Of a DNA stretch of 64,000 bases, positions 1 through 64,000 are shown in pieces. Positions within the stretch are counted from its first letter, which is position 1. Every line of letters begins with the position of its first letter. The stretch lies in IMG/VR virus record IMGVR_UViG_3300045119_000180, positions 32,001 to 96,000 of that record, one strand, 5' to 3'. The notes beneath the pieces are model-generated. The model had not been told where the DNA came from, did no database searches, and saw only the letters and a list, made by a program, of their open reading frames with translations. The stretch is from a virus. The translations under genes were made by a program, and so were the position numbers.

Positions 1-18
1 GGACAATAAAGGCTCGGG

Positions 19-165
19 TCAGTTGGGCCTTTCGTTTGGCTTTTCGACGTGAACTTCAAATTCGATCTCTTTGCCATCTCCGTCGACCAGAACGAACATT
101 TCTTTAAAATGCTCTAACGTCCACTCGTTGATCAGCTCGGACGGGTTTAAATCTTTTTTAGCCAT
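19..165 (-). CDS. small hypothetical protein (48 aa, MAKKDLNPSEL...)
   Basis: Hand-translated ORF, ATG at 165 to TGA at 19, co-oriented with the leftward operon. Confidence 0.5.
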   Translation of the reverse strand: MAKKDLNPSELINEWTLEHFKEMFVLVDGDGKEIEFEVHVEKPNERPN

Positions 166-302
166 AATTCAATGCTTTCAGCCAAAATGTCTTCAACGTT
201 GGTAAGTTGAAACCACGGCTCGTCGTGACAGTCTTGATATACCCTGTCGACTATTATTGCTGTCCAGATCATAACTCAGGTTAAACTGTTTCAAACCGTT
301 TG

Positions 303-488
303 TCAATCTTTCTTTTGGCCAAATGCCCATGCGGCGAATCCGCCGCTTAATGTCGTTATACAGCCTAAAATGATCTGAAGGCCATATGAGCTTTCTTCCA
401 TTACCTTGCCTAGCGCGATTATGCCGGCTAGGCAGCCAATGACCAGCAGGAGGCTAAAACCAAATACTGCTTTCCATTTGTCGGTCAT
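303..488 (-). CDS. small two-TM membrane protein (holin-like)
   Basis: 61 aa, two hydrophobic helices, basic C-terminus; ATGA overlap with the upstream HNH gene. Confidence 0.55.
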   Translation of the reverse strand: MTDKWKAVFGFSLLLVIGCLAGIIALGKVMEESSYGLQIILGCITTLSGGFAAWAFGQKKD

Positions 489-895
489 GTTCTACCACAA
501 CGTAATCTTTGTTTAGTCAAAACGGGCTTAAGCTCTAAAAACTCTTCGTAACCCCACCAAGCGCCTTTTTTAGTATTGCAAGTAGTACAACACGGAACGA
601 CGTTATTAGCGGTATGCTTTCCTCGGTTATCCTTTCTGTCCAAAGAATGACCATAAACAGGAAGTCGGCCGCCACAATAATGACACGGACTTCTTAGGAT
701 CGCATGGTAGTAATATCTGATATTCCACAAAGGATCCGTCTTTTCGATTTTATCCGCTTTTAAAATTTTAAAAAGTGCTTTGAAGCGCCGGTGAAGCGGA
801 CGACACTCAAGACAAAAAAGCGATCTGTGATTTCTAATAAAGCTAGTCGTACAAAGAGCACACACGCGCCACAACTTAAGATCAAACCAATTCAT
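485..895 (-). CDS. HNH endonuclease
   Basis: CHYCG...SLDRKDNRGKHTANNVVPCCTTCNTKKG motif; GGAGAG SD. Confidence 0.85.
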   Translation of the reverse strand: MNWFDLKLWRVCALCTTSFIRNHRSLFCLECRPLHRRFKALFKILKADKIEKTDPLWNIRYYYHAILRSPCHYCGGRLPVYGHSLDRKDNRGKHTANNVVPCCTTCNTKKGAWWGYEEFLELKPVLTKQRLRCGRT

Positions 896-898
896 TAG

Positions 899-943
899 AC
901 TCTCCGATTAAGAGTGGACCGCGGGACTGTAATCGGCAGTCCC
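899..943 (-). promoter_or_regulatory. putative kissing-loop RNA element over the RBS of the HNH gene
   Basis: mRNA reads GGGACUG-CCGAUUA-CAGUCCC ... ACUCU-UAAUCGG-AGAGU-cua-AUG: two hairpins with perfectly complementary 7-nt loops. Confidence 0.6.
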
Positions 944-990
944 GGATCCGGTGGGATGTAAAAACAGGGGCTACAGGCTGATTTGCCTTT

Positions 991-1024
991 TTTTAGCTCC
1001 TACTAGACGGCTAGACTACGGCAC
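991..1024 (-). promoter_or_regulatory. putative phage late/middle promoter, copy 1 (GTGCC-N4-TCYAGCCGTCTARTAG)
   Basis: Reverse complement GTGCCGTAGTCTAGCCGTCTAGTAGGAGCTAAAA matches copies at 9834 and 22315; heads the leftward operon. Confidence 0.6.
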
Positions 1025-1029
1025 CCAAA

Positions 1030-1750
1030 CGAAATTTCATTTTTGTTTGTTTTCAATGAGTTACAAAGAAAAGTGCCTGTAAGTTATTGATAACCCTAAA
1101 ATTTTTCTTCAAAAAGAATTTTTAAACCTTTTGTTTTCTATCTACTATACTCGCGCTATATAGTGGAAAACGCACTGCGATATTCAAATGGTTTAGCCCG
1201 GACGGGGTGGCGACACCTACTCCGCCAGGGTGCCAGGGGTCCAAAATAAAAATAATGTAAGTTATTGATTCTAAAAGGGCAAAACTAGACCTTGTTGATA
1301 ATAAAGGACTTAACTATACCGGGTAGAAATTGCCAGTTGGAAAAAAATTTCGCGCGCGAAGGTCTCCGGTGGCTTGGCTACTCCTGCCAGTGCCGGCCAG
1401 CATGCTTTTCAAATTTCCTATAAGCACAGCAGAATCAACAACATAATTCTCTATCTGCAGGGAGAGAACGCGCATCCAGGCAAATCAGGTCTCAAGGCCG
1501 TTCGAGCTGTCATCTCGATCATTCATTTTATTGCGTTTCATTGCGTTGGGTTGCACGATTTGTTTGTTTTCATAGAGTTAGCGCGATATTCAACTAGTTA
1601 TTGAATACCACAAATTCGTGACATATGATAAATAATAGATAATATATGAAAAATAATATATTTATTTCTCATTTTGAGAATATTATTTGTCGTGGCTATA
1701 CTAAGCGCAACGACTGATAGCCAAAACTTCCACGACTTAAACTGTCTCAG
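1030..1750. other. non-coding divergence region with IHF-like sites and a GC-rich core; candidate genome end / packaging site
   Basis: TAAGTTATTGATW at 1080 and 1258 (IHF consensus), near-matches at 1051, 1433, 1568, 1588; GC-rich patch ~1196-1242; lies between the late (left) and early (right) operons. Confidence 0.45.
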
Positions 1751-1767
1751 CAAACTGCGCTCGAAAC

Positions 1768-1938
1768 TCATAGAACCTCATCGATCAGCTGCACAGCTCG
1801 CATCGCTTTGTTCGGAATAGGAACGCCGTCATCACCATCTATTGAGTCTACATAGCCTTCAAGCAAGTTTCGGACTAATTCAAGCGTAGCTTTTAGCTCA
1901 TCGATTTCATTTTGGTACTGGCGTTCTATGCTAATCAT
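1768..1938 (-). CDS. hypothetical protein
   Basis: ORF track; GGAG SD before ATG at 1938. Confidence 0.5.
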   Translation of the reverse strand: MISIERQYQNEIDELKATLELVRNLLEGYVDSIDGDDGVPIPNKAMRAVQLIDEVL

Positions 1939-2031
1939 ACTTGTCTCCACCGATACGCTGTATTAGCTTCCATCACTCGTGCGATCATAGCGCCGAGCAG
2001 CAGCGTAAAGCTTACATTAAAGAGCACCGTA

Positions 2032-2145
2032 GTTCAAATACTGTTTACACGTACACTACAGACGGAGCACAAGAGATCAAAGTAGAGTTTTACGTGTCTG
2101 ATGAAGAGGAGAAGAATGCTGTGCGATTCTTGGAGTCGCGCAATT
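2032..2145 (+). repeat. 114-bp perfect direct repeat, copy 1 (internal segment of gene 2603-2848)
   Basis: Identical to 2637-2750. Confidence 0.95.
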
Positions 2146-2257
2146 GCAGTCGTGTGTATCGTGAATTACACCGTCTATTACAGCTGTTAGATGCTTGGAC
2201 ACTAGGAATGAAACTCGATGCGTGTACGGATATTGGACTAAATTAGAATAATTTTAG

Positions 2258-2286
2258 TTGACACCTATTTGAATATCATTTATTGT
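2258..2286 (+). promoter_or_regulatory. sigma70 early promoter
   Basis: TTGACA-17-TATTGT; TTGAATATC in spacer. Confidence 0.75.
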
Positions 2287-2305
2287 GGTCGCATTGGAGG
2301 TCTCT

Positions 2306-2536
2306 ATGACCAAAGCAGAATCAATAGCGGTTGGAAAGGCCCGAAGAATCAAATATCAAATCGAGGGACGTCGCAATGCGCCGAATCCTCTAGGCATCGA
2401 TGGCAAAGTAGAGCAAATCCGTTGGATTACGTGCCAGCAAGCTCAAGTTGAGCCGAGCGGATGGCTGAGCTATACGTTAGCAGATGGCACAGTAGGTCTC
2501 AAACGGCCGAGAACGTGGCGCGTAAAACCTGAGTAG
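2306..2536 (+). CDS. hypothetical early protein
   Basis: GGAGG SD before ATG 2306, downstream of promoter. Confidence 0.7.
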   Translation: MTKAESIAVGKARRIKYQIEGRRNAPNPLGIDGKVEQIRWITCQQAQVEPSGWLSYTLADGTVGLKRPRTWRVKPE

Positions 2537-2602
2537 TCCAATTGTCATTCTCAGGCCGTCTAATCAAACGTGGATGGCCTAGGAAGTACAAATGGAGGAA
2601 CA

Positions 2603-2848
2603 ATGCCTATCGATTACACAGCTAAACCTGATGACGGTTCAAATACTGTTTACACGTACACTACAGACGGAGCACAAGAGATCAAAGTAGAGTTTTACGT
2701 GTCTGATGAAGAGGAGAAGAATGCTGTGCGATTCTTGGAGTCGCGCAATTACAGGATATACAAACAGCATGGCGGACGAGCAGTAGTAAATGACGCCATA
2801 ACAACCAATAGCACGACCGTAACAGAGATTAGAAAAGCTTTAGAATAA
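2603..2848 (+). CDS. hypothetical early protein
   Basis: GGAGG SD before ATG 2603. Confidence 0.7.
   Translation: MPIDYTAKPDDGSNTVYTYTTDGAQEIKVEFYVSDEEEKNAVRFLESRNYRIYKQHGGRAVVNDAITTNSTTVTEIRKALE
2637..2750 (+). repeat. 114-bp perfect direct repeat, copy 2
   Basis: Identical to 2032-2145. Confidence 0.95.
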
Positions 2849-2853
2849 AACTC

Positions 2854-2882
2854 TTGACATCTTTATTGAATATCGGCATACT
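2854..2882 (+). promoter_or_regulatory. sigma70 early promoter
   Basis: TTGACA-17-CATACT; upstream GATTAGAAAAGCTTTAGAA shared with the 5018 promoter. Confidence 0.75.
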
Positions 2883-2901
2883 TGCATCAAGGAGAAAAAC
2901 A

Positions 2902-3105
2902 ATGTCACACGATTTAATGATGCAACTAGGGATGATCAATCAATCAAACGACAAAGCCAGCCAGACCGACAATGAATCAACCGCAGACGATCTCGTTACA
3001 GCTTATGCCTTCGAAGACTTAGAGAATGATGCTGAATTGATGCAAACCGTTGAATATAAAGTATTAATGTGCGATATTCCCACGAATCCGCTGTTTATCA
3101 ATTAA
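2902..3105 (+). CDS. hypothetical acidic early protein
   Basis: AAGGAG SD before ATG 2902. Confidence 0.7.
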   Translation: MSHDLMMQLGMINQSNDKASQTDNESTADDLVTAYAFEDLENDAELMQTVEYKVLMCDIPTNPLFIN

Positions 3106-3115
3106 GGAGAAGACA

Positions 3116-3358
3116 ATGAAAACGATGTCTATTCGACTGCAAGATGAAACAGGACAGATTTATAAATGGACAATTAAGCATATCCCGCGAGTAATCAATT
3201 GCACTATAGGTAGAAAAACCCGCGTGTTGACAGGCTGGGAATTCACGGATCACGACGGTTATGCGCGATTTGCTGAGGGTAATTGGCAAGATTTAGTTAG
3301 TATGTTCAAGAACACGGCCGAGAACTACGGTTTCAAGCTGATGTCGGAGCTATCTTAA
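3116..3358 (+). CDS. hypothetical protein
   Basis: AAGGAG SD; ORF track. Confidence 0.7.
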   Translation: MKTMSIRLQDETGQIYKWTIKHIPRVINCTIGRKTRVLTGWEFTDHDGYARFAEGNWQDLVSMFKNTAENYGFKLMSELS

Positions 3359-3597
3359 TGACACACCGCGCCCATACCGTATTGACTCTAGCGTTGCTGG
3401 TCCTGCTAGGAATGGCTGTTTATCGCATACAGCGGCTCCAGGACGAACGAAACGACCTAACAGCTGTACGCAACGCATTGATTGAGCTAAACCACGACAA
3501 ATCGGAGTATATTGATGCGGGATGCAATGGTGAATATCAGGGATCCGAAGAAACGACCGGACAGAACGATTTTGATGGGACGAAAGAATCGAGATAA
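3358..3597 (+). CDS. small membrane-anchored protein
   Basis: N-terminal hydrophobic helix; TAATG coupling. Confidence 0.6.
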   Translation: MTHRAHTVLTLALLVLLGMAVYRIQRLQDERNDLTAVRNALIELNHDKSEYIDAGCNGEYQGSEETTGQNDFDGTKESR

Positions 3598-3607
3598 GGA
3601 GATTCAA

Positions 3608-3769
3608 ATGACGCTCCGAGAGAAAGCTATAGAATATCTCAAGAATCGGTACGAAGAAGAAGCTTTTAAATATCCGTTAATGCGCAAAGATGTGACACTA
3701 AATGGCTACGTCCAAGCGAATCTGAAGTATGCCATGCGCAACATTCGCAATAAGGAGCGCAATGCGTAA
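3608..3769 (+). CDS. hypothetical protein
   Basis: AAGGAG SD before ATG 3608. Confidence 0.6.
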   Translation: MTLREKAIEYLKNRYEEEAFKYPLMRKDVTLNGYVQANLKYAMRNIRNKERNA

Positions 3770-3913
3770 CTCACCCTATCCCGTTAGTCTGGCCACTCTT
3801 CGTCGACTAGAGGCAATGCGGGCACACGCCGTACATTTGCCTCGTGCGATTGACCAAACGAAGGATGCGGAGTTTAGCTCTTTTATCGCCGTAGCTATTG
3901 CGGTGATTATGCT

Positions 3914-4290
3914 GGTCACAATGCTTTTTGCTTGTGCCAAATGGTGACACTATTTTCTAGGTCCCCAATGAAGTCACCAACGCGGGGACCGGTGACTTTC
4001 GACGTCTGGGAAAGACGAGGTCACAATAGGCCAAAATAACGAAAGTCCATTGGTACTCAAATTGGTCTCACATAGAGCAAATAGTAAAATGGTGACAGAA
4101 TTAAATCCTTTATAATGAGTATACAAGTGATATTCAATGGAAAATGCAAGTTACTTTTAAGAAGTATAGATTCTTGGTTTGATTATTTGATCCCATTCTA
4201 AAAACATGTGCTCTCAGTAGTGGGAAGTCCTCGGTCCATTTGCTGGTGACTTTGCTGGAGACCAAATAATGCTTGACAAAGTCTCACAAA
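3914..4290. repeat. cluster of GGTGAC/GTCAC(C/A)/GGAGAC/GTCTC repeats with an AT-rich stretch; candidate replication origin
   Basis: About 10 short direct and inverted repeats in a largely non-coding ~350-bp region; AT-rich 4095-4205. Confidence 0.45.
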
Positions 4291-4301
4291 TATGCTACAA
4301 T
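4273..4301 (+). promoter_or_regulatory. sigma70 promoter (extended -10)
   Basis: TTGACA-17-TACAAT with TG. Confidence 0.8.
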
Positions 4302-4323
4302 GGGACTAGGAGGCTAAAATTAA

Positions 4324-4755
4324 ATGAGCCTATATGATATTCGAGATGATATGAGAGTTATTAATCCACGCCCAGTTTGCAAAGCTAACAAACATTCGAT
4401 GTTAGACGCGACTAACGTTTGGGTTAAAAAGAGCACTGGTCAAAGGTATTGCAAGGCCTGCCGCAAGGATAAGCGCCAAAAGGACTATCAAGCGGAAAAA
4501 CAGGTCAACCAGGGCTTCTTTGCATTTGGTACGCTTTGGAACTTCGATCAAATTAGACTAGCTACGCTTCCCCAGATCCGTACGCAAAAGGAGACAATAG
4601 AGAAGAAAGTAGGCAAGCTGGCTGAGAGTCTATCAGAGCACCAAGAGCAGCTGAGACTAGTCACAGCCGCATGGCAAGCCCATATAGACAAGATATATGA
4701 TGATGTTAAGCCTATCCGTCCAATTACGGATGATGATGACGGAGGAAACCTATGA
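4324..4755 (+). CDS. Zn-finger/coiled-coil protein
   Basis: C..NKH...RYCKAC motif, coiled-coil C-terminal half; AGGAGG SD. Confidence 0.6.
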   Translation: MSLYDIRDDMRVINPRPVCKANKHSMLDATNVWVKKSTGQRYCKACRKDKRQKDYQAEKQVNQGFFAFGTLWNFDQIRLATLPQIRTQKETIEKKVGKLAESLSEHQEQLRLVTAAWQAHIDKIYDDVKPIRPITDDDDGGNL

Positions 4756-4991
4756 TAGACACGAAGCCTCTAAAAAAGATGCTATTGGCATCATTGAACG
4801 AACTAAAGGAATTGACAGATCCCGCTGGCAGTACGTTGGCCGAGCGGGAAGAAGATAGGCAAACTGTTATGGAGACCGGACAGTATTTGTACCTATCTGG
4901 CGCGAAGGAAGAAGAGATAACAACAGACAAGAATAGCTTGTTCCATGCTTGGCTAATGGAAGGATTCAGGCAACGAAAGCAAGCGAATTAG
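4752..4991 (+). CDS. hypothetical protein
   Basis: GGAGG SD; ATGA overlap. Confidence 0.65.
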   Translation: MIDTKPLKKMLLASLNELKELTDPAGSTLAEREEDRQTVMETGQYLYLSGAKEEEITTDKNSLFHAWLMEGFRQRKQAN

Positions 4992-5017
4992 ATTAGAAAA
5001 GCTTTAGAAAATAACAC

Positions 5018-5046
5018 TTGACAATCTATTTGAATATCGCTATCGT
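5018..5046 (+). promoter_or_regulatory. sigma70 early promoter
   Basis: TTGACA-17-TATCGT; TTGAATATC in spacer. Confidence 0.75.
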
Positions 5047-5065
5047 AATACCAGAAAGAGAGTAG

Positions 5066-5088
5066 TTTGGGCTAAAATCATACTTCGC
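5066..5088 (+). repeat. conserved 23-bp start-associated motif TTTGGGCTAAAATCATACTTCGC, copy 1
   Basis: Exact copy at 5485-5507; variants at 6172-6191 and 7766-7787. Confidence 0.85.
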
Positions 5089-5100
5089 TAAGGAGGACGT

Positions 5101-5484
5101 ATGCACGCGATTAAAGAACTAGACGAATTTACCAAGCAATACCTCAATACGGCATTATGGTCAACGAACGACAATACAACGGAAAGCGGCGGCTATCCGT
5201 TAGACGATAACTATTCAATCGAGGACTGCGCACCCGAAACGATTGAACGCGCCATTGCGGATTGCACAGCCTTTCAAACCGCTAACGCCAAGCTGATAGC
5301 CCAGTCCGGCCGGAGTGATACAGACGTAGCACACGACTTTTGGCTAACGCGTAATCATCATGGCGCCGGCTTTTGGGATGGCGACTACCCTGCGCCTATT
5401 GGTAAGGCGCTAACGGCAGCTGCGCATATTTGGGGTGAGATTGATCTATACGTAAGTGACGACGGTAAACTGTATTTCTCGTAA
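5101..5484 (+). CDS. conserved phage hypothetical protein (HDFWLTRNHHGAGFWD family)
   Basis: Motif recognisable from phage early genes; AAGGAGG SD. Confidence 0.75.
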   Translation: MHAIKELDEFTKQYLNTALWSTNDNTTESGGYPLDDNYSIEDCAPETIERAIADCTAFQTANAKLIAQSGRSDTDVAHDFWLTRNHHGAGFWDGDYPAPIGKALTAAAHIWGEIDLYVSDDGKLYFS

Positions 5485-5507
5485 TTTGGGCTAAAATCAT
5501 ACTTCGC
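5485..5507 (+). repeat. 23-bp start-associated motif, copy 2
   Basis: Identical to 5066-5088. Confidence 0.85.
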
Positions 5508-5524
5508 ATGAAAGGAAACGAAAA

Positions 5525-5803
5525 ATGGTAACTTTTACAAAAGCACCTTGGACACTTGAGGAACATGAAGACGAACCGTGTAAATTAATTGGCAACGGTA
5601 CTATTCACATTGCGGACATCTATGCAACGGACTTTCCAGCTGGCGCTGCGGATGCTCGATTAATCCAGGCCGCGCCTTTGATGTACGAAACGTTGCAGGC
5701 ACTTGCGCACCAATTGACGGTAGGAGAGGCTAGCCAAGGAAGTCTTAGAGACATTAACTGGTGCGCTAAACAAGCTCGCGCTGTTCTAGAAGTATTAAAA
5801 TGA
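5525..5803 (+). CDS. conserved phage hypothetical protein (T.gPW / ADARLIxAAP motif)
   Basis: FTKAPW and ADARLIQAAPLM motifs typical of phage early proteins. Confidence 0.75.
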   Translation: MVTFTKAPWTLEEHEDEPCKLIGNGTIHIADIYATDFPAGAADARLIQAAPLMYETLQALAHQLTVGEASQGSLRDINWCAKQARAVLEVLK

Positions 5804-6212
5804 ACACCATATCCAATCTAGTAGTCCTGCAATCCGAACTAAAGAATATCTGTATTGACAATTACGCCGACTGGACGCATTATAAACAAATCGAAGACGA
5901 AACGAAAATACAGGCTGATAAGGCTTTCGAACGAATATTGTATTACGCCAAAAGGGCTGTATGACAAAATACCTCTATTGCCGTTATTGCTCAAAAAATC
6001 GGCTTTTCGAATTGGTTGACGCAATTCGTAATAGGTGGCGTTGCGGTAAATGTGATAAAACAAGGAGGGCATTATGATCGTATTATCTGTATTGATTGGT
6101 TGGGTTATTCTGTCCGTGCCGGCAGGTCTTATTGCGGGCCGGATATTACACTTCAATTTGGAGGAATAGTCGGGCTAAATTCGTACTTCGCCTTCGGGCA
6201 GAAAGGTTTTTT

Positions 6213-6407
6213 ATGGCTTGGCAAATTGATAAATCTCATCCTGCTTACCTTAGAGAAGTGATTCAAGAATTGCAAAAAGCCGTTGGAAGTTTTATCTATA
6301 TAGGCAACAATCTTCATATGTCTCATACTGATTTCTTTAAGGATCTCTATAACGTTGCATTATTGGATGCAAAGGTGGCTTATGATAAAGCACAAGAGCT
6401 TCGTTAG
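6213..6407 (+). CDS. hypothetical protein
   Basis: GAAAGG SD after motif copy 3. Confidence 0.55.
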   Translation: MAWQIDKSHPAYLREVIQELQKAVGSFIYIGNNLHMSHTDFFKDLYNVALLDAKVAYDKAQELR

Positions 6408-6485
6408 AGTGCCGGCATGGCTCGCCTTTCTAGGCGCATTAACGGCTGGAATGGCTGTTGTATGGACGATAGGAAAGGTAATAAA

Positions 6486-6869
6486 ATGACAGACCTCGAT
6501 AGCGAGATTAAAAGACTTTTCGTTACAGAGGGTTTGATTGCAGCTATTAGACTTCATCGGTCTCAAACTGGCTTGTATCTTAAAGAGTCAAAGGCTTACG
6601 TTGAAAAGCTTTGCGTTGGTTTAAATATAGGTCATATTAGACGGCCGTGGGGTAAACAACCTGTAAATAGCAAAGAGTTGATTTTCGAGGCCTTTGATAT
6701 GGCCGAACGCATCCGTTTGCTTACAGAGCGAAACGAACGGCTTATAGGTGCAATCCAGGCGTTATTGGACGATTATCGTACAGAAGGTTGCGCCAATCCT
6801 AAATGCCGGCAGTGCCAACGCAGCAAGATAGCACTGGCTGTAGCTAAAGCCGTCCTCGAGGAGGTATAA
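6486..6869 (+). CDS. protein with ribosomal bL12 C-terminal-like motif
   Basis: LIAAIRLHRSQTGLYLKESKAYVE resembles bL12 KIxAIKxxRxxTGLGLKEAKxxVE. Confidence 0.6.
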   Translation: MTDLDSEIKRLFVTEGLIAAIRLHRSQTGLYLKESKAYVEKLCVGLNIGHIRRPWGKQPVNSKELIFEAFDMAERIRLLTERNERLIGAIQALLDDYRTEGCANPKCRQCQRSKIALAVAKAVLEEV

Positions 6870-7462
6870 TGGACGGCCTGTTCCTGTTCTTTTGTATCGT
6901 TTTGTTTGTTGCAATTGTTGTTGAGCCGCTGTTAAACTGGCTGGAGAAACTATAATGCTAAAACTATCAGCTTGGCTTTACAGGATAGGCTGGCGAATTC
7001 TAACGTGGTCAATAAAACTCAAGGTGAAATATGAATAACGAAGACACGGTACGTGCAATCAATCAAGAAATTACTATCGACCTGCTAGAAGATCAAAAAC
7101 TGCTCAATGAGTTGATTAACGAACTACAGGCCGTTCTGGCCGGAAAGCTAGGCAAGAAATGAGAGCGCTACCTTGGATAGTTTTTGGTCTGGCGATTCTT
7201 CATGTGTTTCACAGAGCAAAAATTGATAGATTTAATAGGTGCGACCATTGTGACGGTTGTGGTTGCGCTGGCTGCGGTCCTGACGGCCGGTGTAGCCTTT
7301 GTAATTCGAGAGGTAAGAAATGAACTTCTACGCTTACGTTGCATATTTTATAGTGCTTTTTGGTTTTTGTGCTTTGTTAGGTATAGAACGGCAGTTAGGT
7401 TCCATAGCTAAAAGCTTGCGTGAAATTGCACGAAACAACTGGCGCGACGAAAAAGGCGGAAA

Positions 7463-7669
7463 ATGAGATTCAAATCTTTATCTTATGAAAACAAGCGGCC
7501 TGTTATTACTGTAGAATATAGATCTTGGTTCTGGTGGAAAGAACGCCAATATATGGCTGTTTCTAATATCGTTGGCAGGTATTATAGGTGGGTAGAGTGG
7601 CCGTCGGGTCTTCATACTCCTGATGCTGTGTCTTTTCAATTGGACACTTGGCTAGAGATGAATAAATGA
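7463..7669 (+). CDS. hypothetical protein
   Basis: ORF track; coupled to the next gene. Confidence 0.55.
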   Translation: MRFKSLSYENKRPVITVEYRSWFWWKERQYMAVSNIVGRYYRWVEWPSGLHTPDAVSFQLDTWLEMNK

Positions 7670-7881
7670 AATTCTCAGAGATACAACGCCGATTGACAAC
7701 AAAGGAGTTTCAAAAAGGCATGTTATGTCCGGTCTGTTTTAAACCGTTCAGCCGCCGTGAAATTATTGGGCGAAAACTATACTTCGCCGCGTTAGTATTA
7801 ATATCAATTATGTTGACATTATTCGCCGGCAGCTGTTATTATCATTGGGTGCTATCAGGAACAATTAATCCAAAACGATGA
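7666..7881 (+). CDS. small membrane protein with CPVC motif
   Basis: CxxC plus C-terminal TM helix; ATGA overlaps. Confidence 0.55.
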   Translation: MKFSEIQRRLTTKEFQKGMLCPVCFKPFSRREIIGRKLYFAALVLISIMLTLFAGSCYYHWVLSGTINPKR

Positions 7882-8078
7882 AACGCTCTTTAAAGACAAC
7901 ATCGCGGTTAGATCAACTCGACCGTGAGATCCTAGACCTGACGACAAAGCAGCTTGGTTGCCCGTTTAAAGACTTCGAACCGCTTCATTTAGAGATTATG
8001 GCTAAACAGCTAGAAAGGCGAAATCTTGCTAAAACTGATCGAACGGCTGTTCCCGCCGAAGATCCAGCAATTGCATAA
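7878..8078 (+). CDS. hypothetical protein
   Basis: ATGA overlap. Confidence 0.55.
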   Translation: MKRSLKTTSRLDQLDREILDLTTKQLGCPFKDFEPLHLEIMAKQLERRNLAKTDRTAVPAEDPAIA

Positions 8079-8124
8079 AGACGATATTAAAATGGTTATA
8101 GACTATCATGAACGAAAAGAACGG

Positions 8125-8154
8125 TTGACAAAAATGCCAGACTGGATTTATAGT
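8125..8154 (+). promoter_or_regulatory. sigma70 promoter
   Basis: TTGACA-18-TATAGT. Confidence 0.6.
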
Positions 8155-8168
8155 AAGGCGAGATTAAC

Positions 8169-8744
8169 ATGAAATGTCCACGGTGCGGCATTGGAATCGA
8201 CGATGACAACGACGGTAATTGTGGTGTGTGCGCAAAGTGGAATGACGCCAAGTTACGCGAGATGACCGGACGCCCGACTCCAGCAGACAAACTAGCAGCG
8301 GTGGTCAATAAGTGGCGCAGGAGTGCTCGCAAGGCGGTGAATATAGGCACTGCGGGTGCATACATGGAATGCTTTGAAGATGTTGAACCCATCCTGGCTG
8401 AACTCCAGCGAGCGCAGGGGCGAGAATTGCTATACATGGCTGAGTCTGTTAGTCGATTGATTCACGCATGGGATTTGTTTCACTCACATCTACCCGATGG
8501 CGAATACAAAGGGCTAGGAGAAATGCGCATGGCGATTACCTACGCCAAGAAGCACCTGCTCTCCGCGCCCACGCCAGCCGAGCAACAGGAAATAGTCAAT
8601 GTAGGCGACAGGAAGTTTACGCGCACCCCTAATATCGTGGGAGATTTACAAGAAATTGTTTCAGATGGTTCCACGCCAGCCGTGCCATTACAAGTTAATT
8701 CTGCTGTGCCATTGCAAGTGAATTATGCTAAGGAGAAAGAATAG
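8169..8744 (+). CDS. hypothetical protein with N-terminal Zn ribbon
   Basis: CPRC...CGVC; C-terminal AVPLQVN duplication. Confidence 0.65.
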   Translation: MKCPRCGIGIDDDNDGNCGVCAKWNDAKLREMTGRPTPADKLAAVVNKWRRSARKAVNIGTAGAYMECFEDVEPILAELQRAQGRELLYMAESVSRLIHAWDLFHSHLPDGEYKGLGEMRMAITYAKKHLLSAPTPAEQQEIVNVGDRKFTRTPNIVGDLQEIVSDGSTPAVPLQVNSAVPLQVNYAKEKE

Positions 8745-8998
8745 TGGAAGACGTTAAAGAATTATATCAAGAACGAATTGGAAAGATGACGAAGCGACAG
8801 TTCGCAGCCGAATTAAAACGTACAATTAAATCCGGCCAGCCGAATATAATGAATGGCGGCATCCGTGCGATTATCGGAAACATTCTTTTAAACGGCAATA
8901 CAAACGGCAACGATCCTTATTTCAATAATACCGGCAAGCGTCGTGGAGCCGGCAAGGGTACAGGTGGATTGGTCCTTGGTGGTGGAGGGCGCGGTTGA
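8744..8998 (+). CDS. hypothetical protein, Gly-rich C-terminus
   Basis: ORF track; coupled. Confidence 0.55.
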   Translation: MEDVKELYQERIGKMTKRQFAAELKRTIKSGQPNIMNGGIRAIIGNILLNGNTNGNDPYFNNTGKRRGAGKGTGGLVLGGGGRG

Positions 8999-9366
8999 AA
9001 CTTCTGTTAGTGTTCTTTCTTTTGCCAACGGTCATATACGGACAGTCAAAGAAAGAATTACTAAAGGTGTATTCTGAGGCTAATAAAGATTACTTTGAAA
9101 ATAAGTTGCCTCCGATCAGTATAGTATTTATAAAACATTTACAACAAAATGGTGATAGTCTTATGGCAACGACATTCTGTAATGATGCCGGTTGCACAAT
9201 TGATATAGACCCGGATAAAAACCCTAACACCCGGGTAGCGGTTATGACGCTTTATCATGAAACGTGTCACGTTTATCTGTGGGATAAGCAAGCAGGTCAC
9301 GGAGAAAAGTTCGAAAATTGTATGGTAAGATTGGCTGAATTGGGTGCTTTTGAGGGTTATTGGTGA
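8995..9366 (+). CDS. SprT-like zinc metallopeptidase with signal peptide
   Basis: N..YF...LP, HETCH (HExxH), HGEKF; hydrophobic N-terminus. Confidence 0.75.
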   Translation: MKLLLVFFLLPTVIYGQSKKELLKVYSEANKDYFENKLPPISIVFIKHLQQNGDSLMATTFCNDAGCTIDIDPDKNPNTRVAVMTLYHETCHVYLWDKQAGHGEKFENCMVRLAELGAFEGYW

Positions 9367-9728
9367 TAGATAAGGTTCGGGCAAGAAGATTAAAAAATTT
9401 CTTTAATTTAACTGAAGAAGAGTGGGAACGAATTAGCCGCTATCAAAACGGCGTCTGCGCTATTTCTGGCAAGAAGCAGAAGAGTGGCAAGAGACTGGCT
9501 ACAGATCACGATCATAAGAGCGGCATGATCCGCGGGTTGCTGACAGCAGAATCTAACAGACTACTCGGCAAAGTAGAGCGGCTGTGGACCGTCGATCAAA
9601 TCAAATTGGTAATTGAATATCTTCTTCATCCGCCGGCCGTCCGCGCTCTAGGAAAGGAAGTATTTACATTTCCAGGCAGGCTTGGAACGAAAAGGCATAG
9701 AAAATGGCTATTAAAAAACAAAAAATAA
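9360..9728 (+). CDS. recombination endonuclease VII-like nuclease
   Basis: QNGVCAIS...LATDHDHKSGMIRGLL...N.LLG. Confidence 0.85.
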   Translation: MVIDKVRARRLKNFFNLTEEEWERISRYQNGVCAISGKKQKSGKRLATDHDHKSGMIRGLLTAESNRLLGKVERLWTVDQIKLVIEYLLHPPAVRALGKEVFTFPGRLGTKRHRKWLLKNKK

Positions 9729-9833
9729 ACTTAAATAAACATCCGTTCAGTAAATCGTTAATCAAGTGGGATAAAGATTGGCGTGCTTTTTTGGCTAACA
9801 AAACCGAATTGAAGAAATCTAACTGATGAAAAC

Positions 9834-9869
9834 TAGTGCCTGTATCTAGCCGTCTAATAGAGGCCAAAT
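9834..9869 (+). promoter_or_regulatory. putative phage middle/late promoter, copy 2
   Basis: TAGTGCCTGTATCTAGCCGTCTAATAGAGGCCAAAT; 33/36 identical to 22315-22350. Confidence 0.7.
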
Positions 9870-10593
9870 GTCAAAGATCCTACTCATAGATATTGAAACA
9901 TCGCCCTCGTTAGGCTGGGTCTGGTCAAAATGGGAGACTAACGTAATTGATTTCGAGCAAGATTGGTACATTTTGTCATTTGGTTATAAATGGCTAGGCG
10001 AAAAGAAAGTAACGGTTTTCGGGTTGGATGACTTTAACGGCTATAAAAAAGATCCAGAAAACGACAAAAATCTTATAAATATGCTGTGGACGCTTTTGGA
10101 CGAGGCGGATGTCATAATTGCTCATAACGGCGACCGATTTGATATTCCAAAAATCAACACTCGCTTCTTGACGCATAAACTGAATCCGCCTAGTCCATAC
10201 AAGACTATTGATACGCTGAAGATTGCCAGGTCAGTCTTTAAGTTCGATAGCAACAAGCTGGACGACCTAGGCAGGTATCTAAGTATCGGCCGTAAGCTTC
10301 CACATACTGGCTTTCATCTTTGGAAGGGCTGTATGTCCGGCGATAAAGCATCGTGGAAATTGATGAAGAAATATAATAGTAATGATGTTGAATTACTCGA
10401 AAAAGTGTATTATATTATGCGAAGTTGGGCAAAGAATCATCCAGCTATTAATCAAGGTCTGTCGGAATGCTGTCCGAAGTGTCAGAGTCAAAAGGTTCAA
10501 CGCCGCGGTTTTGATTACACACTTCAGCGTAAGAAGCAGCGGTACGTATGCACGGATTGTCATGGTTGGTTTCAAGGGCCGGCAACGAAATGA
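9868..10593 (+). CDS. RNase H-fold (DEDD, RNase_H_2-like) 3'-5' exonuclease with C-terminal Zn ribbon
   Basis: IDIET, HNGDRFD, YNSNDV motifs; CPKC...CTDC. Confidence 0.85.
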   Translation: MSKILLIDIETSPSLGWVWSKWETNVIDFEQDWYILSFGYKWLGEKKVTVFGLDDFNGYKKDPENDKNLINMLWTLLDEADVIIAHNGDRFDIPKINTRFLTHKLNPPSPYKTIDTLKIARSVFKFDSNKLDDLGRYLSIGRKLPHTGFHLWKGCMSGDKASWKLMKKYNSNDVELLEKVYYIMRSWAKNHPAINQGLSECCPKCQSQKVQRRGFDYTLQRKKQRYVCTDCHGWFQGPATK

Positions 10594-10817
10594 AAAAGTG
10601 GACTCGAATCAAAGATAAAAAGGAAAACAAATATTTAAAGGTGTATGAATCTGATCAAGGCGACTATAAAATTATTTATCCGAAAGCACCGAAGTGGGCA
10701 CAGAAAGTCGCATACGAGATTTGGAAAGACGCCAACAACGGCGTTCCGTATAAAAAAGGCGTCAAGACTATAGTTAAGGGGTTGTGGGCGAAAATGATTG
10801 CAGAGGCGGCAAAGTAA
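10590..10817 (+). CDS. hypothetical protein
   Basis: ATGA coupling at 10590. Confidence 0.55.
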   Translation: MKKWTRIKDKKENKYLKVYESDQGDYKIIYPKAPKWAQKVAYEIWKDANNGVPYKKGVKTIVKGLWAKMIAEAAK

Positions 10818-11242
10818 TGGCTTCATTTGATACAGGCGCAACGAGAAACGACGACATCGAGAAGTACGATTACGCGGGCTTTCTGTCCTCGTTGGTAATT
10901 GAGAGATACGCAAAGTATATGCACCTGCATCGCCGTCAGCACGATGGCACATTGAGAGCGTCAGACAACTGGAAACTAGGAATCCCGATGTCCCGGTATA
11001 TGCAAAGCCTTTGGAGGCATTTTTTCGACGTTTATAAGATCTATGAAGGCGGTACGGCGATCGATCCTGATAGCGGCGAGAAGGTAGATCTCGAGACGGC
11101 GTTGTGCGGTGTCCTATTCAATACTAACGGCCTTTTGCACGAGGCTATAAAGGGGCGTAAAACAACCGCTGCTATAGATGAACTGTATGTGTCTGAGTTG
11201 AAGGCTAATATTGCTAAACAGCAAGGGCACTGCTCAAAGTGA
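10817..11242 (+). CDS. dATP/dGTP diphosphohydrolase-like (DUF5664) protein
   Basis: FDTGATR, NWKLGIP..RYMQSLWRH, ALCGVLFN motifs. Confidence 0.8.
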   Translation: MASFDTGATRNDDIEKYDYAGFLSSLVIERYAKYMHLHRRQHDGTLRASDNWKLGIPMSRYMQSLWRHFFDVYKIYEGGTAIDPDSGEKVDLETALCGVLFNTNGLLHEAIKGRKTTAAIDELYVSELKANIAKQQGHCSK

Positions 11243-11853
11243 AAACGACGATTTCATTCGACATCGACGGCGTATTGGCAAGGTTTGACAAAGCCTTCGT
11301 CGCTGTCATTAACGACCTTTTCGATAAGAACCTTCCGGCAGATTACTCGCCGAATTCATGGGAATATTCGGAGGTGCTAACGCTTGATGAAATGGATCAG
11401 GCATTCAAGAAAATTAAAACAATACGGAATTTCTGGCACAAATTAGAACATTACGACAAAAATATAGATTCGCTACAACGTTTCCTTCACGACGAATGTC
11501 ATCATTACGATGTGTATTACATTACGTCGCGGATGGATACCGAAGGCGAATCAGCGCTTGGTCAGACCGCCGAGTGGCTTATAGATCGTGATCTATTGCT
11601 TTACAATACGTCGCTGTTGGTGGTTAGGGATCCTAAAGAAAAGAATCACATTCTTCGAGGGTTGAACGTCAAATTCAGTATTGATGACTACCTTCCTACA
11701 GTGATTCAATCCGCGGCTATCCCTAATCACCAGGCGTATTTGCTAAATCGAAGTTGGAATAGAACCGGTCGACCGGATGATGTCCCAGTTGTAAATACGG
11801 TAAGAGAGTATCTCGAGGAGATTCGAGCTTCTAAGGGGGTTTTATCCCAGTAA
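11239..11853 (+). CDS. HAD-family 5'(3')-deoxyribonucleotidase
   Basis: FDIDGVLA, ITSR, IDD, WNR motifs (NT5C-like). Confidence 0.85.
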   Translation: MKTTISFDIDGVLARFDKAFVAVINDLFDKNLPADYSPNSWEYSEVLTLDEMDQAFKKIKTIRNFWHKLEHYDKNIDSLQRFLHDECHHYDVYYITSRMDTEGESALGQTAEWLIDRDLLLYNTSLLVVRDPKEKNHILRGLNVKFSIDDYLPTVIQSAAIPNHQAYLLNRSWNRTGRPDDVPVVNTVREYLEEIRASKGVLSQ

Positions 11854-12563
11854 TTTTGAGTTTCGACACGGAGACGACCGGCTTGGATTCTGAAAAGGAT
11901 CATATTGTAGAGGTGGGCGCGATTTTGTACAGTACGGGCATGAAGCGCCAGCTTGAGGCCGCCAGCTGGCTTGTGAAGACTCCTAACACGATTACAGAAG
12001 AGATTACGGGCATTACTGGTTTAACAAACGCCGCCGTTGCTAAGTTTGGCTACGCAAGCGAGGATGCTTTAGATTCGCTGTTGTGGATGGCTGAACGCGC
12101 GGATTATTGGATTGGCCAGAATGTCATCAGGTTTGACAAAAGGTTTCTAGAAGCGTGGTGCAAGCGGCACGGTAAAGAATTGAAAGAGAAGCTGTGGATT
12201 GATACGCGAACGGATCTGCCGAACACTGAAAGCAAGCATCTTGGTTATATGGCCGCGGATAAAGGGTTCCTGAACCTCTTCCCGCACTCGGCATTGGCTG
12301 ACTGCCAGACGGTATTGAAGCTGACTGAATTTTATAACTTCGATGAAATTCTAGAACGTGCTAAACAGCAAAGCGTAGTAGTTAGAAGCCATCAGAAGTT
12401 CGAAGACAACGAACTGGCAAAGAAGCTAAAGTTTCGTTGGGTTAGTACATTAAAGGTTTGGGCTAAGGACTGCAAAGAAGGCGATATTACCGATTTGCAA
12501 GCCGTAGCACCATTTAAAGTAACAATCGAAAAAGATATACCATTAGAAGCAATTTGGTATTAA
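11844..12563 (+). CDS. DnaQ-like DEDDh 3'-5' exonuclease
   Basis: FDTETTG, QNVIRFD, HSALAD; start either ATC 11844 (after GGGGG SD) or TTG 11856. Confidence 0.85.
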   Translation: MPVILSFDTETTGLDSEKDHIVEVGAILYSTGMKRQLEAASWLVKTPNTITEEITGITGLTNAAVAKFGYASEDALDSLLWMAERADYWIGQNVIRFDKRFLEAWCKRHGKELKEKLWIDTRTDLPNTESKHLGYMAADKGFLNLFPHSALADCQTVLKLTEFYNFDEILERAKQQSVVVRSHQKFEDNELAKKLKFRWVSTLKVWAKDCKEGDITDLQAVAPFKVTIEKDIPLEAIWY

Positions 12564-12574
12564 AAAAGGATAAA

Positions 12575-12772
12575 ATGACAAAAAAAGTAGATAATTTGCC
12601 GAAGACGATTCACGTTGTTATAAGTCAAAAAGGGACTAAAGATGAGTGTTTTTTGGCAGACACGAATCTTCAGTCTTTGGTTTCCTCTGCGGATGAAAGT
12701 CCGGCTGTTGTAGGGACATATCAACTGGTAAATCAAACAAAGTGGGAAGAATCCGTGCAGGAGGTACGATAG
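12575..12772 (+). CDS. hypothetical protein
   Basis: AAGGA SD before ATG 12575. Confidence 0.55.
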   Translation: MTKKVDNLPKTIHVVISQKGTKDECFLADTNLQSLVSSADESPAVVGTYQLVNQTKWEESVQEVR

Positions 12773-13297
12773 ATGACGACATATAATACAAACACAGGTA
12801 AGGACTTTGAAGTTCCTAATACTGGCAACTTTCAAGGTGTAATCGTAGACGTATTTAAACGCGAGAAGGTTCAGACAGAATATGGCGTTCAGGATAGAGT
12901 TACAATTGTTTGGTTTCTAAACGCCGTAGATTCAGACGGCCGGCCTTTCCGAGCGATTAGCGACGTTAACGCCAAGATTTCTGCTATCCCCGGCCGTAAG
13001 AAGTCGGGTTTTTATGAATTGCTTGAACAGATCTTCGGCGTGCCGCCAGGCGCTACTTTCGAGGACGAAACACTTATAGGGATTAGCCGCAACCTTTTCA
13101 TTATGAAGGAAAAGGGCCGGAAGGATCCTACAAAGTGGTTCGGAAATATCAAGGGTATTACTCCTCTGACTCCTGACCAGACACCTATGACCGTTCCTGC
13201 CGGCTTTGTCCGCGCAAAGGATAAGCAACAGCCTGGACGATCGGTTTCGCCGGCTGTCATTCCACAAGCCGTAGCAGTGGGCGACGAACAGTTTTAG
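12773..13297 (+). CDS. putative single-stranded DNA-binding protein
   Basis: P..G.f.gVIVDV N-terminus, beta-rich core, flexible tail ending DEQF; replication context. Confidence 0.6.
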   Translation: MTTYNTNTGKDFEVPNTGNFQGVIVDVFKREKVQTEYGVQDRVTIVWFLNAVDSDGRPFRAISDVNAKISAIPGRKKSGFYELLEQIFGVPPGATFEDETLIGISRNLFIMKEKGRKDPTKWFGNIKGITPLTPDQTPMTVPAGFVRAKDKQQPGRSVSPAVIPQAVAVGDEQF

Positions 13298-13302
13298 AGA
13301 TT

Positions 13303-13382
13303 CCGAGTTCGAATCTCGGGCGTAGACGGCCTACGTAGTTCCAGGGAGCACTGGAACAGAGAGTTTGAATCTCTCAGCCGTT
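13303..13382 (+). ncRNA. tandem tRNA-like remnants (isolated T-arm plus D-arm-less cloverleaf)
   Basis: CCGAG-TTCGAAT-CTCGG; GACGGC...GTTCCAG-GGAGCA-CTGGAAC-A-GAGAG-TTTGAAT-CTCTC-AGCCGTT. Confidence 0.45.
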
Positions 13383-13424
13383 TTATCACTTCCCAAGGAG
13401 TTCTTTTTTAACTGACTAAATTAA

Positions 13425-14039
13425 ATGGCTATTATAGGGTGTCATCTTCCTTTATCTGTCCGTATAAAACTACGGGCAATAAGAAAGGAAAGAGGTGAGT
13501 GTACTTGGTGCGGTGCTGAAGTAGAAGGAGATTTGAGAAATAGAGTAACCGGAAAGTTGAGAACGATGTGCCGTAAGTGTCTTCGTGATAATGCGGACAA
13601 GTTAGCTCGATATAGGCAAATTCGTCACTCTAAAGGTTTATGTGAAAGATGCGGTAAGAATCCTCCTAAGCCAAGCCTTAAAAACTGTATAGAGTGTACG
13701 GAAAAAGTGCGCTTCTATTCTAAAAAGCACCAAGACGCAACATTTTTTGAGAAACGAGCTAGAGTCGGCGGGATGCAGTATTCGGTAGCCAGCGCAAAAA
13801 TGTTGTGGTCTCTTTGGAAAGAGCAAAGAGGCCGCTGCGCTTTAACGGGCGAAAGATTGACAAGAACGAATAGTCAATTAGACCATATATTTCCAGTATC
13901 TAAAGGCGGTTCAAACGAGCGTTCAAATTTACGTTGGCTTTTAGCAGAAGTAAATCAGGCTAAAAGAGCTTTAACAGACGATGAGTTCTTATTGTTGTGC
14001 AAACGCGTAGTCGATTGGGCGGAAAGAAATCGGAGTTAA
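13425..14039 (+). CDS. HNH endonuclease with N-terminal Zn fingers
   Basis: Multiple CxxC; QRGRCALTG...LDHIFPVSKGGSN..SNLRW....N..K. Confidence 0.85.
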   Translation: MAIIGCHLPLSVRIKLRAIRKERGECTWCGAEVEGDLRNRVTGKLRTMCRKCLRDNADKLARYRQIRHSKGLCERCGKNPPKPSLKNCIECTEKVRFYSKKHQDATFFEKRARVGGMQYSVASAKMLWSLWKEQRGRCALTGERLTRTNSQLDHIFPVSKGGSNERSNLRWLLAEVNQAKRALTDDEFLLLCKRVVDWAERNRS

Positions 14040-14040
14040 C

Positions 14041-16074
14041 TTGACCTTTCTCGAGATAGCCAAACCTTTAACAGCCCGCGGGATTCCAGTTATACCGCTA
14101 CGACCAAGAACCAAAATCGCGTTACTAGACGATTGGCAAAACCGAGCGACTACCGACGAATCTCAAATTCAGTTGTGGCACGAAGAGTACCCGGAGGCTA
14201 ATGGTGCGGTGGTAGCTATCGCTGTTAGTACCGGATTCTGGTTTTTGGAGGTGGATAGCCATGAAGTCGTCCCGCGTATTGAAAAAGAAACAGGCCAGAA
14301 GTTCCCGGAAACCTTTGCGGTCAGATCGTCACCGGGAAAAAGCCATTTCTACTTCAGACAGTCAACAGCTAGTATGCGAATGGGCAACATTGCTCAGACT
14401 AAAGAGAGCGGTTGGTCCGCAAGGGTGGACAGATCTTATTGCGTTAGCCCGGGAAGCGTCCACCCGATTACAGGACTTTGCTACGAAGTTAAAAACTCAG
14501 CAGAAATCGTCGAAGCGCCAGAATGGCTAATCGAGTGGCTTAAAAACCAACGCATCGAAAAGAAATCCGTTCAGCCAGACGAAGATCAGCATTTTTATTC
14601 CGGTAGCCGTAACGTCCATCTAGCCAGCCGCGCTGGTAAGATGCGCAACGCAGGCATGAGCCAAACGGAGATTGAGAATACGCTGTTGCGTATGAACCAG
14701 GATCTTTGTCATCCGCCGCTAGATGAAAACGAAGTTCGCGTAATTGCTGGAAGTATCTCGAGATACGACATTCCACGTGAAACGGTCCTGTTACATGGCG
14801 GCGTTCCGGTCAACGGTAATGGAGGCGTGGCCGTACAGACGGCGGTAGAGGCGCCGCAGCATCAAAGTGCCATTATTCCTTATCCGGTCTTCCCGGATTG
14901 GGTTATGTCCGGAACGTCGCTTTACGAAGGTTTTATCAAACCTATTTGCGATATTAATAGCCGGTATCCCAGCTTTATGTTCATGCCGGCTGTCGCGCTG
15001 ATGCTGAACTACCTTGGTACACGCATTACGATTGAGTACAAGCCAAATAAGCCTAATATCTTTCTCGTTCTGATCGGCAGGCGTGGCAGAACAATGAAGT
15101 CGGCCAGCGTAGAAGACGCTTTGCATTACTTCGAACAAGCCGGATTGCTAGCGCATGGCGGTCCTGGAATAGCCAATGCAGGCGGCAAAATGCTCGTCTG
15201 GACGCCCGGTTCACCTGAAGGCTTTGGTTTAGAGATGGCCAGGACGAACTGTAAGAACGGTGTTATCTATTACGATGAATTGTCAACGTTGACCAGCAAG
15301 GCCGGTATTGAGAATAGCGGACTAGCTAGCCGACTATTACAGCTTTACGAATCCGCAAAGTTCCAGAACGTCGTTAAGTCAAAGAAGGAAACGTTTGGTT
15401 TAGAGCCTAAGACGTATTGCGCGTGTCTTCTAGCCTGTTCAACGGATAAGAACTTTCAAAAGGATTGGGCGAAGATGTCCGCGGGCAGTTCCGGACTGGA
15501 CGATCGAATGTTCTTTCTTCTGCAGCCTGAAACGCTCAAGGAACTCACTCCGTACAAGGCTGTTTGTGTTCAGGAAGGCGCCCTCGAGACTCGAAGGTTG
15601 ATTGACAAGGCTATTGACCAACAGCACTTTAAATTCTCAGATGAGATGGTTCTGCAGGCGGCTAGTAAGCGGCTAGGCAACCGAGCCTTTATCCGTGTAG
15701 AGAAGCTGGCTATTTACTTCGCTGTCGATCTAGGTCGAGATGAACTAGATTCAGATTGTTGCGAACGCGCACTTGCGGTTTGCGAGTACGAACAGTCTGT
15801 CAAGAAATATCTAAAAACGTTTGAAGGCGTTACGAAAGAGAGTTTGCTACAACAAGAAATTATGTTTAGGGTGAGGCAAAGCCCAGAAGGATTAACTGTT
15901 AGAGATATTAATAGGGTTCTACATCCCAAACGCTACGGCACCAGCCTATGGAAGACAGCTTATTATGGCCTTCTTAACATGGGCTGGTTGGCCGAGATCG
16001 GAGATGGAACTAAATCGTCGCCACGCAGACTGATATCTTTATTGGCCGCCGAAGACGATGAGGATGAAGATTAA
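14041..16074 (+). CDS. bifunctional primase-polymerase (Prim-Pol) with PriCT-1 and C-terminal DUF3987-like helicase domain
   Basis: VIPL...K, LEVDSH, GKSHFYF, PGSVHPITG; GSRNVHL...PPLDENEV; Walker-like GRRGRTMKS and YYDE. Confidence 0.8.
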   Translation: MTFLEIAKPLTARGIPVIPLRPRTKIALLDDWQNRATTDESQIQLWHEEYPEANGAVVAIAVSTGFWFLEVDSHEVVPRIEKETGQKFPETFAVRSSPGKSHFYFRQSTASMRMGNIAQTKESGWSARVDRSYCVSPGSVHPITGLCYEVKNSAEIVEAPEWLIEWLKNQRIEKKSVQPDEDQHFYSGSRNVHLASRAGKMRNAGMSQTEIENTLLRMNQDLCHPPLDENEVRVIAGSISRYDIPRETVLLHGGVPVNGNGGVAVQTAVEAPQHQSAIIPYPVFPDWVMSGTSLYEGFIKPICDINSRYPSFMFMPAVALMLNYLGTRITIEYKPNKPNIFLVLIGRRGRTMKSASVEDALHYFEQAGLLAHGGPGIANAGGKMLVWTPGSPEGFGLEMARTNCKNGVIYYDELSTLTSKAGIENSGLASRLLQLYESAKFQNVVKSKKETFGLEPKTYCACLLACSTDKNFQKDWAKMSAGSSGLDDRMFFLLQPETLKELTPYKAVCVQEGALETRRLIDKAIDQQHFKFSDEMVLQAASKRLGNRAFIRVEKLAIYFAVDLGRDELDSDCCERALAVCEYEQSVKKYLKTFEGVTKESLLQQEIMFRVRQSPEGLTVRDINRVLHPKRYGTSLWKTAYYGLLNMGWLAEIGDGTKSSPRRLISLLAAEDDEDED

Positions 16075-16584
16075 TTGAAGCCGGAGATTAAGAGAAATAA
16101 ATGGGGTGTTCGTATTTGTGAGCACAACAGATTACAATATCGATGCAAAGAATGTGACGGAAGTCTAATTTGTGAGCATAATAGACGACGAAATGATTGC
16201 ATAGAATGCGGCGGTGCTTCAATCTGTGAGCACAAAAGACATCGAAATCGTTGTAAAGAGTGTCGCCCTTTAGGTTGGGCTAAAGTTAAATTGAAACAGA
16301 TGCGTCAACGTTCTCGAAAAGGTGGATACAAAATCCCTGATATAACACCAGAGAGAATTTTGTTGCTTAGCACAAAAAAGAACTGCCTTATGTGTCATTT
16401 GCCTTTTACGTTAAACAACAACCCGTCTTGTCTTCATCATAATCACGAGACCGGTGAAGTTTACGGGTTCGCTCATAGGGATTGTAATCGAATGGAGGGT
16501 TTTTTCGGTAAATTGACTACGGCTCAGCAGGTTCGTTTTTTACAGACTCAATTCCCGGATGTCGTCAAGGCACTTAGAAAATGA
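16075..16584 (+). CDS. EndoVII-type (homing) endonuclease with N-terminal CEH-x-R-CxxC repeats
   Basis: Three CEH...CKEC-type repeats; LHHNHETGEVYGFAHRDCN. Confidence 0.75.
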   Translation: MKPEIKRNKWGVRICEHNRLQYRCKECDGSLICEHNRRRNDCIECGGASICEHKRHRNRCKECRPLGWAKVKLKQMRQRSRKGGYKIPDITPERILLLSTKKNCLMCHLPFTLNNNPSCLHHNHETGEVYGFAHRDCNRMEGFFGKLTTAQQVRFLQTQFPDVVKALRK

Positions 16585-17771
16585 AAAGATTGGTCTTCGT
16601 CGATTTTGAAACCCGATCGTTACGGGAATTGCGCGGTCAAACCAGCGTAGGTCTTTCAAACTACACGATGGATGCCTCAACGGAGGCTATAATTTTAGCG
16701 TGGGCACTTGATAACGAAGAGCCAAACGTATATTTTCCGCTGTGGCAAGTTATGCCGGAGGAGCTTAAAAAGGCTTTGGAAGATTCGTCTGTAGACATCG
16801 TAGCTTATAATAGCGCCTTTGAAAGAAATGTATTCCTTTATGTATTGGGAATTGATCTGCCAGTAAGTCGCTTTCAAGATCCCCAACCATCTGCTAGATA
16901 TCTTAGTCTTCCTGGAAGCTTGGAAGATGTAGGGGGCATTTTAAAGCTACCCGATGAACTTAAAAAGGACAAAGAAGGTAAACGTCTTTTAGACGTGTTC
17001 ACAAAACCGACGAAAAAGAAAGGTAAAGAGAGTTATTTCCGCGATTGGGATTCGGATCCCGAAGATTGGCAACGTTTTGTTGAATACGCAAAGCAGGATA
17101 TCAGAGCGGAAAGAGAGATCTTGAAGCGCTTGGAAGCCCTCGGCACTTATCCATTACTGCCTAGGGAAAGAGACATCTGGGAGCTTGACCAGAAGATCAA
17201 TGGCCGTGGTATTCCCGTCGATCGGCCGTTTGTTACGAGTATGTTCAATCTTGGTGAGCGGGCCAAGAAGGACGCTATTGGCGAACTGAAGCGACTTACT
17301 GGTTTGGAGAACGCTAATTCGAATAGCCAGATGCTTCAATGGGCGAAGAAGGAAGGATATAGCAAACAGAGTCTTCGTAAAGAGACGGTCCTGGCCGAAT
17401 TGAAGTTCAATACTGAATTGACGCCTCTGTGCCGACAGGTATTAGAGTTACGGAAAGCTGCGTCTTCTACTTCATACAAGAAAATGGCAGCTCTTCTCCG
17501 CTTGTCCAGTTCGGACCAGCGGTTGCGCAATCAATTCCTTTATCTAGGCAGTCCGCGGTGTGGCCGGTGGAGTGGCAACGGCTTTCAGTTTCATAATATG
17601 GCCCGACCGACACAGGATTTTGAGGACCTTGAAACGGTAGATGAAGCCCGAAGATTGGTTAGTGCCGAAGACTATCAAGGTGTCATTGCGAAGTTCGGAA
17701 AGCACCCGAAGGACTACGGCGCTGTATTAGGGGTCGTTAAGAGCTGTATAAGGACTGCATTTTGTTCATAG
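16581..17771 (+). CDS. family A DNA polymerase, N-terminal part (3'-5' exonuclease, thumb)
   Basis: VDFETRS, YNSAFER, YAKQDI, INGRG, GRWSG...HN motifs of SPO2/APSE-type PolA. Confidence 0.9.
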   Translation: MKRLVFVDFETRSLRELRGQTSVGLSNYTMDASTEAIILAWALDNEEPNVYFPLWQVMPEELKKALEDSSVDIVAYNSAFERNVFLYVLGIDLPVSRFQDPQPSARYLSLPGSLEDVGGILKLPDELKKDKEGKRLLDVFTKPTKKKGKESYFRDWDSDPEDWQRFVEYAKQDIRAEREILKRLEALGTYPLLPRERDIWELDQKINGRGIPVDRPFVTSMFNLGERAKKDAIGELKRLTGLENANSNSQMLQWAKKEGYSKQSLRKETVLAELKFNTELTPLCRQVLELRKAASSTSYKKMAALLRLSSSDQRLRNQFLYLGSPRCGRWSGNGFQFHNMARPTQDFEDLETVDEARRLVSAEDYQGVIAKFGKHPKDYGAVLGVVKSCIRTAFCS

Positions 17772-18703
17772 CCGCAGACTTGAACGCCATAGAGACTCGG
17801 GTAGCTGCTTGGTTGAGCGGCTGTCAGTCGCTATTACAAGTGTTTTACGATAATCAAGACCCGTATATATCGTTTGCAAATCGTATGACGGGTATTATGT
17901 ACGACAAGTTGGCCAAAGATCTTAAAAGCGACAATCCGGCCGTAAAAGCCGCGGCTAAAGGTCATCGCCAAGTCGCTAAACCAGGCGTTTTAGGCTGCGT
18001 TTACCGTCTAGGTCCGGGCCAGATAAGCACCAATAAGCACGGCGATCAGGTCAAAACAGGCTTGTGGGGCTATTCAGAGGCTATGGGCGTTTCAATGACG
18101 CAGGATAAGGCCCAGGAGGTAGTTCAGGTCTTCCGCCAGTCATATCCGGAGATTTGCGAGATGTGGTATAGCCTTGAGGAAGCCGTTTCAGACGTTCTGA
18201 AGGGCCAACGGACAAAACGCGAATTAGGGCCTGATGGCTGCATCAAGATCGATAAGATACCGAATGGTGATACCGAGATCCTACGTATCCAGTTGCCCAG
18301 TGGGCGCCGATTGCACTATCTAGAGGCTCAGATCAAGCCTACCAAGATGCCTTGGACCAAACTGAACGACCAGGGCGAAGAGGAAGAAGTTTATAAGCCT
18401 ACGTTGAATTACGCCTCAGTTGACCAGGAAACGAAGCAATGGGGTTATACTACCAGTCATGGTGGTAAGATATTTGAGAACATTGTTCAAGGTACGGCTC
18501 GAGACGTCCTGGCAGAGCAAATGCTAAGATTCGAAGAGTGGCATTTGAATATCGTTGCTCACGTTCATGACGAAATCATCGTAGAGTGCGATACGGACGA
18601 ACTGAAGTTGGCTGAAGAGATAATGTCACGGAGTATTGATTGGGCTCCTGGTTTGCCGTTGGCCGCTGAAGGATGGCGAGGAAATTACTACAGAAAGGGT
18701 TGA
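17762..18703 (+). CDS. family A DNA polymerase, C-terminal part (palm/fingers)
   Basis: ADLNAIETRV (motif A), RQVAK..VLGCVY (B), ENIVQGTARD, HVHDEI (C). Confidence 0.9.
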   Translation: MFIAADLNAIETRVAAWLSGCQSLLQVFYDNQDPYISFANRMTGIMYDKLAKDLKSDNPAVKAAAKGHRQVAKPGVLGCVYRLGPGQISTNKHGDQVKTGLWGYSEAMGVSMTQDKAQEVVQVFRQSYPEICEMWYSLEEAVSDVLKGQRTKRELGPDGCIKIDKIPNGDTEILRIQLPSGRRLHYLEAQIKPTKMPWTKLNDQGEEEEVYKPTLNYASVDQETKQWGYTTSHGGKIFENIVQGTARDVLAEQMLRFEEWHLNIVAHVHDEIIVECDTDELKLAEEIMSRSIDWAPGLPLAAEGWRGNYYRKG

Positions 18704-18728
18704 CAATTAGTTTACTTTAAGGTAGGCT
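18700..18728 (+). promoter_or_regulatory. sigma70 promoter (likely leaderless transcript)
   Basis: TTGACA-17-TAGGCT, ATG 6 nt downstream. Confidence 0.55.
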
Positions 18729-18734
18729 TTTAAA

Positions 18735-18917
18735 ATGAAGAAGAAATTCGCTAAATATCTTATTCCAAAGCGCGCTAAAATACTATTAAGCGCCAATCGG
18801 CTAATTGATTCGTTTAATGAAAAAGAGCAAACATGGGAGACAGACGATACAGACGGTCATCCGCACGAGTTTACGGCTATTTATAAACTCGTTCGTGTCA
18901 AGAAGGTCAAAAAGTGA
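18735..18917 (+). CDS. hypothetical basic protein
   Basis: ORF track; GTGA coupling. Confidence 0.55.
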   Translation: MKKKFAKYLIPKRAKILLSANRLIDSFNEKEQTWETDDTDGHPHEFTAIYKLVRVKKVKK

Positions 18918-19978
18918 AAGCAAAATTCATACCATTAGGCGATTTAAGCAATCTTTCAGAAGAGCAGAAGCTTGACTATTATAATAACGTCTGTGAACAC
19001 TTTGAAGTGCCGGCAGAACTGAATTTATTGTATTTCGATTGGTTCGATTCGGGCGACGGAGCCAGAAAGTACATCCTTTACGCCGCGAAGGGCTTTTCGG
19101 ACTTTATGCGCGGCAAACTGGGCATTGAAACGGACAGTTTGGAAGAGTCGGTTTCAGATGGCGTAGTACGGTATAAGTGTAAGGGCCACGATAAAGATGG
19201 CCGTCACGAAATTGCTATCGGCGCAAGTACGATCGCAGGACTTACAGGTAAGAAGCTCGAGGATTCTTTCGCGAAAGCACAGACGAAAGCAACCAGGCGT
19301 ATGACGCTGCAATTTGTAGGCGCCGGCATTCTAGACGAATCTGAAAAGTCAGTTACAAGCCTTTCTGTTGACATTTCTTCCGCAGGTCTTCCTCTGGCCC
19401 AACTGCCCACAGTAGAGATCAACGCTGCTAAGGGTAAGTTGGTTGAGATGGCTAATGAGGCTACTAATCGGGCGGTTGATATGCTTCATGATCAGCATCC
19501 TCTGGCTTTTGAAGCCGTAAAGGTTTCTGGCGAACTGGTTGCTGCGGTTAACGGTTTGGAAACGGAGCTGCGTCGACGTCCAGGACCAAAGCAGTCTGAC
19601 AATTTGGTAGTTGACACCAATTTGGGTACAGTTGACACCAATTTGGGTACAGTTGACACCAATTTGGGTACACCTGCCGAATTGACTTTTAAGCAATGGC
19701 TAAGTCGCCTTACGAATGAAATCCTGCCACCTCCTCCAAGCGGCCAATCCGGGACGTTTACGACTTATGGCGGTATGAAGCCGTCGTTAGGCGTTGGCGG
19801 CGTATCAATGAAAGTCGTTTCGTACGCCAGGAAGGTCTTTCCGGGCAAGGAAATAAAAGAGTTTACTCTAGACGATCAAAACGCGTTCAAAAAAGGCTTC
19901 GATAATGTATTAAAAGAGCAAGGTGCGGTCGGTTTGGTTAAACATATAAACGATTCGTTAGGTGTAAAGGAGGGCTGA
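18914..19978 (+). CDS. single-strand annealing recombinase (RecT/Redbeta-like SSAP)
   Basis: GDLSNLS.EQK..YY...C, LYA.KG, AKAQTKATRR..L...G.G.LDESE. Confidence 0.7.
   Translation: MKAKFIPLGDLSNLSEEQKLDYYNNVCEHFEVPAELNLLYFDWFDSGDGARKYILYAAKGFSDFMRGKLGIETDSLEESVSDGVVRYKCKGHDKDGRHEIAIGASTIAGLTGKKLEDSFAKAQTKATRRMTLQFVGAGILDESEKSVTSLSVDISSAGLPLAQLPTVEINAAKGKLVEMANEATNRAVDMLHDQHPLAFEAVKVSGELVAAVNGLETELRRRPGPKQSDNLVVDTNLGTVDTNLGTVDTNLGTPAELTFKQWLSRLTNEILPPPPSGQSGTFTTYGGMKPSLGVGGVSMKVVSYARKVFPGKEIKEFTLDDQNAFKKGFDNVLKEQGAVGLVKHINDSLGVKEG
19610..19672 (+). repeat. 3 x 21-bp perfect tandem repeat (VDTNLGT)
   Basis: GTTGACACCAATTTGGGTACA x3. Confidence 0.95.
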
Positions 19979-20160
19979 TGGATAGCGGCTTGATTCGTTG
20001 TAGTAATTGCGAAGAAGATCTTCCAGAAAGCGATTTTAGCGACTTTCAGCTAGGAAAGGCGGATAGCATTTGTGACGTCTGCCTAGACGAAATGGACGAA
20101 ATAGACGAAGATCTAGAAGATGAAGCTGCGGAGGAATCGGAAGACGATTTTACCGACTGA
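19978..20160 (+). CDS. small acidic Zn-ribbon protein
   Basis: CSNC...CDVC, highly acidic tail. Confidence 0.6.
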   Translation: MDSGLIRCSNCEEDLPESDFSDFQLGKADSICDVCLDEMDEIDEDLEDEAAEESEDDFTD

Positions 20161-21356
20161 TGCCGCCCCTTTATGTCAGGCCAGACGGAACTGGCTGCTA
20201 CGAACATTCTTACAGTGCGGGTATCGACTATGACAAGTCACCTTTAGGATACTACAAGCGCCGTATTGAAGGCTGGCGTGAAGCCGATAACCGTGCGGCA
20301 TTTCGATTTGGCCGCGCTATCGAAGATTCTATTGAGTTCTACCACAACAACGGCCGCGATCTTGTCAGTCACTTCGTAGCCATTTGGAACCTTCATAAAG
20401 ACATCGAATTGAAATATACGAAGCTTGAGAAGGATTGGGCTAACCTATTGCGTTGCGGCGTTGAAATGCTGCAACTTTACATCATTAGGCAGCCGAGCTT
20501 GCCTATTCCTATGGGTGCCAAGTCTGCTTTCCAGCGGAAGTACGAAATTGAGATGTATCCGAATGACCCCTGGTACGGAGAGATTCTTCACGTTGGAAAG
20601 GTCGATGTTGTGGCCTATACGGAGCCAGATCACCCGCTTCTGCCGGCTATCGATTGGACAGGAAAAGGTAATATCAGGGAATCGATCGGCGACATCAAAA
20701 CGACTGCATCAGTCTGGGCAGGCAACGGGTTAGTGCGGTTTCACCCGCAAATGCGTAATTACGCCTTTCTAACGAAGATTTATACCGTTTGGATGTTGTG
20801 GTTCGTCAAGAAATGTCATAAAGTCGGAAAAGGTAATATTGTTACATTATTGGCTAATCACGGAAATGTACCAGCTGGTGAAGAATTAATCGTAGCGAGT
20901 TTAATTAAAGATTCGGAAGAAGTTTATTTAGTGCCAGACAAAAGTTGGATTGAAACAATGGAAAAGGAACAGGGCCGTAAGGAAGACGGTTCATTAGATA
21001 CTAAAAAAGAAGCAAATGAACGAAAAGAACAATGGTTGGTAAAATACGCTATAAAAGTACCTTTATCGGCGGTGACCAAGCAGCGTTTAATCTTCGATTC
21101 AGGCATTATAACGCCAGAATCTGCGATGGAAGCCGGCGAAATTGCTGGCCGACAGATTCAGCAAATTGTCAATAGCTGGAAGACAAATAAATGGCCTTCA
21201 ACCTACCAGGTCAGTTATCCCCGCGATGACTCGAAGGATCCGTATTTCCGAGCGTTCATTCTTAATGACACCGAATTCAGAGACGCAAATTTTACACGAA
21301 CATTCGAAGAAGCTTTCGATGATCTAGAGCCGGAGCCGGAAGGAGTTGAAGACTAA
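20160..21356 (+). CDS. PD-(D/E)XK exonuclease (RecB/Cas4-like)
   Basis: HSYS, FGRAI, GKVD, IGDIKT, QMRNY; next to the SSAP. Confidence 0.75.
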   Translation: MPPLYVRPDGTGCYEHSYSAGIDYDKSPLGYYKRRIEGWREADNRAAFRFGRAIEDSIEFYHNNGRDLVSHFVAIWNLHKDIELKYTKLEKDWANLLRCGVEMLQLYIIRQPSLPIPMGAKSAFQRKYEIEMYPNDPWYGEILHVGKVDVVAYTEPDHPLLPAIDWTGKGNIRESIGDIKTTASVWAGNGLVRFHPQMRNYAFLTKIYTVWMLWFVKKCHKVGKGNIVTLLANHGNVPAGEELIVASLIKDSEEVYLVPDKSWIETMEKEQGRKEDGSLDTKKEANERKEQWLVKYAIKVPLSAVTKQRLIFDSGIITPESAMEAGEIAGRQIQQIVNSWKTNKWPSTYQVSYPRDDSKDPYFRAFILNDTEFRDANFTRTFEEAFDDLEPEPEGVED

Positions 21357-21479
21357 TGGATCAACAAGAATATCTTTTATACCAACGTTTCAAGGAAATA
21401 GACGACCGTTTAGACAAAATTGAAGAGGCTCTAAGTAAATTGCTTTTTGGGCGCGGAATAGAATCCGAAGAAGAAAGAG

Positions 21480-21686
21480 ATGATTAAATGTCAAGTCAAG
21501 GATTGCCAAAGCGAAATTAATCCTGCAGAGCCACTATCAGTTGGGTGTCGATATATTTGTAGTAAGCATACAAGATCGGAGCAGTGGAAGGCGTTAGACA
21601 GGACAGCAAACGATAGAAAAGACGCAGAAGACTCAGACGTTCATTTCCAAGATTGCCAATTCGACAAAGACCTTAAACGTGGTTGA
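21480..21686 (+). CDS. small Cys/His protein
   Basis: C...C ... CSKH. Confidence 0.5.
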   Translation: MIKCQVKDCQSEINPAEPLSVGCRYICSKHTRSEQWKALDRTANDRKDAEDSDVHFQDCQFDKDLKRG

Positions 21687-21918
21687 CGGCCAGTGGATAC
21701 AGATCATATCCAACGCCAAGGCAGCGAAATCGACGATCAGCAGGAGAAGATTGACCTGAATGAGGAGCATCTGGAGGGTATAAATTGAAGTACAAAAGAC
21801 CTCAAAGCACAAGAGAAGAGTTGCTTCGTACGATCCGTAAGCTATTTGATGAAAATATGCGCCTTAGAAAGAAAGTGAAGGTAACAGAAGAGTTTTTGCA
21901 CGCTTATTTAGGTGAGAA

Positions 21919-22317
21919 GTGAAGAATTGCCGCAGCCGTGATACCCAAGGCGAACTCCGTAACAGCTTTGACAGCAATTCGCCGTTTATGACCGGCCATT
22001 CGATTATGGTCGTGCGACGACATAAGCGCCGTATTCCAGAATGGGCTAAAGACGACAAACAACTACGACAATTAATTTCGAGATCTTTTCCTTACCGTAA
22101 AAGTAATCCGGACCAAAATCTCAGAGCTGGCCGTTGGGCTCGATTCATTTATCTTTATTTCAGGATGACTAAAACTAGAAGCGAGATAGTAGGCGAAATG
22201 TCATTGACGTACCACGCTGTTGATAGTCTTTGCCGGGCGATCTACCGTGCGGCCGCCGGGCTTAAGGCTAACGGCAATGGTAAGGCTGGCGGACGCCCAG
22301 GACGCCCTAAGAAATAG
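21919..22317 (+). CDS. sigma70 region-4-like HTH protein; putative late-gene activator
   Basis: RWARFIYLYFRMTKTRSEIVGEMSLTYHAVDSLCRAIYR fits the sigma4 HTH pattern; AT-hook-like GRPGRPKK tail. Confidence 0.55.
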   Translation: MKNCRSRDTQGELRNSFDSNSPFMTGHSIMVVRRHKRRIPEWAKDDKQLRQLISRSFPYRKSNPDQNLRAGRWARFIYLYFRMTKTRSEIVGEMSLTYHAVDSLCRAIYRAAAGLKANGNGKAGGRPGRPKK

Positions 22318-22350
22318 TGCCTGCATCCAGCCGTCTAATAGAGGCTAAAT
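22315..22350 (+). promoter_or_regulatory. putative phage late promoter, copy 3
   Basis: TAGTGCCTGCATCCAGCCGTCTAATAGAGGCTAAAT; heads the tRNA/glycan operon. Confidence 0.7.
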
Positions 22351-22389
22351 CATGGCCATGTTAATTATCATGGCCTTGTTAAAGGAAAG

Positions 22390-22890
22390 ATGAAGACGCT
22401 CGTTTTTTCGGTATTGATTCATAGTTGTCAATTAGATTTTTCAGAAAGGCTGAGACAGTATCTTATTCCTGGCGAGCGGTATATCTTCGTAGGCAACGGA
22501 TACCGTATTCTGCCGAAGCGGTGTCGGTGCAAGAAGCAGGTTACCAAAGCGAAGGCAGAGCAGATGGTGGCCGACGGCATCGCGGAGCCGGTCTGGAAGA
22601 CCCGCTGTAGAAGGGTGCAGATTGACTTTACCAGAATTTGGATGGCTCAGCAGGTGCAGGTACCGCGGGTAGACTTAATTAGTCAGGCCGATATTGAGAG
22701 ATTTGTTGAAGGCAACGAAACATCGATCGCTTATGTCGAGGCAGTGCACGAATTATATTTAGAAAATAGACAGAAGCTAATTCGATATGTTAAAGCTGAA
22801 GAATATGATAGACAAGAAAAGCTTGACTATGGTGTGCCAGTAGTCTACAGTTACGGAGACGGTCGGACCCCTGGTGGAATTAGTAAATAA
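22390..22890 (+). CDS. hypothetical protein
   Basis: AAAGGA SD; 166 aa. Confidence 0.7.
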   Translation: MKTLVFSVLIHSCQLDFSERLRQYLIPGERYIFVGNGYRILPKRCRCKKQVTKAKAEQMVADGIAEPVWKTRCRRVQIDFTRIWMAQQVQVPRVDLISQADIERFVEGNETSIAYVEAVHELYLENRQKLIRYVKAEEYDRQEKLDYGVPVVYSYGDGRTPGGISK

Positions 22891-22899
22891 CTATTCTGC

Positions 22900-22973
22900 T
22901 GGCCTCTAGCATAACCGGTAATTGCGTCGTCCTGTTAAGACGAAGGATCTCTGTTCGAATCAGAGGGGGCCAG
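22900..22973 (+). tRNA. tRNA-Asn (GTT)
   Basis: Acceptor TGGCCTC/GGGGCCA, anticodon arm TCGTC-CTGTTAA-GACGA, T-arm CTCTG-TTCGAAT-CAGAG; CCA not encoded. Confidence 0.9.
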
Positions 22974-22983
22974 CTGAGGAGTT

Positions 22984-23238
22984 ATGAAAATAGGCGGTTA
23001 TTTCGAATATGTTTCGTTGACTGAATTAGGTCATCAAGCCGCTATTGATGCTTCTGTTGCACCAAGAATTAAAAAGTCTTGGGTACCTAATTGGTTGTAT
23101 AAACAAAGATTTCGTTCTGATTGGTTGTACGATCTATTGACTGAGCCGGATCCTTTCTACATTTCCGCTGCGCAGTTAAAAGTCGCCGGCGATAAGTTCT
23201 ATAGTGATTTAAGGAAGATTATTGAGGAGGATAAGTGA
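22984..23238 (+). CDS. hypothetical protein
   Basis: GAGGAG SD. Confidence 0.6.
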   Translation: MKIGGYFEYVSLTELGHQAAIDASVAPRIKKSWVPNWLYKQRFRSDWLYDLLTEPDPFYISAAQLKVAGDKFYSDLRKIIEEDK

Positions 23239-23567
23239 AGTACTTAATTATCGCAATGCTGTTTTTGGCGCCGTTGGCTAAAGCTCAAGACGCCAAAGTA
23301 ATCGTAGTCGATCCGCAAGATGCTAAAAAGGCTGCCAGTATTTATGCCGAAAAACTAGCTGCGGATAAAGAGTGGAACGACTTTTTGTATCGAATGAATA
23401 TCAAATATATCAAGGATAGCCACGATTGGTCTTACGGCATTCTCTTTAGCTCGGATTTCAAGGCTATCATTCCTGCAGACTACAAGCCAGATCCTTGTAG
23501 CAAATTTAAATATCCTTTTGGCGGGAGTCTCACCTTGACTGGTGTAACAAATGCCAACGCCAACTAA
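23235..23567 (+). CDS. exported protein with Sec signal peptide
   Basis: MKYLIIAMLFLAPLAKA-QD signal. Confidence 0.65.
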   Translation: MKYLIIAMLFLAPLAKAQDAKVIVVDPQDAKKAASIYAEKLAADKEWNDFLYRMNIKYIKDSHDWSYGILFSSDFKAIIPADYKPDPCSKFKYPFGGSLTLTGVTNANAN

Positions 23568-23665
23568 ACCGATGATCGGTGATTACGCAGAATTAGTATT
23601 AAAAGGCGATTTCAAACTTGACGAAATACAGATCCTTAAATACTTAATTGAAAAAGAGGTAAAAA

Positions 23666-24040
23666 ATGACAGAAAAAAGCAACAAAGCATTCGGCGTAAA
23701 CGAATTAAAGCCTAACACGAGCCATTTGATCCCGGGCAAGACCGGCGACGGTAGTAACGCCGACCCGCTTACGACTGGCAAGTATTCACGGCAGGAAGTT
23801 GATGAATTGATTCAATTGGGTAAGGAGGCGAGAGGCGAATTAAAGCCGATGGTTCTTCCTGAAGAGTTTAAAAATTGGGGTGAAGGAGACGTCAGTTCGA
23901 CTCCTGTAGAAGACGATTATAAGTTCATAGATACAACTCCGTATGGCGTACAAGAGCGATTGACCAGTCTTGAGAATAAATTCGAAGAGCTTCAAAGCCG
24001 TTTGGTCAAGGCGTTTAAACACGCAGGATTTAACTTTTAA
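23666..24040 (+). CDS. hypothetical protein (C-terminal coiled coil)
   Basis: GAGG SD. Confidence 0.65.
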   Translation: MTEKSNKAFGVNELKPNTSHLIPGKTGDGSNADPLTTGKYSRQEVDELIQLGKEARGELKPMVLPEEFKNWGEGDVSSTPVEDDYKFIDTTPYGVQERLTSLENKFEELQSRLVKAFKHAGFNF

Positions 24041-24825
24041 TGGATTTAAGCAAAGTCAGCATCGGGATTCGTACTTTTTTACGCGATGAGTGCTTAAAAA
24101 ATTCTATCGCAGCGATTCGCCGTACGATGCCTGACGCTAAAATGATAATTGCAGACTGCGGAGAGCATACGCAGGAAAAGTATGATCTTTATTCAGAGCT
24201 TAGCCGGGAAGGGCATTTGTGCTTTACGCTTCCATGGGATTCCGGATTTGGCTGTATGAGCAATTGTATTGCGAGCGCAGCAACTCGGCCCTATCTTTTG
24301 ATTGGCAGTGATGATTTCGACTTTAATCCTCCGGAAGTAAGAAAAGGGATTGAGTCTTTCGTGGAGTGTTTGGATAACTGGCCGACTTTAAGCGTTGTTA
24401 GCGGACGGGTCAATAATAAATTTTATGAGTATTACTTAGAAGACAAAGGCGACGAAATTAAAGAGTCGCCAGCTCTGTGGGGTATTTATGCCGCGGCAAA
24501 TCAAATTATTCCCTGGCTCTATCCAATTGATCTGACGGTTAATTACTGTTTAGTTCGAAAAGAAGTATTTCAGAAAGTCCAATGGGATCCAGAGGCTAAG
24601 ATAGGGCAAGGTGAACACGGTTCGTGGTTCGTGGATATCAAGCGAGCAGGTCTTAAAGTAGGTTGGATACCCGGAGTTAGCATTAGCGAACAGCCGAATC
24701 AGAACAGTGATCGATATCGTGAATTCCGTAATAGAGCTAGGAGCCCCGAAAGAAGTTGTTTTAAGAAACGCGGCATTAAGAAGTATGTTTTAGGTTGCGG
24801 AACAGTCGACTATGAAGAGACGTAA
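24040..24825 (+). CDS. glycosyltransferase family 2 (GT-A)
   Basis: VSIGIRTFLR, IIADC, SDDF, WDP...GEH..WF. Confidence 0.85.
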   Translation: MDLSKVSIGIRTFLRDECLKNSIAAIRRTMPDAKMIIADCGEHTQEKYDLYSELSREGHLCFTLPWDSGFGCMSNCIASAATRPYLLIGSDDFDFNPPEVRKGIESFVECLDNWPTLSVVSGRVNNKFYEYYLEDKGDEIKESPALWGIYAAANQIIPWLYPIDLTVNYCLVRKEVFQKVQWDPEAKIGQGEHGSWFVDIKRAGLKVGWIPGVSISEQPNQNSDRYREFRNRARSPERSCFKKRGIKKYVLGCGTVDYEET

Positions 24826-25306
24826 GAAGTGTACTAAATGCGGAGAAATAAAGCACTTTTCTTGTTTTTCGCCGGACAAAAGGGATGAAAAAGGCCGTCT
24901 GCGTTGGCGAATGGGCGTTTGTACTGCTTGTAGGTCCGAAGGTTTTAAAAAGAAGTACTGGAACGACCCTGTGGCAGCAAGGAGAAATGCCAGGAAAAAT
25001 AGGACCTCAAAAAAGATGAGGGACTGGAATTTAAGATTTGCTTATGGAATAACTCTATTGGAGTGGGAGGATATTTTTACAAAGCAGGGCCGACAGTGTG
25101 CTATTTGTAAAAGAAAGAAACCAATTGGTCTAGGTTGGGCGACAGATCATAAAGGTTGGCATTGCAGAAGAGGTAAATTACGTAAAAGAATAAGAGCAAT
25201 TTTATGTCAACATTGTAATACTCTTTTAGGCCAGGCAAGAGAGTCGGTAGATATTTTAAAAGCGGTAATTGCGTACATAAGAAACAATAAATGGGCAAAT
25301 TATTAA
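24812..25306 (+). CDS. EndoVII-type homing endonuclease
   Basis: CTKC...CTAC; YGIT, QGRQCAIC, DH...IRAILCQHCNTLLG. Confidence 0.85.
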   Translation: MKRRKKCTKCGEIKHFSCFSPDKRDEKGRLRWRMGVCTACRSEGFKKKYWNDPVAARRNARKNRTSKKMRDWNLRFAYGITLLEWEDIFTKQGRQCAICKRKKPIGLGWATDHKGWHCRRGKLRKRIRAILCQHCNTLLGQARESVDILKAVIAYIRNNKWANY

Positions 25307-25983
25307 TATCTATAAAATCATGCCGTCGCGACTGGATGCGCGGCGATCATGACGTCATTCGCTCGACGTGGGGCAAGGATGTTCCCGAAGGCGTTGATTT
25401 ACGGTTCTTTATGGGCACGGAAAGTTATAGGCTATGTACCGACGGCGATGAAGAATGGTTGGATGTTAAAGACGATTACGATTCACTCCCTCAAAAGGTT
25501 AAGGCTATTTTTAAATGGGCTTTAGAAAAACAATATGACTACATTTTCCTTGCGGACACGGATACGTTCGTTATACCAAAACGCCTTATTGCGCTTCCTT
25601 TTCAAGACTATGACTTATCTGGTCGGTTCGGGAAAATTAAGCCTATTGGCGAGACCTTTAGATATATTGACGGACGAGATATTGTTTACGACCCCTGTTG
25701 GCCCTGGCCAAGCGGAGGGTGCGGTTATTTTGTATCGGCTAAAGGTGCCGATTATATTTTACGTACAGGATTTACAGGCTGGGCCGAAGACATTCAGTCA
25801 GGCCAAGCACTCGGACCGCTGGAAAAACTAGGCTTGGTAAAGATAGGCGATCTAGAAGATCTCGAGTGTAAGGCATCGTGGCATTTTCCGCGGTGGAAGT
25901 ACAATCAGGAAGTTTACCATCCCCGATATGGTTGGCAAGAGAAGATGTATAAAGAGCATAATGAAAATAGCGATAGTCATTAA
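25291..25983 (+). CDS. GT31 (galactosyltransferase/Fringe-like) glycosyltransferase
   Basis: IRSTWG, DDYDSLPQKV, ADTDTF, SGGCGY..S, AED...G. Confidence 0.8.
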   Translation: MGKLLISIKSCRRDWMRGDHDVIRSTWGKDVPEGVDLRFFMGTESYRLCTDGDEEWLDVKDDYDSLPQKVKAIFKWALEKQYDYIFLADTDTFVIPKRLIALPFQDYDLSGRFGKIKPIGETFRYIDGRDIVYDPCWPWPSGGCGYFVSAKGADYILRTGFTGWAEDIQSGQALGPLEKLGLVKIGDLEDLECKASWHFPRWKYNQEVYHPRYGWQEKMYKEHNENSDSH

Positions 25984-26668
25984 ATCATGCCAGCGCGATA
26001 AATACGCCGGCTGCCATTGGGCAATTAGAGAGACGTATGCCAACACTCTGCCAGCTGGCGTAGATCTTTATTTTGTTATGGGCGGCCCTAGGATAGAACT
26101 GCCGTCAGAAATCTTAAAAGACGAATTATGGTTCGACGTAGACGACGGCTATTGGGAGCTACAGCCTAAAGTCAAATTGGCTTGTAAATATATAGTTGAC
26201 AATAACTACGATTTTTGTTATTTTGCAGACACTGACAGTTATTTAATCGTGCAAGAATTGCTCAAATCCGGGTTCGAAAAGTACGACTTTTCAGGCGGCC
26301 ATTTGTGCGGCCGTAATCACGGAGAGAATCAATTTGGCGTTAAATATCCGGCTTATAAAGACAGCCACGGAGCGACATTGCCGCACCTTTATGTCTATCT
26401 GTCCGGAGGCGTAGGCTTTTTCGTGTCAAACAAGGCGGCTAAAGCATTGGCCGAGACGGATATGTACTTTCATTCAGAGGATGTCTGGGCCGGCCAAGTC
26501 ATCGGCCCGTTTATAGAGCGTGGCGAGATGACAGCTAGTCTGCTGCCGTTCGTAGAGCATCATTCGGCCTGGCATCTTAATTGTGGCTATTACGGCGGCG
26601 GACATACGGAACGGCTTAATGCCGGTGATGCAGTAAGGCGTAAGCATAAGGACCTTGGGTATATATAA
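25961..26668 (+). CDS. GT31-like glycosyltransferase (tandem paralog)
   Basis: IRETYA, DGYWELQPKV, ADTDSY, SGGVGF..S, SEDVWAG. Confidence 0.8.
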   Translation: MKIAIVIKSCQRDKYAGCHWAIRETYANTLPAGVDLYFVMGGPRIELPSEILKDELWFDVDDGYWELQPKVKLACKYIVDNNYDFCYFADTDSYLIVQELLKSGFEKYDFSGGHLCGRNHGENQFGVKYPAYKDSHGATLPHLYVYLSGGVGFFVSNKAAKALAETDMYFHSEDVWAGQVIGPFIERGEMTASLLPFVEHHSAWHLNCGYYGGGHTERLNAGDAVRRKHKDLGYI

Positions 26669-26889
26669 TGAGTGAATTCATCGATGATGAAATCGAGCGG
26701 GCGGGATTGAGTATCAGTGCCCAAGCAGGGCAGTGGGTACGCGACAAGCTAGCCGAGGCGGGTATCAGCCAGGAAGAGATTGACCACATCATGCATGAAG
26801 CGGTTAAGGACGTGATTGTGTCGGCTGTATGTCCGTATTGTCAAGGATATAAGTTAACCCGCAAACCGTGTCCGTGTTGCGAAAGATAA
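26668..26889 (+). CDS. small Zn-ribbon protein
   Basis: CPYC...CPCC. Confidence 0.55.
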   Translation: MSEFIDDEIERAGLSISAQAGQWVRDKLAEAGISQEEIDHIMHEAVKDVIVSAVCPYCQGYKLTRKPCPCCER

Positions 26890-26897
26890 AGGAGATT

Positions 26898-27698
26898 ATG
26901 CGCATCTTAGTTACAGGAAGTTCCAGCTACATTGCTTCAGGCGTTTTACCGCGGCTTTATAGGGCTTTTCCGACGGCGCTGATCTCTTTATGCGATCTTA
27001 AGAACGGCCAGGATTTCGGCGAATTTAAAGGTCATCACTTCAACGTCGTACTACATATCGGCGCATTAAGTACGATTGTCGACTCCGGTAGCAAGGCTGA
27101 TTATATGCTGGACGTCAACGCTTTCCGAATCTTGAAGTTTCTACGTAATAACACGGTTGATAAAATCTTATTCCCGTCAACTGGAGGAGCTATTTATGGC
27201 AATAGGACGACGCCAGCTAAAGAGTCAGATGCTACTTGGAGCGGGTGTGTTAATCCTTACAGCCAGTCTAAGTATATCGCTGAAAGGATTATTCGGGAAT
27301 TATGCCACAATCATACGATTCTTAGGCTTGGTAACGTCTTTGGTGGTGATATGGATAGCCGGACAGAGGCGTTGGTTTTGACGCATTTTGCGCATGACAA
27401 TCCAATTATTGTTTACGGTGGTGATCAGACCAGGGATTTCGTCCATCTAGACGTCGTTAGCGAAGCGTTCATTAAAGCTATCCAACTAGATGTCACCGGG
27501 ACTTTTAATATCGCTAATGGCGAGTCTATCCGATTGATGGACCTAGCGGAGAAATTTTCGGCTTATCGTCAGGTGCCAATTGAAATGCGTCCGCACAGGC
27601 CTGAAGAGATGATTGATGTGGCGTTGGATGTCACGGCAGCCAAAAAGGCCGGATTGATTCCGAAGAAACAGAAGAACGATTATCTAGGGGTTCTTTAA
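26898..27698 (+). CDS. NAD-dependent sugar epimerase/dehydratase
   Basis: ILVTGSSSYIA, STGGAIYG, YSQSK, R.GNVFG, QTRDFVH. Confidence 0.9.
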   Translation: MRILVTGSSSYIASGVLPRLYRAFPTALISLCDLKNGQDFGEFKGHHFNVVLHIGALSTIVDSGSKADYMLDVNAFRILKFLRNNTVDKILFPSTGGAIYGNRTTPAKESDATWSGCVNPYSQSKYIAERIIRELCHNHTILRLGNVFGGDMDSRTEALVLTHFAHDNPIIVYGGDQTRDFVHLDVVSEAFIKAIQLDVTGTFNIANGESIRLMDLAEKFSAYRQVPIEMRPHRPEEMIDVALDVTAAKKAGLIPKKQKNDYLGVL

Positions 27699-28312
27699 TG
27701 CCACAAACTTGGCCGCCTCAAACGGAATTGTGCGAATTAGCTACGAAATACGGTACAGATAAATACAATTGGCATTCCTACACTCCACACTATCACCGCC
27801 TGCTTAACGACCGCCGCAACGAAGTCCGTAAAGTTCTGGAGATCGGTATTGGCGACCCGTCTAGTATGTCAGATCCGACTGGCAAGCCTTACGTCCCCGG
27901 TGCCAGTTTGCGTATGTGGGCCGAATATTTCCCGAACGCCGAAATTTATTCTTTGGATAGTCAGGCTAATCTTCTGATCAACGAAGGCCGGATCCGTTCT
28001 TTCCAGTGCGACCAAGGCGACCGGCATAGTTTAGAAATGGCTATGCCAAAGCTAGGCGCGGGCTTTGATCTTATCGTCGACGATGGCAGCCATGTTCCAG
28101 AGCATCAAGCGTTGACGGCTACAATGTACGTGCCGCTATTGGCGCCGAACGGCGTTTATATCATTGAGGACGTCTGGCTGTATCCCAGTCAGGTCGGTTG
28201 GTCCAAGGAGCCGTTCGGATTGAAACTGGAAGATATCCCGTATAAAACGGAAGTACTTTACGGCGAAGGCAATAATGACGACAGATTGATTTTAATAAAG
28301 GCTGGCAGATGA
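27698..28312 (+). CDS. SAM-dependent sugar O-methyltransferase (MycE/TylE-like)
   Basis: KYGTDK..WHSY, VLEIGI, GASLRMW..YFP, DLIVDDGSH, YIIED. Confidence 0.8.
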   Translation: MPQTWPPQTELCELATKYGTDKYNWHSYTPHYHRLLNDRRNEVRKVLEIGIGDPSSMSDPTGKPYVPGASLRMWAEYFPNAEIYSLDSQANLLINEGRIRSFQCDQGDRHSLEMAMPKLGAGFDLIVDDGSHVPEHQALTATMYVPLLAPNGVYIIEDVWLYPSQVGWSKEPFGLKLEDIPYKTEVLYGEGNNDDRLILIKAGR

Positions 28313-28484
28313 ATTGGCGTCTTAATGTAGCTAGTTTACTAGCGATTGTGTTAACACTTATTTATGGCTCAGGATTGTGTTTTGCTGTAGCTCATAAAGA
28401 TAAATTAGGAATTATGGTGTTCGGTGTTGCGGTCCTTATTTGTGGTTTTATGTCTTGGGCATCGGGTTTTGCAAGGCCAAAACC

Positions 28485-29363
28485 ATGAAAATCATCCAGT
28501 GCAACGACTGCAATCCGGAATTGATTCAACCTCAATATGCATCGTTTAAAAAGCATCTTCAAGACGACTTTCAAATGGTTATCTGTAACAGTCTAGAGAT
28601 GGCTAGAGACCCGCGAAAGTGCCAAGAAGTATTAGACGTATGTCATTTGTTAGGTATAGAAACTGTCCAGGCGAAACGCGACAAATCAATTGAACTGTAT
28701 CGCAATACCAACTTTACTTACGGTAGCCCAGAGCCGTTCTTTTCTCCGGAAGGCCGCTTCTGGACGCCCGGCAATGCCGGCAATTATCTTATGCAATGGT
28801 CATGGGAAAAGATCGTCTGCAAACTTAATGGTCCTATTTGCTATACGCATAGCGATGTCTTTCTAATCGAGCCTATTAGATTTACAGACTATCTAAAAGA
28901 CTATCAAATATGTTCAATTCTGCCGAATAAGCCAGCCCAAAAAGGTCATGGCTTTATGCAATATCTTTGGGAGCCGCTATTGTTGGTCGATATGGATAGG
29001 CTGCCCAGCCCGGAAACAATGATTTGGTGGCCTAGCGAAGTTGAAAACGAATGGACGGATACCGGAGGCAGGACGTATTACTATCTACGTGACCATCCGG
29101 AATTAAAGGTTCTAGAATTAGGCCAGTCGAGCAGTATAATAGGCGATGCGCCTAATGACGACGATTTTAAGGATCCGACAGTAGACTTTCATCCAACAAG
29201 ATATCGCTTCATTCATTTCCCAGATAAACGGGCGTTTCATTATATGTCAGGGACCAGGTGGTGTACAGATTCGGAGCACGGGTGGAATTGGCCAAAAGAA
29301 AAGGCTGATGAATACCACCGACGAAAGATGGCTTGGACTCGTAAACTAGCAGGTATTGAATGA
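28485..29363 (+). CDS. putative GT-A glycosyltransferase
   Basis: Q..SFKKHL, HSDVFLI (DxD variant), TDTGG, HY..GT.W. Confidence 0.6.
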   Translation: MKIIQCNDCNPELIQPQYASFKKHLQDDFQMVICNSLEMARDPRKCQEVLDVCHLLGIETVQAKRDKSIELYRNTNFTYGSPEPFFSPEGRFWTPGNAGNYLMQWSWEKIVCKLNGPICYTHSDVFLIEPIRFTDYLKDYQICSILPNKPAQKGHGFMQYLWEPLLLVDMDRLPSPETMIWWPSEVENEWTDTGGRTYYYLRDHPELKVLELGQSSSIIGDAPNDDDFKDPTVDFHPTRYRFIHFPDKRAFHYMSGTRWCTDSEHGWNWPKEKADEYHRRKMAWTRKLAGIE

Positions 29364-30319
29364 ATGTAGCTCTTATTGGCGCGGGTAAAATTGGTAGAAT
29401 CCGGGCGGAAGTTATTCGTCAGTCTGAATCACGATTGGTGGCTGTTCATGATGCCAACGATATTGCTGCAGCTAAATTAGGTCTTCCGGTTTCTTTGGAC
29501 TTTATTATGACGGCTAAAGACATTAATGCAGTCGTAATTTGTACGCCTACTAAATACCACATGCCTATCGCGGTATCGGCGTTACACGCCGGTAAGCACG
29601 TTCTTTGTGAAAAGCCGCTAGGGCGGACATTACAAGAAGCTAAACTGGTAGTTCAAAATGTTTTGCCAGGGCAGATTCTGCATTCCGGATTTAATTACCG
29701 CCATTTAAGCCATGTAAAACGAGCGAAGAAGATTATCGAAAGCGGCGTTCTCGGTGATTTGATGTTCTTTCGTTCCCGTTTTGGGAACGGCGGCCGACCG
29801 GGGTATGGAAAAGAATGGTGTACGCAGAAGGATCTTGGTGGTGGCGGCGTAACGATCGAGCAGGCAATTCATGTCTTTGATCTTATTTCGTTTCTTTTCG
29901 GAGACCCTGAGCGAATTGTAGCAAATATGGATCTTTGCTATCACGGTTTTCCCGATACTGAAGATAATGTCTTTTGTATGATTAAAACGTCTGGCGGTAC
30001 AGCCACCGTGCATGTTAGCTGGACGCAATGGACGAATCTCTTTGAAGTAGAGATATTCGGCACAGAAGGTTATCTAAGGCTGGAAGGTCGTGACGGCTCT
30101 TATGGCCCGCCAAGGCTGTATCACGGCATCAGGAACGATGACCATACGCGGCCTTTCGAGCATGAAATTGACCTGCCGGATGAAAGTAGTTGGGCTTTAG
30201 ACTGGGCTGAATTCGAACAAGAAGTAGAATCCGGAATTAATGGTGCGTATGGATTAATGGCGCAGCGAATGGTTGAAGCTGCTTATAAAAGTGTAGATAA
30301 AGGCTGGGTTAATATATGA
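29360..30319 (+). CDS. Gfo/Idh/MocA NAD(P)-dependent oxidoreductase
   Basis: IGAGKIG, GKHVLCEKP, GFNYR, GGG....AIH..D. Confidence 0.9.
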   Translation: MNVALIGAGKIGRIRAEVIRQSESRLVAVHDANDIAAAKLGLPVSLDFIMTAKDINAVVICTPTKYHMPIAVSALHAGKHVLCEKPLGRTLQEAKLVVQNVLPGQILHSGFNYRHLSHVKRAKKIIESGVLGDLMFFRSRFGNGGRPGYGKEWCTQKDLGGGGVTIEQAIHVFDLISFLFGDPERIVANMDLCYHGFPDTEDNVFCMIKTSGGTATVHVSWTQWTNLFEVEIFGTEGYLRLEGRDGSYGPPRLYHGIRNDDHTRPFEHEIDLPDESSWALDWAEFEQEVESGINGAYGLMAQRMVEAAYKSVDKGWVNI

Positions 30320-30951
30320 AAGCCTGGATAGTCGGAGCATCCGGAACAATCGGCGGTGCTATTGCGGATAGGTTTCATAACGAAGGCGTTGAGGTCTTTA
30401 GGAAAAAGGTGGAAATAACGGATTATTATGCCATATCATCAACGGCTAATGCCGTCCGACCCGACATTGTAGTTAACTGCGCAGGCGTTTATATTTACGG
30501 AGCTTTTGGCGGTTCTATATTAGATTGGACGAGTGTTATAGATGTAAATCTTACAGGTAGTTTTCATCTTACTAGGGCTGTTCTGCCTAACATGCTTGCT
30601 AAAGGTGGTGGAAAGATTATTCACCTATCAGGCGGGGGTGCTGCTTATGGTCGGCGGCTTTATTCTGCCTATGCGGCCTCAAAAGCTGGCTTGGTAAGGT
30701 TCGTGGAGTGCGTAGCCGAAGAAGTTGAACAATTTAACGTCCAGATCAATTGTATCGCGCCAGGCTCTGTTAAGAGCAAGATGAATCCTAAAGGCACTGA
30801 AACGCCTCAAAAAGCTGTCGAGCTGGCAATGTATCTAGCCTCGCCTGAATCGAGTCACGTAACCGGCCGGTTAATACACGTCAACGAAGACTATAGAAAT
30901 AAGACTGTTTGGGGCGACGAAGACGGCAAGCTTCGAAGGATGCCTTTATGA
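30316..30951 (+). CDS. short-chain dehydrogenase/reductase
   Basis: GASGTIG, NCAG, YAASK, NCIAPG. Confidence 0.9.
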   Translation: MKAWIVGASGTIGGAIADRFHNEGVEVFRKKVEITDYYAISSTANAVRPDIVVNCAGVYIYGAFGGSILDWTSVIDVNLTGSFHLTRAVLPNMLAKGGGKIIHLSGGGAAYGRRLYSAYAASKAGLVRFVECVAEEVEQFNVQINCIAPGSVKSKMNPKGTETPQKAVELAMYLASPESSHVTGRLIHVNEDYRNKTVWGDEDGKLRRMPL

Positions 30952-31241
30952 AAGAATGTAATAGCCAGCCTGTACTCAAAAGCTGCCCTGAGTGCCAGAG
31001 TAAGAAATTGACGTACGGTGGGTATGGGAATACCTTGCTCGGATGTTATAGTCCACCGGGACACGACCACGACAATAATTGTAAAATACATTATTGGAAG
31101 TGCGAAAATGGGCATGATATCAGGGAAAGACAGATTAATGTTTGCCCGGCTGAAGGGTGCAATTGGACATCTGGACAAGATTGTTTTTGCTCCCCTTTAG
31201 GCGCGTGGATAGCTAAAATGGGTCCAGGGATGTATCAATGA
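30948..31241 (+). CDS. Cys/His-rich hypothetical protein
   Basis: CPEC, HDHDNNC, CENGH. Confidence 0.55.
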   Translation: MKECNSQPVLKSCPECQSKKLTYGGYGNTLLGCYSPPGHDHDNNCKIHYWKCENGHDIRERQINVCPAEGCNWTSGQDCFCSPLGAWIAKMGPGMYQ

Positions 31242-32215
31242 TAATTGTCAAAAGTCCGATGCGGATTACACTTGGTGGAGGCGGTACGGATCTGCCGTCG
31301 TATGCTGACAAATACGGAAGTTCAGTCCTTTCTGCAGCTATAAATAAATACGTTTATGTCACGGTTAACGAATCGTTCCGTAATCGAATTACGCTGAAGT
31401 ATTCAAAGATTGAAGACGTTCAAACACCGGACGAAATCGAGCATCCGGTTATTAAAGCAGCTTTGAAGTTTTTAAAAATTGATGGCTCAGTCGACATTGA
31501 CAGCATTTCAGATATTCCCGCAGGAACGGGGCTCGGTTCGTCCGGTAGTTTCACGACTGCACTTTTACAGGCTCTTCATTTGTTTAAGCGGGAAACAATA
31601 ACCAAATGCCAATTGGCGGAGCAAGCCTTTCATATCGAACATGACATTCTTAATCAGCATTGCGGTCGACAAGACCAATATATTGCCGCTGTCGGGGGTT
31701 TGACCATCCTCCGTTTCGGCTTAGATGATATTGGTTATAGGCCCTTGGACATAAGCCGAGAAACTTTAGCTAATCTAGAAGAAGGGCTGATGCTTTTCTT
31801 TACTGGTTACTCCAGATTGGCCACTGGTATTCTTAGTGAGCAGGACATTAGATTACAGCAGGACGACGCCAGAATAACCGAAAATTTGCATCAGATAAAG
31901 GATCTAGGAAGGGCTACTCAGATAGCATTAACGCACGGAGATCTCAACGAATTTTCCAATTTAATGCTTCATCATTGGGATCTTAAACGGGTTCGTTCTA
32001 CGGGTACTACCAATGACGAAATCGACAGATTGTACGAATTAGGGCTTGCAAACGGCGCATTAAGTGGTAAATTAGTAGGAGCAGGTGGAGGCGGCTTTCT
32101 ATTGTTTTATACGGAAGATCGTCAAAGGCTTCGTTCAAGTATGCTTAAAGCCGGATTAAGAGAGGTCAGAATAAGATTCGATTTTGAAGGCACATCGATC
32201 GTGGCTCATATATGA
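31238..32215 (+). CDS. hddA: GHMP sugar-phosphate kinase (HddA/LmbP-like)
   Basis: PMRITLGGGGTD, PAGTGLGSSG, GRQDQY, GKLVGAGGGGF. Confidence 0.88.
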   Translation: MIIVKSPMRITLGGGGTDLPSYADKYGSSVLSAAINKYVYVTVNESFRNRITLKYSKIEDVQTPDEIEHPVIKAALKFLKIDGSVDIDSISDIPAGTGLGSSGSFTTALLQALHLFKRETITKCQLAEQAFHIEHDILNQHCGRQDQYIAAVGGLTILRFGLDDIGYRPLDISRETLANLEEGLMLFFTGYSRLATGILSEQDIRLQQDDARITENLHQIKDLGRATQIALTHGDLNEFSNLMLHHWDLKRVRSTGTTNDEIDRLYELGLANGALSGKLVGAGGGGFLLFYTEDRQRLRSSMLKAGLREVRIRFDFEGTSIVAHI

Positions 32216-32433
32216 TATACTCAATATTTTTCGTCTTGTTTTGGTTAATATGTTATTTTCTTTCGTTCGGGTCGATAGTCGCATATTTTGACGATCAGGA
32301 TGGTGAATGGCCGGGTACAACTAAACGATACGCACTGGCAGTTGCGTGCTTGTTTAGTCTTTTCGGCCCGTTCAGTTTGTTTGTTATGTGGGTTCACGGA
32401 GATCTTTTTAAACACGGTTGGCGGCTGATATGA
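32212..32433 (+). CDS. small two-TM membrane protein
   Basis: Two hydrophobic helices; ATGA coupling. Confidence 0.55.
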   Translation: MIYSIFFVLFWLICYFLSFGSIVAYFDDQDGEWPGTTKRYALAVACLFSLFGPFSLFVMWVHGDLFKHGWRLI

Positions 32434-33476
32434 TATTTACACGAAAATATCTCAACGAAGTGATAGAAATTAGCAGACAAATAGACGAAGATCAGATTAC
32501 AAAGGCTGTCGATATCCTAGCCAACCTGCAGGGCCGGCTGTTCATATTGGGCGTAGGCGGCAGCGCGGCCAATTGTAGCCACGCCGTTAATGACTTCAGA
32601 AAGATCGCCAATATTGAGGCTTATGCGCCGACGGATAACATTGCGGAGCTGACGGCCAGGACGAACGATGACGGCTGGCCATCCGTCTTTGAGAACTGGC
32701 TAAAGGTTAGCAAGCTGAACAGTCAAGACGTTCTTCTAGTTCTTTCGGTCGGGGGCGGAAGCGCTACAACCAGCAAGAATCTCCTTCTGGCAATGGAGCT
32801 AGCAGTTGAAAAGAAAGCAAAGATCATTTCGGTTGTTGGCCGAAAAGATGGTGCGGCCGGCCGATTGTCGGATGTTTGCATTCTTATCCCTAACGTTTCA
32901 GAAGAACGAGTTACGCCGCATACAGAGTCGTTTCAAGCTATCGTGTGGCATCTTATAGTCAATCACCCGAAACTGAAGGCCGGACGGAAGAACAAAGCGG
33001 TCTTTCTAGACCGAGATGGAACGCTTAATGCGTTGTTTGATCAACGAGCCCCGAGGAATTTAAATGAGTTTCTCCTTTTCCCGGATGCTCTACCAGCGCT
33101 CAACGAATTAAAACAAGCTGGGTTTAAATTGATCGTGGTAACTAATCAACCAGACATCTCTCGCGGGGAAAACACATCAGAAGCTGTCAACGCTATTAAT
33201 CAAGAATTGATGAACAAATTGCCGGTTGATCATGTTTATCTGTGCTCTCATTCGGACGAGGATAACTGTTTGTGCCGAAAACCGAAGACTGGTATGTATA
33301 CACTAGCTGTGGATAAGTACAATTTGGATATAACTAAATGCTATATGATTGGGGATACGTCGCGGGATGTAGACGCGGGGTACAACGCCGGGTGTAAAAA
33401 GACATTTCAATTAAGAGACGGAATAAACTTAAAAAGAATTGTAAAAGAAATACTGAAGGATTCTAATGGACATTAA
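32430..33476 (+). CDS. fusion of SIS phosphoheptose isomerase (GmhA/LmbN-like) and HAD bisphosphatase (GmhB/LmbK-like)
   Basis: GVGGSAANCSHAVND, ELTARTND, S.GG.S; then FLDRDGTLN, VTNQ, CxH...CxCRKP, MIGD...D. Confidence 0.9.
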   Translation: MIFTRKYLNEVIEISRQIDEDQITKAVDILANLQGRLFILGVGGSAANCSHAVNDFRKIANIEAYAPTDNIAELTARTNDDGWPSVFENWLKVSKLNSQDVLLVLSVGGGSATTSKNLLLAMELAVEKKAKIISVVGRKDGAAGRLSDVCILIPNVSEERVTPHTESFQAIVWHLIVNHPKLKAGRKNKAVFLDRDGTLNALFDQRAPRNLNEFLLFPDALPALNELKQAGFKLIVVTNQPDISRGENTSEAVNAINQELMNKLPVDHVYLCSHSDEDNCLCRKPKTGMYTLAVDKYNLDITKCYMIGDTSRDVDAGYNAGCKKTFQLRDGINLKRIVKEILKDSNGH

Positions 33477-34167
33477 AATCTTTGCTGACGGCGCCGATAA
33501 AAAGACGATTCTTGAACTGGCTAACAATCCTTTGATCCGTGGCCTGACGACCAATCCAACATTGATGCGCAAGGCCGGCATTAAGGACTATAAAGCGTTC
33601 TGCAAGGATCTTTTGCCCGCAGTCAGCCATCTGCCTATTTCCTTCGAAGTCTTTGAAGACAGCCCGTTGTTGATCTACCACCAAGCCTTGGAGATTGCTT
33701 CGTGGGGCAGTAATGTCTACGTCAAAATCCCAGTAACAAATACTCAAAGACGCGAGATGTATCCGATTATTAACCAACTCAGCCGAGAGGGTGTCAAGGT
33801 TAACGTCACAGCGATTATGACTCTTGACCAGGTTCTGGATTCTGCAGAAGCGCTGAGCCATTCAACGCCAAGTTACATTTCGGTCTTCGCCGGTCGAATC
33901 GCGGATACCGGCAGGGATCCCATTCCGCGGATGGCTAAAGCGCTTAAGATCATCCGCGATATCAGCCCGCAGACGGAATTGATCTGGGCCAGCCCTCGTG
34001 AAGTATTAAATATTGTTCAAGCCGATGAAATTGGCTGTGACATCATAACGGCTACGAAAGACATCCTGGATAAGCTGCCGCTTCTAGGTAAGAACCTTGA
34101 TGACTATAGTCTCGACACCGTTAAGATGTTTTATAAAGATGCCCAAGAGTCCGGGTATAAGCTATGA
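33466..34167 (+). CDS. transaldolase (short type associated with sugar-nucleotide clusters, LmbR-like)
   Basis: IFADGA, TTNPTL, YVKIP, NVTAI, YISVFAGRIAD, WASPRE. Confidence 0.9.
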   Translation: MDIKIFADGADKKTILELANNPLIRGLTTNPTLMRKAGIKDYKAFCKDLLPAVSHLPISFEVFEDSPLLIYHQALEIASWGSNVYVKIPVTNTQRREMYPIINQLSREGVKVNVTAIMTLDQVLDSAEALSHSTPSYISVFAGRIADTGRDPIPRMAKALKIIRDISPQTELIWASPREVLNIVQADEIGCDIITATKDILDKLPLLGKNLDDYSLDTVKMFYKDAQESGYKL

Positions 34168-34979
34168 TTACTACGATGCTTCAAGGGGGCATGAGTAATC
34201 AACAATTCCAATATGCGATGGGCTACGCTCGTGCCAAGGATCTAGGAGTCGAGTTGGAGTTGGACATCACTCTTCTGCAGAATGACAGGATGCGGAAATA
34301 CTCAATGGGTCTGTGGGCCGGAGTTAAAGAGAATTTGACGTTTGGTAAGCGGTCGACAGTTAATGAAAGGCAGATGCCTTACGATATAGATTTGGTGACG
34401 GACATTAAAGACGGCGATGTATTACGTGGATATTTTCAGGATGAGAGGTATTTTAAGCAGTATCGCAAAGAACTGTTGGAGATATTTCGCCCGAAGCAAA
34501 TGCTATCTGATCGAGGGTTTGAAACAGTAAAGAAGATTTATCAAAAAGGGCACCAAAGTACTTTTCTTACTGTACGCCGAACGGACTATCTTAATTCAGA
34601 CTATCACGGTGTTCTGGACATGGCGTACTATTTAGAAGCTTGCCGGATAGTGGCTGAGCACGTTCCGCCATACTTCTTCGTGTTTTCTGATGAGCCCGAA
34701 TGGTGCAAGAAGAATTTTCAAATCCCATATCCTTTCGAAGTAGTAGGAACGTATGACCAGACCAATCACGATCATCTAGGCCGTGAAGACGAAGACTTGT
34801 GGCTGATGAGCCGCTGTAAAAACGCTGTGCTAGCAAACTCCTCGTTTTCATTCTGGGGTGCTTGGATGTCTCCTTACGATACAGAGAACCGCATGGTAGT
34901 TGGTCCTAAGAAATGGTTTGCCAACGCACCAGGGGTCGACTCTAGCGAAGTTATTCCGAAACGGTGGACGGCGATATGA
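34164..34979 (+). CDS. GT11 (alpha-1,2-fucosyltransferase-like) glycosyltransferase
   Basis: GGMSNQQFQYA, GYFQ, VRRTDY, FVFSD, NSSFSFWGAW. Confidence 0.9.
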   Translation: MITTMLQGGMSNQQFQYAMGYARAKDLGVELELDITLLQNDRMRKYSMGLWAGVKENLTFGKRSTVNERQMPYDIDLVTDIKDGDVLRGYFQDERYFKQYRKELLEIFRPKQMLSDRGFETVKKIYQKGHQSTFLTVRRTDYLNSDYHGVLDMAYYLEACRIVAEHVPPYFFVFSDEPEWCKKNFQIPYPFEVVGTYDQTNHDHLGREDEDLWLMSRCKNAVLANSSFSFWGAWMSPYDTENRMVVGPKKWFANAPGVDSSEVIPKRWTAI

Positions 34980-35602
34980 GTTTTTACGATTTCCCTAAGC
35001 ATCTTCTGGATCTACAGGCTAAACAGCACGAACGATATTGGCACGATGCCGGCAATTATATGCTTATCGGTCAATTCAAGTTAGATCACGATAGTGTAGT
35101 TATAGATGTCGGAGGCTATAAGGGTAATTTTACCGCATCTATTCTCGATAAGTATAATTGTATAGTTGATGTATACGAGCCGGTTAAAACTTTTGCGGAA
35201 GACATCGAAAAACGCTTTTACGATAATAAATGGGTTACAGTTCACAATTATGCCTTAGAAGATCGCGACTATACTGTTCCGATAGCCGGCATGGACGAAG
35301 GCAGCAGTATATTTTTTCCTTGCGATAAAGACGCCGAGAAAGTTGAAGTCCGCGATGTCGTTAAGGAGATATATGGCGATGCGGATCTTCTAGCGCTGAA
35401 CGGCGAGGGCTGCGAGTATCCGGTTCTGGAGCGGTTAATTGAAACCGGTAAGATTAAGGATATTAAAAACATTTTAGTTCAGTTTCATATCTTTGTCCCA
35501 GGTGCTGAAAATCGCCGTAATAAAATTAGAGAAGAATTAAACAAGACGCACAAGGAAATGTTCTGCTACGATTTCTGCTGGGAGGCCTGGACACTTAAAT
35601 GA
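34976..35602 (+). CDS. FkbM-family methyltransferase
   Basis: VIDVGGYKG, YEPV, LNGEGCEY, VQFH. Confidence 0.85.
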   Translation: MSFYDFPKHLLDLQAKQHERYWHDAGNYMLIGQFKLDHDSVVIDVGGYKGNFTASILDKYNCIVDVYEPVKTFAEDIEKRFYDNKWVTVHNYALEDRDYTVPIAGMDEGSSIFFPCDKDAEKVEVRDVVKEIYGDADLLALNGEGCEYPVLERLIETGKIKDIKNILVQFHIFVPGAENRRNKIREELNKTHKEMFCYDFCWEAWTLK

Positions 35603-35946
35603 GACGGATGACCGACAAAAAGCTTTACGACTTCTTTAAAATGTATAACATTAAGTTCTTTGGCGGTCGGATAGAGCTATTAGAGGAAAATGTCTATTTT
35701 ACAGGAAGTAAGGAAATGGCTGGTTCGGACGGCCATTATAAAATAGATGAAAAAGAGTTGGTAATCGACGAAGCGTTGATAGATCATCAAAACCTAGTAT
35801 TAATAGTATTGCTTCACGAAATGGTTCACGCGGATCTATATCAGACTGGCTATCTAGGCTATGAAGAAGATGGCGGCCATCACGTCCGGTTTTATGCAGG
35901 ATTAGACAAACTGTACCAACAAGGTGCTTATGAGCCGCTTCTTTAA
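35599..35946 (+). CDS. SprT-like zinc metallopeptidase
   Basis: YNIKFFGG, LLHEMVH, H..RF. Confidence 0.75.
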   Translation: MRRMTDKKLYDFFKMYNIKFFGGRIELLEENVYFTGSKEMAGSDGHYKIDEKELVIDEALIDHQNLVLIVLLHEMVHADLYQTGYLGYEEDGGHHVRFYAGLDKLYQQGAYEPLL

Positions 35947-36087
35947 TACAATAGGCTGTTTTCTTTTAGGCCATAAAGATAGTCCGTTAGACACAATGAT
36001 GATCCGCTTTCCGGATATGACAGGAGAGTTTCATTACAGCTGGAAGTGTAAACGGTGCCGTAGAGTTCGTTGGTATGAGAGGTAAAC

Positions 36088-36555
36088 GTGGCTGATCCTA
36101 ATATTTCTATCCGCAAAACCCTCGTGAACGAAGGAGGATATAGTGATAATTCGGCCGACCATGGCGGACCTACAAATTTTGGTATTGCGAGTGCGAGCCA
36201 CCCTGGCTTGGATATTAAGAATTTAACTGAAGAACAAGCTATTCAGATTTATAAAGAACAGTACTGGAAGGTTTATTATAGCCAGATCGATAGCCAGGAT
36301 CTGGCAGATAAAATTTTTGACGTCGGTGTTCTGTTCGGCGTCGGCCGTGCAGTCAAATTCCTGCAGTTCGTTTTGGGAGTTTCGGTTGACGGCGCATTCG
36401 GCCCTAATACGTTAGCCGAGCTGAACTCATCGGATGCTAATAAAGTGCTATCAGACTATAAGGTAACTCTAGTTGAACACGCTATGCAAATTGGGGCTAA
36501 CGATCCGACGCAACGCCAGTTCGTAAGTGGTTGGGTCAGAAGGATCAATTCGTGA
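36088..36555 (+). CDS. endolysin, glycoside hydrolase family 108 with PG-binding domain
   Basis: EGGYS....D.GGPTNFGI, YW, DG.FGP.T, F..GW..R. Confidence 0.92.
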   Translation: MADPNISIRKTLVNEGGYSDNSADHGGPTNFGIASASHPGLDIKNLTEEQAIQIYKEQYWKVYYSQIDSQDLADKIFDVGVLFGVGRAVKFLQFVLGVSVDGAFGPNTLAELNSSDANKVLSDYKVTLVEHAMQIGANDPTQRQFVSGWVRRINS

Positions 36556-36686
36556 ATAAACTCCGGTGGTCAGTCGCCGTAGCTGTCAGCCTTTTGCTAT
36601 TGTGGTTCTGTTTCGACGCTACCCGGACGGTATTGACAATGCTGTTTCCTAAGCAGGCTACGATGAAAGGAATTTACCTCAAATGA
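36552..36686 (+). CDS. small TM protein after the endolysin (holin/spanin candidate)
   Basis: GTGA-coupled ORF MNKLRWSVAVAVSLLLLWFC... Confidence 0.4.
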   Translation: MNKLRWSVAVAVSLLLLWFCFDATRTVLTMLFPKQATMKGIYLK

Positions 36687-36985
36687 TGGAAAACGTCGCG
36701 TTGTGGGTGATTGTCCTGCAGGGGTTTTTCGTTATGTTTTATGAATACGACGTCTGGAGAATGAACAAGCATAGATTCGAAGAGAGAGCTTTGTGGCGAG
36801 AACAGAAGCGCAAATCAGCGGTTAAGAAGCAAGAGGCCAAAAGTGAACCAGCAGGAAGTTGAAAAAATATTTTACCGTAACAATATCATCCGGACGACCT
36901 GTTCAGTAATTAGCACGATGTGTTCAATAGTCGGGTGTATAGCAACGCTGGTAACTTTATGGCGGGTGTTTCACATCGCTGTTAA

Positions 36986-37228
36986 ATGATCTATCTAACC
37001 ATAAAGAACAAAGGTAAGCGGATTTACGTCGTAGAGACGAAGGCCGCGCCCAGGAAGAAAAAAGAAAAGAAAGCTAAACCAAAGTTCGAAGTAAATGTCC
37101 CAGTATTCGTTCCACCGGTTCATCCCGGTCCGTGGTGCAGAATCTGTCACGATCCGGTGTACTTTTACGAATACGAAGATATTTGTTTATATTGCGAAAG
37201 GGAAAATGGAACTGATAGAATATCTTAA
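36986..37228 (+). CDS. small basic Zn-finger protein
   Basis: CRIC...CLYC. Confidence 0.5.
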   Translation: MIYLTIKNKGKRIYVVETKAAPRKKKEKKAKPKFEVNVPVFVPPVHPGPWCRICHDPVYFYEYEDICLYCERENGTDRIS

Positions 37229-37391
37229 AGCTAGACGGCAGGTTGAACAGGCTGATCCGGCTTTAGTCAAAGAGGCCGAAAGATTGGCTTTAATAGTAAA
37301 GCAGCGTGGTCTGCCAGCGGTCGATTTGATGTGGCAAGAGCTGTTTAAATTAGCTGAAGAGCCGCAGAAGGAGCTGTTTAATATCTTATGA
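37206..37391 (+). CDS. hypothetical protein
   Basis: AAGGG SD before ATG 37206. Confidence 0.5.
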   Translation: MELIEYLKARRQVEQADPALVKEAERLALIVKQRGLPAVDLMWQELFKLAEEPQKELFNIL

Positions 37392-37518
37392 AACTGTATC
37401 AAGCATTGCTTCTGTTCGGATTATCGGCGTTGGTCATCGGCGCAGTACTCCAGACTGCCATTCCCGATCCGCCTAAAGGTATGTCGTTCGGTATAGGGCT
37501 AAGCGCAGCATTATTAGC

Positions 37519-37809
37519 GTGGAAAGTGACGAAAAAGTGTTAAAAATTAAAAAGAATGAGTTAATTAAAGTTATCCAGGATCTTCAAAAAGAACTCCGTC
37601 CGCTTTTAAATGATGGGCGTCGGTGGGGTTGGTGTCCTAATGACAAGCCGTGGCTGGAAAATCTGGCTTATGTCCAAGCGGACGCTTTCGTAGCTGAATT
37701 GAATGGCCATCAGCATTGTTGGCAAAAGGGCCATTACAGTTGTCTTATGTGCTGTGAATGCCAACCTTTTTACGGCAAGGGATTAGCGGAGGCGATTAAA
37801 AATGGCTAA
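37519..37809 (+). CDS. hypothetical protein
   Basis: ORF track. Confidence 0.5.
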   Translation: MESDEKVLKIKKNELIKVIQDLQKELRPLLNDGRRWGWCPNDKPWLENLAYVQADAFVAELNGHQHCWQKGHYSCLMCCECQPFYGKGLAEAIKNG

Positions 37810-37929
37810 CGATAAGAAAGATAAAAAACCGAATTGGGATCGAAAGAATAGCCGATCCGCCGAATTGCATAAAGACAAGAAGAAGGCCGAAAATGCTAGC
37901 CGGCCGAAGCAGACGTTCGTTAATGGCCG

Positions 37930-38238
37930 GTGGGAACGCGGATGAACGACGCCCGGAGACGTCGGCTTAAGCTACAAGAGCGTATTAAAAGCCAAAAGCC
38001 GAAGGCTATGACGCACGAGCGTCTGGCCGAATTGATGGAGCAGCATTTTAATCCCAAGGCCAGAGTGTTCGTCTTTTTGGACAACAGCGAAGTAATGATA
38101 GCTGACGCGCCGGTAGCAGATATCACCAGGACGGTCCAGCGGTCAGCTAATCAAGGTTTATGGTTTACCGACGGCTATTGCATGACGTTCGTGCCGCCAC
38201 ACGAGATTAGACGAATAGGCATATTTAAAAAGGATTAA
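37930..38238 (+). CDS. hypothetical protein
   Basis: ORF track. Confidence 0.55.
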   Translation: MGTRMNDARRRRLKLQERIKSQKPKAMTHERLAELMEQHFNPKARVFVFLDNSEVMIADAPVADITRTVQRSANQGLWFTDGYCMTFVPPHEIRRIGIFKKD

Positions 38239-38892
38239 CGCTAACGCCCCAGCCAACAACATCATTATTGATGGCTCTGGTGTTTGTATTAGATCCTTAC
38301 GATTATCTCTATCGAAGAAGTTTACCGCGCCGGCGTCAAACTCGTAAATGCCCGGATATAGTCCAGTAAACTCAAACGATAAAACACTACTAATGTCTAA
38401 ATCTCGATCATGGTCACGGTCATGTTTGAATTGATTGATGTATTCAATTCCAGCTTCGTAAAAGTAGCCGAAACCACCCGGTCGATTAAGCTCTAGATAC
38501 ACCACACTGAATGCACATCTAAAGCAGTTAGACATGGATATGCTGAAAGGGATGCCTATATTAAGAACCCCTTCGTCTATAAAGGCTCCTCCGGTCGATA
38601 TCAAACCAGGAGTGACAACATTGCTGGTTATAGGTCCGCCAAATGTCTCGACAATTCTAGGCACGACACTTGGGTTTCCAAACCACTGAACTTGACTGTA
38701 AAGGTTGATACCGTCAGCTTTTACCAAACCCGCTAGTAATAAAGTTAACACTACGGCGAGTTTAGCTTTTTGACAAACAAAGCTGATCGATTTCTTCAGT
38801 TCGTAAAGGAAGTTGACGTGCTGTTCTAGTTTGGTTTTGTTTTTGACCTCCTGTTCAAGTTTCGCGATTTCTTCAGATAGGGTTTTCATCAT
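38158..38892 (-). CDS. PEP-CTERM exosortase-target protein with N-terminal coiled coil and internal signal sequence
   Basis: LAVVLTLLLAGLVKA-DG signal; C-terminal TPEPSIMMLLAGALALILFK; AAGGAGG SD. Confidence 0.75.
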   Translation of the reverse strand: MMKTLSEEIAKLEQEVKNKTKLEQHVNFLYELKKSISFVCQKAKLAVVLTLLLAGLVKADGINLYSQVQWFGNPSVVPRIVETFGGPITSNVVTPGLISTGGAFIDEGVLNIGIPFSISMSNCFRCAFSVVYLELNRPGGFGYFYEAGIEYINQFKHDRDHDRDLDISSVLSFEFTGLYPGIYEFDAGAVNFFDRDNRKDLIQTPEPSIMMLLAGALALILFKYAYSSNLVWRHERHAIAVGKP

Positions 38893-39033
38893 GCCTCCTT
38901 GTATAAGATACCGCCGGTCCGTCTGAAGTTATGTTCAATATAGAACACAATGCGATTTTGTCTATACAATAAAATCTGTAGGGTATAAGAAGGCAAGTCT
39001 AAAAAGAGTTACGTTGCTTGGTATTCCGAGCAG

Positions 39034-39189
39034 TCAATCTTTTTTATATATCAACTTAATCGATTTTTCTAGCTCTTTTAAGAAGCAGATGTGCCTTTCC
39101 AGATGTTCTTTATGGTCGGTTAGCTTTTTGATCTCTTGCTCTAGCTCCTCGATCTGTCTGGCTAATAGTGTAATTTTTTCCGGTAACAT
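39034..39189 (-). CDS. 51-aa coiled-coil protein, paralog of the PEP-CTERM protein N-terminus
   Basis: Hand translation MLPEKITLLARQIEELEQEIKKLTDHKEHLERHICFLKELEKSIKLIYKKD. Confidence 0.65.
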   Translation of the reverse strand: MLPEKITLLARQIEELEQEIKKLTDHKEHLERHICFLKELEKSIKLIYKKD

Positions 39190-39312
39190 CCCTGACCCTC
39201 CGCTACTATCGGTTGCTTACGATTGGATCGTTATCTCACATACACCCTACAAAGTCAAATACCGCCAATAGGGTATTTTTAGTCACTTATTGGACACACC
39301 AGAAAAAAAGTC

Positions 39313-39341
39313 TTGACAAGAATTTAACAATTCGATATAAA
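39313..39341 (+). promoter_or_regulatory. sigma70 promoter
   Basis: TTGACA-17-TATAAA. Confidence 0.7.
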
Positions 39342-39385
39342 GATTATGTTAGATCCCTCCTAACAGAAAAGGATAGGTATAGTTT

Positions 39386-39769
39386 ATGAAGTCTAAAGAA
39401 CAAAAAGGGCCTCAGGGACCGCAGGTTCGCATTATTTCTAAATCCCAAATGCCCCCTTCTTTGGGGCGTGGTCGTCATTCAGAAGCTATGATTATCACGA
39501 TGCCTTTTTGGTTAGATCTGGTAGAGAAGTTAAAGGAAGGGTTGAATCGGTCAGAAGCAGCGATAGTGGATTTCGGTGAACCTTTAATTGTAGACGGTAA
39601 GGAAATACTAATGGTTGGCGATAAAAAAGTCGAGAAGAAACAATTAGCAGCTCGTATTCGGTATCAATTCAGTAAGGCAGGATTCAATAAGAAGTATACC
39701 CTTCTCGTACCGGGGACAGGCGGCAGCCTGTTTGTGGTGGATAACGAGACGGCGGCCATGACACAATAG
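39386..39769 (+). CDS. hypothetical protein (possible lysogeny regulator)
   Basis: Own promoter, located before the integrases. Confidence 0.6.
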   Translation: MKSKEQKGPQGPQVRIISKSQMPPSLGRGRHSEAMIITMPFWLDLVEKLKEGLNRSEAAIVDFGEPLIVDGKEILMVGDKKVEKKQLAARIRYQFSKAGFNKKYTLLVPGTGGSLFVVDNETAAMTQ

Positions 39770-39799
39770 GCTCAGGGCCATTAATAAAGGACCAAAGGA

Positions 39800-40033
39800 A
39801 TGGTTACCCAGATCAGGGCCTCTTCGGAGGCCCGGAACCTCGAAGTTGAAGTGGTTACGATGGCGTTAGCAGAAGTGGTTTTAAACGGAGACGTAAGTCT
39901 AGAAAGCGTGATGTCGGGTATCCAAGCTTTTCTTATGGCGTTGGTAGCTTCTGGCCAGGCGGACGCCGGCCCAGTTGGTTGCCATTTACACGAGATGGCT
40001 CCATTCTTCGAAAGCATGAAAAATAAAGCTTGA
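39800..40033 (+). CDS. hypothetical protein
   Basis: ORF track. Confidence 0.45.
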   Translation: MVTQIRASSEARNLEVEVVTMALAEVVLNGDVSLESVMSGIQAFLMALVASGQADAGPVGCHLHEMAPFFESMKNKA

Positions 40034-40057
40034 CAAACCGATGTTCATTGCTATAAT
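40030..40057 (+). promoter_or_regulatory. consensus sigma70 promoter (likely leaderless integrase transcript)
   Basis: TTGACA-16-TATAAT with TG; ATG 6 nt downstream. Confidence 0.75.
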
Positions 40058-40063
40058 GAAGCT

Positions 40064-40990
40064 ATGAACATCAAACAGCAGTCTGAAATTTACATACGTC
40101 TTTTGACTAGTCGGAAGCGTAATCCGGCTAAACCTTCAACTCTTAATAGCTATAATTGCTATTTAAGACGGTGGATCGTGCCAGAAATAGGTTCTATTGA
40201 TTTAATAGACTACGAAAATGGCGCGATGAAAGACTTTATAGTTAAACTGGATGAAGCCGGACTGTCCCCGGCTACCATTGCAGGTATTCAGAATTGTGTT
40301 AAGGGTATTGTTTCCAGTGCAGTAGACGAAAACGGTAATGAAATTTATGCTAGAAAATGGAATACTGAGTTCATTGATGCTCCGCCGGTTGTAGCAAAAG
40401 ATCAAAAAGCACCTACAATAACGTCACAAAAGCTCCAGGAAGCGATATCTAAAGCCGAGGCTCCGTTCGGTCAACTGTTGGCTTTTCTAGCCGGATCGGG
40501 GCTGAGAGTGGGCGAGATGCAGGCTTTAAAGGTAGGTCCACAGGTTAAATCAAGTTATTGGGATCCCGATGAAAGTAAGCTGGTCGTCCGGATGACGATT
40601 TACCGCGGTAAAGAGCAAACGACCAAAACGCCAGCTGGCAACCGGGAAGTGGATATCTGCAGCACATTGAACGACCTGCTGAAGGGGTTAAACCGTAAAG
40701 ACGGCGAATGGTTGTTCCACGGCCGTACAAATGGCGTTATCAGGCCGATGACGGTATACGAAAAGGCGAAACAACTGGAGATTCCGCCTGTTCATAGCCT
40801 TCGAAGGTTCCGATTGACGTATCTTGAGAATTCCGGGGCGCCTATGAGTCTGGTTAAGTTCTGGGCCGGCCATGCAACAGGGGATATCACGGAGCGGTAT
40901 ATCAAGTCGCGGGAGAATATCCAACTGAGAAAAGATTGGGTTGAGAAGATAGGATTAGGATTCAACTTAAAAGGAGAACAAAATGACTAG
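40064..40990 (+). CDS. tyrosine recombinase/integrase (short, lacks the N-terminal extension)
   Basis: GLRVGE, TKT, HSLRR, GH, ERY catalytic residues. Confidence 0.9.
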   Translation: MNIKQQSEIYIRLLTSRKRNPAKPSTLNSYNCYLRRWIVPEIGSIDLIDYENGAMKDFIVKLDEAGLSPATIAGIQNCVKGIVSSAVDENGNEIYARKWNTEFIDAPPVVAKDQKAPTITSQKLQEAISKAEAPFGQLLAFLAGSGLRVGEMQALKVGPQVKSSYWDPDESKLVVRMTIYRGKEQTTKTPAGNREVDICSTLNDLLKGLNRKDGEWLFHGRTNGVIRPMTVYEKAKQLEIPPVHSLRRFRLTYLENSGAPMSLVKFWAGHATGDITERYIKSRENIQLRKDWVEKIGLGFNLKGEQND

Positions 40991-41171
40991 TAAAGAAATA
41001 CGTGAGTTGCCTACATCTCTAACGGGGGAGTACGGCGAAGGTCAGCTTGACGCTACGCAAAATAGAAAGGTAGAACTTATGTTGTTGCAAGAGATAGCCG
41101 CCCAACTGGCCGAGGCTAACGAATTACGGCGTAGCTCGGCAGATGCAGTGGGAAGGACTGGGCCGCGATGA
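40983..41171 (+). CDS. hypothetical protein
   Basis: AAGGAG SD. Confidence 0.55.
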   Translation: MTSKEIRELPTSLTGEYGEGQLDATQNRKVELMLLQEIAAQLAEANELRRSSADAVGRTGPR

Positions 41172-41350
41172 GTAGGCCAAGTAGGCCAATTGAAGGCCAT
41201 ATCCGAGACTTAAGTGATTGCAAATCCTCGAGTTATGTGTTCTTAAGTCTCGATATGGCGGAAGCACGGGAAACTGTCTGACCGAATAACTAGTTTCTTT
41301 TCTGTATCTAAGCGGACTTTCGTAGTCCGATGAGTTGGCCAGGTTGGCCA
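41166..41350. other. putative attP (arm-type direct repeats flanking an inverted repeat and a tRNA-3'-end-like segment)
   Basis: 23-bp imperfect direct repeat 41166-41188/41328-41350; 18-bp inverted repeat 41196-41214/41242-41259; at the 3' end of the integrase. Confidence 0.55.
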
Positions 41351-42558
41351 GGTAAAGTAAATCCCATACCAAGCCGTTCAGCCCACTCAAGCCTTATTGG
41401 TCGATCATTCAAAAGATGCACATACGTCTCGGAGATGTGCGTCTGCGCGTGCCCGGACCAGAAGTGCTGGAGCGACTTTGGTACGGGGGACAGGTCAATG
41501 TGCTTCATCCGGAACCGGCGGAAGATGTTAAAGCCGCCGATCGGTAGGTTCAACTGTTTCAGTACCGGGTGCAGGTGGTCGTTGAGAAGGTTCGCCTGAC
41601 TCAGTTGTGTCCCTTTCGTGTTCTGGAACAACAGGCCAGATGCCCTCGAGCCAACGTGGTTGCGTAGCATGTCTGCGAGTTCCGTGCACAGGTCTACTTC
41701 CCTTTCACCGTTCTTGGTTTTGAGGTACGGCTGGATAACACCTCGTTTGGCTTTCTGGTTGATGACGAGGGTTCTGAAGTCACCCGATATGTGACGAATT
41801 TCGAGTCCAAGAGCCTCTCCAACTCTAAGAGGTCCGCATCCGGCAAGGAGCGCATATAAGACTCCAATCTGGCCTGGGCTATTTCGGATAATTGCCGAGA
41901 TTCCTTCGGCGTCAACTGTAGGTTGATTTTGGTCTTTGACGATTGGCGCATCGATATATTCCTCTTTCCACTTTCTTGGGAATAGTTCTTCACCGTTGTC
42001 GTCGATCGCAGATGCAACGACGAGTTTGGCGATAAGCGTATAGTCGCGGATTGAAGACGCGGCAAGGTTGGCGCCGACGAAGTATTCAACCAATTCCTTC
42101 ATCGTACGGTTGGAGATAGCAGAGAGCAGTTCGGGGCCAATTCGGGGGTAGAGCCACTTGTCAAGTGTGTAGCGGCGGTTAGATATGGTTGTAGCTTCAA
42201 GCGGGTTGCGTTTGCGATTGGCCAACAACTTTAGCCATTGTTCGCCTTGCTGCTGGAAGGTGACATTAGACGTCGATTCGATGAAGGTTTGGTTAGAGTT
42301 GATACCGAGAGTTTCGAGCCGCTGACTAGCAGCCCTAGTTGCGATCGTCCTGGTCCGGCAGGGTCCGAGAGATACAACTTCCCGCCGGCGGGATCCGTTC
42401 GCGTCTCGCCAAAATTGCAGATATGCTGGTGCGATTGGATCCCAGATGTCCGTAATCCTACGTCCTTTCTGAAATACATAACCCTTTTGGTAAGAACGCC
42501 TTGCCAAAGAAGGCCCTCGCTTTCTGCGAGGAATTGCAATCGCGGACAACTCTATCAT
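41308..42558 (-). CDS. int: tyrosine integrase (full length)
   Basis: RRSYQKG N-terminal domain, PLRVGE, KTKNG, FRR, GH, ETY. Confidence 0.9.
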   Translation of the reverse strand: MIELSAIAIPRRKRGPSLARRSYQKGYVFQKGRRITDIWDPIAPAYLQFWRDANGSRRREVVSLGPCRTRTIATRAASQRLETLGINSNQTFIESTSNVTFQQQGEQWLKLLANRKRNPLEATTISNRRYTLDKWLYPRIGPELLSAISNRTMKELVEYFVGANLAASSIRDYTLIAKLVVASAIDDNGEELFPRKWKEEYIDAPIVKDQNQPTVDAEGISAIIRNSPGQIGVLYALLAGCGPLRVGEALGLEIRHISGDFRTLVINQKAKRGVIQPYLKTKNGEREVDLCTELADMLRNHVGSRASGLLFQNTKGTQLSQANLLNDHLHPVLKQLNLPIGGFNIFRRFRMKHIDLSPVPKSLQHFWSGHAQTHISETYVHLLNDRPIRLEWAERLGMGFTLPGQPGQLIGLRKSA

Positions 42559-42842
42559 AAAGCTCTTTTCGCGGCCTTCTTTAATTTTGCGGCTAGTTGA
42601 TCTTCAGCTTTATCGCCAGGCGTCCTTAAAATTTCTTCTTTCGCTGCGATAGGAACGGAAGTCTTTTCATGCGTTGTTTCGTAACAAAGTACGCAAACGA
42701 CGTAATACGGCGTTTCGGTTTCTAACCTATGGCATCCGGCGATACATTCAGGATGAGGGTTGAGCTTTATAACGTCGTAACACTCTTTCGTTACGTGTCT
42801 AAACGCCGGCCCGCGTACTTCCAATCTAACGCAAACGCACAT
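42555..42842 (-). CDS. Cys-rich hypothetical protein
   Basis: ORF track; ATGA coupling with int. Confidence 0.5.
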   Translation of the reverse strand: MCVCVRLEVRGPAFRHVTKECYDVIKLNPHPECIAGCHRLETETPYYVVCVLCYETTHEKTSVPIAAKEEILRTPGDKAEDQLAAKLKKAAKRAL

Positions 42843-42850
42843 ACGCCCCC

Positions 42851-43105
42851 TTAAATGCTTTTTCGAATAAGATCAAGAACAGAAGCATTAGGATCTTCTG
42901 AAACCATACTGCTGTGAAGTTGAACCAGACCAGATAGGAAGCTATTGCCGAAAGTAGTTTTTTGTTCGACGTTTTTTAAAATTTCTTTAGGAGAATAAGA
43001 TACTCCTGATACGGAGATAATCGCTAATTCACGATTAGCGGAGGGTATAGATTCAACCCACTCTTTAATAGTTTTAATGATCTCTTTATCGAAATCCTGA
43101 CTCAT
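42851..43105 (-). CDS. hypothetical protein
   Basis: AAGGA SD. Confidence 0.6.
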   Translation of the reverse strand: MSQDFDKEIIKTIKEWVESIPSANRELAIISVSGVSYSPKEILKNVEQKTTFGNSFLSGLVQLHSSMVSEDPNASVLDLIRKSI

Positions 43106-43178
43106 AGAAAATCCTTCATACGTTTTTGAGCCCTTGAATGACCATCTGCACCGAGAAACATCTGAATTGTTACGTTGT

Positions 43179-43562
43179 CTAATTTTTTAAAAACCAACCC
43201 TGCTTAAGATGACTTTCGCCGATAGATACTTTTAAACTTCTAACCCGTGATTTAGGACTATTAAATCCACTCGGGTCGTGAAAATGTTGAATATGTCCGT
43301 AAATGGCATAATCTAACAGGCGACTATTCTGCCGGCATACGGTTACTTGACAATCAGAACAGGTCCATTGGCTGTCGAATATTTCTTCTATCGTTGGAAT
43401 TGTCGGCGTTCTAGGATGTTCTTTATCGTACTTTTCTTCACGGTCGTAGAACTCCGCTAGCCAACGCCAAAAACGTTCTTCTTTTGCAGTATTCTGTATT
43501 CGGTATTCAAGACCGCTCAAAAGTTTCATAGTCGGATGTATACCTACCGTGGGGGTCGACAT
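43179..43562 (-). CDS. hypothetical protein with C2H2-like motif
   Basis: CSDC...H...H; true start uncertain. Confidence 0.5.
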   Translation of the reverse strand: MSTPTVGIHPTMKLLSGLEYRIQNTAKEERFWRWLAEFYDREEKYDKEHPRTPTIPTIEEIFDSQWTCSDCQVTVCRQNSRLLDYAIYGHIQHFHDPSGFNSPKSRVRSLKVSIGESHLKQGWFLKN

Positions 43563-44289
43563 TAGCTAAAACCTTTCTAAGATCTCTGATCCGATCTTCT
43601 ATTGTATCGCCTTTCGCTCTCCATTCTTCTGTCGTGCCGTACATACGGAAGCCTTGATGCGCTACTACCGGTTCGTCCGGATACTTGACCAACAGCCCTG
43701 AAGCCATCTGAACCCGCTGGATTAAACCGTCGTCCAACTCGCCAAATCGTTCGTTTGGACCAAAGAACCTGTCCATATAGCCTTTTCTGTCAAGAAAGAA
43801 CTTGTCGTTGATGTGCGGTATGACAAGTCGTAGCTTGTCGCGGTGGAAACAACTGCCGGGGTTGGAGTAGAAGTTACGACGCCAGTGTTTGAGTTTTCGT
43901 CCGCACGTTGCAAAATATTCTCCGGTTTCCTGTGCTTCGAAATGCCATTCGAAATAATTTGGTCGGACAAAAATGTCTTCCTCAACTAGAAAAATAAACT
44001 CCGCGCCTGTTTGGTATCCTTGCCGCAACGACTGCAGTATGTTCCACGCGCCGGAAGGAACATCCGGTCGCTCTCTAGTGCGGAACACTTCTGCAGTCGG
44101 GAAGTAGTTATCGCGTACCCAGCACGTGGCTTCCATCCGTTCGTCTGGAGAGACGTCGAGAAAGATCCTGACGTCGATATTGGAATGATCGGCATGTTTA
44201 GCGTTTCGTAGCTTCTCGAGGGCCAATGCCAGCATTTCTATTCTTGAGCAGCAAGGTATCACGATAGTACTGCGAGGGATCGAAATCAT
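43507..44289 (-). CDS. GT-A fold glycosyltransferase
   Basis: IVIPCCSR, IFLD, FLVEEDIFV, ELDD, HQG. Confidence 0.75.
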   Translation of the reverse strand: MISIPRSTIVIPCCSRIEMLALALEKLRNAKHADHSNIDVRIFLDVSPDERMEATCWVRDNYFPTAEVFRTRERPDVPSGAWNILQSLRQGYQTGAEFIFLVEEDIFVRPNYFEWHFEAQETGEYFATCGRKLKHWRRNFYSNPGSCFHRDKLRLVIPHINDKFFLDRKGYMDRFFGPNERFGELDDGLIQRVQMASGLLVKYPDEPVVAHQGFRMYGTTEEWRAKGDTIEDRIRDLRKVLANVDPHGRYTSDYETFERS

Positions 44290-44392
44290 CGAATGCCTCC
44301 GCCCACTTCTTGTCTGACACCTTTTCTACTGGACCGAACGTAGCTTTAACCCCGCCTGAAGCTAATTTATCACCGCCATTGAGCCTTGCCAT
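44198..44392 (-). CDS. hypothetical protein
   Basis: AAGGAG SD before ATG 44392. Confidence 0.5.
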   Translation of the reverse strand: MARLNGGDKLASGGVKATFGPVEKVSDKKWAEAFDDFDPSQYYRDTLLLKNRNAGIGPREATKR

Positions 44393-44437
44393 TGTATCTC
44401 CTTGCCGATATTGTACCGCTGGTGAAACCATTGTCAA

Positions 44438-45538
44438 CTAGAATTTAAGAAATTTTAACTCAGCCAACCAGGCTGCTTGAGCATTTTTAGAGTATTTTTG
44501 AAGCTTCTTTAGATTATCTTTTATAAGACCATTATTTTGATATATCTGGCAAAGCGTTTCGGTAATCTTTTCAACCGTAATGGTATCAGCCTGACTATCT
44601 TCGTCTAGCCAACGGATAGCCGGACTGCCAGCGATTGGCACGCCAGCCGAAACGATATCCGCGGCAATGATACAAAAGGTCTCTGAAAAGCTCACTTGCA
44701 TACCAATATCCATATATGAAAGGAATTGCAGGAACATAGTATGGTCCATCCAGCCGTGCTGGATAAGGTTGTGCTTCGTGCCAGCGAACAGAGCTACCAA
44801 ATTCTTATAGCAGCTGTTACCACCGGATTCGACGCGGGTGTTGTTGACGTGAAAGTTAAGGATCTTACCCTCACGGTCGGCGAATCTCATCGCAGCAATA
44901 GCCTGAATGAGGTTGTTCTTTAACGGCCGGATGGCGCCCATGCAGGCAACGGATAGATTCTGCTGGGGTTTAGTCGGGTTGAAATAGGGGTTTTTCGGAG
45001 CAGGGTAATAGGTAGGCAAATAAAGGAGCTTGTTGAGATTGACCAGCTTGTCGGTATAGAAGTCCTTCGCCTGACTGAAGGCTTCCTGGCTGTTCATCGC
45101 GACGTAAACGTTAGTGTACTTTGGATACTGGCTAATCCAATCGATCGCAATGCCTTCTTGGGCCAAAAAGGCGGCTTCCGAGTGGATCCGGACAATCCAA
45201 ATGACGTTAGGGTGTAAGGCGTTCAAAACGGCGAATTTACTAGGCACGACCCACAACGCCTCAATAATAACGACGTCTGGCTTAAATGCCGTAACTTCTT
45301 TATCAATCGAATTGTTGTCTACGACTTCAACGATCTTCGTAACGTAGCCGTTGGCCGCCAGCATATCGCTCGAGAACTTAGCGGAGTTATAAAGCCCGCT
45401 AGACATACCGGAATATGAATAATCATATCCGTGTCTTTCTTTAAGAATGAATAAAATACGAGCCTTGGGATCCGCTGGTTTGGGTTTAGGCTTGTCGTAA
45501 CCAACCATTTGAAACAACCGATTGATTGCTTTGTTCAC
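44438..45538 (-). CDS. GT-B (GT4-like) glycosyltransferase
   Basis: SGL, GAIRPLKN, SFSETFCIIAAD...GVP. Confidence 0.8.
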   Translation of the reverse strand: MNKAINRLFQMVGYDKPKPKPADPKARILFILKERHGYDYSYSGMSSGLYNSAKFSSDMLAANGYVTKIVEVVDNNSIDKEVTAFKPDVVIIEALWVVPSKFAVLNALHPNVIWIVRIHSEAAFLAQEGIAIDWISQYPKYTNVYVAMNSQEAFSQAKDFYTDKLVNLNKLLYLPTYYPAPKNPYFNPTKPQQNLSVACMGAIRPLKNNLIQAIAAMRFADREGKILNFHVNNTRVESGGNSCYKNLVALFAGTKHNLIQHGWMDHTMFLQFLSYMDIGMQVSFSETFCIIAADIVSAGVPIAGSPAIRWLDEDSQADTITVEKITETLCQIYQNNGLIKDNLKKLQKYSKNAQAAWLAELKFLKF

Positions 45539-45565
45539 TCTTTCTCCGGTATATCGGGGTAGTTT

Positions 45566-47266
45566 TTACTTCTCTTCTGGAACTGGTTTAGTTAAATCCC
45601 ACTCGGGTTCTTTTAACCCACCTGTAATTTCAGCTGGATTACCACTTGTGGCTTTCATACCAAATGATTTTTCTATTAAAGCGTCCCTGGTAAGATCACC
45701 AGGGGCGATTGCATTGCTTAAAATGTCGCCTAGAACACTTCCGGCAATAGAGCCAGCCGGGCCAGCGATAGCAGAACCGGCGCCTGTAGCCGCCAGTTTG
45801 GCTACCCCGCCAGCAATTCTACGGGCTGTATTTGCTTTACCGCTACCGCGGACTGTTTTATCGCCAGCGTAAATCTGTCTTTCGGCGGCATTTCGAATCC
45901 GGATTAATGACCCCTCGTCTTTACGAAGTTCGTCTACGCCATCAAATCCTCTGGCTTCCAACTGGCCGTAAATACCCTCACGAAGAGAGTCGGCCGCTAC
46001 TTGTCTAGCTGCGAAGCCGGGATCGTCGGCTTGAGCACTAGCTACGTCGTATTTGTTCTTTTGTAACGTGGCCCTGTTACGATTGTTAAGATCGCGCCGA
46101 ATTCTATCCGCCTCTGCAATCGTAGGATTCTCAAGGTTGTATTCTTTTAAAGCCTTCAATCCTTCGTCAGCAAAGCCTATTTTGGTATTCTTGTTGAGTT
46201 CTCTTTCGACGTCTTTCAGGACATTCGTAGTAATAGGGTCATTGGCTATCTTGCCGACGGCTTGTCCGATTCTATTTTCTCTTTCTTTAATCTCGACATC
46301 CGATGCATCACGGATATCCTGGACGTTTCTTATTTCCTGGCCTTCTACGCTATGATGTTCTTCAAGAATGTTACGGGCCGTTTGAAGGTCTGCGTCTTCA
46401 TAAGGAGTTGATTTAGACGGCGGAATCGCCTTACGCATATTCTGAAGAGCTTGCGTCTTGATAGCGTCAGCTTGTTTTCCAGTCGCTCGTTCAGCCAGTT
46501 TCCCGGATTGCTCACCGACAGGCCCTAGAACAGTCTTGCCGACCGCTTGACCAGCCTTTTGCGGCAGCGTCGGCTGAGCTTCTTGGATACCCACGGTAGG
46601 TTCAGGAAGCAATTCTGGTTTAGCACCGAGAATCTTACCTACGACAGAACTAGCGGCCTTCGGGGCGTGCTCCAGGGCCAATAGCATTGTTATATCAGTG
46701 GCCGCTCCGGAATGGTCGCCTGCTTCCCAACGCTCCGCTATGTTGTTAATCATAGGCCCTAAAACCGGAACGGCTGATAGTCCCGTATCTGTCAAACCAG
46801 ATAAATAAGCATTTGCGCCAGCCCAATGCTGACCTTTTTGCATCAGATCGTGAGCTGCTTGGCGCTCATCGTGACCTTTATCAGCCAGCATGACGGCTGG
46901 AGCATCGATTAACCGATGGTAAGCTAACGTAGCTCGGCTCGGATTATTAGCTAGCTCTTCTGGAATAGCTTCGTTATACTTTTTATTCTCTGCTTGTATT
47001 TTGTTAAGAATATCCGATTTTTCTTGTTCCGTGGCAGGATCGGACAAAGCATGGTATAAACCTTTAACTAATCCGACTGTATTACGCTTTACACCTGCTA
47101 TAACGCCCTGATCTTCCGGAGCAATTTCTTTTTGCATCGGGGCTTGAGATACTACAGCCCAAGGATTGTCTTCTGGAGCAGAAGCAGGAGAAGTAGAAGA
47201 AACGGGGGTTTGAGATACCACCGCCCAAGGATCGTCTACAGTTTGCGTATTTTGAGGATCTGGCAT
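45566..47266 (-). CDS. internal virion / DNA ejection protein
   Basis: DPW repeats at the N-terminus, Ala/Gly-rich hydrophobic segments, position after pilot proteins. Confidence 0.6.
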   Translation of the reverse strand: MPDPQNTQTVDDPWAVVSQTPVSSTSPASAPEDNPWAVVSQAPMQKEIAPEDQGVIAGVKRNTVGLVKGLYHALSDPATEQEKSDILNKIQAENKKYNEAIPEELANNPSRATLAYHRLIDAPAVMLADKGHDERQAAHDLMQKGQHWAGANAYLSGLTDTGLSAVPVLGPMINNIAERWEAGDHSGAATDITMLLALEHAPKAASSVVGKILGAKPELLPEPTVGIQEAQPTLPQKAGQAVGKTVLGPVGEQSGKLAERATGKQADAIKTQALQNMRKAIPPSKSTPYEDADLQTARNILEEHHSVEGQEIRNVQDIRDASDVEIKERENRIGQAVGKIANDPITTNVLKDVERELNKNTKIGFADEGLKALKEYNLENPTIAEADRIRRDLNNRNRATLQKNKYDVASAQADDPGFAARQVAADSLREGIYGQLEARGFDGVDELRKDEGSLIRIRNAAERQIYAGDKTVRGSGKANTARRIAGGVAKLAATGAGSAIAGPAGSIAGSVLGDILSNAIAPGDLTRDALIEKSFGMKATSGNPAEITGGLKEPEWDLTKPVPEEK

Positions 47267-49524
47267 TATTTAGTCTCTAGCTGAACAGGTTTGCCGTTCT
47301 GAAGTGTCCATACTTGGCCGTTTTTAAATTCTGTCCGGCGGCCTTCTTGTAGTTGAGAAATAGCCGCAAGTGGTAATGATGGAGGTGGCGTTGCGTTTTT
47401 AAGCGCGTCTTGACTCGCTTCTGCGTCTGTTGGCGGTTTCCAGTTAGGATCGTGGAACAATGTGTCGCCAACGTTTAAGTTGCCTAGAATTCGTTTTGTC
47501 TCTGGATCGACGTTAAGATGAACTGCGGAATCCGCGGCGTCTTTAGACACAATAGCGGGAACATTCTTTCCGGCAATACGCTTATATTGCTCATTAATGT
47601 TGCTCAATCGAACAGCACCGATATGCGCTATTTGTTTTAATGACGCGCCTAACTGAGCTGGTGTAACAGCTGGATTAAGAACTTGAGCGTACGCCTGACT
47701 ATCTGCGTCTGATGGTTTATATCCGCCGGCCATTAGAAGCTCAAATTCGCTACGCAGCGCAGTAGCTATCGTAGTCAATTCGTTGGCTTCCGTGCCCCAA
47801 CCTTGTTTCTCCATAGCGTTAAGACCGGTGTTAATAAATTTTGGATTATTAGCTCTTCCAGTTGCGCTAAGAAGGGTGTCTTGTAGTTGAGCAGAGTGCT
47901 GTAAAGCGTTGTTGTATTGTCCTATAGCCTTACCCAAATCACCGCCCGTAACTTGCTTATATGCAGTTTGGGTAGCGCGATATTGCTGCTCGTCCCAATT
48001 CGGATTCAACTGCTTGATGATTCCGATCGCTTGTTGTGCGTTCATGCCGGGGGCGCCTTTCGTTAGACGAACAGGGAAGATATTATGAAAGTCAAGGCTG
48101 CCCGGGCCGAATGCAATTGCCATAAGAGCGCCGCGGCTATCTTCCGGAGCGCTATTTATAGCGTTCTTTTGACTTTCAGTCATGGTAGCCAATTTGGCTT
48201 CCATGTCAGGACTTAATGGCGTCCCTGTGCTTTTGATAGCTGGGCCGTTCTGTTTAGCCCACTCCATCGCCCTGGTCTGCTGCTTGTCATAAGCCTGTTC
48301 GTACATCTTCAGGCCTTCTGCGGCATTACCATTGCCTAGAACGCCCATAACTGCTTGCTGTTGATCAGGGTGCGCTCGTAGCATTGCTTGTGTAGCTTTG
48401 ATTACGTCGCCGTTGGATTTGGCCATCGCGGCGCCGAACTCAGGTTGGATAGCGTTCACTCTGGCGTATTGATCGTGACGATCTTTAACATCTTCAAACG
48501 ACATCTTTTCAAGTTCGTTCTTCTGTTGAAACTGTTCTAGAGCCGCCTGTGCCACTTCATTACTACGGGCACGCTGGAGAAGATGAAGAGCCTCGCTACC
48601 TTTCATCTGCTGGCCTTCTTGAAGGTCTTCACCAGTCGGAGCGTATTTATTAACTTCTGCGGCTTTAGCTTTGTCGAAAGTAAACGAAGCTGGGATTTCA
48701 GTTACGTTATAAAGTGTCTCAAATTGAGACTGTCCCGTCTTCGGATCCTTACCTACTTCTCTACGGTCGACGGGGAAGGCGGTATATTCATGACCATTAA
48801 CGTGACCTTCCTGCATCAATTTGTTTACTTCGTCCGATGAAACCTTTTCCTTGATCGTAGCCGCTGGAACATCACCTGAAGTAAACGCTTGATAGTCCTT
48901 TTTGCCCTGGTCGACGTTGTGTTCCTTGCTTTCCTGGTCCTCTAAAGCGTTATGAAGGAGAACTTGAGTGTGATAGTTTTCAAGGTTAGTATGCGCAATC
49001 AAGGCGTCATTACGGTCCTTTTCTCTTTGCTCCGTATTCAACTGCCGTTGATTATTAAACTGTTGCTGTTTCTGCGCCTCGAGCCGATTATTACGATTGG
49101 CCAACGTTTCGCTAATGCCACGCAAAGCACCGCCGCCAGGTTTATCGCTAGCATCGCCAAGACCAGATAATGCGCTTTGAGCCGCACCGACTAATGAACG
49201 AGCCCAGCCGCCAGGCTGGTTAAGGACTTGAGGATTGCTCTTCGTAAGACTGTCCGCGATCCGGGCCATCTGTTGACCAAAGCCCTCGCTAACTCCGATC
49301 TTTGGTTCTTCAGGCGCCATTGACGGCTGACCAGACAATGCCGGGGATATTGGCGCAGGCATTGATGCTGGACCGCCGGCGACAGGCACAGGGCCTTGAT
49401 ATGGCGGAGTAGGATTAATAGCTAATTCAGAACTGTCCGGCACTAATCCGGCAAGCGGATTGCCGCCAGCCAGGATGTTTTGCGCCGCGGACATCTCCGG
49501 CGACAGCTGTATAATTGGAGCCAT
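47266..49524 (-). CDS. internal virion / DNA ejection protein
   Basis: Gln/Ala-rich helical protein, C-terminal FKNGQVWTLQNG motif. Confidence 0.6.
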   Translation of the reverse strand: MAPIIQLSPEMSAAQNILAGGNPLAGLVPDSSELAINPTPPYQGPVPVAGGPASMPAPISPALSGQPSMAPEEPKIGVSEGFGQQMARIADSLTKSNPQVLNQPGGWARSLVGAAQSALSGLGDASDKPGGGALRGISETLANRNNRLEAQKQQQFNNQRQLNTEQREKDRNDALIAHTNLENYHTQVLLHNALEDQESKEHNVDQGKKDYQAFTSGDVPAATIKEKVSSDEVNKLMQEGHVNGHEYTAFPVDRREVGKDPKTGQSQFETLYNVTEIPASFTFDKAKAAEVNKYAPTGEDLQEGQQMKGSEALHLLQRARSNEVAQAALEQFQQKNELEKMSFEDVKDRHDQYARVNAIQPEFGAAMAKSNGDVIKATQAMLRAHPDQQQAVMGVLGNGNAAEGLKMYEQAYDKQQTRAMEWAKQNGPAIKSTGTPLSPDMEAKLATMTESQKNAINSAPEDSRGALMAIAFGPGSLDFHNIFPVRLTKGAPGMNAQQAIGIIKQLNPNWDEQQYRATQTAYKQVTGGDLGKAIGQYNNALQHSAQLQDTLLSATGRANNPKFINTGLNAMEKQGWGTEANELTTIATALRSEFELLMAGGYKPSDADSQAYAQVLNPAVTPAQLGASLKQIAHIGAVRLSNINEQYKRIAGKNVPAIVSKDAADSAVHLNVDPETKRILGNLNVGDTLFHDPNWKPPTDAEASQDALKNATPPPSLPLAAISQLQEGRRTEFKNGQVWTLQNGKPVQLETK

Positions 49525-49527
49525 TAT

Positions 49528-50232
49528 TTATCCACCCGCCAATGCGTTAAGTCCGCCGCTAAAGAAATTACCCATCTGCTCGCCACCCGTTGATCCGCCG
49601 GTTTTATCAAGATTTCCGAGTGCTCCGCCTAACCCTGGCAGGAGGAAGTTGCTAGCCAGACTTGTCACACCGCCTGCAATGTCCTTGGCCAAAGCCTGAT
49701 TTTGCTGCTGGATTTGATTAGCTTCACCGAATGCAGTGTTGTTGGCTTGATTGCCAAGACTGGCAAACTGCTCCGGATTTTCTAATCCCGCTAGGGCATT
49801 CATACCAGCATTAGCTTGAAAGAAATTCTGCCTGCCGGTAGCATAGTTCTCAGCCGTGATTTGATTCTGTGCGTTAGATAGATTGCCAGCCGCTTGGCTA
49901 GCCAGACTGGCTTTGATCTGCTGGTCGATACCACTCTGAAGCCCATTGCCACCGCCGCCGCGGCCAGCTAATTGACTTCCGACGGCTTGAGCGGCGTTGC
50001 GGTAATTACCAGCGGTAGTGTTGATCGCCTGAGTGTTCCGGGCCGCTAATTCCGCAGGAGTAAAGCCCTGCTGACCAACGCCGGCCTCGAGAATAGGCGA
50101 CAAAGCTGTATTTAAGCTTGATAGGATATCGCTCTGATTGGCGAATCGGCTGCCGAAGCTACCTTGCAGCGTATTAGCAAAGCCTTGTTCATTTCCGGCT
50201 AAATTCTTTTCAGCGCCGCTAGGACCACACGT
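49528..50232 (-). CDS. DNA pilot/ejection protein (likely ACG start, MCGPSG...)
   Basis: Frame open for 43 codons upstream of TTG 50103 to GAGGG-7nt-ACG TGT GGT CCT; Gly/Ala/Gln-rich. Confidence 0.65.
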   Translation of the reverse strand, partial: TCGPSGAEKNLAGNEQGFANTLQGSFGSRFANQSDILSSLNTALSPILEAGVGQQGFTPAELAARNTQAINTTAGNYRNAAQAVGSQLAGRGGGGNGLQSGIDQQIKASLASQAAGNLSNAQNQITAENYATGRQNFFQANAGMNALAGLENPEQFASLGNQANNTAFGEANQIQQQNQALAKDIAGGVTSLASNFLLPGLGGALGNLDKTGGSTGGEQMGNFFSGGLNALAGG

Positions 50233-50253
50233 ATGAATACCCTCTTTTTAGAG

Positions 50254-50282
50254 TTGACAAATACTTTTATATAGTTTATAAT
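50254..50282 (+). promoter_or_regulatory. perfect sigma70 promoter for the antisense HNH-AP2 gene
   Basis: TTGACA-17-TATAAT; ATG 6 nt downstream. Confidence 0.8.
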
Positions 50283-50288
50283 ATATAA

Positions 50289-50855
50289 ATGACTGCCAAA
50301 TCTAAGTTTAAAACTCTATCTAATGGTTCTGCAATTCTTTACTTAACAAACGGTTTTGAGGCTGTTATAGACGCCTCCGATATCAACTTGGTTAAAAATG
50401 ATCTTTGGTCCGCTAGAAAACGTGCAAAACGTCACGCTTTGTATGTAAGACGCCGTTTCAAACCTTGGGGTTTACACCAAGTAATAATGGGTGACATAAA
50501 CATAGATCACAAAGACGGCGACGGTCTAAATAACAGACGATCAAACCTTCGAAAATGTACAAATCAGCAGAATCAACGAAACTCCGGGAAAAAACGATAT
50601 CGTGCTGATAAACCACCGTCATCTAAATACAAGGGCGTTACTAGAAATGAAAGTAAAAATCGTCGAAGATGCTGGTCAGCAATGATATACTTAGGAGGCG
50701 GATCTCCAACCTCTTTAGGACGTTACGGATCACAGAAACAAGCCGCGCTAGCATATGACGCAGCCGCTAAAGCCCATTTCGGAGAATTCGCAAGACTTAA
50801 TTTTCCATGTGAGAAAACATCAACGTGTAATCATTGCCTTCACCAGAATGAGTAA
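50289..50855 (+). CDS. HNH homing endonuclease with AP2 domain
   Basis: IDHKDGDGLNNRRSNLR; SKYKGV...LGRY...AALAYD.AA...FGEFARLNF. Confidence 0.92.
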   Translation: MTAKSKFKTLSNGSAILYLTNGFEAVIDASDINLVKNDLWSARKRAKRHALYVRRRFKPWGLHQVIMGDINIDHKDGDGLNNRRSNLRKCTNQQNQRNSGKKRYRADKPPSSKYKGVTRNESKNRRRCWSAMIYLGGGSPTSLGRYGSQKQAALAYDAAAKAHFGEFARLNFPCEKTSTCNHCLHQNE

Positions 50856-51210
50856 AACCTAGCTTCGCCATAAATCCGATAAGCGTAGGGCTGACGGATT
50901 CGAATACGATACCTTTAAACTTCGGTCGCATTGCTTCTATAAACTTAGGAAACGTTTTTAATATCGCCTTGGCTACACGAATCTTTGATACTTCTTCGAA
51001 TGGGGCGAATTGAGTAGACATCCTTAATAGATCGCTCTCTTGGTCGAATCGCAAATAGAAAACCGGACCGATACTATCCTGCAACGCGCAACTAAGATAG
51101 CCGTTGCCAGTTAGCCACCAATCAGCCGGTTGATCCTTATGGTAAGGATCCTTGTCGATCCATTCTTTAATTTGTTCTAAATCTGTATCGACTGAAGGAG
51201 AGAAGATCAT
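50797..51210 (-). CDS. GNAT-fold virion assembly protein (P22 gp14/T7 gp13-like position)
   Basis: Ends [11 protein letters not shown]; sits upstream of the MC-start ejection protein. Confidence 0.5.
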
Positions 51211-51674
51211 TTAAAAACGGAGTTCCTTTTTCGCCTATTGTTGGATTGCTCTTTCATAGTCGCCCAACGACAATTTTCCGGTTCGTAATTACCGTCGTTG
51301 TCAATCCTGTCTAGAGTTTTACCTTCGGGACGAGATCCCATATCCTGTAAGAAACTCTCGAAATCTTCTCGCCACTTTAAACACATCGAAATTCGTCCTT
51401 TATAATAAGGACTATTAGTACATCGACGTTTAGCACTCAACCAAGATATATAAGTCGGCGAAGGGCCGCCTTTGGTTTTATGCCCGTGAACAGACGGTTT
51501 TCCTCGAAGACAACCACAACTTTTAACGCCGCCAAAAATTAAATTATTAGAACTAGCTTTAGTACTATTTCCACAATCGCATTTGCACTGCCACATAACT
51601 AAATTACAAACACGATCTTTTAACGGCTTAATTGCTATTAATTTTCCGTACCGAAAACCTTTTAGATTTTTCAT
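51207..51674 (-). CDS. HNH homing endonuclease
   Basis: [40 protein letters not shown]. Confidence 0.9.
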
Positions 51675-51709
51675 TGCGTAACCTCAAACTTATTGTACCA
51701 CAGGTCTAA

Positions 51710-53497
51710 TTACGCAAACAAGGGGATCCAATACGCCACGCCACCTATCGTAACTCGTTGATACAGGACAATAGTTTGTGGTGCTGCCGGACCAGTTCCG
51801 CCGCCTAATGTAGTTGTAGTAACAGCCGTACCGGAAGAGCCCGTACCGAATCCGACTGGACTGCCCAAAACCGGCGCCATCAGCGTATAGCTACCTTCAG
51901 TTCCTTGTGTAATCCCCCATTGAACGATATCCGCAATGTTGCCAATAAAGAAACTATCCGGACCGGAATAAGCATGACAGTTTAAAATTGAGATTCCGGC
52001 GCTTAATGTCGCGGCAGTTTGGTTGACAATAAAACCTTGGCCAACGCCTAAGCCCGGACTGGCCGTGCCGATTCCGGTGTTATTAAAGAATCCTGAATCG
52101 TGCATTGTTATGCCTAAAGAACCGAAGCCCGAACCTACACCGACTTGAAGTACGCCTTGAACAGCTTCGAAATGGCCTTGGTCGATAGATACGGTATCCG
52201 CCCCGCTGATAATTAAGCCGCGTCCGGCAAATTGGCAAGTCAATAGATCGAATTTAATATTGTAAGGCACGAACGCTGTTCCTGTGCCCTGACTGATATT
52301 GATATTCGTCTGGCCGTCTTGTGTATTAAAAGTTCCGTCGAACTGGCAGTTTTCGAATTTTAAAGAGTTATTAAAGCCGATAATCTGCAATGCATAGCTG
52401 CTATTTAACGGCCGTATAGCGATAACTTGACGGAATGTATTGAATTGATTAACCGATCCGCTAGCTTGTCCATCAAGGTTAAAAGAAATACCCATAAAAC
52501 CATTGATGTAAATATCGTTAAAAGACGAATACCACAATCCGAAAGTCGCGCCGGCGATTACGTTAATGCCAGTCTGCGACGTATTCCCAACAGTAGCCTG
52601 CAATAAAAAGTCGGATAAATTGACGTGCTGGACAGCATCGGTTTGAAAAATAACAATTGGTGGAGTAGCGTTTCCACCGGTAGCTTGAAGCGTAGTTCCA
52701 GCGGTATTTTGTGTTGGAACGCCAGAGCCGAAAATCCTAAAATTTGTTCGTAGAGTAATCTGATTTACTGTATACGTATATGGTCCGAGCAGTAAGGTTA
52801 CTGCTTTATTGCCGGGATCAAAGGTTCCGATCGCCAATGCGGCAGAACTATTATTGCCTCGCATATCGATCGTTCCGCCGACAGCCGGCAGCGCAGCTAA
52901 AGCCTGCTGGATAGTCGTATAAGTCGTACCGTCGACCGTAATGACGTTGTTGATGTTTCCAGAAACGATAGGAAACGGCAACTGACTGGAAGTTATACTG
53001 CCATTGATACCGCTAAGATTCGGCAGTTGGCTAGCCGTTGCGGTACCAGTTATCTGATCTAACGTCGGTATTTGACCAGGCGTGGCAGATCCTGCGATTT
53101 CGCTAAAGCTATAATCGCCGAATTGCGCTACGACAGCACCGTTCCTGCCGAATACACTTGAAACCTGTTGTTGGATCGAGCCGATCGAAACCCACGTATT
53201 TGAAGAACCGACTACTTGAAGCTCAAATACACTACCCGTACTAGTGTTAATATAAAGGCTGCCGGTCAGAAGTCCTGCAGTAACGGTAGGATCAGCCGTA
53301 CCTACGTAGATAAATGTCGGATTGCTGGGATTTACGCCATTGAAATTGGCCGTAACCTTCATCGTTAACGGATCTAAAGTCCACGTAACCGTCGGGCTGT
53401 CTGTAAGGTTAGGTTGCGCAACAGGCACGCCGTTGACAGCTTGCGGAAAGTTCTTATCGAAAATCCAACTACCGGGGGTCCAGACAGGATAGCTCAA
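51710..53497 (-). CDS. tailspike/tail fibre with beta-helix domain
   Basis: VSSVFGRNGAV, TIQQAL, pectate-lyase-like repeats, C-terminal YWIPLF; GAGGTG SD before TTG 53497. Confidence 0.7.
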   Translation of the reverse strand: MSYPVWTPGSWIFDKNFPQAVNGVPVAQPNLTDSPTVTWTLDPLTMKVTANFNGVNPSNPTFIYVGTADPTVTAGLLTGSLYINTSTGSVFELQVVGSSNTWVSIGSIQQQVSSVFGRNGAVVAQFGDYSFSEIAGSATPGQIPTLDQITGTATASQLPNLSGINGSITSSQLPFPIVSGNINNVITVDGTTYTTIQQALAALPAVGGTIDMRGNNSSAALAIGTFDPGNKAVTLLLGPYTYTVNQITLRTNFRIFGSGVPTQNTAGTTLQATGGNATPPIVIFQTDAVQHVNLSDFLLQATVGNTSQTGINVIAGATFGLWYSSFNDIYINGFMGISFNLDGQASGSVNQFNTFRQVIAIRPLNSSYALQIIGFNNSLKFENCQFDGTFNTQDGQTNINISQGTGTAFVPYNIKFDLLTCQFAGRGLIISGADTVSIDQGHFEAVQGVLQVGVGSGFGSLGITMHDSGFFNNTGIGTASPGLGVGQGFIVNQTAATLSAGISILNCHAYSGPDSFFIGNIADIVQWGITQGTEGSYTLMAPVLGSPVGFGTGSSGTAVTTTTLGGGTGPAAPQTIVLYQRVTIGGVAYWIPLFA

Positions 53498-53682
53498 GTT
53501 GATTTCACCTCGTCCGGATGGCCGGCACGATACGGATAGTCGCTGCTCCAAGGATCCATTACGGTCGGGCGTGGCTCCGGCTTTTTAGGTTCGTCTACGC
53601 CTTCAATAACTATTTTCGAGTTATCCTTAGCTTGACCGCTCTCGACTCGCTGTTTATGAACGTGCTTATAATCGTTTGGCAT
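53494..53682 (-). CDS. small hypothetical protein in the tail operon
   Basis: Fills the gap between tail genes with coupled stop/start. Confidence 0.55.
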   Translation of the reverse strand: MPNDYKHVHKQRVESGQAKDNSKIVIEGVDEPKKPEPRPTVMDPWSSDYPYRAGHPDEVKST

Positions 53683-53683
53683 A

Positions 53684-54796
53684 TTATACCGATGTTAAAA
53701 ATGATGCTTGTAAAAAAGATCCCGGCCCGGATTGAATGCTATTTTGTTTAGCTGTAGCGCCGCCGCCGGTAAAAACAACGCCGTATAACGTAAATGTAAC
53801 TGTTGTGGAATTGGCATATGTCACCGGACTAAAAACGCAACAAGACGCTCCGGCCGATCCGCCGTTTGTTGCTGCCGACTGACCACCCGAATAGCCGGCA
53901 AAAGTATGTGACCCGTCGCTAACATAACAGGTAAAACCATCAACAGTTGAAAAACCTGTAAAGTTGAAATATGTACTATAACTTATTAATGCTCTAAATG
54001 GCCCGCCACTTGACGGCGCTGTTGCCGTAATGGCAATTATCGTAGTCGGCGTAGTGCCTATAACAACATTTGTTACAAAAGGCGCGTCATTTTGCTGGAC
54101 AACAGCCGGATTCGTACTACCAGTAGCAGCAATCGTAATGTTTCCGCTGCCGCCGTCTGTAATTGTTGCTCCGCTGCCAGCTATAAGGTTTAAAATCGTT
54201 TGGCTACTATTTGGCGAACTGTTATTCTCTAACGCAATATTAGGAGGAACTTGATACGTAGCGTCTTCGCGAAGAAACTTTGTTATGCCAGCAATAGGCC
54301 CTGGATCAGGGACGGAACCGCCCTGATGCGTTGGCCCGCTAGCAATCATCTCCGTTTGTGCGATTACAACAGAGCCGCCGGAACCAGATGTTATAACAAT
54401 TCCGCCTGTGCCGTTTTGAAGGTCCAGTTTATTTTGAACTGAATTATTAAAGCCGTTTGTCTGTAAAAGTACTCCGCTGCCGTTTTCCGTAATGACTTGA
54501 TTGATAACCTGCTGACTGACCGATTTAGAAATACTTTGCGCGGCAGAATTAGCACTGGCCAAGCCAGAAAAAGACAATGGCATTAAGGGCGTTGAAGAAA
54601 TTCGCGGAGTGCTGTATTGCGTATCAACTAATTGAACGTCGTGTTGTAGAATCCCGCTCAGTCCACCAGTGTAATAATTACCTACTGGGCTGGGTGTGGG
54701 AGCCGCGCCTATTTGACTAGGCACCATAGGTGCAACGTCAAGCGGCTGCCAATTGCTTGGCAGTCCGGCCTCTTCTTGAATGGTTTTTTCAGGCAT
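53684..54796 (-). CDS. tail fibre/accessory virion protein
   Basis: Ser/Thr/Gly-rich, VPDPG...KFLREDATY fibre motif, beta-rich C-terminus. Confidence 0.65.
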   Translation of the reverse strand: MPEKTIQEEAGLPSNWQPLDVAPMVPSQIGAAPTPSPVGNYYTGGLSGILQHDVQLVDTQYSTPRISSTPLMPLSFSGLASANSAAQSISKSVSQQVINQVITENGSGVLLQTNGFNNSVQNKLDLQNGTGGIVITSGSGGSVVIAQTEMIASGPTHQGGSVPDPGPIAGITKFLREDATYQVPPNIALENNSSPNSSQTILNLIAGSGATITDGGSGNITIAATGSTNPAVVQQNDAPFVTNVVIGTTPTTIIAITATAPSSGGPFRALISYSTYFNFTGFSTVDGFTCYVSDGSHTFAGYSGGQSAATNGGSAGASCCVFSPVTYANSTTVTFTLYGVVFTGGGATAKQNSIQSGPGSFLQASFLTSV

Positions 54797-57700
54797 TACG
54801 TCTCTATCATCAATCGGCCAAATATCGTGGCCGTAAGCACTTCGTCACCAATGCTCGATTGGCCGAAGTCCACTTTAATTTGTAAATGGCGACAACGGGC
54901 TAAACTAGCGTTGCCGAGGAAGTAATATCGACTCGGATTGTAGCTAGACGGAGCGGTCGCTGTGCCATATAAAGATGGTGGATCTGGTACAGGATCTTGA
55001 ACAAACGGCGTAAACGTTCCGCTGATTTCATTCAATAGATATGACACCGTAGGTTTAATGCCAAAGTTCTTACTGAAATCAAATTCGAGAAATTTTAATA
55101 ATGCTAGTTGGCCAGGGTGACAAAGTGTAATCGACCCCATTGTAAAATTAGCATCATACGTAAAGCCGTTATCTGTAAAAACTGTCAGATCGCGATAATA
55201 GATGCGCTGATCAGATGTTGCTGAGCCAACCAAAAGCTTCTTGATGCCCGGCGTTGTCTCAACGCTCTGGACCATCAAACAGCCGCCAATATGACTAGCT
55301 ACTTGAGCGAATGGACTCCAGATAGGTTCCGGACCTTGCGCAGCGCCAGGGATTTGATGCGGATTTAACCTATACCATCCTGTACTACCGTCGGCCACGA
55401 AGACGCAGTTATCGATACCGTTTTGGTGGACCGCGACGTAAACGTTTCTAGGATTCCACGTTGTATCGCTTACGCCGCTAGATGGCAGGTTAGCGAACTG
55501 GTCGCCTAGCGGAAAACCGGCCAGTGAAACGCTTAACGACGGGTTAATCAGCCGCAGTTGATTATCGCTTGCGAAGAAGTAAATTTCGCCTGCATAAACG
55601 TCCAGGGCGTTAAAGCTCAAAAGCCCCATGCCCGGAGCTAGCGTGACAGAATAGAAGCTGCTGGTAAGTGGTCCACCAGCGATAATCTCAATGCTATCGG
55701 TAAGAAACGTCACTAATCCCTGTGGCGTCTTGACCAACCGGGTAACCGGAGCTAGAAATGGAATACTATCCGACGGATTAAAGGCTTCGTTCGGGTTGCC
55801 GGTAATGACATCTGGGCCGCCTGAAAAGGGCACTTCATCGTCCCTGGCGCCCCAAATCCGCTGATAGTTATAAGCCATCGGCAGAAAGTCATTAGGCGGA
55901 GGGTCATTGGTATCGTCAATCGGGGCTTGGATTAATTCATTCAAGCCAGGGAAGACGTTTGTTGGCAGATCAGGCAGAAAGTCTTTAAACGACCAAGGCT
56001 GGGCAACTCCGCCAATTGGTTGGGGAGCCGGAATCTCGGTCAGTTCAAACATATTACTAGGCCCGCCGCCGTCGGCCGATCGCCAAATAACGATCGTATC
56101 GACTTGCGGATCTGTCGAGCCGAAGCCTGAAATCGTATTAACGGCGCCGGCATTTGACCCAGTAATCGTAAATACCGGACTGGCGGTTGATATAACGCCT
56201 GTTTCGCTACCTGTAGGAAATGGCAATGGCGTATTAAGCCCTGGAGGAACCGGAGGATTCGACGTCCCGGCGACATCAACGGTATAAAAGTCGGTCAGCG
56301 AACGAGCTTTAAAGGAATATGCGTAAACGTAGCCATTCGTCCAGCTTAATGACTGCGCAACGTGAGCCTCGAGGTTATACCACGTAGCCGCGCCGTCTGT
56401 TGTAGTGCCGCCAATGCCGGCCCACGAAGGCGTACTGCCTCCGCCCAAGCCGCTATTAATTACGAATTCTACGTCGTTATTACTGTCGACTACCGACGCG
56501 CCACCGTATGGACTGGCGCTCGAGGGCGGACTAAAACCCGGAGTAGGCAGAAACCACTGCGTACTAGCGGCCCAAGTCATCGCCGTACCTACGCAGGTCC
56601 AAATTACCGTGCCGTCAGTAGTAATGTCGCCGTAGGCAGTAGCCCACGTCGGATGACTGCCCGACTTGCTTGTTCCAGTCTGGATCGCGACTTGAAAGTT
56701 GCCGTTACTATCTCGGATAGCCGAAAAGATGGATCCCGAAGCTGTCCAGGCGAAATAGCTAGTATTGGCTACCCATTGGTCGCTGCCTAACGACAACCAA
56801 ATCATGTCGCCGTCGCCACCGGTTGTTTGACCAGCCGGAGTGTTCCACTTTGGCGATGTATAGCTCGAAGACGAGGTTCCGCCGGTTGTTACAACCTGCC
56901 AGAAGACCGTTTGGTTCGTTGGCAGACCATTAGCCAAGCCTATTGGCTCTGAAATGCTCGAGGTATCAGCGTTGCCGGCGTTTTCAGTCGCGTATACGTG
57001 GCTCTTCTGCCATATTCCAGGCAGACCATGCTGGCCGAGATAAGCCCATTTAACCTGATGGTCTGAGGTCGTCTGGCCAGCCCCAGGCTTAAACTTCGGG
57101 TAGTTTGTGCCGCTCAGCCCGGCGCCATTGGCGTTATAGTAGCAAGCCTTCGTGGCAGGATCGTAGATGATACAAGGCGAAGCCAGCGTACCGCCTGAAC
57201 TGCCGTTTTGATAAAGCGTACTGGCGGTCCATAAAACGATCGGGCCGCGGTTGGTCCAAGTAACGCTACCATCAATCGTAGCCCCGCCTACGCCCGCCCA
57301 TACTGGATTACCGCTGCCTGTCGTGCCCAACTGTGTAGAATTTACACCCGTAGCATTGACGGAATTTAGTTGCTGAGTAGTGTTGGTCGCACTGTCATAA
57401 ATCAAGCCCATCGTGGACCAAACAGTATTAGCAACCCACTGAGTAGCCGCACTGCCGCTAGGTACAACCGTTACAGACGGTTGTTTTGTTGGCGCAACGA
57501 TGCCCCAGTTCCACGTTGACGCAGCAGCTCCTGCCGGCAGATTGGTATTTAAAGGTGTATACTTCCACGTCTCAACGCCATCGCCAACGTAAAGAGTGCC
57601 GGCTACACCTTGAAAATAGCTTTGTCCGGCGTTATGACCATTAACGTCAAAGCCCTTGGCGAATAGAAGAACCGTCGTGCCATTTTGCTGATCCCAATAA

Positions 57701-58269
57701 ACTCCGCCGGCGGTGTTAGCAGACGCCGTAGCAGTTTCTGTTTGAGCGTTAGGATTATTTACTACGACAGATGTATTTGACGACGTTATAACAGTAAATA
57801 CGCCGTTGTTATTAGGATTAGTAAATCCAGAAATTCTAACCTTTAATCCTTGAATGTCATTCGTAACGGCACCGAAAGATCCAGAATACGCAACCTGGCC
57901 GCCGGAAGAATTCGCTACGGATGTAACTGGATAAGCTAACGAAGACGTATCAATGATTAAACGAATCGTTCCGTCAGTCAGTTGGAAGCTATAGCTGCGA
58001 AGCGGCAAAGTCGGATAAACAGCCGTGGACAGTTGAGTCAAGCCGGGACGACGTTGCAGAGTTAACCTGTTAGTTAATTCTACATTTAGTCCCTGCCACA
58101 ACGCGTCCGGGCGTCCTCCGTAGAATCTTGACGTATATATGTCGCTGGGGTCGTGGAGGACATTTCTCTGCGTGTACAGCCCCGTGAATGACCGGTCAAT
58201 AAACAACGGTACATATTTTGGAGACTTGTTTGGCTGCGCCCCCGACTGCTGCAAAAGGTTCTGAGACAT
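54796..58269 (-). CDS. tail nozzle/stabilisation protein (P22 gp10/T7 gp12-like) with inserted carbohydrate-binding-like repeats
   Basis: FTGL...NVE...LQRRPG N-terminus, propeller-like body, about five W.A.T.Y...DG.V.W modules. Confidence 0.7.
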   Translation of the reverse strand: MSQNLLQQSGAQPNKSPKYVPLFIDRSFTGLYTQRNVLHDPSDIYTSRFYGGRPDALWQGLNVELTNRLTLQRRPGLTQLSTAVYPTLPLRSYSFQLTDGTIRLIIDTSSLAYPVTSVANSSGGQVAYSGSFGAVTNDIQGLKVRISGFTNPNNNGVFTVITSSNTSVVVNNPNAQTETATASANTAGGVYWDQQNGTTVLLFAKGFDVNGHNAGQSYFQGVAGTLYVGDGVETWKYTPLNTNLPAGAAASTWNWGIVAPTKQPSVTVVPSGSAATQWVANTVWSTMGLIYDSATNTTQQLNSVNATGVNSTQLGTTGSGNPVWAGVGGATIDGSVTWTNRGPIVLWTASTLYQNGSSGGTLASPCIIYDPATKACYYNANGAGLSGTNYPKFKPGAGQTTSDHQVKWAYLGQHGLPGIWQKSHVYATENAGNADTSSISEPIGLANGLPTNQTVFWQVVTTGGTSSSSYTSPKWNTPAGQTTGGDGDMIWLSLGSDQWVANTSYFAWTASGSIFSAIRDSNGNFQVAIQTGTSKSGSHPTWATAYGDITTDGTVIWTCVGTAMTWAASTQWFLPTPGFSPPSSASPYGGASVVDSNNDVEFVINSGLGGGSTPSWAGIGGTTTDGAATWYNLEAHVAQSLSWTNGYVYAYSFKARSLTDFYTVDVAGTSNPPVPPGLNTPLPFPTGSETGVISTASPVFTITGSNAGAVNTISGFGSTDPQVDTIVIWRSADGGGPSNMFELTEIPAPQPIGGVAQPWSFKDFLPDLPTNVFPGLNELIQAPIDDTNDPPPNDFLPMAYNYQRIWGARDDEVPFSGGPDVITGNPNEAFNPSDSIPFLAPVTRLVKTPQGLVTFLTDSIEIIAGGPLTSSFYSVTLAPGMGLLSFNALDVYAGEIYFFASDNQLRLINPSLSVSLAGFPLGDQFANLPSSGVSDTTWNPRNVYVAVHQNGIDNCVFVADGSTGWYRLNPHQIPGAAQGPEPIWSPFAQVASHIGGCLMVQSVETTPGIKKLLVGSATSDQRIYYRDLTVFTDNGFTYDANFTMGSITLCHPGQLALLKFLEFDFSKNFGIKPTVSYLLNEISGTFTPFVQDPVPDPPSLYGTATAPSSYNPSRYYFLGNASLARCRHLQIKVDFGQSSIGDEVLTATIFGRLMIET

Positions 58270-58922
58270 TACGCAGCCTCTTCTTTTTCGATCATGAGAG
58301 ACAAAGCTATATCTGTATTCCGATAATCGATTTCTTTGGCGTGCTTAGAACTATTACAGCCGCCCCTGCCACCTAACATCGGATGACAGAGAGGTTGGAT
58401 ATTTTCAATGGTATTTGGACCGCCTAAAGAGATTGGTTTAACATGATCCGGTACGAGCTTAAGATTAATACTAAGAAGGTGTTGTTCAGATCTTCCGCAA
58501 CACACGCAACAATAATTATATTTCTTACACAAGTCTCTAAATTCTTTAAAAGAAAAAGACCCGCTAACCAAAGCTAATCTGGCACGGTAATCATGTTTGC
58601 TCTTCATACAAAGAGCCTTAGCTTTTCTGGGGTGCAACCGCCTCCACTCCCGACTAGCGGCAGCTTTTTCTTCTCTATGCTTGTTATTGTATGCAAGACT
58701 TCTAGCCTTGGCCGCCGCTATATTTCTTAAGTAACTCTCTCTTTTCAATCGAGCATATCGTATTGGATGCGCTTCTCTACGATCTTTATTTCTTTTTCTA
58801 ATTTTTTCTTTTTGCTCTTCAGAGTAGTTAGACATCCTTAAGAGGACTTTCTCTCTGTTTTTATAGTAATAGCGCAGAGCCTCTTCTCGATGTTTTAAAA
58901 CAGCTTTAGATGGTCGTCCCAT
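58269..58922 (-). CDS. HNH endonuclease
   Basis: CVCCG, PDHVKPISLGGPNTIENIQPLC...CNSSK. Confidence 0.9.
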   Translation of the reverse strand: MGRPSKAVLKHREEALRYYYKNREKVLLRMSNYSEEQKEKIRKRNKDRREAHPIRYARLKRESYLRNIAAAKARSLAYNNKHREEKAAASREWRRLHPRKAKALCMKSKHDYRARLALVSGSFSFKEFRDLCKKYNYCCVCCGRSEQHLLSINLKLVPDHVKPISLGGPNTIENIQPLCHPMLGGRGGCNSSKHAKEIDYRNTDIALSLMIEKEEAA

Positions 58923-59638
58923 TAAATCCCGCGGGCCTGATTCGCTTGCTGCGTACGCAATTGATTCGCTAGCATCTGACTATCTCTTGACCAATACTGC
59001 ATTAGAAATTGATCTTTCTGCATCTCTGTCAACCCTTCAGCCTTTGCTAAAAGAGTCGCGATACCACGTTGACGATATTGATTCGCACGAGCGTCGTCTA
59101 CTACCGCCATTGCCTCGCCAACGAATAAATTGTTATAAATATCGAGATATTGATCTGGTATGGTCCAACTTTGAGAAGTTGCTGTAAACGGTAAAACCAG
59201 CTTTTGATAGGTTAAAAGAACTGTATATGTTTGGTCTGGAATCCCCATAAAACGCAACGTTACGCTTGAGCCGTAAGAAACAAAATTGACCGAAATAGCA
59301 TTCGGACGGCCCTTTTTATTAGCATTGGCTTTACCTAGTGCCGCAGTATTATAAACATCTAAAACTTCAAAAACATTTCCACTCGTGTCAGTCAAAGTAG
59401 CTTTCTCTAGAAAACTAAAATCTGTCAACAAGATCGTATAATCTTGGTTAGAAGAATTGATAGTTAACGAATTATTTTCATTCCTATTCCACCCCCAAGT
59501 CATAGGGGCATTTAAAATAGTATTCTGAATTTCGTTGGCAATCGATATAGCAGGTTCGTTTCCCGTACCAACTGTTAACGGAGAATACTGTATATATGTC
59601 AACGCATAGTTGACAGATTGCTGTAATGAATATGCCAT
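58922..59638 (-). CDS. head-tail adaptor protein
   Basis: Helical N-terminus, W.WN, GRP, PDQ.Y, IPD motifs of podoviral adaptors. Confidence 0.65.
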   Translation of the reverse strand: MAYSLQQSVNYALTYIQYSPLTVGTGNEPAISIANEIQNTILNAPMTWGWNRNENNSLTINSSNQDYTILLTDFSFLEKATLTDTSGNVFEVLDVYNTAALGKANANKKGRPNAISVNFVSYGSSVTLRFMGIPDQTYTVLLTYQKLVLPFTATSQSWTIPDQYLDIYNNLFVGEAMAVVDDARANQYRQRGIATLLAKAEGLTEMQKDQFLMQYWSRDSQMLANQLRTQQANQARGI

Positions 59639-60723
59639 TAGAATCCTGACCCTGGAAGATTAAACGGATATCCCGAACCGGGCCAACGGCTAATACCGCG
59701 GCCTTGACGCCCCATGATACTTCTCTCGGGGCTAAAGGAATTCTCTTCTAATTCTCGATCTTCTCTTGCACGAAGATCATTTAAACCAGCTAGCCACATC
59801 TTCCACTCATCCGCAAATTTCGCACGGACCTTAGCTTCAGGCGAATAACGATACGCCTGTGCTACGCAGCCCATACGGAATACCGGCTCGTAGCGATCTG
59901 GCAACGGAGCAAGCGTTTGGCTTAACGACGTAAACTGTACCGGCGGCATCTGACCAACCAGGTTAAACTGCCAGACGTTGCCAGTTTGACTAGGCACTGG
60001 CAGGATGCGATAGCCAACGCCTGCGGGATCTACAACTGTCCAGATTGTCGACGCACCTGCGCCAGCTACGGTAGTCCCTGGTAAGGCACCAACAGCGGCC
60101 AATGGCGCGGTAGTTCCTTCGGTGCCATATTGAGTAAGCAAAAGGAGATTGCCGTTAGCATCCTCAATCTGAGTAATCGGGTTGCTAGGCATTGCCGCGG
60201 CCGTAGTCGGATTAGTATAAACTGACCCTGCGACAGGATTGTTGCCTAGCGAGCCAGTTCCAACGTTGCCTGCTCCCCATGTGCCGAAGTACAGGGTAGA
60301 ATTAGGAAACCAGTTAACCAAAAACAAAGGATCGCTTGTAGCGGTATTGAAGAACGAACCGCTGGCTTGCGGTAGTTGTCGACCGCATTCAACTGCGCGG
60401 AAGGGTTTAGGAATCGAAGTATCGCTAATATCAAAGACTGCTCCTCTTTCAAGCCATTCAAGGTTATAAATCGATGCGCCGCTAGGATAAATTCCAGCGT
60501 AATCCTGCTGGTAGCTGTTGGCATACCACACAGGCAGAACGATTTCATTCCATTTATGCGGGAAGTCGACCGCACATATGGCGTTCATTACGTCCGTAGC
60601 GATCGTAACCATCGGCTCGTTAGAATAGCCGCCGACGTTAAAGATCGGCGCTATTTCACCGAACGGACGAATCCTATCTAAAACATTTTGTACAGTCGTG
60701 TTACTTTGGCCTAGTGTTGGCAT
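59638..60723 (-). CDS. head-tail adaptor paralog with inserted module
   Basis: Similar architecture (IA..VMN.I...KWN, P.P, LPD.Y) plus a Thr/Gly-rich insert. Confidence 0.6.
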   Translation of the reverse strand: MPTLGQSNTTVQNVLDRIRPFGEIAPIFNVGGYSNEPMVTIATDVMNAICAVDFPHKWNEIVLPVWYANSYQQDYAGIYPSGASIYNLEWLERGAVFDISDTSIPKPFRAVECGRQLPQASGSFFNTATSDPLFLVNWFPNSTLYFGTWGAGNVGTGSLGNNPVAGSVYTNPTTAAAMPSNPITQIEDANGNLLLLTQYGTEGTTAPLAAVGALPGTTVAGAGASTIWTVVDPAGVGYRILPVPSQTGNVWQFNLVGQMPPVQFTSLSQTLAPLPDRYEPVFRMGCVAQAYRYSPEAKVRAKFADEWKMWLAGLNDLRAREDRELEENSFSPERSIMGRQGRGISRWPGSGYPFNLPGSGF

Positions 60724-60736
60724 TTTTACCTTTTAA

Positions 60737-63355
60737 TTATTGAAGAGTGCAACTAGACCCTTGACGAATCGTAAGCGTTCCAGTTCCTTGTCCCGATGCC
60801 TGTAATTGAACCGTACCCGCATTTGCGCCGTTTACTAGACCCATGTCAATATGCGCCATTTCATTTGTTGCGGTCGTAACCGTGGCACCTACGGGGTTTA
60901 ATGCGCTGGAAAAAGCCGTAGCTGCCGCGCTCGCAGTAGTCGTTGCTGTAATTGCACTAACCATGTTAATTGCAACGGAAGTTGGGGAAGATGGTCCGGT
61001 GATCTGAAACTCCGGTCCAGTCGTGGCAGCAGATGCACTCCAAACAATAGAACAATGCATTGTGTAATTAGTGTTCGCCGCAACGGGAAATGAAAGATAG
61101 GGAATGCTGGTAAATGATGCAGCACCGCCAGCGTTTGTATAGTCCGCAACCGTCAGAATAGCCTTCTGAGGTATGCCAAAAGTGCTGTCTGCATCGTAAA
61201 TCGTGTCTGTAGCATGCAAGAGAGGGAAACTTCCGCCTGTCCAATTCGTTAGACCAGTGGCATTAGCGGCATCTGTAGCTATACCAATTCCAGGATAGCC
61301 ACCAGTGATGGCAGCATCTGTTACTGGGTTAGTGGCTAGATTCTTGTCAATGCTGCCGTTCCGAAGGCCGTACAACCAAGCACCTATGTGACGAAGCTCA
61401 ATCGTATCACCAGCGTTACAACCAACTGCGGAAGTCTGCGTTGACAAACCCGTAAAGGAACCCGCCACGAATTTGCCAATGCCTGAACCTTTCGCTGCCA
61501 CGTGTCCACAATAGTATATATATTCAGTACCTGCCGTTGTTGACATATTTGTAGCTACAACAGCTGCGGAACTGGCATTCGAGTCTATATTTGCAACCGT
61601 AACCCTGGAAAATTGATCATTGGCTGGAGGAGAAGACGATACAAAGGCATTGTAATTAGTTTGCGCAGCTCCGTTAGTTGCAGTGTTAGAGGTTATGTTT
61701 ACTATGTTGCTGGTCCCGTCTCCAAGAACTGTCCAGCCCAAACCAAGAACCGTCCTTCCGTTTGCCGAAGAGAATACATCTGATATAGGGGCTTGAACCG
61801 TCTGCCAGATGGTTCCGCCTATCGGGGATATCAGCCCTTTGTTGTAACCAGCAAAGCAAGCGTAAATGCAATTTCCGGATATCAGTAGACCTTGCGTGGA
61901 AGTAACACCGAGTGATACTTGGGCAGACGAAGAAGCATTACCGTTTAGCATCACGTTTGAAATCGATGCAGTGGAATTACCTGCCTGTTGCATAAAATTG
62001 GTCAAGTGACCAGTACCAATCTGTACCAAGTTATCTGTAATAGACGCACCATCAACGTCCGTAGAGCTACCATTAGCCCCCCATTGGATCGCGGCGTTGA
62101 CTCCACTTGCCACACAGCCTTCGCTATCAAGTTCGTTATCTGAAAGTCTGTGGCTTCCGCCTTGCAATCTGACTGCTACGGCAATGTTCCCTATGTTGTT
62201 GTTGTCTATGCTTCCGAACCAGCCGCCATCAACAATTCCCTGGCTGGCACAAAAGGAACCGCTTCTTCCGCCAATCGTATTGTGAGAAAAGAATATCGTA
62301 TTTTCCCCTACCGTAGCCCCTGAAACGTTAGCGAAACAGCGCCCTGTCGTCGCATCGCCATTGTTCCAATGGTTGTAAGAAACCGTACCTTCGAAAACAA
62401 AATCATCGAACTGGATCGCATAATTCGTGCAACTTCCCAACGTCGCGTTACCGGCTCCGAAATTAAAAAAATTCGTATTCGTGATGACCGTGTTCCCAAC
62501 TGCGTTCTTAATTTCAATACCTGCAACAGTCAAACTCGCTCCACCCAGAAACGTGCCACCATCCAACCTGTAAACACCGCCGTGCGTTCCGTCTCCAAAT
62601 TGAATAAGGTTCGCAGATGAGTTAGTTCCGGCATCAAGACTAGCATTAAGATGAATAGTTGCTGCTATACCAACCGCTGAACCCGTCGGATTAAATATAA
62701 GTTGACAAGTAGACAAAAGATACGCTTTGCCTGTTCCAGAACCATTGATAAAAACTTGTACCGCTCCGGGGCCGGCATAGGCATTAATACTAGCCATAAA
62801 TGCTGTTGTAGCAGAACCGCAGTTGTTAGTTGAATCGTCATCTGTCCACTGCAAACAATTAGTCGCCGAATTGCAATTTGCGTTTTGAATTACGAACACG
62901 CTAGATCCGAGACCTACACCGGTAGGTCCGTTACCGCCACCAGCACTACCCGAGCCTCTACTGGCACTAGCAGTAGAGGCTTGAATAGTTACAACGGCGT
63001 TTGCTGTTAAAGCAGAAGCCCTGACTCGGACTCGATTTAATCCGGAAACGTTGACAGACCATACACCAGTGGCCGTCGTACTTGTTACGGCAGTACCTGT
63101 CGCGGCTGGGATAGCTCCCAGGGCAACCCAAGTACTTCCGTCTACTGTAGCTTCGAACTGAAGCGTACCGGAAAAGCTACTTCCGGAGACGTTGATAGAT
63201 ACCCCGCCTGTGTTTTTTGCTAAATCCAATATGACACAATTAGTCGCCGTAGAACAATCTGTTCCTGACGATGAAATAGTGCCGGTAGCGAAATTCTGTT
63301 GCGCAAAAACAGGCAAAGCGGTAATTAAAAGCAAAAATAATACTACTTTTCGCAT
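60737..63355 (-). CDS. beta-helix tailspike-like protein with N-terminal Sec signal peptide
   Basis: MRKVVLFLLLITALPVFA-QQ; parallel beta-helix repeats; AGGAG SD. Confidence 0.7.
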   Translation of the reverse strand: MRKVVLFLLLITALPVFAQQNFATGTISSSGTDCSTATNCVILDLAKNTGGVSINVSGSSFSGTLQFEATVDGSTWVALGAIPAATGTAVTSTTATGVWSVNVSGLNRVRVRASALTANAVVTIQASTASASRGSGSAGGGNGPTGVGLGSSVFVIQNANCNSATNCLQWTDDDSTNNCGSATTAFMASINAYAGPGAVQVFINGSGTGKAYLLSTCQLIFNPTGSAVGIAATIHLNASLDAGTNSSANLIQFGDGTHGGVYRLDGGTFLGGASLTVAGIEIKNAVGNTVITNTNFFNFGAGNATLGSCTNYAIQFDDFVFEGTVSYNHWNNGDATTGRCFANVSGATVGENTIFFSHNTIGGRSGSFCASQGIVDGGWFGSIDNNNIGNIAVAVRLQGGSHRLSDNELDSEGCVASGVNAAIQWGANGSSTDVDGASITDNLVQIGTGHLTNFMQQAGNSTASISNVMLNGNASSSAQVSLGVTSTQGLLISGNCIYACFAGYNKGLISPIGGTIWQTVQAPISDVFSSANGRTVLGLGWTVLGDGTSNIVNITSNTATNGAAQTNYNAFVSSSPPANDQFSRVTVANIDSNASSAAVVATNMSTTAGTEYIYYCGHVAAKGSGIGKFVAGSFTGLSTQTSAVGCNAGDTIELRHIGAWLYGLRNGSIDKNLATNPVTDAAITGGYPGIGIATDAANATGLTNWTGGSFPLLHATDTIYDADSTFGIPQKAILTVADYTNAGGAASFTSIPYLSFPVAANTNYTMHCSIVWSASAATTGPEFQITGPSSPTSVAINMVSAITATTTASAAATAFSSALNPVGATVTTATNEMAHIDMGLVNGANAGTVQLQASGQGTGTLTIRQGSSCTLQ

Positions 63356-63368
63356 TACTGTGATTCTC

Positions 63369-64000
63369 CTAATTAATAATCGTATACGAAAAACACGCGG
63401 GATTAGTTGTCGGGGCCGAAGGAACCGTAATTGTAAAACTGGTCGCAGCTACGCGAGCTGAAACAGTCGGTTGAACAGGAGTAGTATTACAAGTCACCGA
63501 TAACGCCGTTCCCAAAGAAGAATCAAACGTCAATTGAATCTGACTATTAGCCGTTACCGCCGTCGTGTTGACAGTCACAGTAGTAGCGGAAGCCGCGACA
63601 ACTACGAAGCCTGACGGTGCGGCTGCACAAACCGCCGGCGCCGCAGCGTTAGCACAAGCCGTAACCGTTGAGAAAGCTATAAGTGCGTTAGTGCAAGTAG
63701 GCGACGTATTCCTGGTTAAAGTAGAAACGAACTTACCTGACGAGCAAGCTCCGACGCCAGAATACGCGCTGACCAACGCCGCATCAGCGATAGTAGTAAA
63801 TGACGGATTGCTTGCTGCTCCGGCTGATACTAAAGGTAGTCCGGCTGTACCTGGACCAATGCCAGTTATAGTTGTTGGACTGGCCCAAACACCAGTTTGA
63901 AATTGTGCTGGACTGCCGCTGGTAGATACATTACCGTTAACTGGTGGAACAGCCCACGTACCATCACCACGCCAGAAAGTCGCGCTAGTTGCGCTCGTTC
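63369..64000 (-). CDS. tail fibre-like protein, 3' part (5' end outside the window)
   Basis: Frame open to the window edge; TFWRGDGTW motif; C-terminal TVTVNTTAVTANSQI...SFTI domain. Confidence 0.7.
   Translation of the reverse strand, partial: TSATSATFWRGDGTWAVPPVNGNVSTSGSPAQFQTGVWASPTTITGIGPGTAGLPLVSAGAASNPSFTTIADAALVSAYSGVGACSSGKFVSTLTRNTSPTCTNALIAFSTVTACANAAAPAVCAAAPSGFVVVAASATTVTVNTTAVTANSQIQLTFDSSLGTALSVTCNTTPVQPTVSARVAATSFTITVPSAPTTNPACFSYTIIN

Follow-up and report, generated by a model that had tools for sequence, protein, structure and literature searches.

The island at positions 24040-35602 of the window (the whole 64,000-nucleotide stretch of DNA analysed here) is probably best explained as two modules fused into one translationally coupled operon. 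Judged by gene families and order, module 1 (29360-34167) reproduces part of a putative sugar cassette that is widespread in bacteria; module 2 consists of five glycosyltransferases, two methyltransferases and an NAD epimerase. The source record is a 104,074-bp IMG/VR virus, a complete soil phage genome with direct terminal repeats. The island is intact and gap-free, with all 20 genes on the + strand and joined by overlaps of 1-56 nt, mostly of the ATGA type. Its flanks are a phage DNA polymerase upstream and a GH108 endolysin downstream, and GC content is even over the window. In view of the terminal repeats, the even GC and the phage genes on both sides, the island is not a host chimera. All enzyme families listed in the initial annotation were recovered in place on the + strand (Pfam, NCBIfam, PHROGs), together with an Endonuclease VII gene and four small ORFs that it had not listed, two of them membrane proteins. 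Its "MycE-like" methyltransferase is instead Methyltransf_24/TylF-like. The features, including a sixth glycosyltransferase outside the island, are as follows.

24040-24825, + strand: GT2-family glycosyltransferase, 261 aa (weak NCBIfam matches; ESM Atlas structure search, TM 0.84 to GT2 clusters, feature score 0.99)
24812-25306, + strand: Endonuclease VII / HNH-type free-standing nuclease (PF02945, E 4.6e-15)
25291-25983, + strand: GT31-like glycosyltransferase a (PF01762, 29.2 bits, over the cut-off of 23)
25928-26668, + strand: GT31-like glycosyltransferase b (PF01762, 21.2 bits, just below the cut-off)
26668-26889, + strand: small ORF, 73 aa, Cys cluster at the C-terminus (no match in the Pfam search)
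26898-27698, + strand: NAD-dependent sugar epimerase/dehydratase-family SDR (PF01370, E 8e-22; ATG at 26898 is a more likely start than GTG at 26868 in the ORF list)
27698-28312, + strand: SAM methyltransferase, Methyltransf_24/TylF-like (phrog_21658, E 4.7e-19; PF13578 weak), a probable sugar O-methyltransferase by family
28309-28488, + strand: small ORF, 59 aa, read from sequence; a pair of membrane helices is predicted (19-residue hydropathy 2.2-2.3)
28485-29363, + strand: GT-A-fold glycosyltransferase P0121, 292 aa (AlphaFold2 pLDDT 84.5)
29360-30319, + strand: Gfo/Idh/MocA NAD(P) sugar oxidoreductase, extended-cassette member (PF22725, PF01408; IolG-like, 121 bits)
30316-30951, + strand: short classical SDR, 211 aa, extended-cassette member (PF00106, E 4e-32)
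30948-31241, + strand: Cys-rich ORF, 97 aa
31238-32215, + strand: GHMP anomeric sugar-phosphate kinase, HddA/LmbP-like (PF00288, PF08544; best family HddA)
32212-32433, + strand: small ORF, 73 aa, two predicted membrane helices
32430-33476, + strand: fusion of a SIS sugar-phosphate isomerase (divergent GmhA/LmbN-like) and a HAD-IIIA phosphatase (GmhB/LmbK-like) (Pfam, NCBIfam)
33466-34167, + strand: small transaldolase, TIGR02134 (type 3A) family, first cassette enzyme (PF00923, E 4e-44)
34164-34979, + strand: GT11-family glycosyltransferase (PF01531, 70 bits; phrog_2644, E 1e-39)
34964-35602, + strand: probable SAM methyltransferase, weakly FkbM-like (PF05050, 17.7 bits, under the cut-off; phrog_8156, E 1e-5)
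43507-44289, - strand: sixth GT-A-fold glycosyltransferase (AlphaFold2 pLDDT 91.4)

Module 1 was compared with 160 loci fetched via the SIS-HAD protein. Transaldolase, SIS and GHMP genes occur together in nearly all of them (tblastn). The order-conserved cassette is present in 70 of the 80 viral loci fetched and also in bacteria, where it spans more than ten phyla; the transaldolase adjoins SIS in 70/80 viral and most bacterial loci. By clustering, the bacterial gene order is GHMP-NTPtr-SIS-HAD-TAL, with epimerase, UGDH-like, SDR and Gfo genes in the 5' part; SDR and Gfo often precede the cassette (e.g. L161, L142, L159, L088). The phage order, Gfo-SDR-x-GHMP-x-SISHAD-TAL, is the bacterial order minus the nucleotidyltransferase, the place of which is occupied by the ORF at 32212-32433. 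In 24 loci from bacteria and 4 from viruses a Gfo homologue (32-45% identical) adjoins the kinase, and homologues of the SDR adjoin Gfo in bacterial cassettes; the 97-aa Cys-rich ORF has no Pfam match and no homologue in the fetched loci. SIS-HAD homologues number more than 8000, with Acidobacteriota ones ~50% identical. Transaldolase and kinase without the transferase were seen in 10/80 viral loci. In the closest relative, L005/G001, neither nucleotidyltransferase nor HAD was found; its kinase is sister to that of the window with 100% support, and the transaldolase tree gave the window sequence no supported placement.

At the profile level the transaldolase scores 308.8 bits with TIGR02134 (cut-off 282) and 84 bits with TIGR00875 (cut-off 246). 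This assignment, and its position beside SIS and the GHMP kinase in nearly all related loci, agree with the initial view of a biosynthetic enzyme rather than a cyanophage-style TalC. No phage enzyme reaches the curated NCBIfam cut-offs for GmhA, HddA or GmhB. The SIS-HAD protein scores 47.9 bits with gmhA (cut-off 209), 125 with GmhB NF006506 (cut-off 178) and 109 with TIGR01662 (cut-off 44.6), and matches GmhB (E 3e-21) and GmhA (E 1.5e-7) in PDB; the kinase scores 172 bits with HddA NF049969, under the cut-off of 600, and matches 3k85 (E 5e-45) and WcbL (4usk). Relative to Burkholderia pseudomallei GmhA, the SIS metal/catalytic tetrad is H-D-E-H instead of H-E-Q-H and the phosphate loop has a 4-residue insertion. 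On these sequence comparisons the cassette appears distinct from the studied heptose pathway.

We infer the substrates and products of the pathway. The transaldolase would transfer three carbons of fructose-6-P or sedoheptulose-7-P to an aldose phosphate, yielding a 7- or 8-carbon ketose phosphate, which the SIS domain would convert to the aldose. The GHMP kinase would then phosphorylate C1 and the HAD domain remove the terminal phosphate to leave a sugar 1-phosphate, while Gfo and the SDR may modify a hydroxyl, oxidising it and then reducing it again. By analogy with LmbR/LmbN, an octose-type product with ribose-5-P as acceptor has slightly better than an even chance; plain D-glycero-D-manno-heptose falls just short of one. 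All five cassette-bearing bacterial genomes checked additionally have a housekeeping transaldolase (215-312 bits), and four of the five encode, at another site, a GmhA that scores better (118-200 bits) and never adjoins a transaldolase; this favours a non-sedoheptulose substrate, as in LmbR/LmbN.

A serious competitor, to which we give a substantial but less than even chance, is an ordinary NDP-D-glycero-D-manno-heptose pathway in which the transaldolase only boosts sedoheptulose-7-P (from fructose-6-P and erythrose-4-P) and GmhA-, HddA- and GmhB-like enzymes turn it into heptose 1-phosphate. GmhA, HddA and GmhB are still the best-scoring named families, a point against our main reading, and isolated phages Cr30 and SynMITS9220M01 have annotated heptose kinase and phosphoheptose isomerase genes beside glycosyltransferases. 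Transaldolases are known among the auxiliary genes of phages, and the Staphylococcus housekeeping enzyme, by the family's description, also falls within TIGR02134, so the phage protein could simply supply sedoheptulose-7-P. However, each enzyme scores far under its equivalog cut-off, the Cr30 and cyanophage clusters have no transaldolase adjoining the isomerase, and the bacterial genomes keep the separate enzymes described above. In normal pentose-phosphate flow sedoheptulose-7-P is made by transketolase, so ordinary heptose synthesis hardly explains why hundreds of species should have a dedicated transaldolase.

Under either product, the gene set suggests that the phage can reach the sugar 1-phosphate at most. 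No sugar-1-phosphate nucleotidyltransferase of the HddC/LmbO type was found in the whole 104-kb genome: PF00483, PF12804 and PF01467 gave no match genome-wide with positive controls, and custom profiles of the cassette transferases gave nothing below E = 0.3. The initial annotation had not remarked on this absence; both pathways that it cited need the step, and its proposal of a C7/C8 sugar made by the phage itself is overstated. A host enzyme must therefore activate the sugar, most plausibly one from the host's own copy of the cassette. Among 201 Acidobacteriota species sampled, only 13 have a cassette-type transaldolase above the cut-off; a host-supplied transferase is therefore not certain to be available, and the identity of the host is a guess. 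The absent activation gene, the loss of HAD in L005 too and the cassette-free glycosyltransferase/methyltransferase sets of L164 and L170 would also suit a decaying or non-functional passenger, with only that set at work on host NDP-sugars. We regard this as improbable: the cassette ORFs are full length and coupled and keep their conserved residues, possession of transaldolase and kinase without the transferase is common to the ten viral loci, and retention of the nucleotidyltransferase-less layout in two phages only ~60% identical argues for selection.

Module 2, by comparison of loci, appears separable from the cassette, as cassette-free L164 and L170 carry GT31-methyltransferase-epimerase-FkbM-GT-A-MT24. 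The GT31-like enzymes a and b are paralogues that match the same L005 and L170 genes, with b 54% identical to its homologues in L164 and L170; the GT2 homologue in L005 is 34% identical. Methyltransf_24 homologues (57-69% identical) adjoin the GT-A gene in L005, L164, L167 and L168, and FkbM-like homologues in L164 and L170 are 43-47% identical. GT11, the family of GDP-fucose-using fucosyltransferases, has homologues in L005 (two copies), L166 and L170. P0121 belongs to a rare phage family (only 13 homologues among 5.8 billion proteins) with Foldseek matches to KfiA, LgtC, B3GalT5 and ColGalT1 (E ~2e-5), in agreement with the Atlas search. The NAD epimerase distantly resembles GalE and heptose 6-epimerase (NCBIfam). 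It accompanies the glycosyltransferase/methyltransferase set in L164, L165 and L170; its presence in cassette-free relatives makes the earlier equation with LmbM doubtful. The Endonuclease VII gene is an insertion among the glycosyltransferase genes and not a sugar enzyme. All island enzymes, including every glycosyltransferase, are soluble.

The enzyme series parallels, as had been proposed, both GmhA-HddA-GmhB and LmbR-N-P-K in families and logical order. In the lincosamide GDP-octose sub-pathway of Streptomyces lincolnensis and S. caelestis, LmbR (transaldolase), LmbN (isomerase), LmbP (kinase), LmbK (phosphatase) and LmbO (guanylyltransferase) are followed by LmbM, LmbL and LmbZ (PMC4351081 Table 2; PMC12945683; PMC5854111). 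LmbZ, previously taken for a simple reductase, is an oxidoreductase that works with LmbL in a dehydration (PMC12945683). The phage likewise has a dedicated transaldolase beside SIS isomerase, GHMP kinase and HAD phosphatase, likened by family and order, as well as NAD-epimerase and Gfo/Idh/MocA tailoring enzymes. Unlike the lincosamide clusters, it lacks an LmbO-type transferase and an aminotransferase (LmbS), has one Gfo protein rather than two, fuses its isomerase to the phosphatase rather than to a carrier protein, and places these genes in a glycosylation operon instead of an antibiotic cluster.

With the GDP-D-glycero-alpha-D-manno-heptose pathway (GmhA, HddA, GmhB, HddC; capsule, S-layer and O-antigen clusters) the phage shares the isomerase, GHMP kinase and HAD-IIIA phosphatase families, but its scores are far under the equivalog cut-offs, isomerase catalytic/metal residues are changed and HddC is absent; the studied clusters, in turn, have no transaldolase. 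Caulobacter phage Cr30 and Synechococcus phage SynMITS9220M01 resemble the island in having heptose-type kinase and isomerase genes beside glycosyltransferases and epimerases; they differ in that no transaldolase adjoins these genes, that their kinases share only 27-35% identity with the one in the island, and that SynMITS9220M01 carries annotated nucleotidyltransferase genes. In mycobacteriophages, virion glycosylation operons were reportedly described by Freeman et al. in Cell Host & Microbe in 2023, and giant viruses (chlorovirus, mimivirus) also make virion glycans. Like these, the island has soluble glycosyltransferases and putative O-methyltransferases that could make methylated glycans without a host lipid carrier. 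We know of no mycobacteriophage-type glycosylation operon with a transaldolase-started sugar pathway. Neither the clusters of Cr30 and SynMITS9220M01 nor the LPS-type auxiliary genes of pelagimyophages (PMC7029224) are linked to a set of five glycosyltransferase and two methyltransferase genes.

From the cassette sugar and NDP-sugars of the host, module 2 would assemble a methylated oligosaccharide on an acceptor in the cytoplasm, which we infer in turn. Virion proteins are the favoured candidate and come close to an even chance in this role. Within the minus-strand block, the spike/fibre-like gene at 60737-63355 encodes 22% Ser+Thr; the protein bears a Sec-type signal, which sits awkwardly with cytoplasmic glycosylation. 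A host envelope glycan is an unlikelier acceptor, as is the corresponding scenario in which the island remodels host EPS/LPS during infection or lysogeny (superinfection exclusion, receptor masking) rather than virions. Two tyrosine recombinases (phrog_1; ORFs at 40064-42558) mean that the phage may be temperate, bacterial cassettes lie in surface-polysaccharide loci with UGDH-like and epimerase neighbours, the need for a host nucleotidyltransferase suits the feeding of a host pathway, and pelagimyophage LPS-type glycosyltransferases and rfaE read likewise (PMC7029224). Against this, no flippase, polymerase or priming transferase was recognised in the phage and no O-antigen ligase (Wzy_C/ligase family) in its genome, the glycosyltransferases are all soluble, and five to six of them plus methyltransferases far exceed usual seroconversion modules; moreover, the neighbours of the island are replication and lysis genes, not integrases. 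DNA looks the least likely acceptor, since neither a Tet/JBP dioxygenase nor a thymidylate-synthase-type hydroxymethylase is present in the 104-kb genome. Virus-encoded glycosyltransferases do build diverse glycans on DNA (bioRxiv 10.1101/2023.12.21.572611), and the island shares its strand with the replication genes, but hypermodification of the kind seen in phage 5hmC-glycan systems is very improbable here, the TylF/FkbM-like methyltransferases being small-molecule/sugar types rather than DNA methyltransferases.

The minus-strand block containing the spike/fibre-like genes has at its 3' end the gene for the sixth GT-A-fold glycosyltransferase. This enzyme matches GnT-I (E 3e-9), SpsA and POMGnT1 in Foldseek searches, and is conserved in the phage group, with an invariant EED motif and 207 homologues, many of them on 95-117 kb contigs.

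The island at 24040-35602 is an unbroken run of plus-strand ORFs whose neighbours overlap or abut, mostly through ATGA-type overlaps. Searches with Pfam, NCBIfam, PHROGs and PDB recovered the enzymes named in the initial annotation: a transaldolase, a SIS-HAD fusion, a GHMP kinase, an NAD epimerase, Gfo/Idh/MocA and SDR proteins, a GT11 enzyme, two GT31-like enzymes and two methyltransferases. The gene inventory of that annotation is confirmed; its interpretation as a phage pathway for a C7/C8 sugar is only partly supported by the results below.

Features of the island and its surroundings (coordinates, strand, description)
Upstream of the island, plus strand: primase and split family-A-type DNA polymerase
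24040-24825, plus strand: GT2 glycosyltransferase, without a Pfam match (ESM Atlas TM 0.84)
24812-25306, plus strand: Endonuclease VII, among the glycosyltransferase genes
26668-26889, plus strand: Cys-rich ORF, 73 aa, with a CxxC-type cluster and no family match
28309-28488, plus strand: membrane ORF, 59 aa, two strongly hydrophobic helices
28485-29363, plus strand: GT-A-fold glycosyltransferase, without a Pfam match (pLDDT 84.5; Foldseek KfiA/LgtC/B3GalT5)
29360-30319, plus strand: Gfo/Idh/MocA protein
30316-30951, plus strand: SDR
30948-31241, plus strand: Cys-rich ORF, 97 aa, with a CxxC-type cluster and no family match
31238-32215, plus strand: GHMP kinase
32212-32433, plus strand: membrane ORF, 73 aa, two strongly hydrophobic helices
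32430-33476, plus strand: SIS-HAD fusion
33466-34167, plus strand: transaldolase
Downstream of the island: SprT-like protein and GH108 endolysin
Minus strand: two integrase-like genes and large spike/fibre-like genes
43507-44289, minus strand: sixth GT-A-fold glycosyltransferase (pLDDT 91.4; GnT-I at E 3e-9 in Foldseek; invariant EED motif)
60737-63355, minus strand: fibre-like protein, 872 aa, 22% Ser+Thr, 16 Cys

Endonuclease VII was absent from the initial list, as were four small ORFs that fill seeming 200-bp gaps between the listed genes. Both two-helix membrane ORFs are translationally coupled within an operon of soluble sugar enzymes, and the Cys-rich ORF at 30948-31241 has no homologue in any comparison locus. 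The GT-A protein at 28485-29363 represents a rare phage family with only 13 members. Promoter and terminator scans gave the same counts as shuffled controls and are thus uninformative on the limits of the operon.

The window spans bases 32001-96000 of an IMG/VR virus record that has direct terminal repeats and is rated complete (104,074 bp). GC content is even throughout the window (0.43-0.52), and phage genes flank the island on both sides. The island is therefore phage DNA, which rules out the objection that it could be a host chimera. Megablast found no near-identical relative of it among 50,697 GenBank phages. The stretch occurs in a single sequencing run, from a soil metagenome that probably is where it came from; no RNA run is listed.

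Databases contain more than 8000 relatives of the SIS-HAD protein, with about 50% identity for those from Acidobacteriota. Scans with its alignment yielded 123 viral stretches and over 595 bacterial genomes, from which 160 loci, 80 of them viral, were kept. In nearly all 160, homologues of the window's transaldolase and kinase adjoin the isomerase (tblastn). Clustering of the neighbours revealed a conserved core of GHMP kinase, nucleotidyltransferase (PF00483), SIS-HAD and transaldolase. In front of it many lineages, including Acidobacteriota, Legionellaceae, Coxiellaceae, Methylopumilus, SAR11, Chlorobium, Verrucomicrobiota and Nitrospirota, carry genes for an SDR, a Gfo/Idh/MocA protein, a UDP-glucose-dehydrogenase-like protein and an epimerase. 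The block in the window, Gfo-SDR-x-kinase-x-SISHAD-transaldolase, is this cassette minus its transferase.

Among the 80 viral loci, transaldolase is present in 70 (and in most bacterial loci) and GHMP kinase in 68. A PF00483 transferase is found in 15 and a PF01467 (RfaE-domain-II-like) transferase in 46, while ten have transaldolase and kinase without a transferase. Most viral copies (46/80; for example, loci L003, L017, L019 and L038) pair the GHMP kinase with the small PF01467 transferase rather than with PF00483, a combination seen in none of the bacterial loci fetched.

The closest relative of the island, locus L005 on a 142-kb viral contig, has eleven island genes in common with it at 34-60% identity, and the kinase tree pairs the two kinases as fully supported sisters. 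The closest homologues of the SIS-HAD and GT-A proteins (P0006 and P0123) lie together on one 100.7-kb contig. No donor lineage is supported in the transaldolase tree, nor any donor in the kinase tree. As to the host, the fused form and the highest identities to bacterial proteins are only suggestive of Acidobacteriota. Of 201 Acidobacteriota species sampled, 13 had a cassette-type transaldolase scoring above the cut-off; one of the 201, an unpublished genome (G161), was counted solely as a sub-threshold match.

The bacterial heptose pathway and the lincosamide octose pathway both end in a sugar-1-phosphate nucleotidyltransferase, HddC and LmbO, respectively. PF00483, PF12804 and PF01467 had no match in the entire phage genome and were positive in all 14 control genomes. 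Our own profiles, built from the PF00483-type and PF01467-type transferases neighbouring the cassette, found only fragments with E > 0.3 in the phage genome; with some of these out of frame inside 28409-29346, we attribute them to chance rather than to a hidden nucleotidyltransferase. Two Rossmann-like proteins considered as candidates have a glycosyltransferase fold, and the extra gene of about 230 aa in comparison loci L164 and L170 encodes an FkbM methyltransferase. The full enzyme series cited in the initial annotation, completed by HddC or LmbO, is not encoded here: the phage differs from the heptose pathway in lacking HddC, with neither PF00483 nor PF12804 in its genome, and from the lincosamide pathway in lacking an LmbO-type guanylyltransferase. 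In bacterial cassettes the transferase gene lies between kinase and isomerase; the 73-aa membrane ORF (32212-32433) occupies this slot in the phage. L005 is also devoid of a transferase, and of the HAD. Because the window and L005 share this lack and have sister kinases, the transferase-less state has been kept in two diverged phages. A phage that carries the opening four steps yet lacks activation offers a clear example of a pathway carried in part and dependent on the host.

We compared the cassette enzymes with models of the studied heptose pathway, taking as GmhA a TIGR00441 equivalog with the catalytic Glu/His and the metal ligands H-E-Q-H.

Scores of cassette enzymes against heptose-pathway models (bits, with model cut-off)
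Isomerase against GmhA (TIGR00441): 47.9, cut-off 209.45
Kinase against HddA (NF049969), its best-scoring family: 172.3, cut-off 600
Phosphatase against GmhB: NF006506 125.2, cut-off 178; TIGR00213 96.8, cut-off 149.6
Transferase of bacterial cassettes against HddC: 59-84, cut-off 300

Judged by these profiles, none of the cassette enzymes appears to be a heptose-pathway equivalog. The isomerase retains a metal/catalytic tetrad, which reads H-D-E-H in alignment with the H-E-Q-H of Burkholderia pseudomallei GmhA, and has a 4-residue insertion in the phosphate loop relative to that enzyme. The kinase matches PDB 3k85 (E 5e-45), the phosphatase domain passes the HAD-IIIA subfamily models (TIGR01662, 109 against 44.6 bits), and the bacterial cassette transferase is nearer to MurU-type enzymes than to HddC. 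The transaldolase passes TIGR02134 (type 3A) over its full length (residues 2-232; 308.8 bits against 281.95) and fails TIGR00875 (fsa_talC_mipB; 84 bits against 245.95). As it also sits inside a sugar-activation cassette instead of standing alone, the initial view that it is not a cyanophage TalC-type auxiliary gene holds.

All five cassette-bearing genomes checked encode a second, classical transaldolase elsewhere, and four of them a much better GmhA, which never adjoins a transaldolase. The cassette transaldolase and isomerase are therefore an extra, strictly paired set, as would be expected if the transaldolase product is no ordinary metabolite. Such pairing has a precedent in LmbR, which makes octulose-8-P for LmbN (PMC5854111, PMC4351081). 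The lincosamide pathway, with its ribose-5-P acceptor and octulose-8-P product, resembles the phage and most related loci in encoding a dedicated transaldolase together with isomerase, kinase and phosphatase; it differs in its LmbS-type aminotransferase, a domain found in none of the island's ORFs. On balance, this comparative evidence tips slightly towards an octose-type product of the cassette. A heptose, with the transaldolase serving as a private supply of sedoheptulose-7-P, is a substantial possibility that falls somewhat short of probable. The small size and solubility of the five cassette proteins make the choice between seven and eight carbons directly answerable in vitro.

Loci L164 and L170 both carry the order GT31-methyltransferase-epimerase-FkbM-GT-A-MT24 without the cassette, L170 additionally with GT11, and in locus L166 the transaldolase adjoins the GT-A gene. 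These arrangements mark the glycosyltransferase/methyltransferase/epimerase set as a separate, mobile module; by gene order, the NAD epimerase is accordingly placed in this module rather than in the cassette. The sixth GT-A-fold glycosyltransferase (43507-44289) has no Pfam or PHROG match above cut-off and closes the 3' end of the minus-strand spike/fibre-like block, next to the integrase gene that follows. Many of its 207 homologues lie on contigs of 95-117 kb, so that it may belong to the core genes of this phage group.

As to the acceptor, we lean towards virion proteins on circumstantial grounds: the island enzymes are all predicted to be soluble, the sixth GT-A lies in the spike/fibre block, and Ser+Thr make up 22% of the fibre-like protein. 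This protein begins with a segment resembling a Sec-type signal, in which a hydrophobic run lies between a basic residue and Ala-Gln-Gln. Searches with PHROGs found no match for ten minus-strand proteins within the block or beside it. The island may instead serve the host envelope; the Wzy_C/ligase family is absent from the phage genome. DNA is an unlikely acceptor, as the genome has neither Tet/JBP nor a thymidylate-synthase-type enzyme. The complete scheme, in which the cassette makes an octose that the phage puts, O-methylated, on secreted spike/fibre proteins, taking only nucleotide activation from a cassette-bearing host, is rather improbable as a whole. If true, an octose pathway would for the first time be documented outside lincosamide antibiotics, and for the first time in a virus. 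If virions are decorated, soil phages would join mycobacteriophages and giant viruses in having glycosylated virions, which would bear on receptor binding and on the way phage particles are recognised.

Heptose-type genes beside glycosyltransferases are already annotated in phages Cr30 and SynMITS9220M01, and LPS-type genes have been discussed for pelagimyophages (PMC7029224). The Coxiella LPS literature, considered as an account of the cassette, describes an HldE-type heptose route instead. Literature searches for a sugar cluster of transaldolase, GHMP kinase and nucleotidyltransferase, or for heptose pathways of phages that include a transaldolase, returned nothing relevant beyond the lincosamide papers. 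Two aspects are new: the cassette is linked to a large glycosyltransferase/methyltransferase island in the genome of a soil phage, and the loss of the activation gene is conserved. Until now, a route to higher-carbon sugars that begins with a transaldolase had been demonstrated only for lincomycin-type antibiotics; the cassette suggests that bacterial surface glycans widely follow the same logic and that phages have acquired it repeatedly.

Two further features of the genome were noted. Free-standing nuclease genes lie between functional genes, namely Endonuclease VII (24812-25306, plus strand) and an HNH gene (58269-58922, minus strand). The DNA polymerase consists of two overlapping plus-strand ORFs, 16581-17771 and 17762-18703, which match consecutive positions of phrog_17 (669-1001 and 1008-1231) and may mean that the gene is split, frameshifted or interrupted by an insertion not recognised as such.
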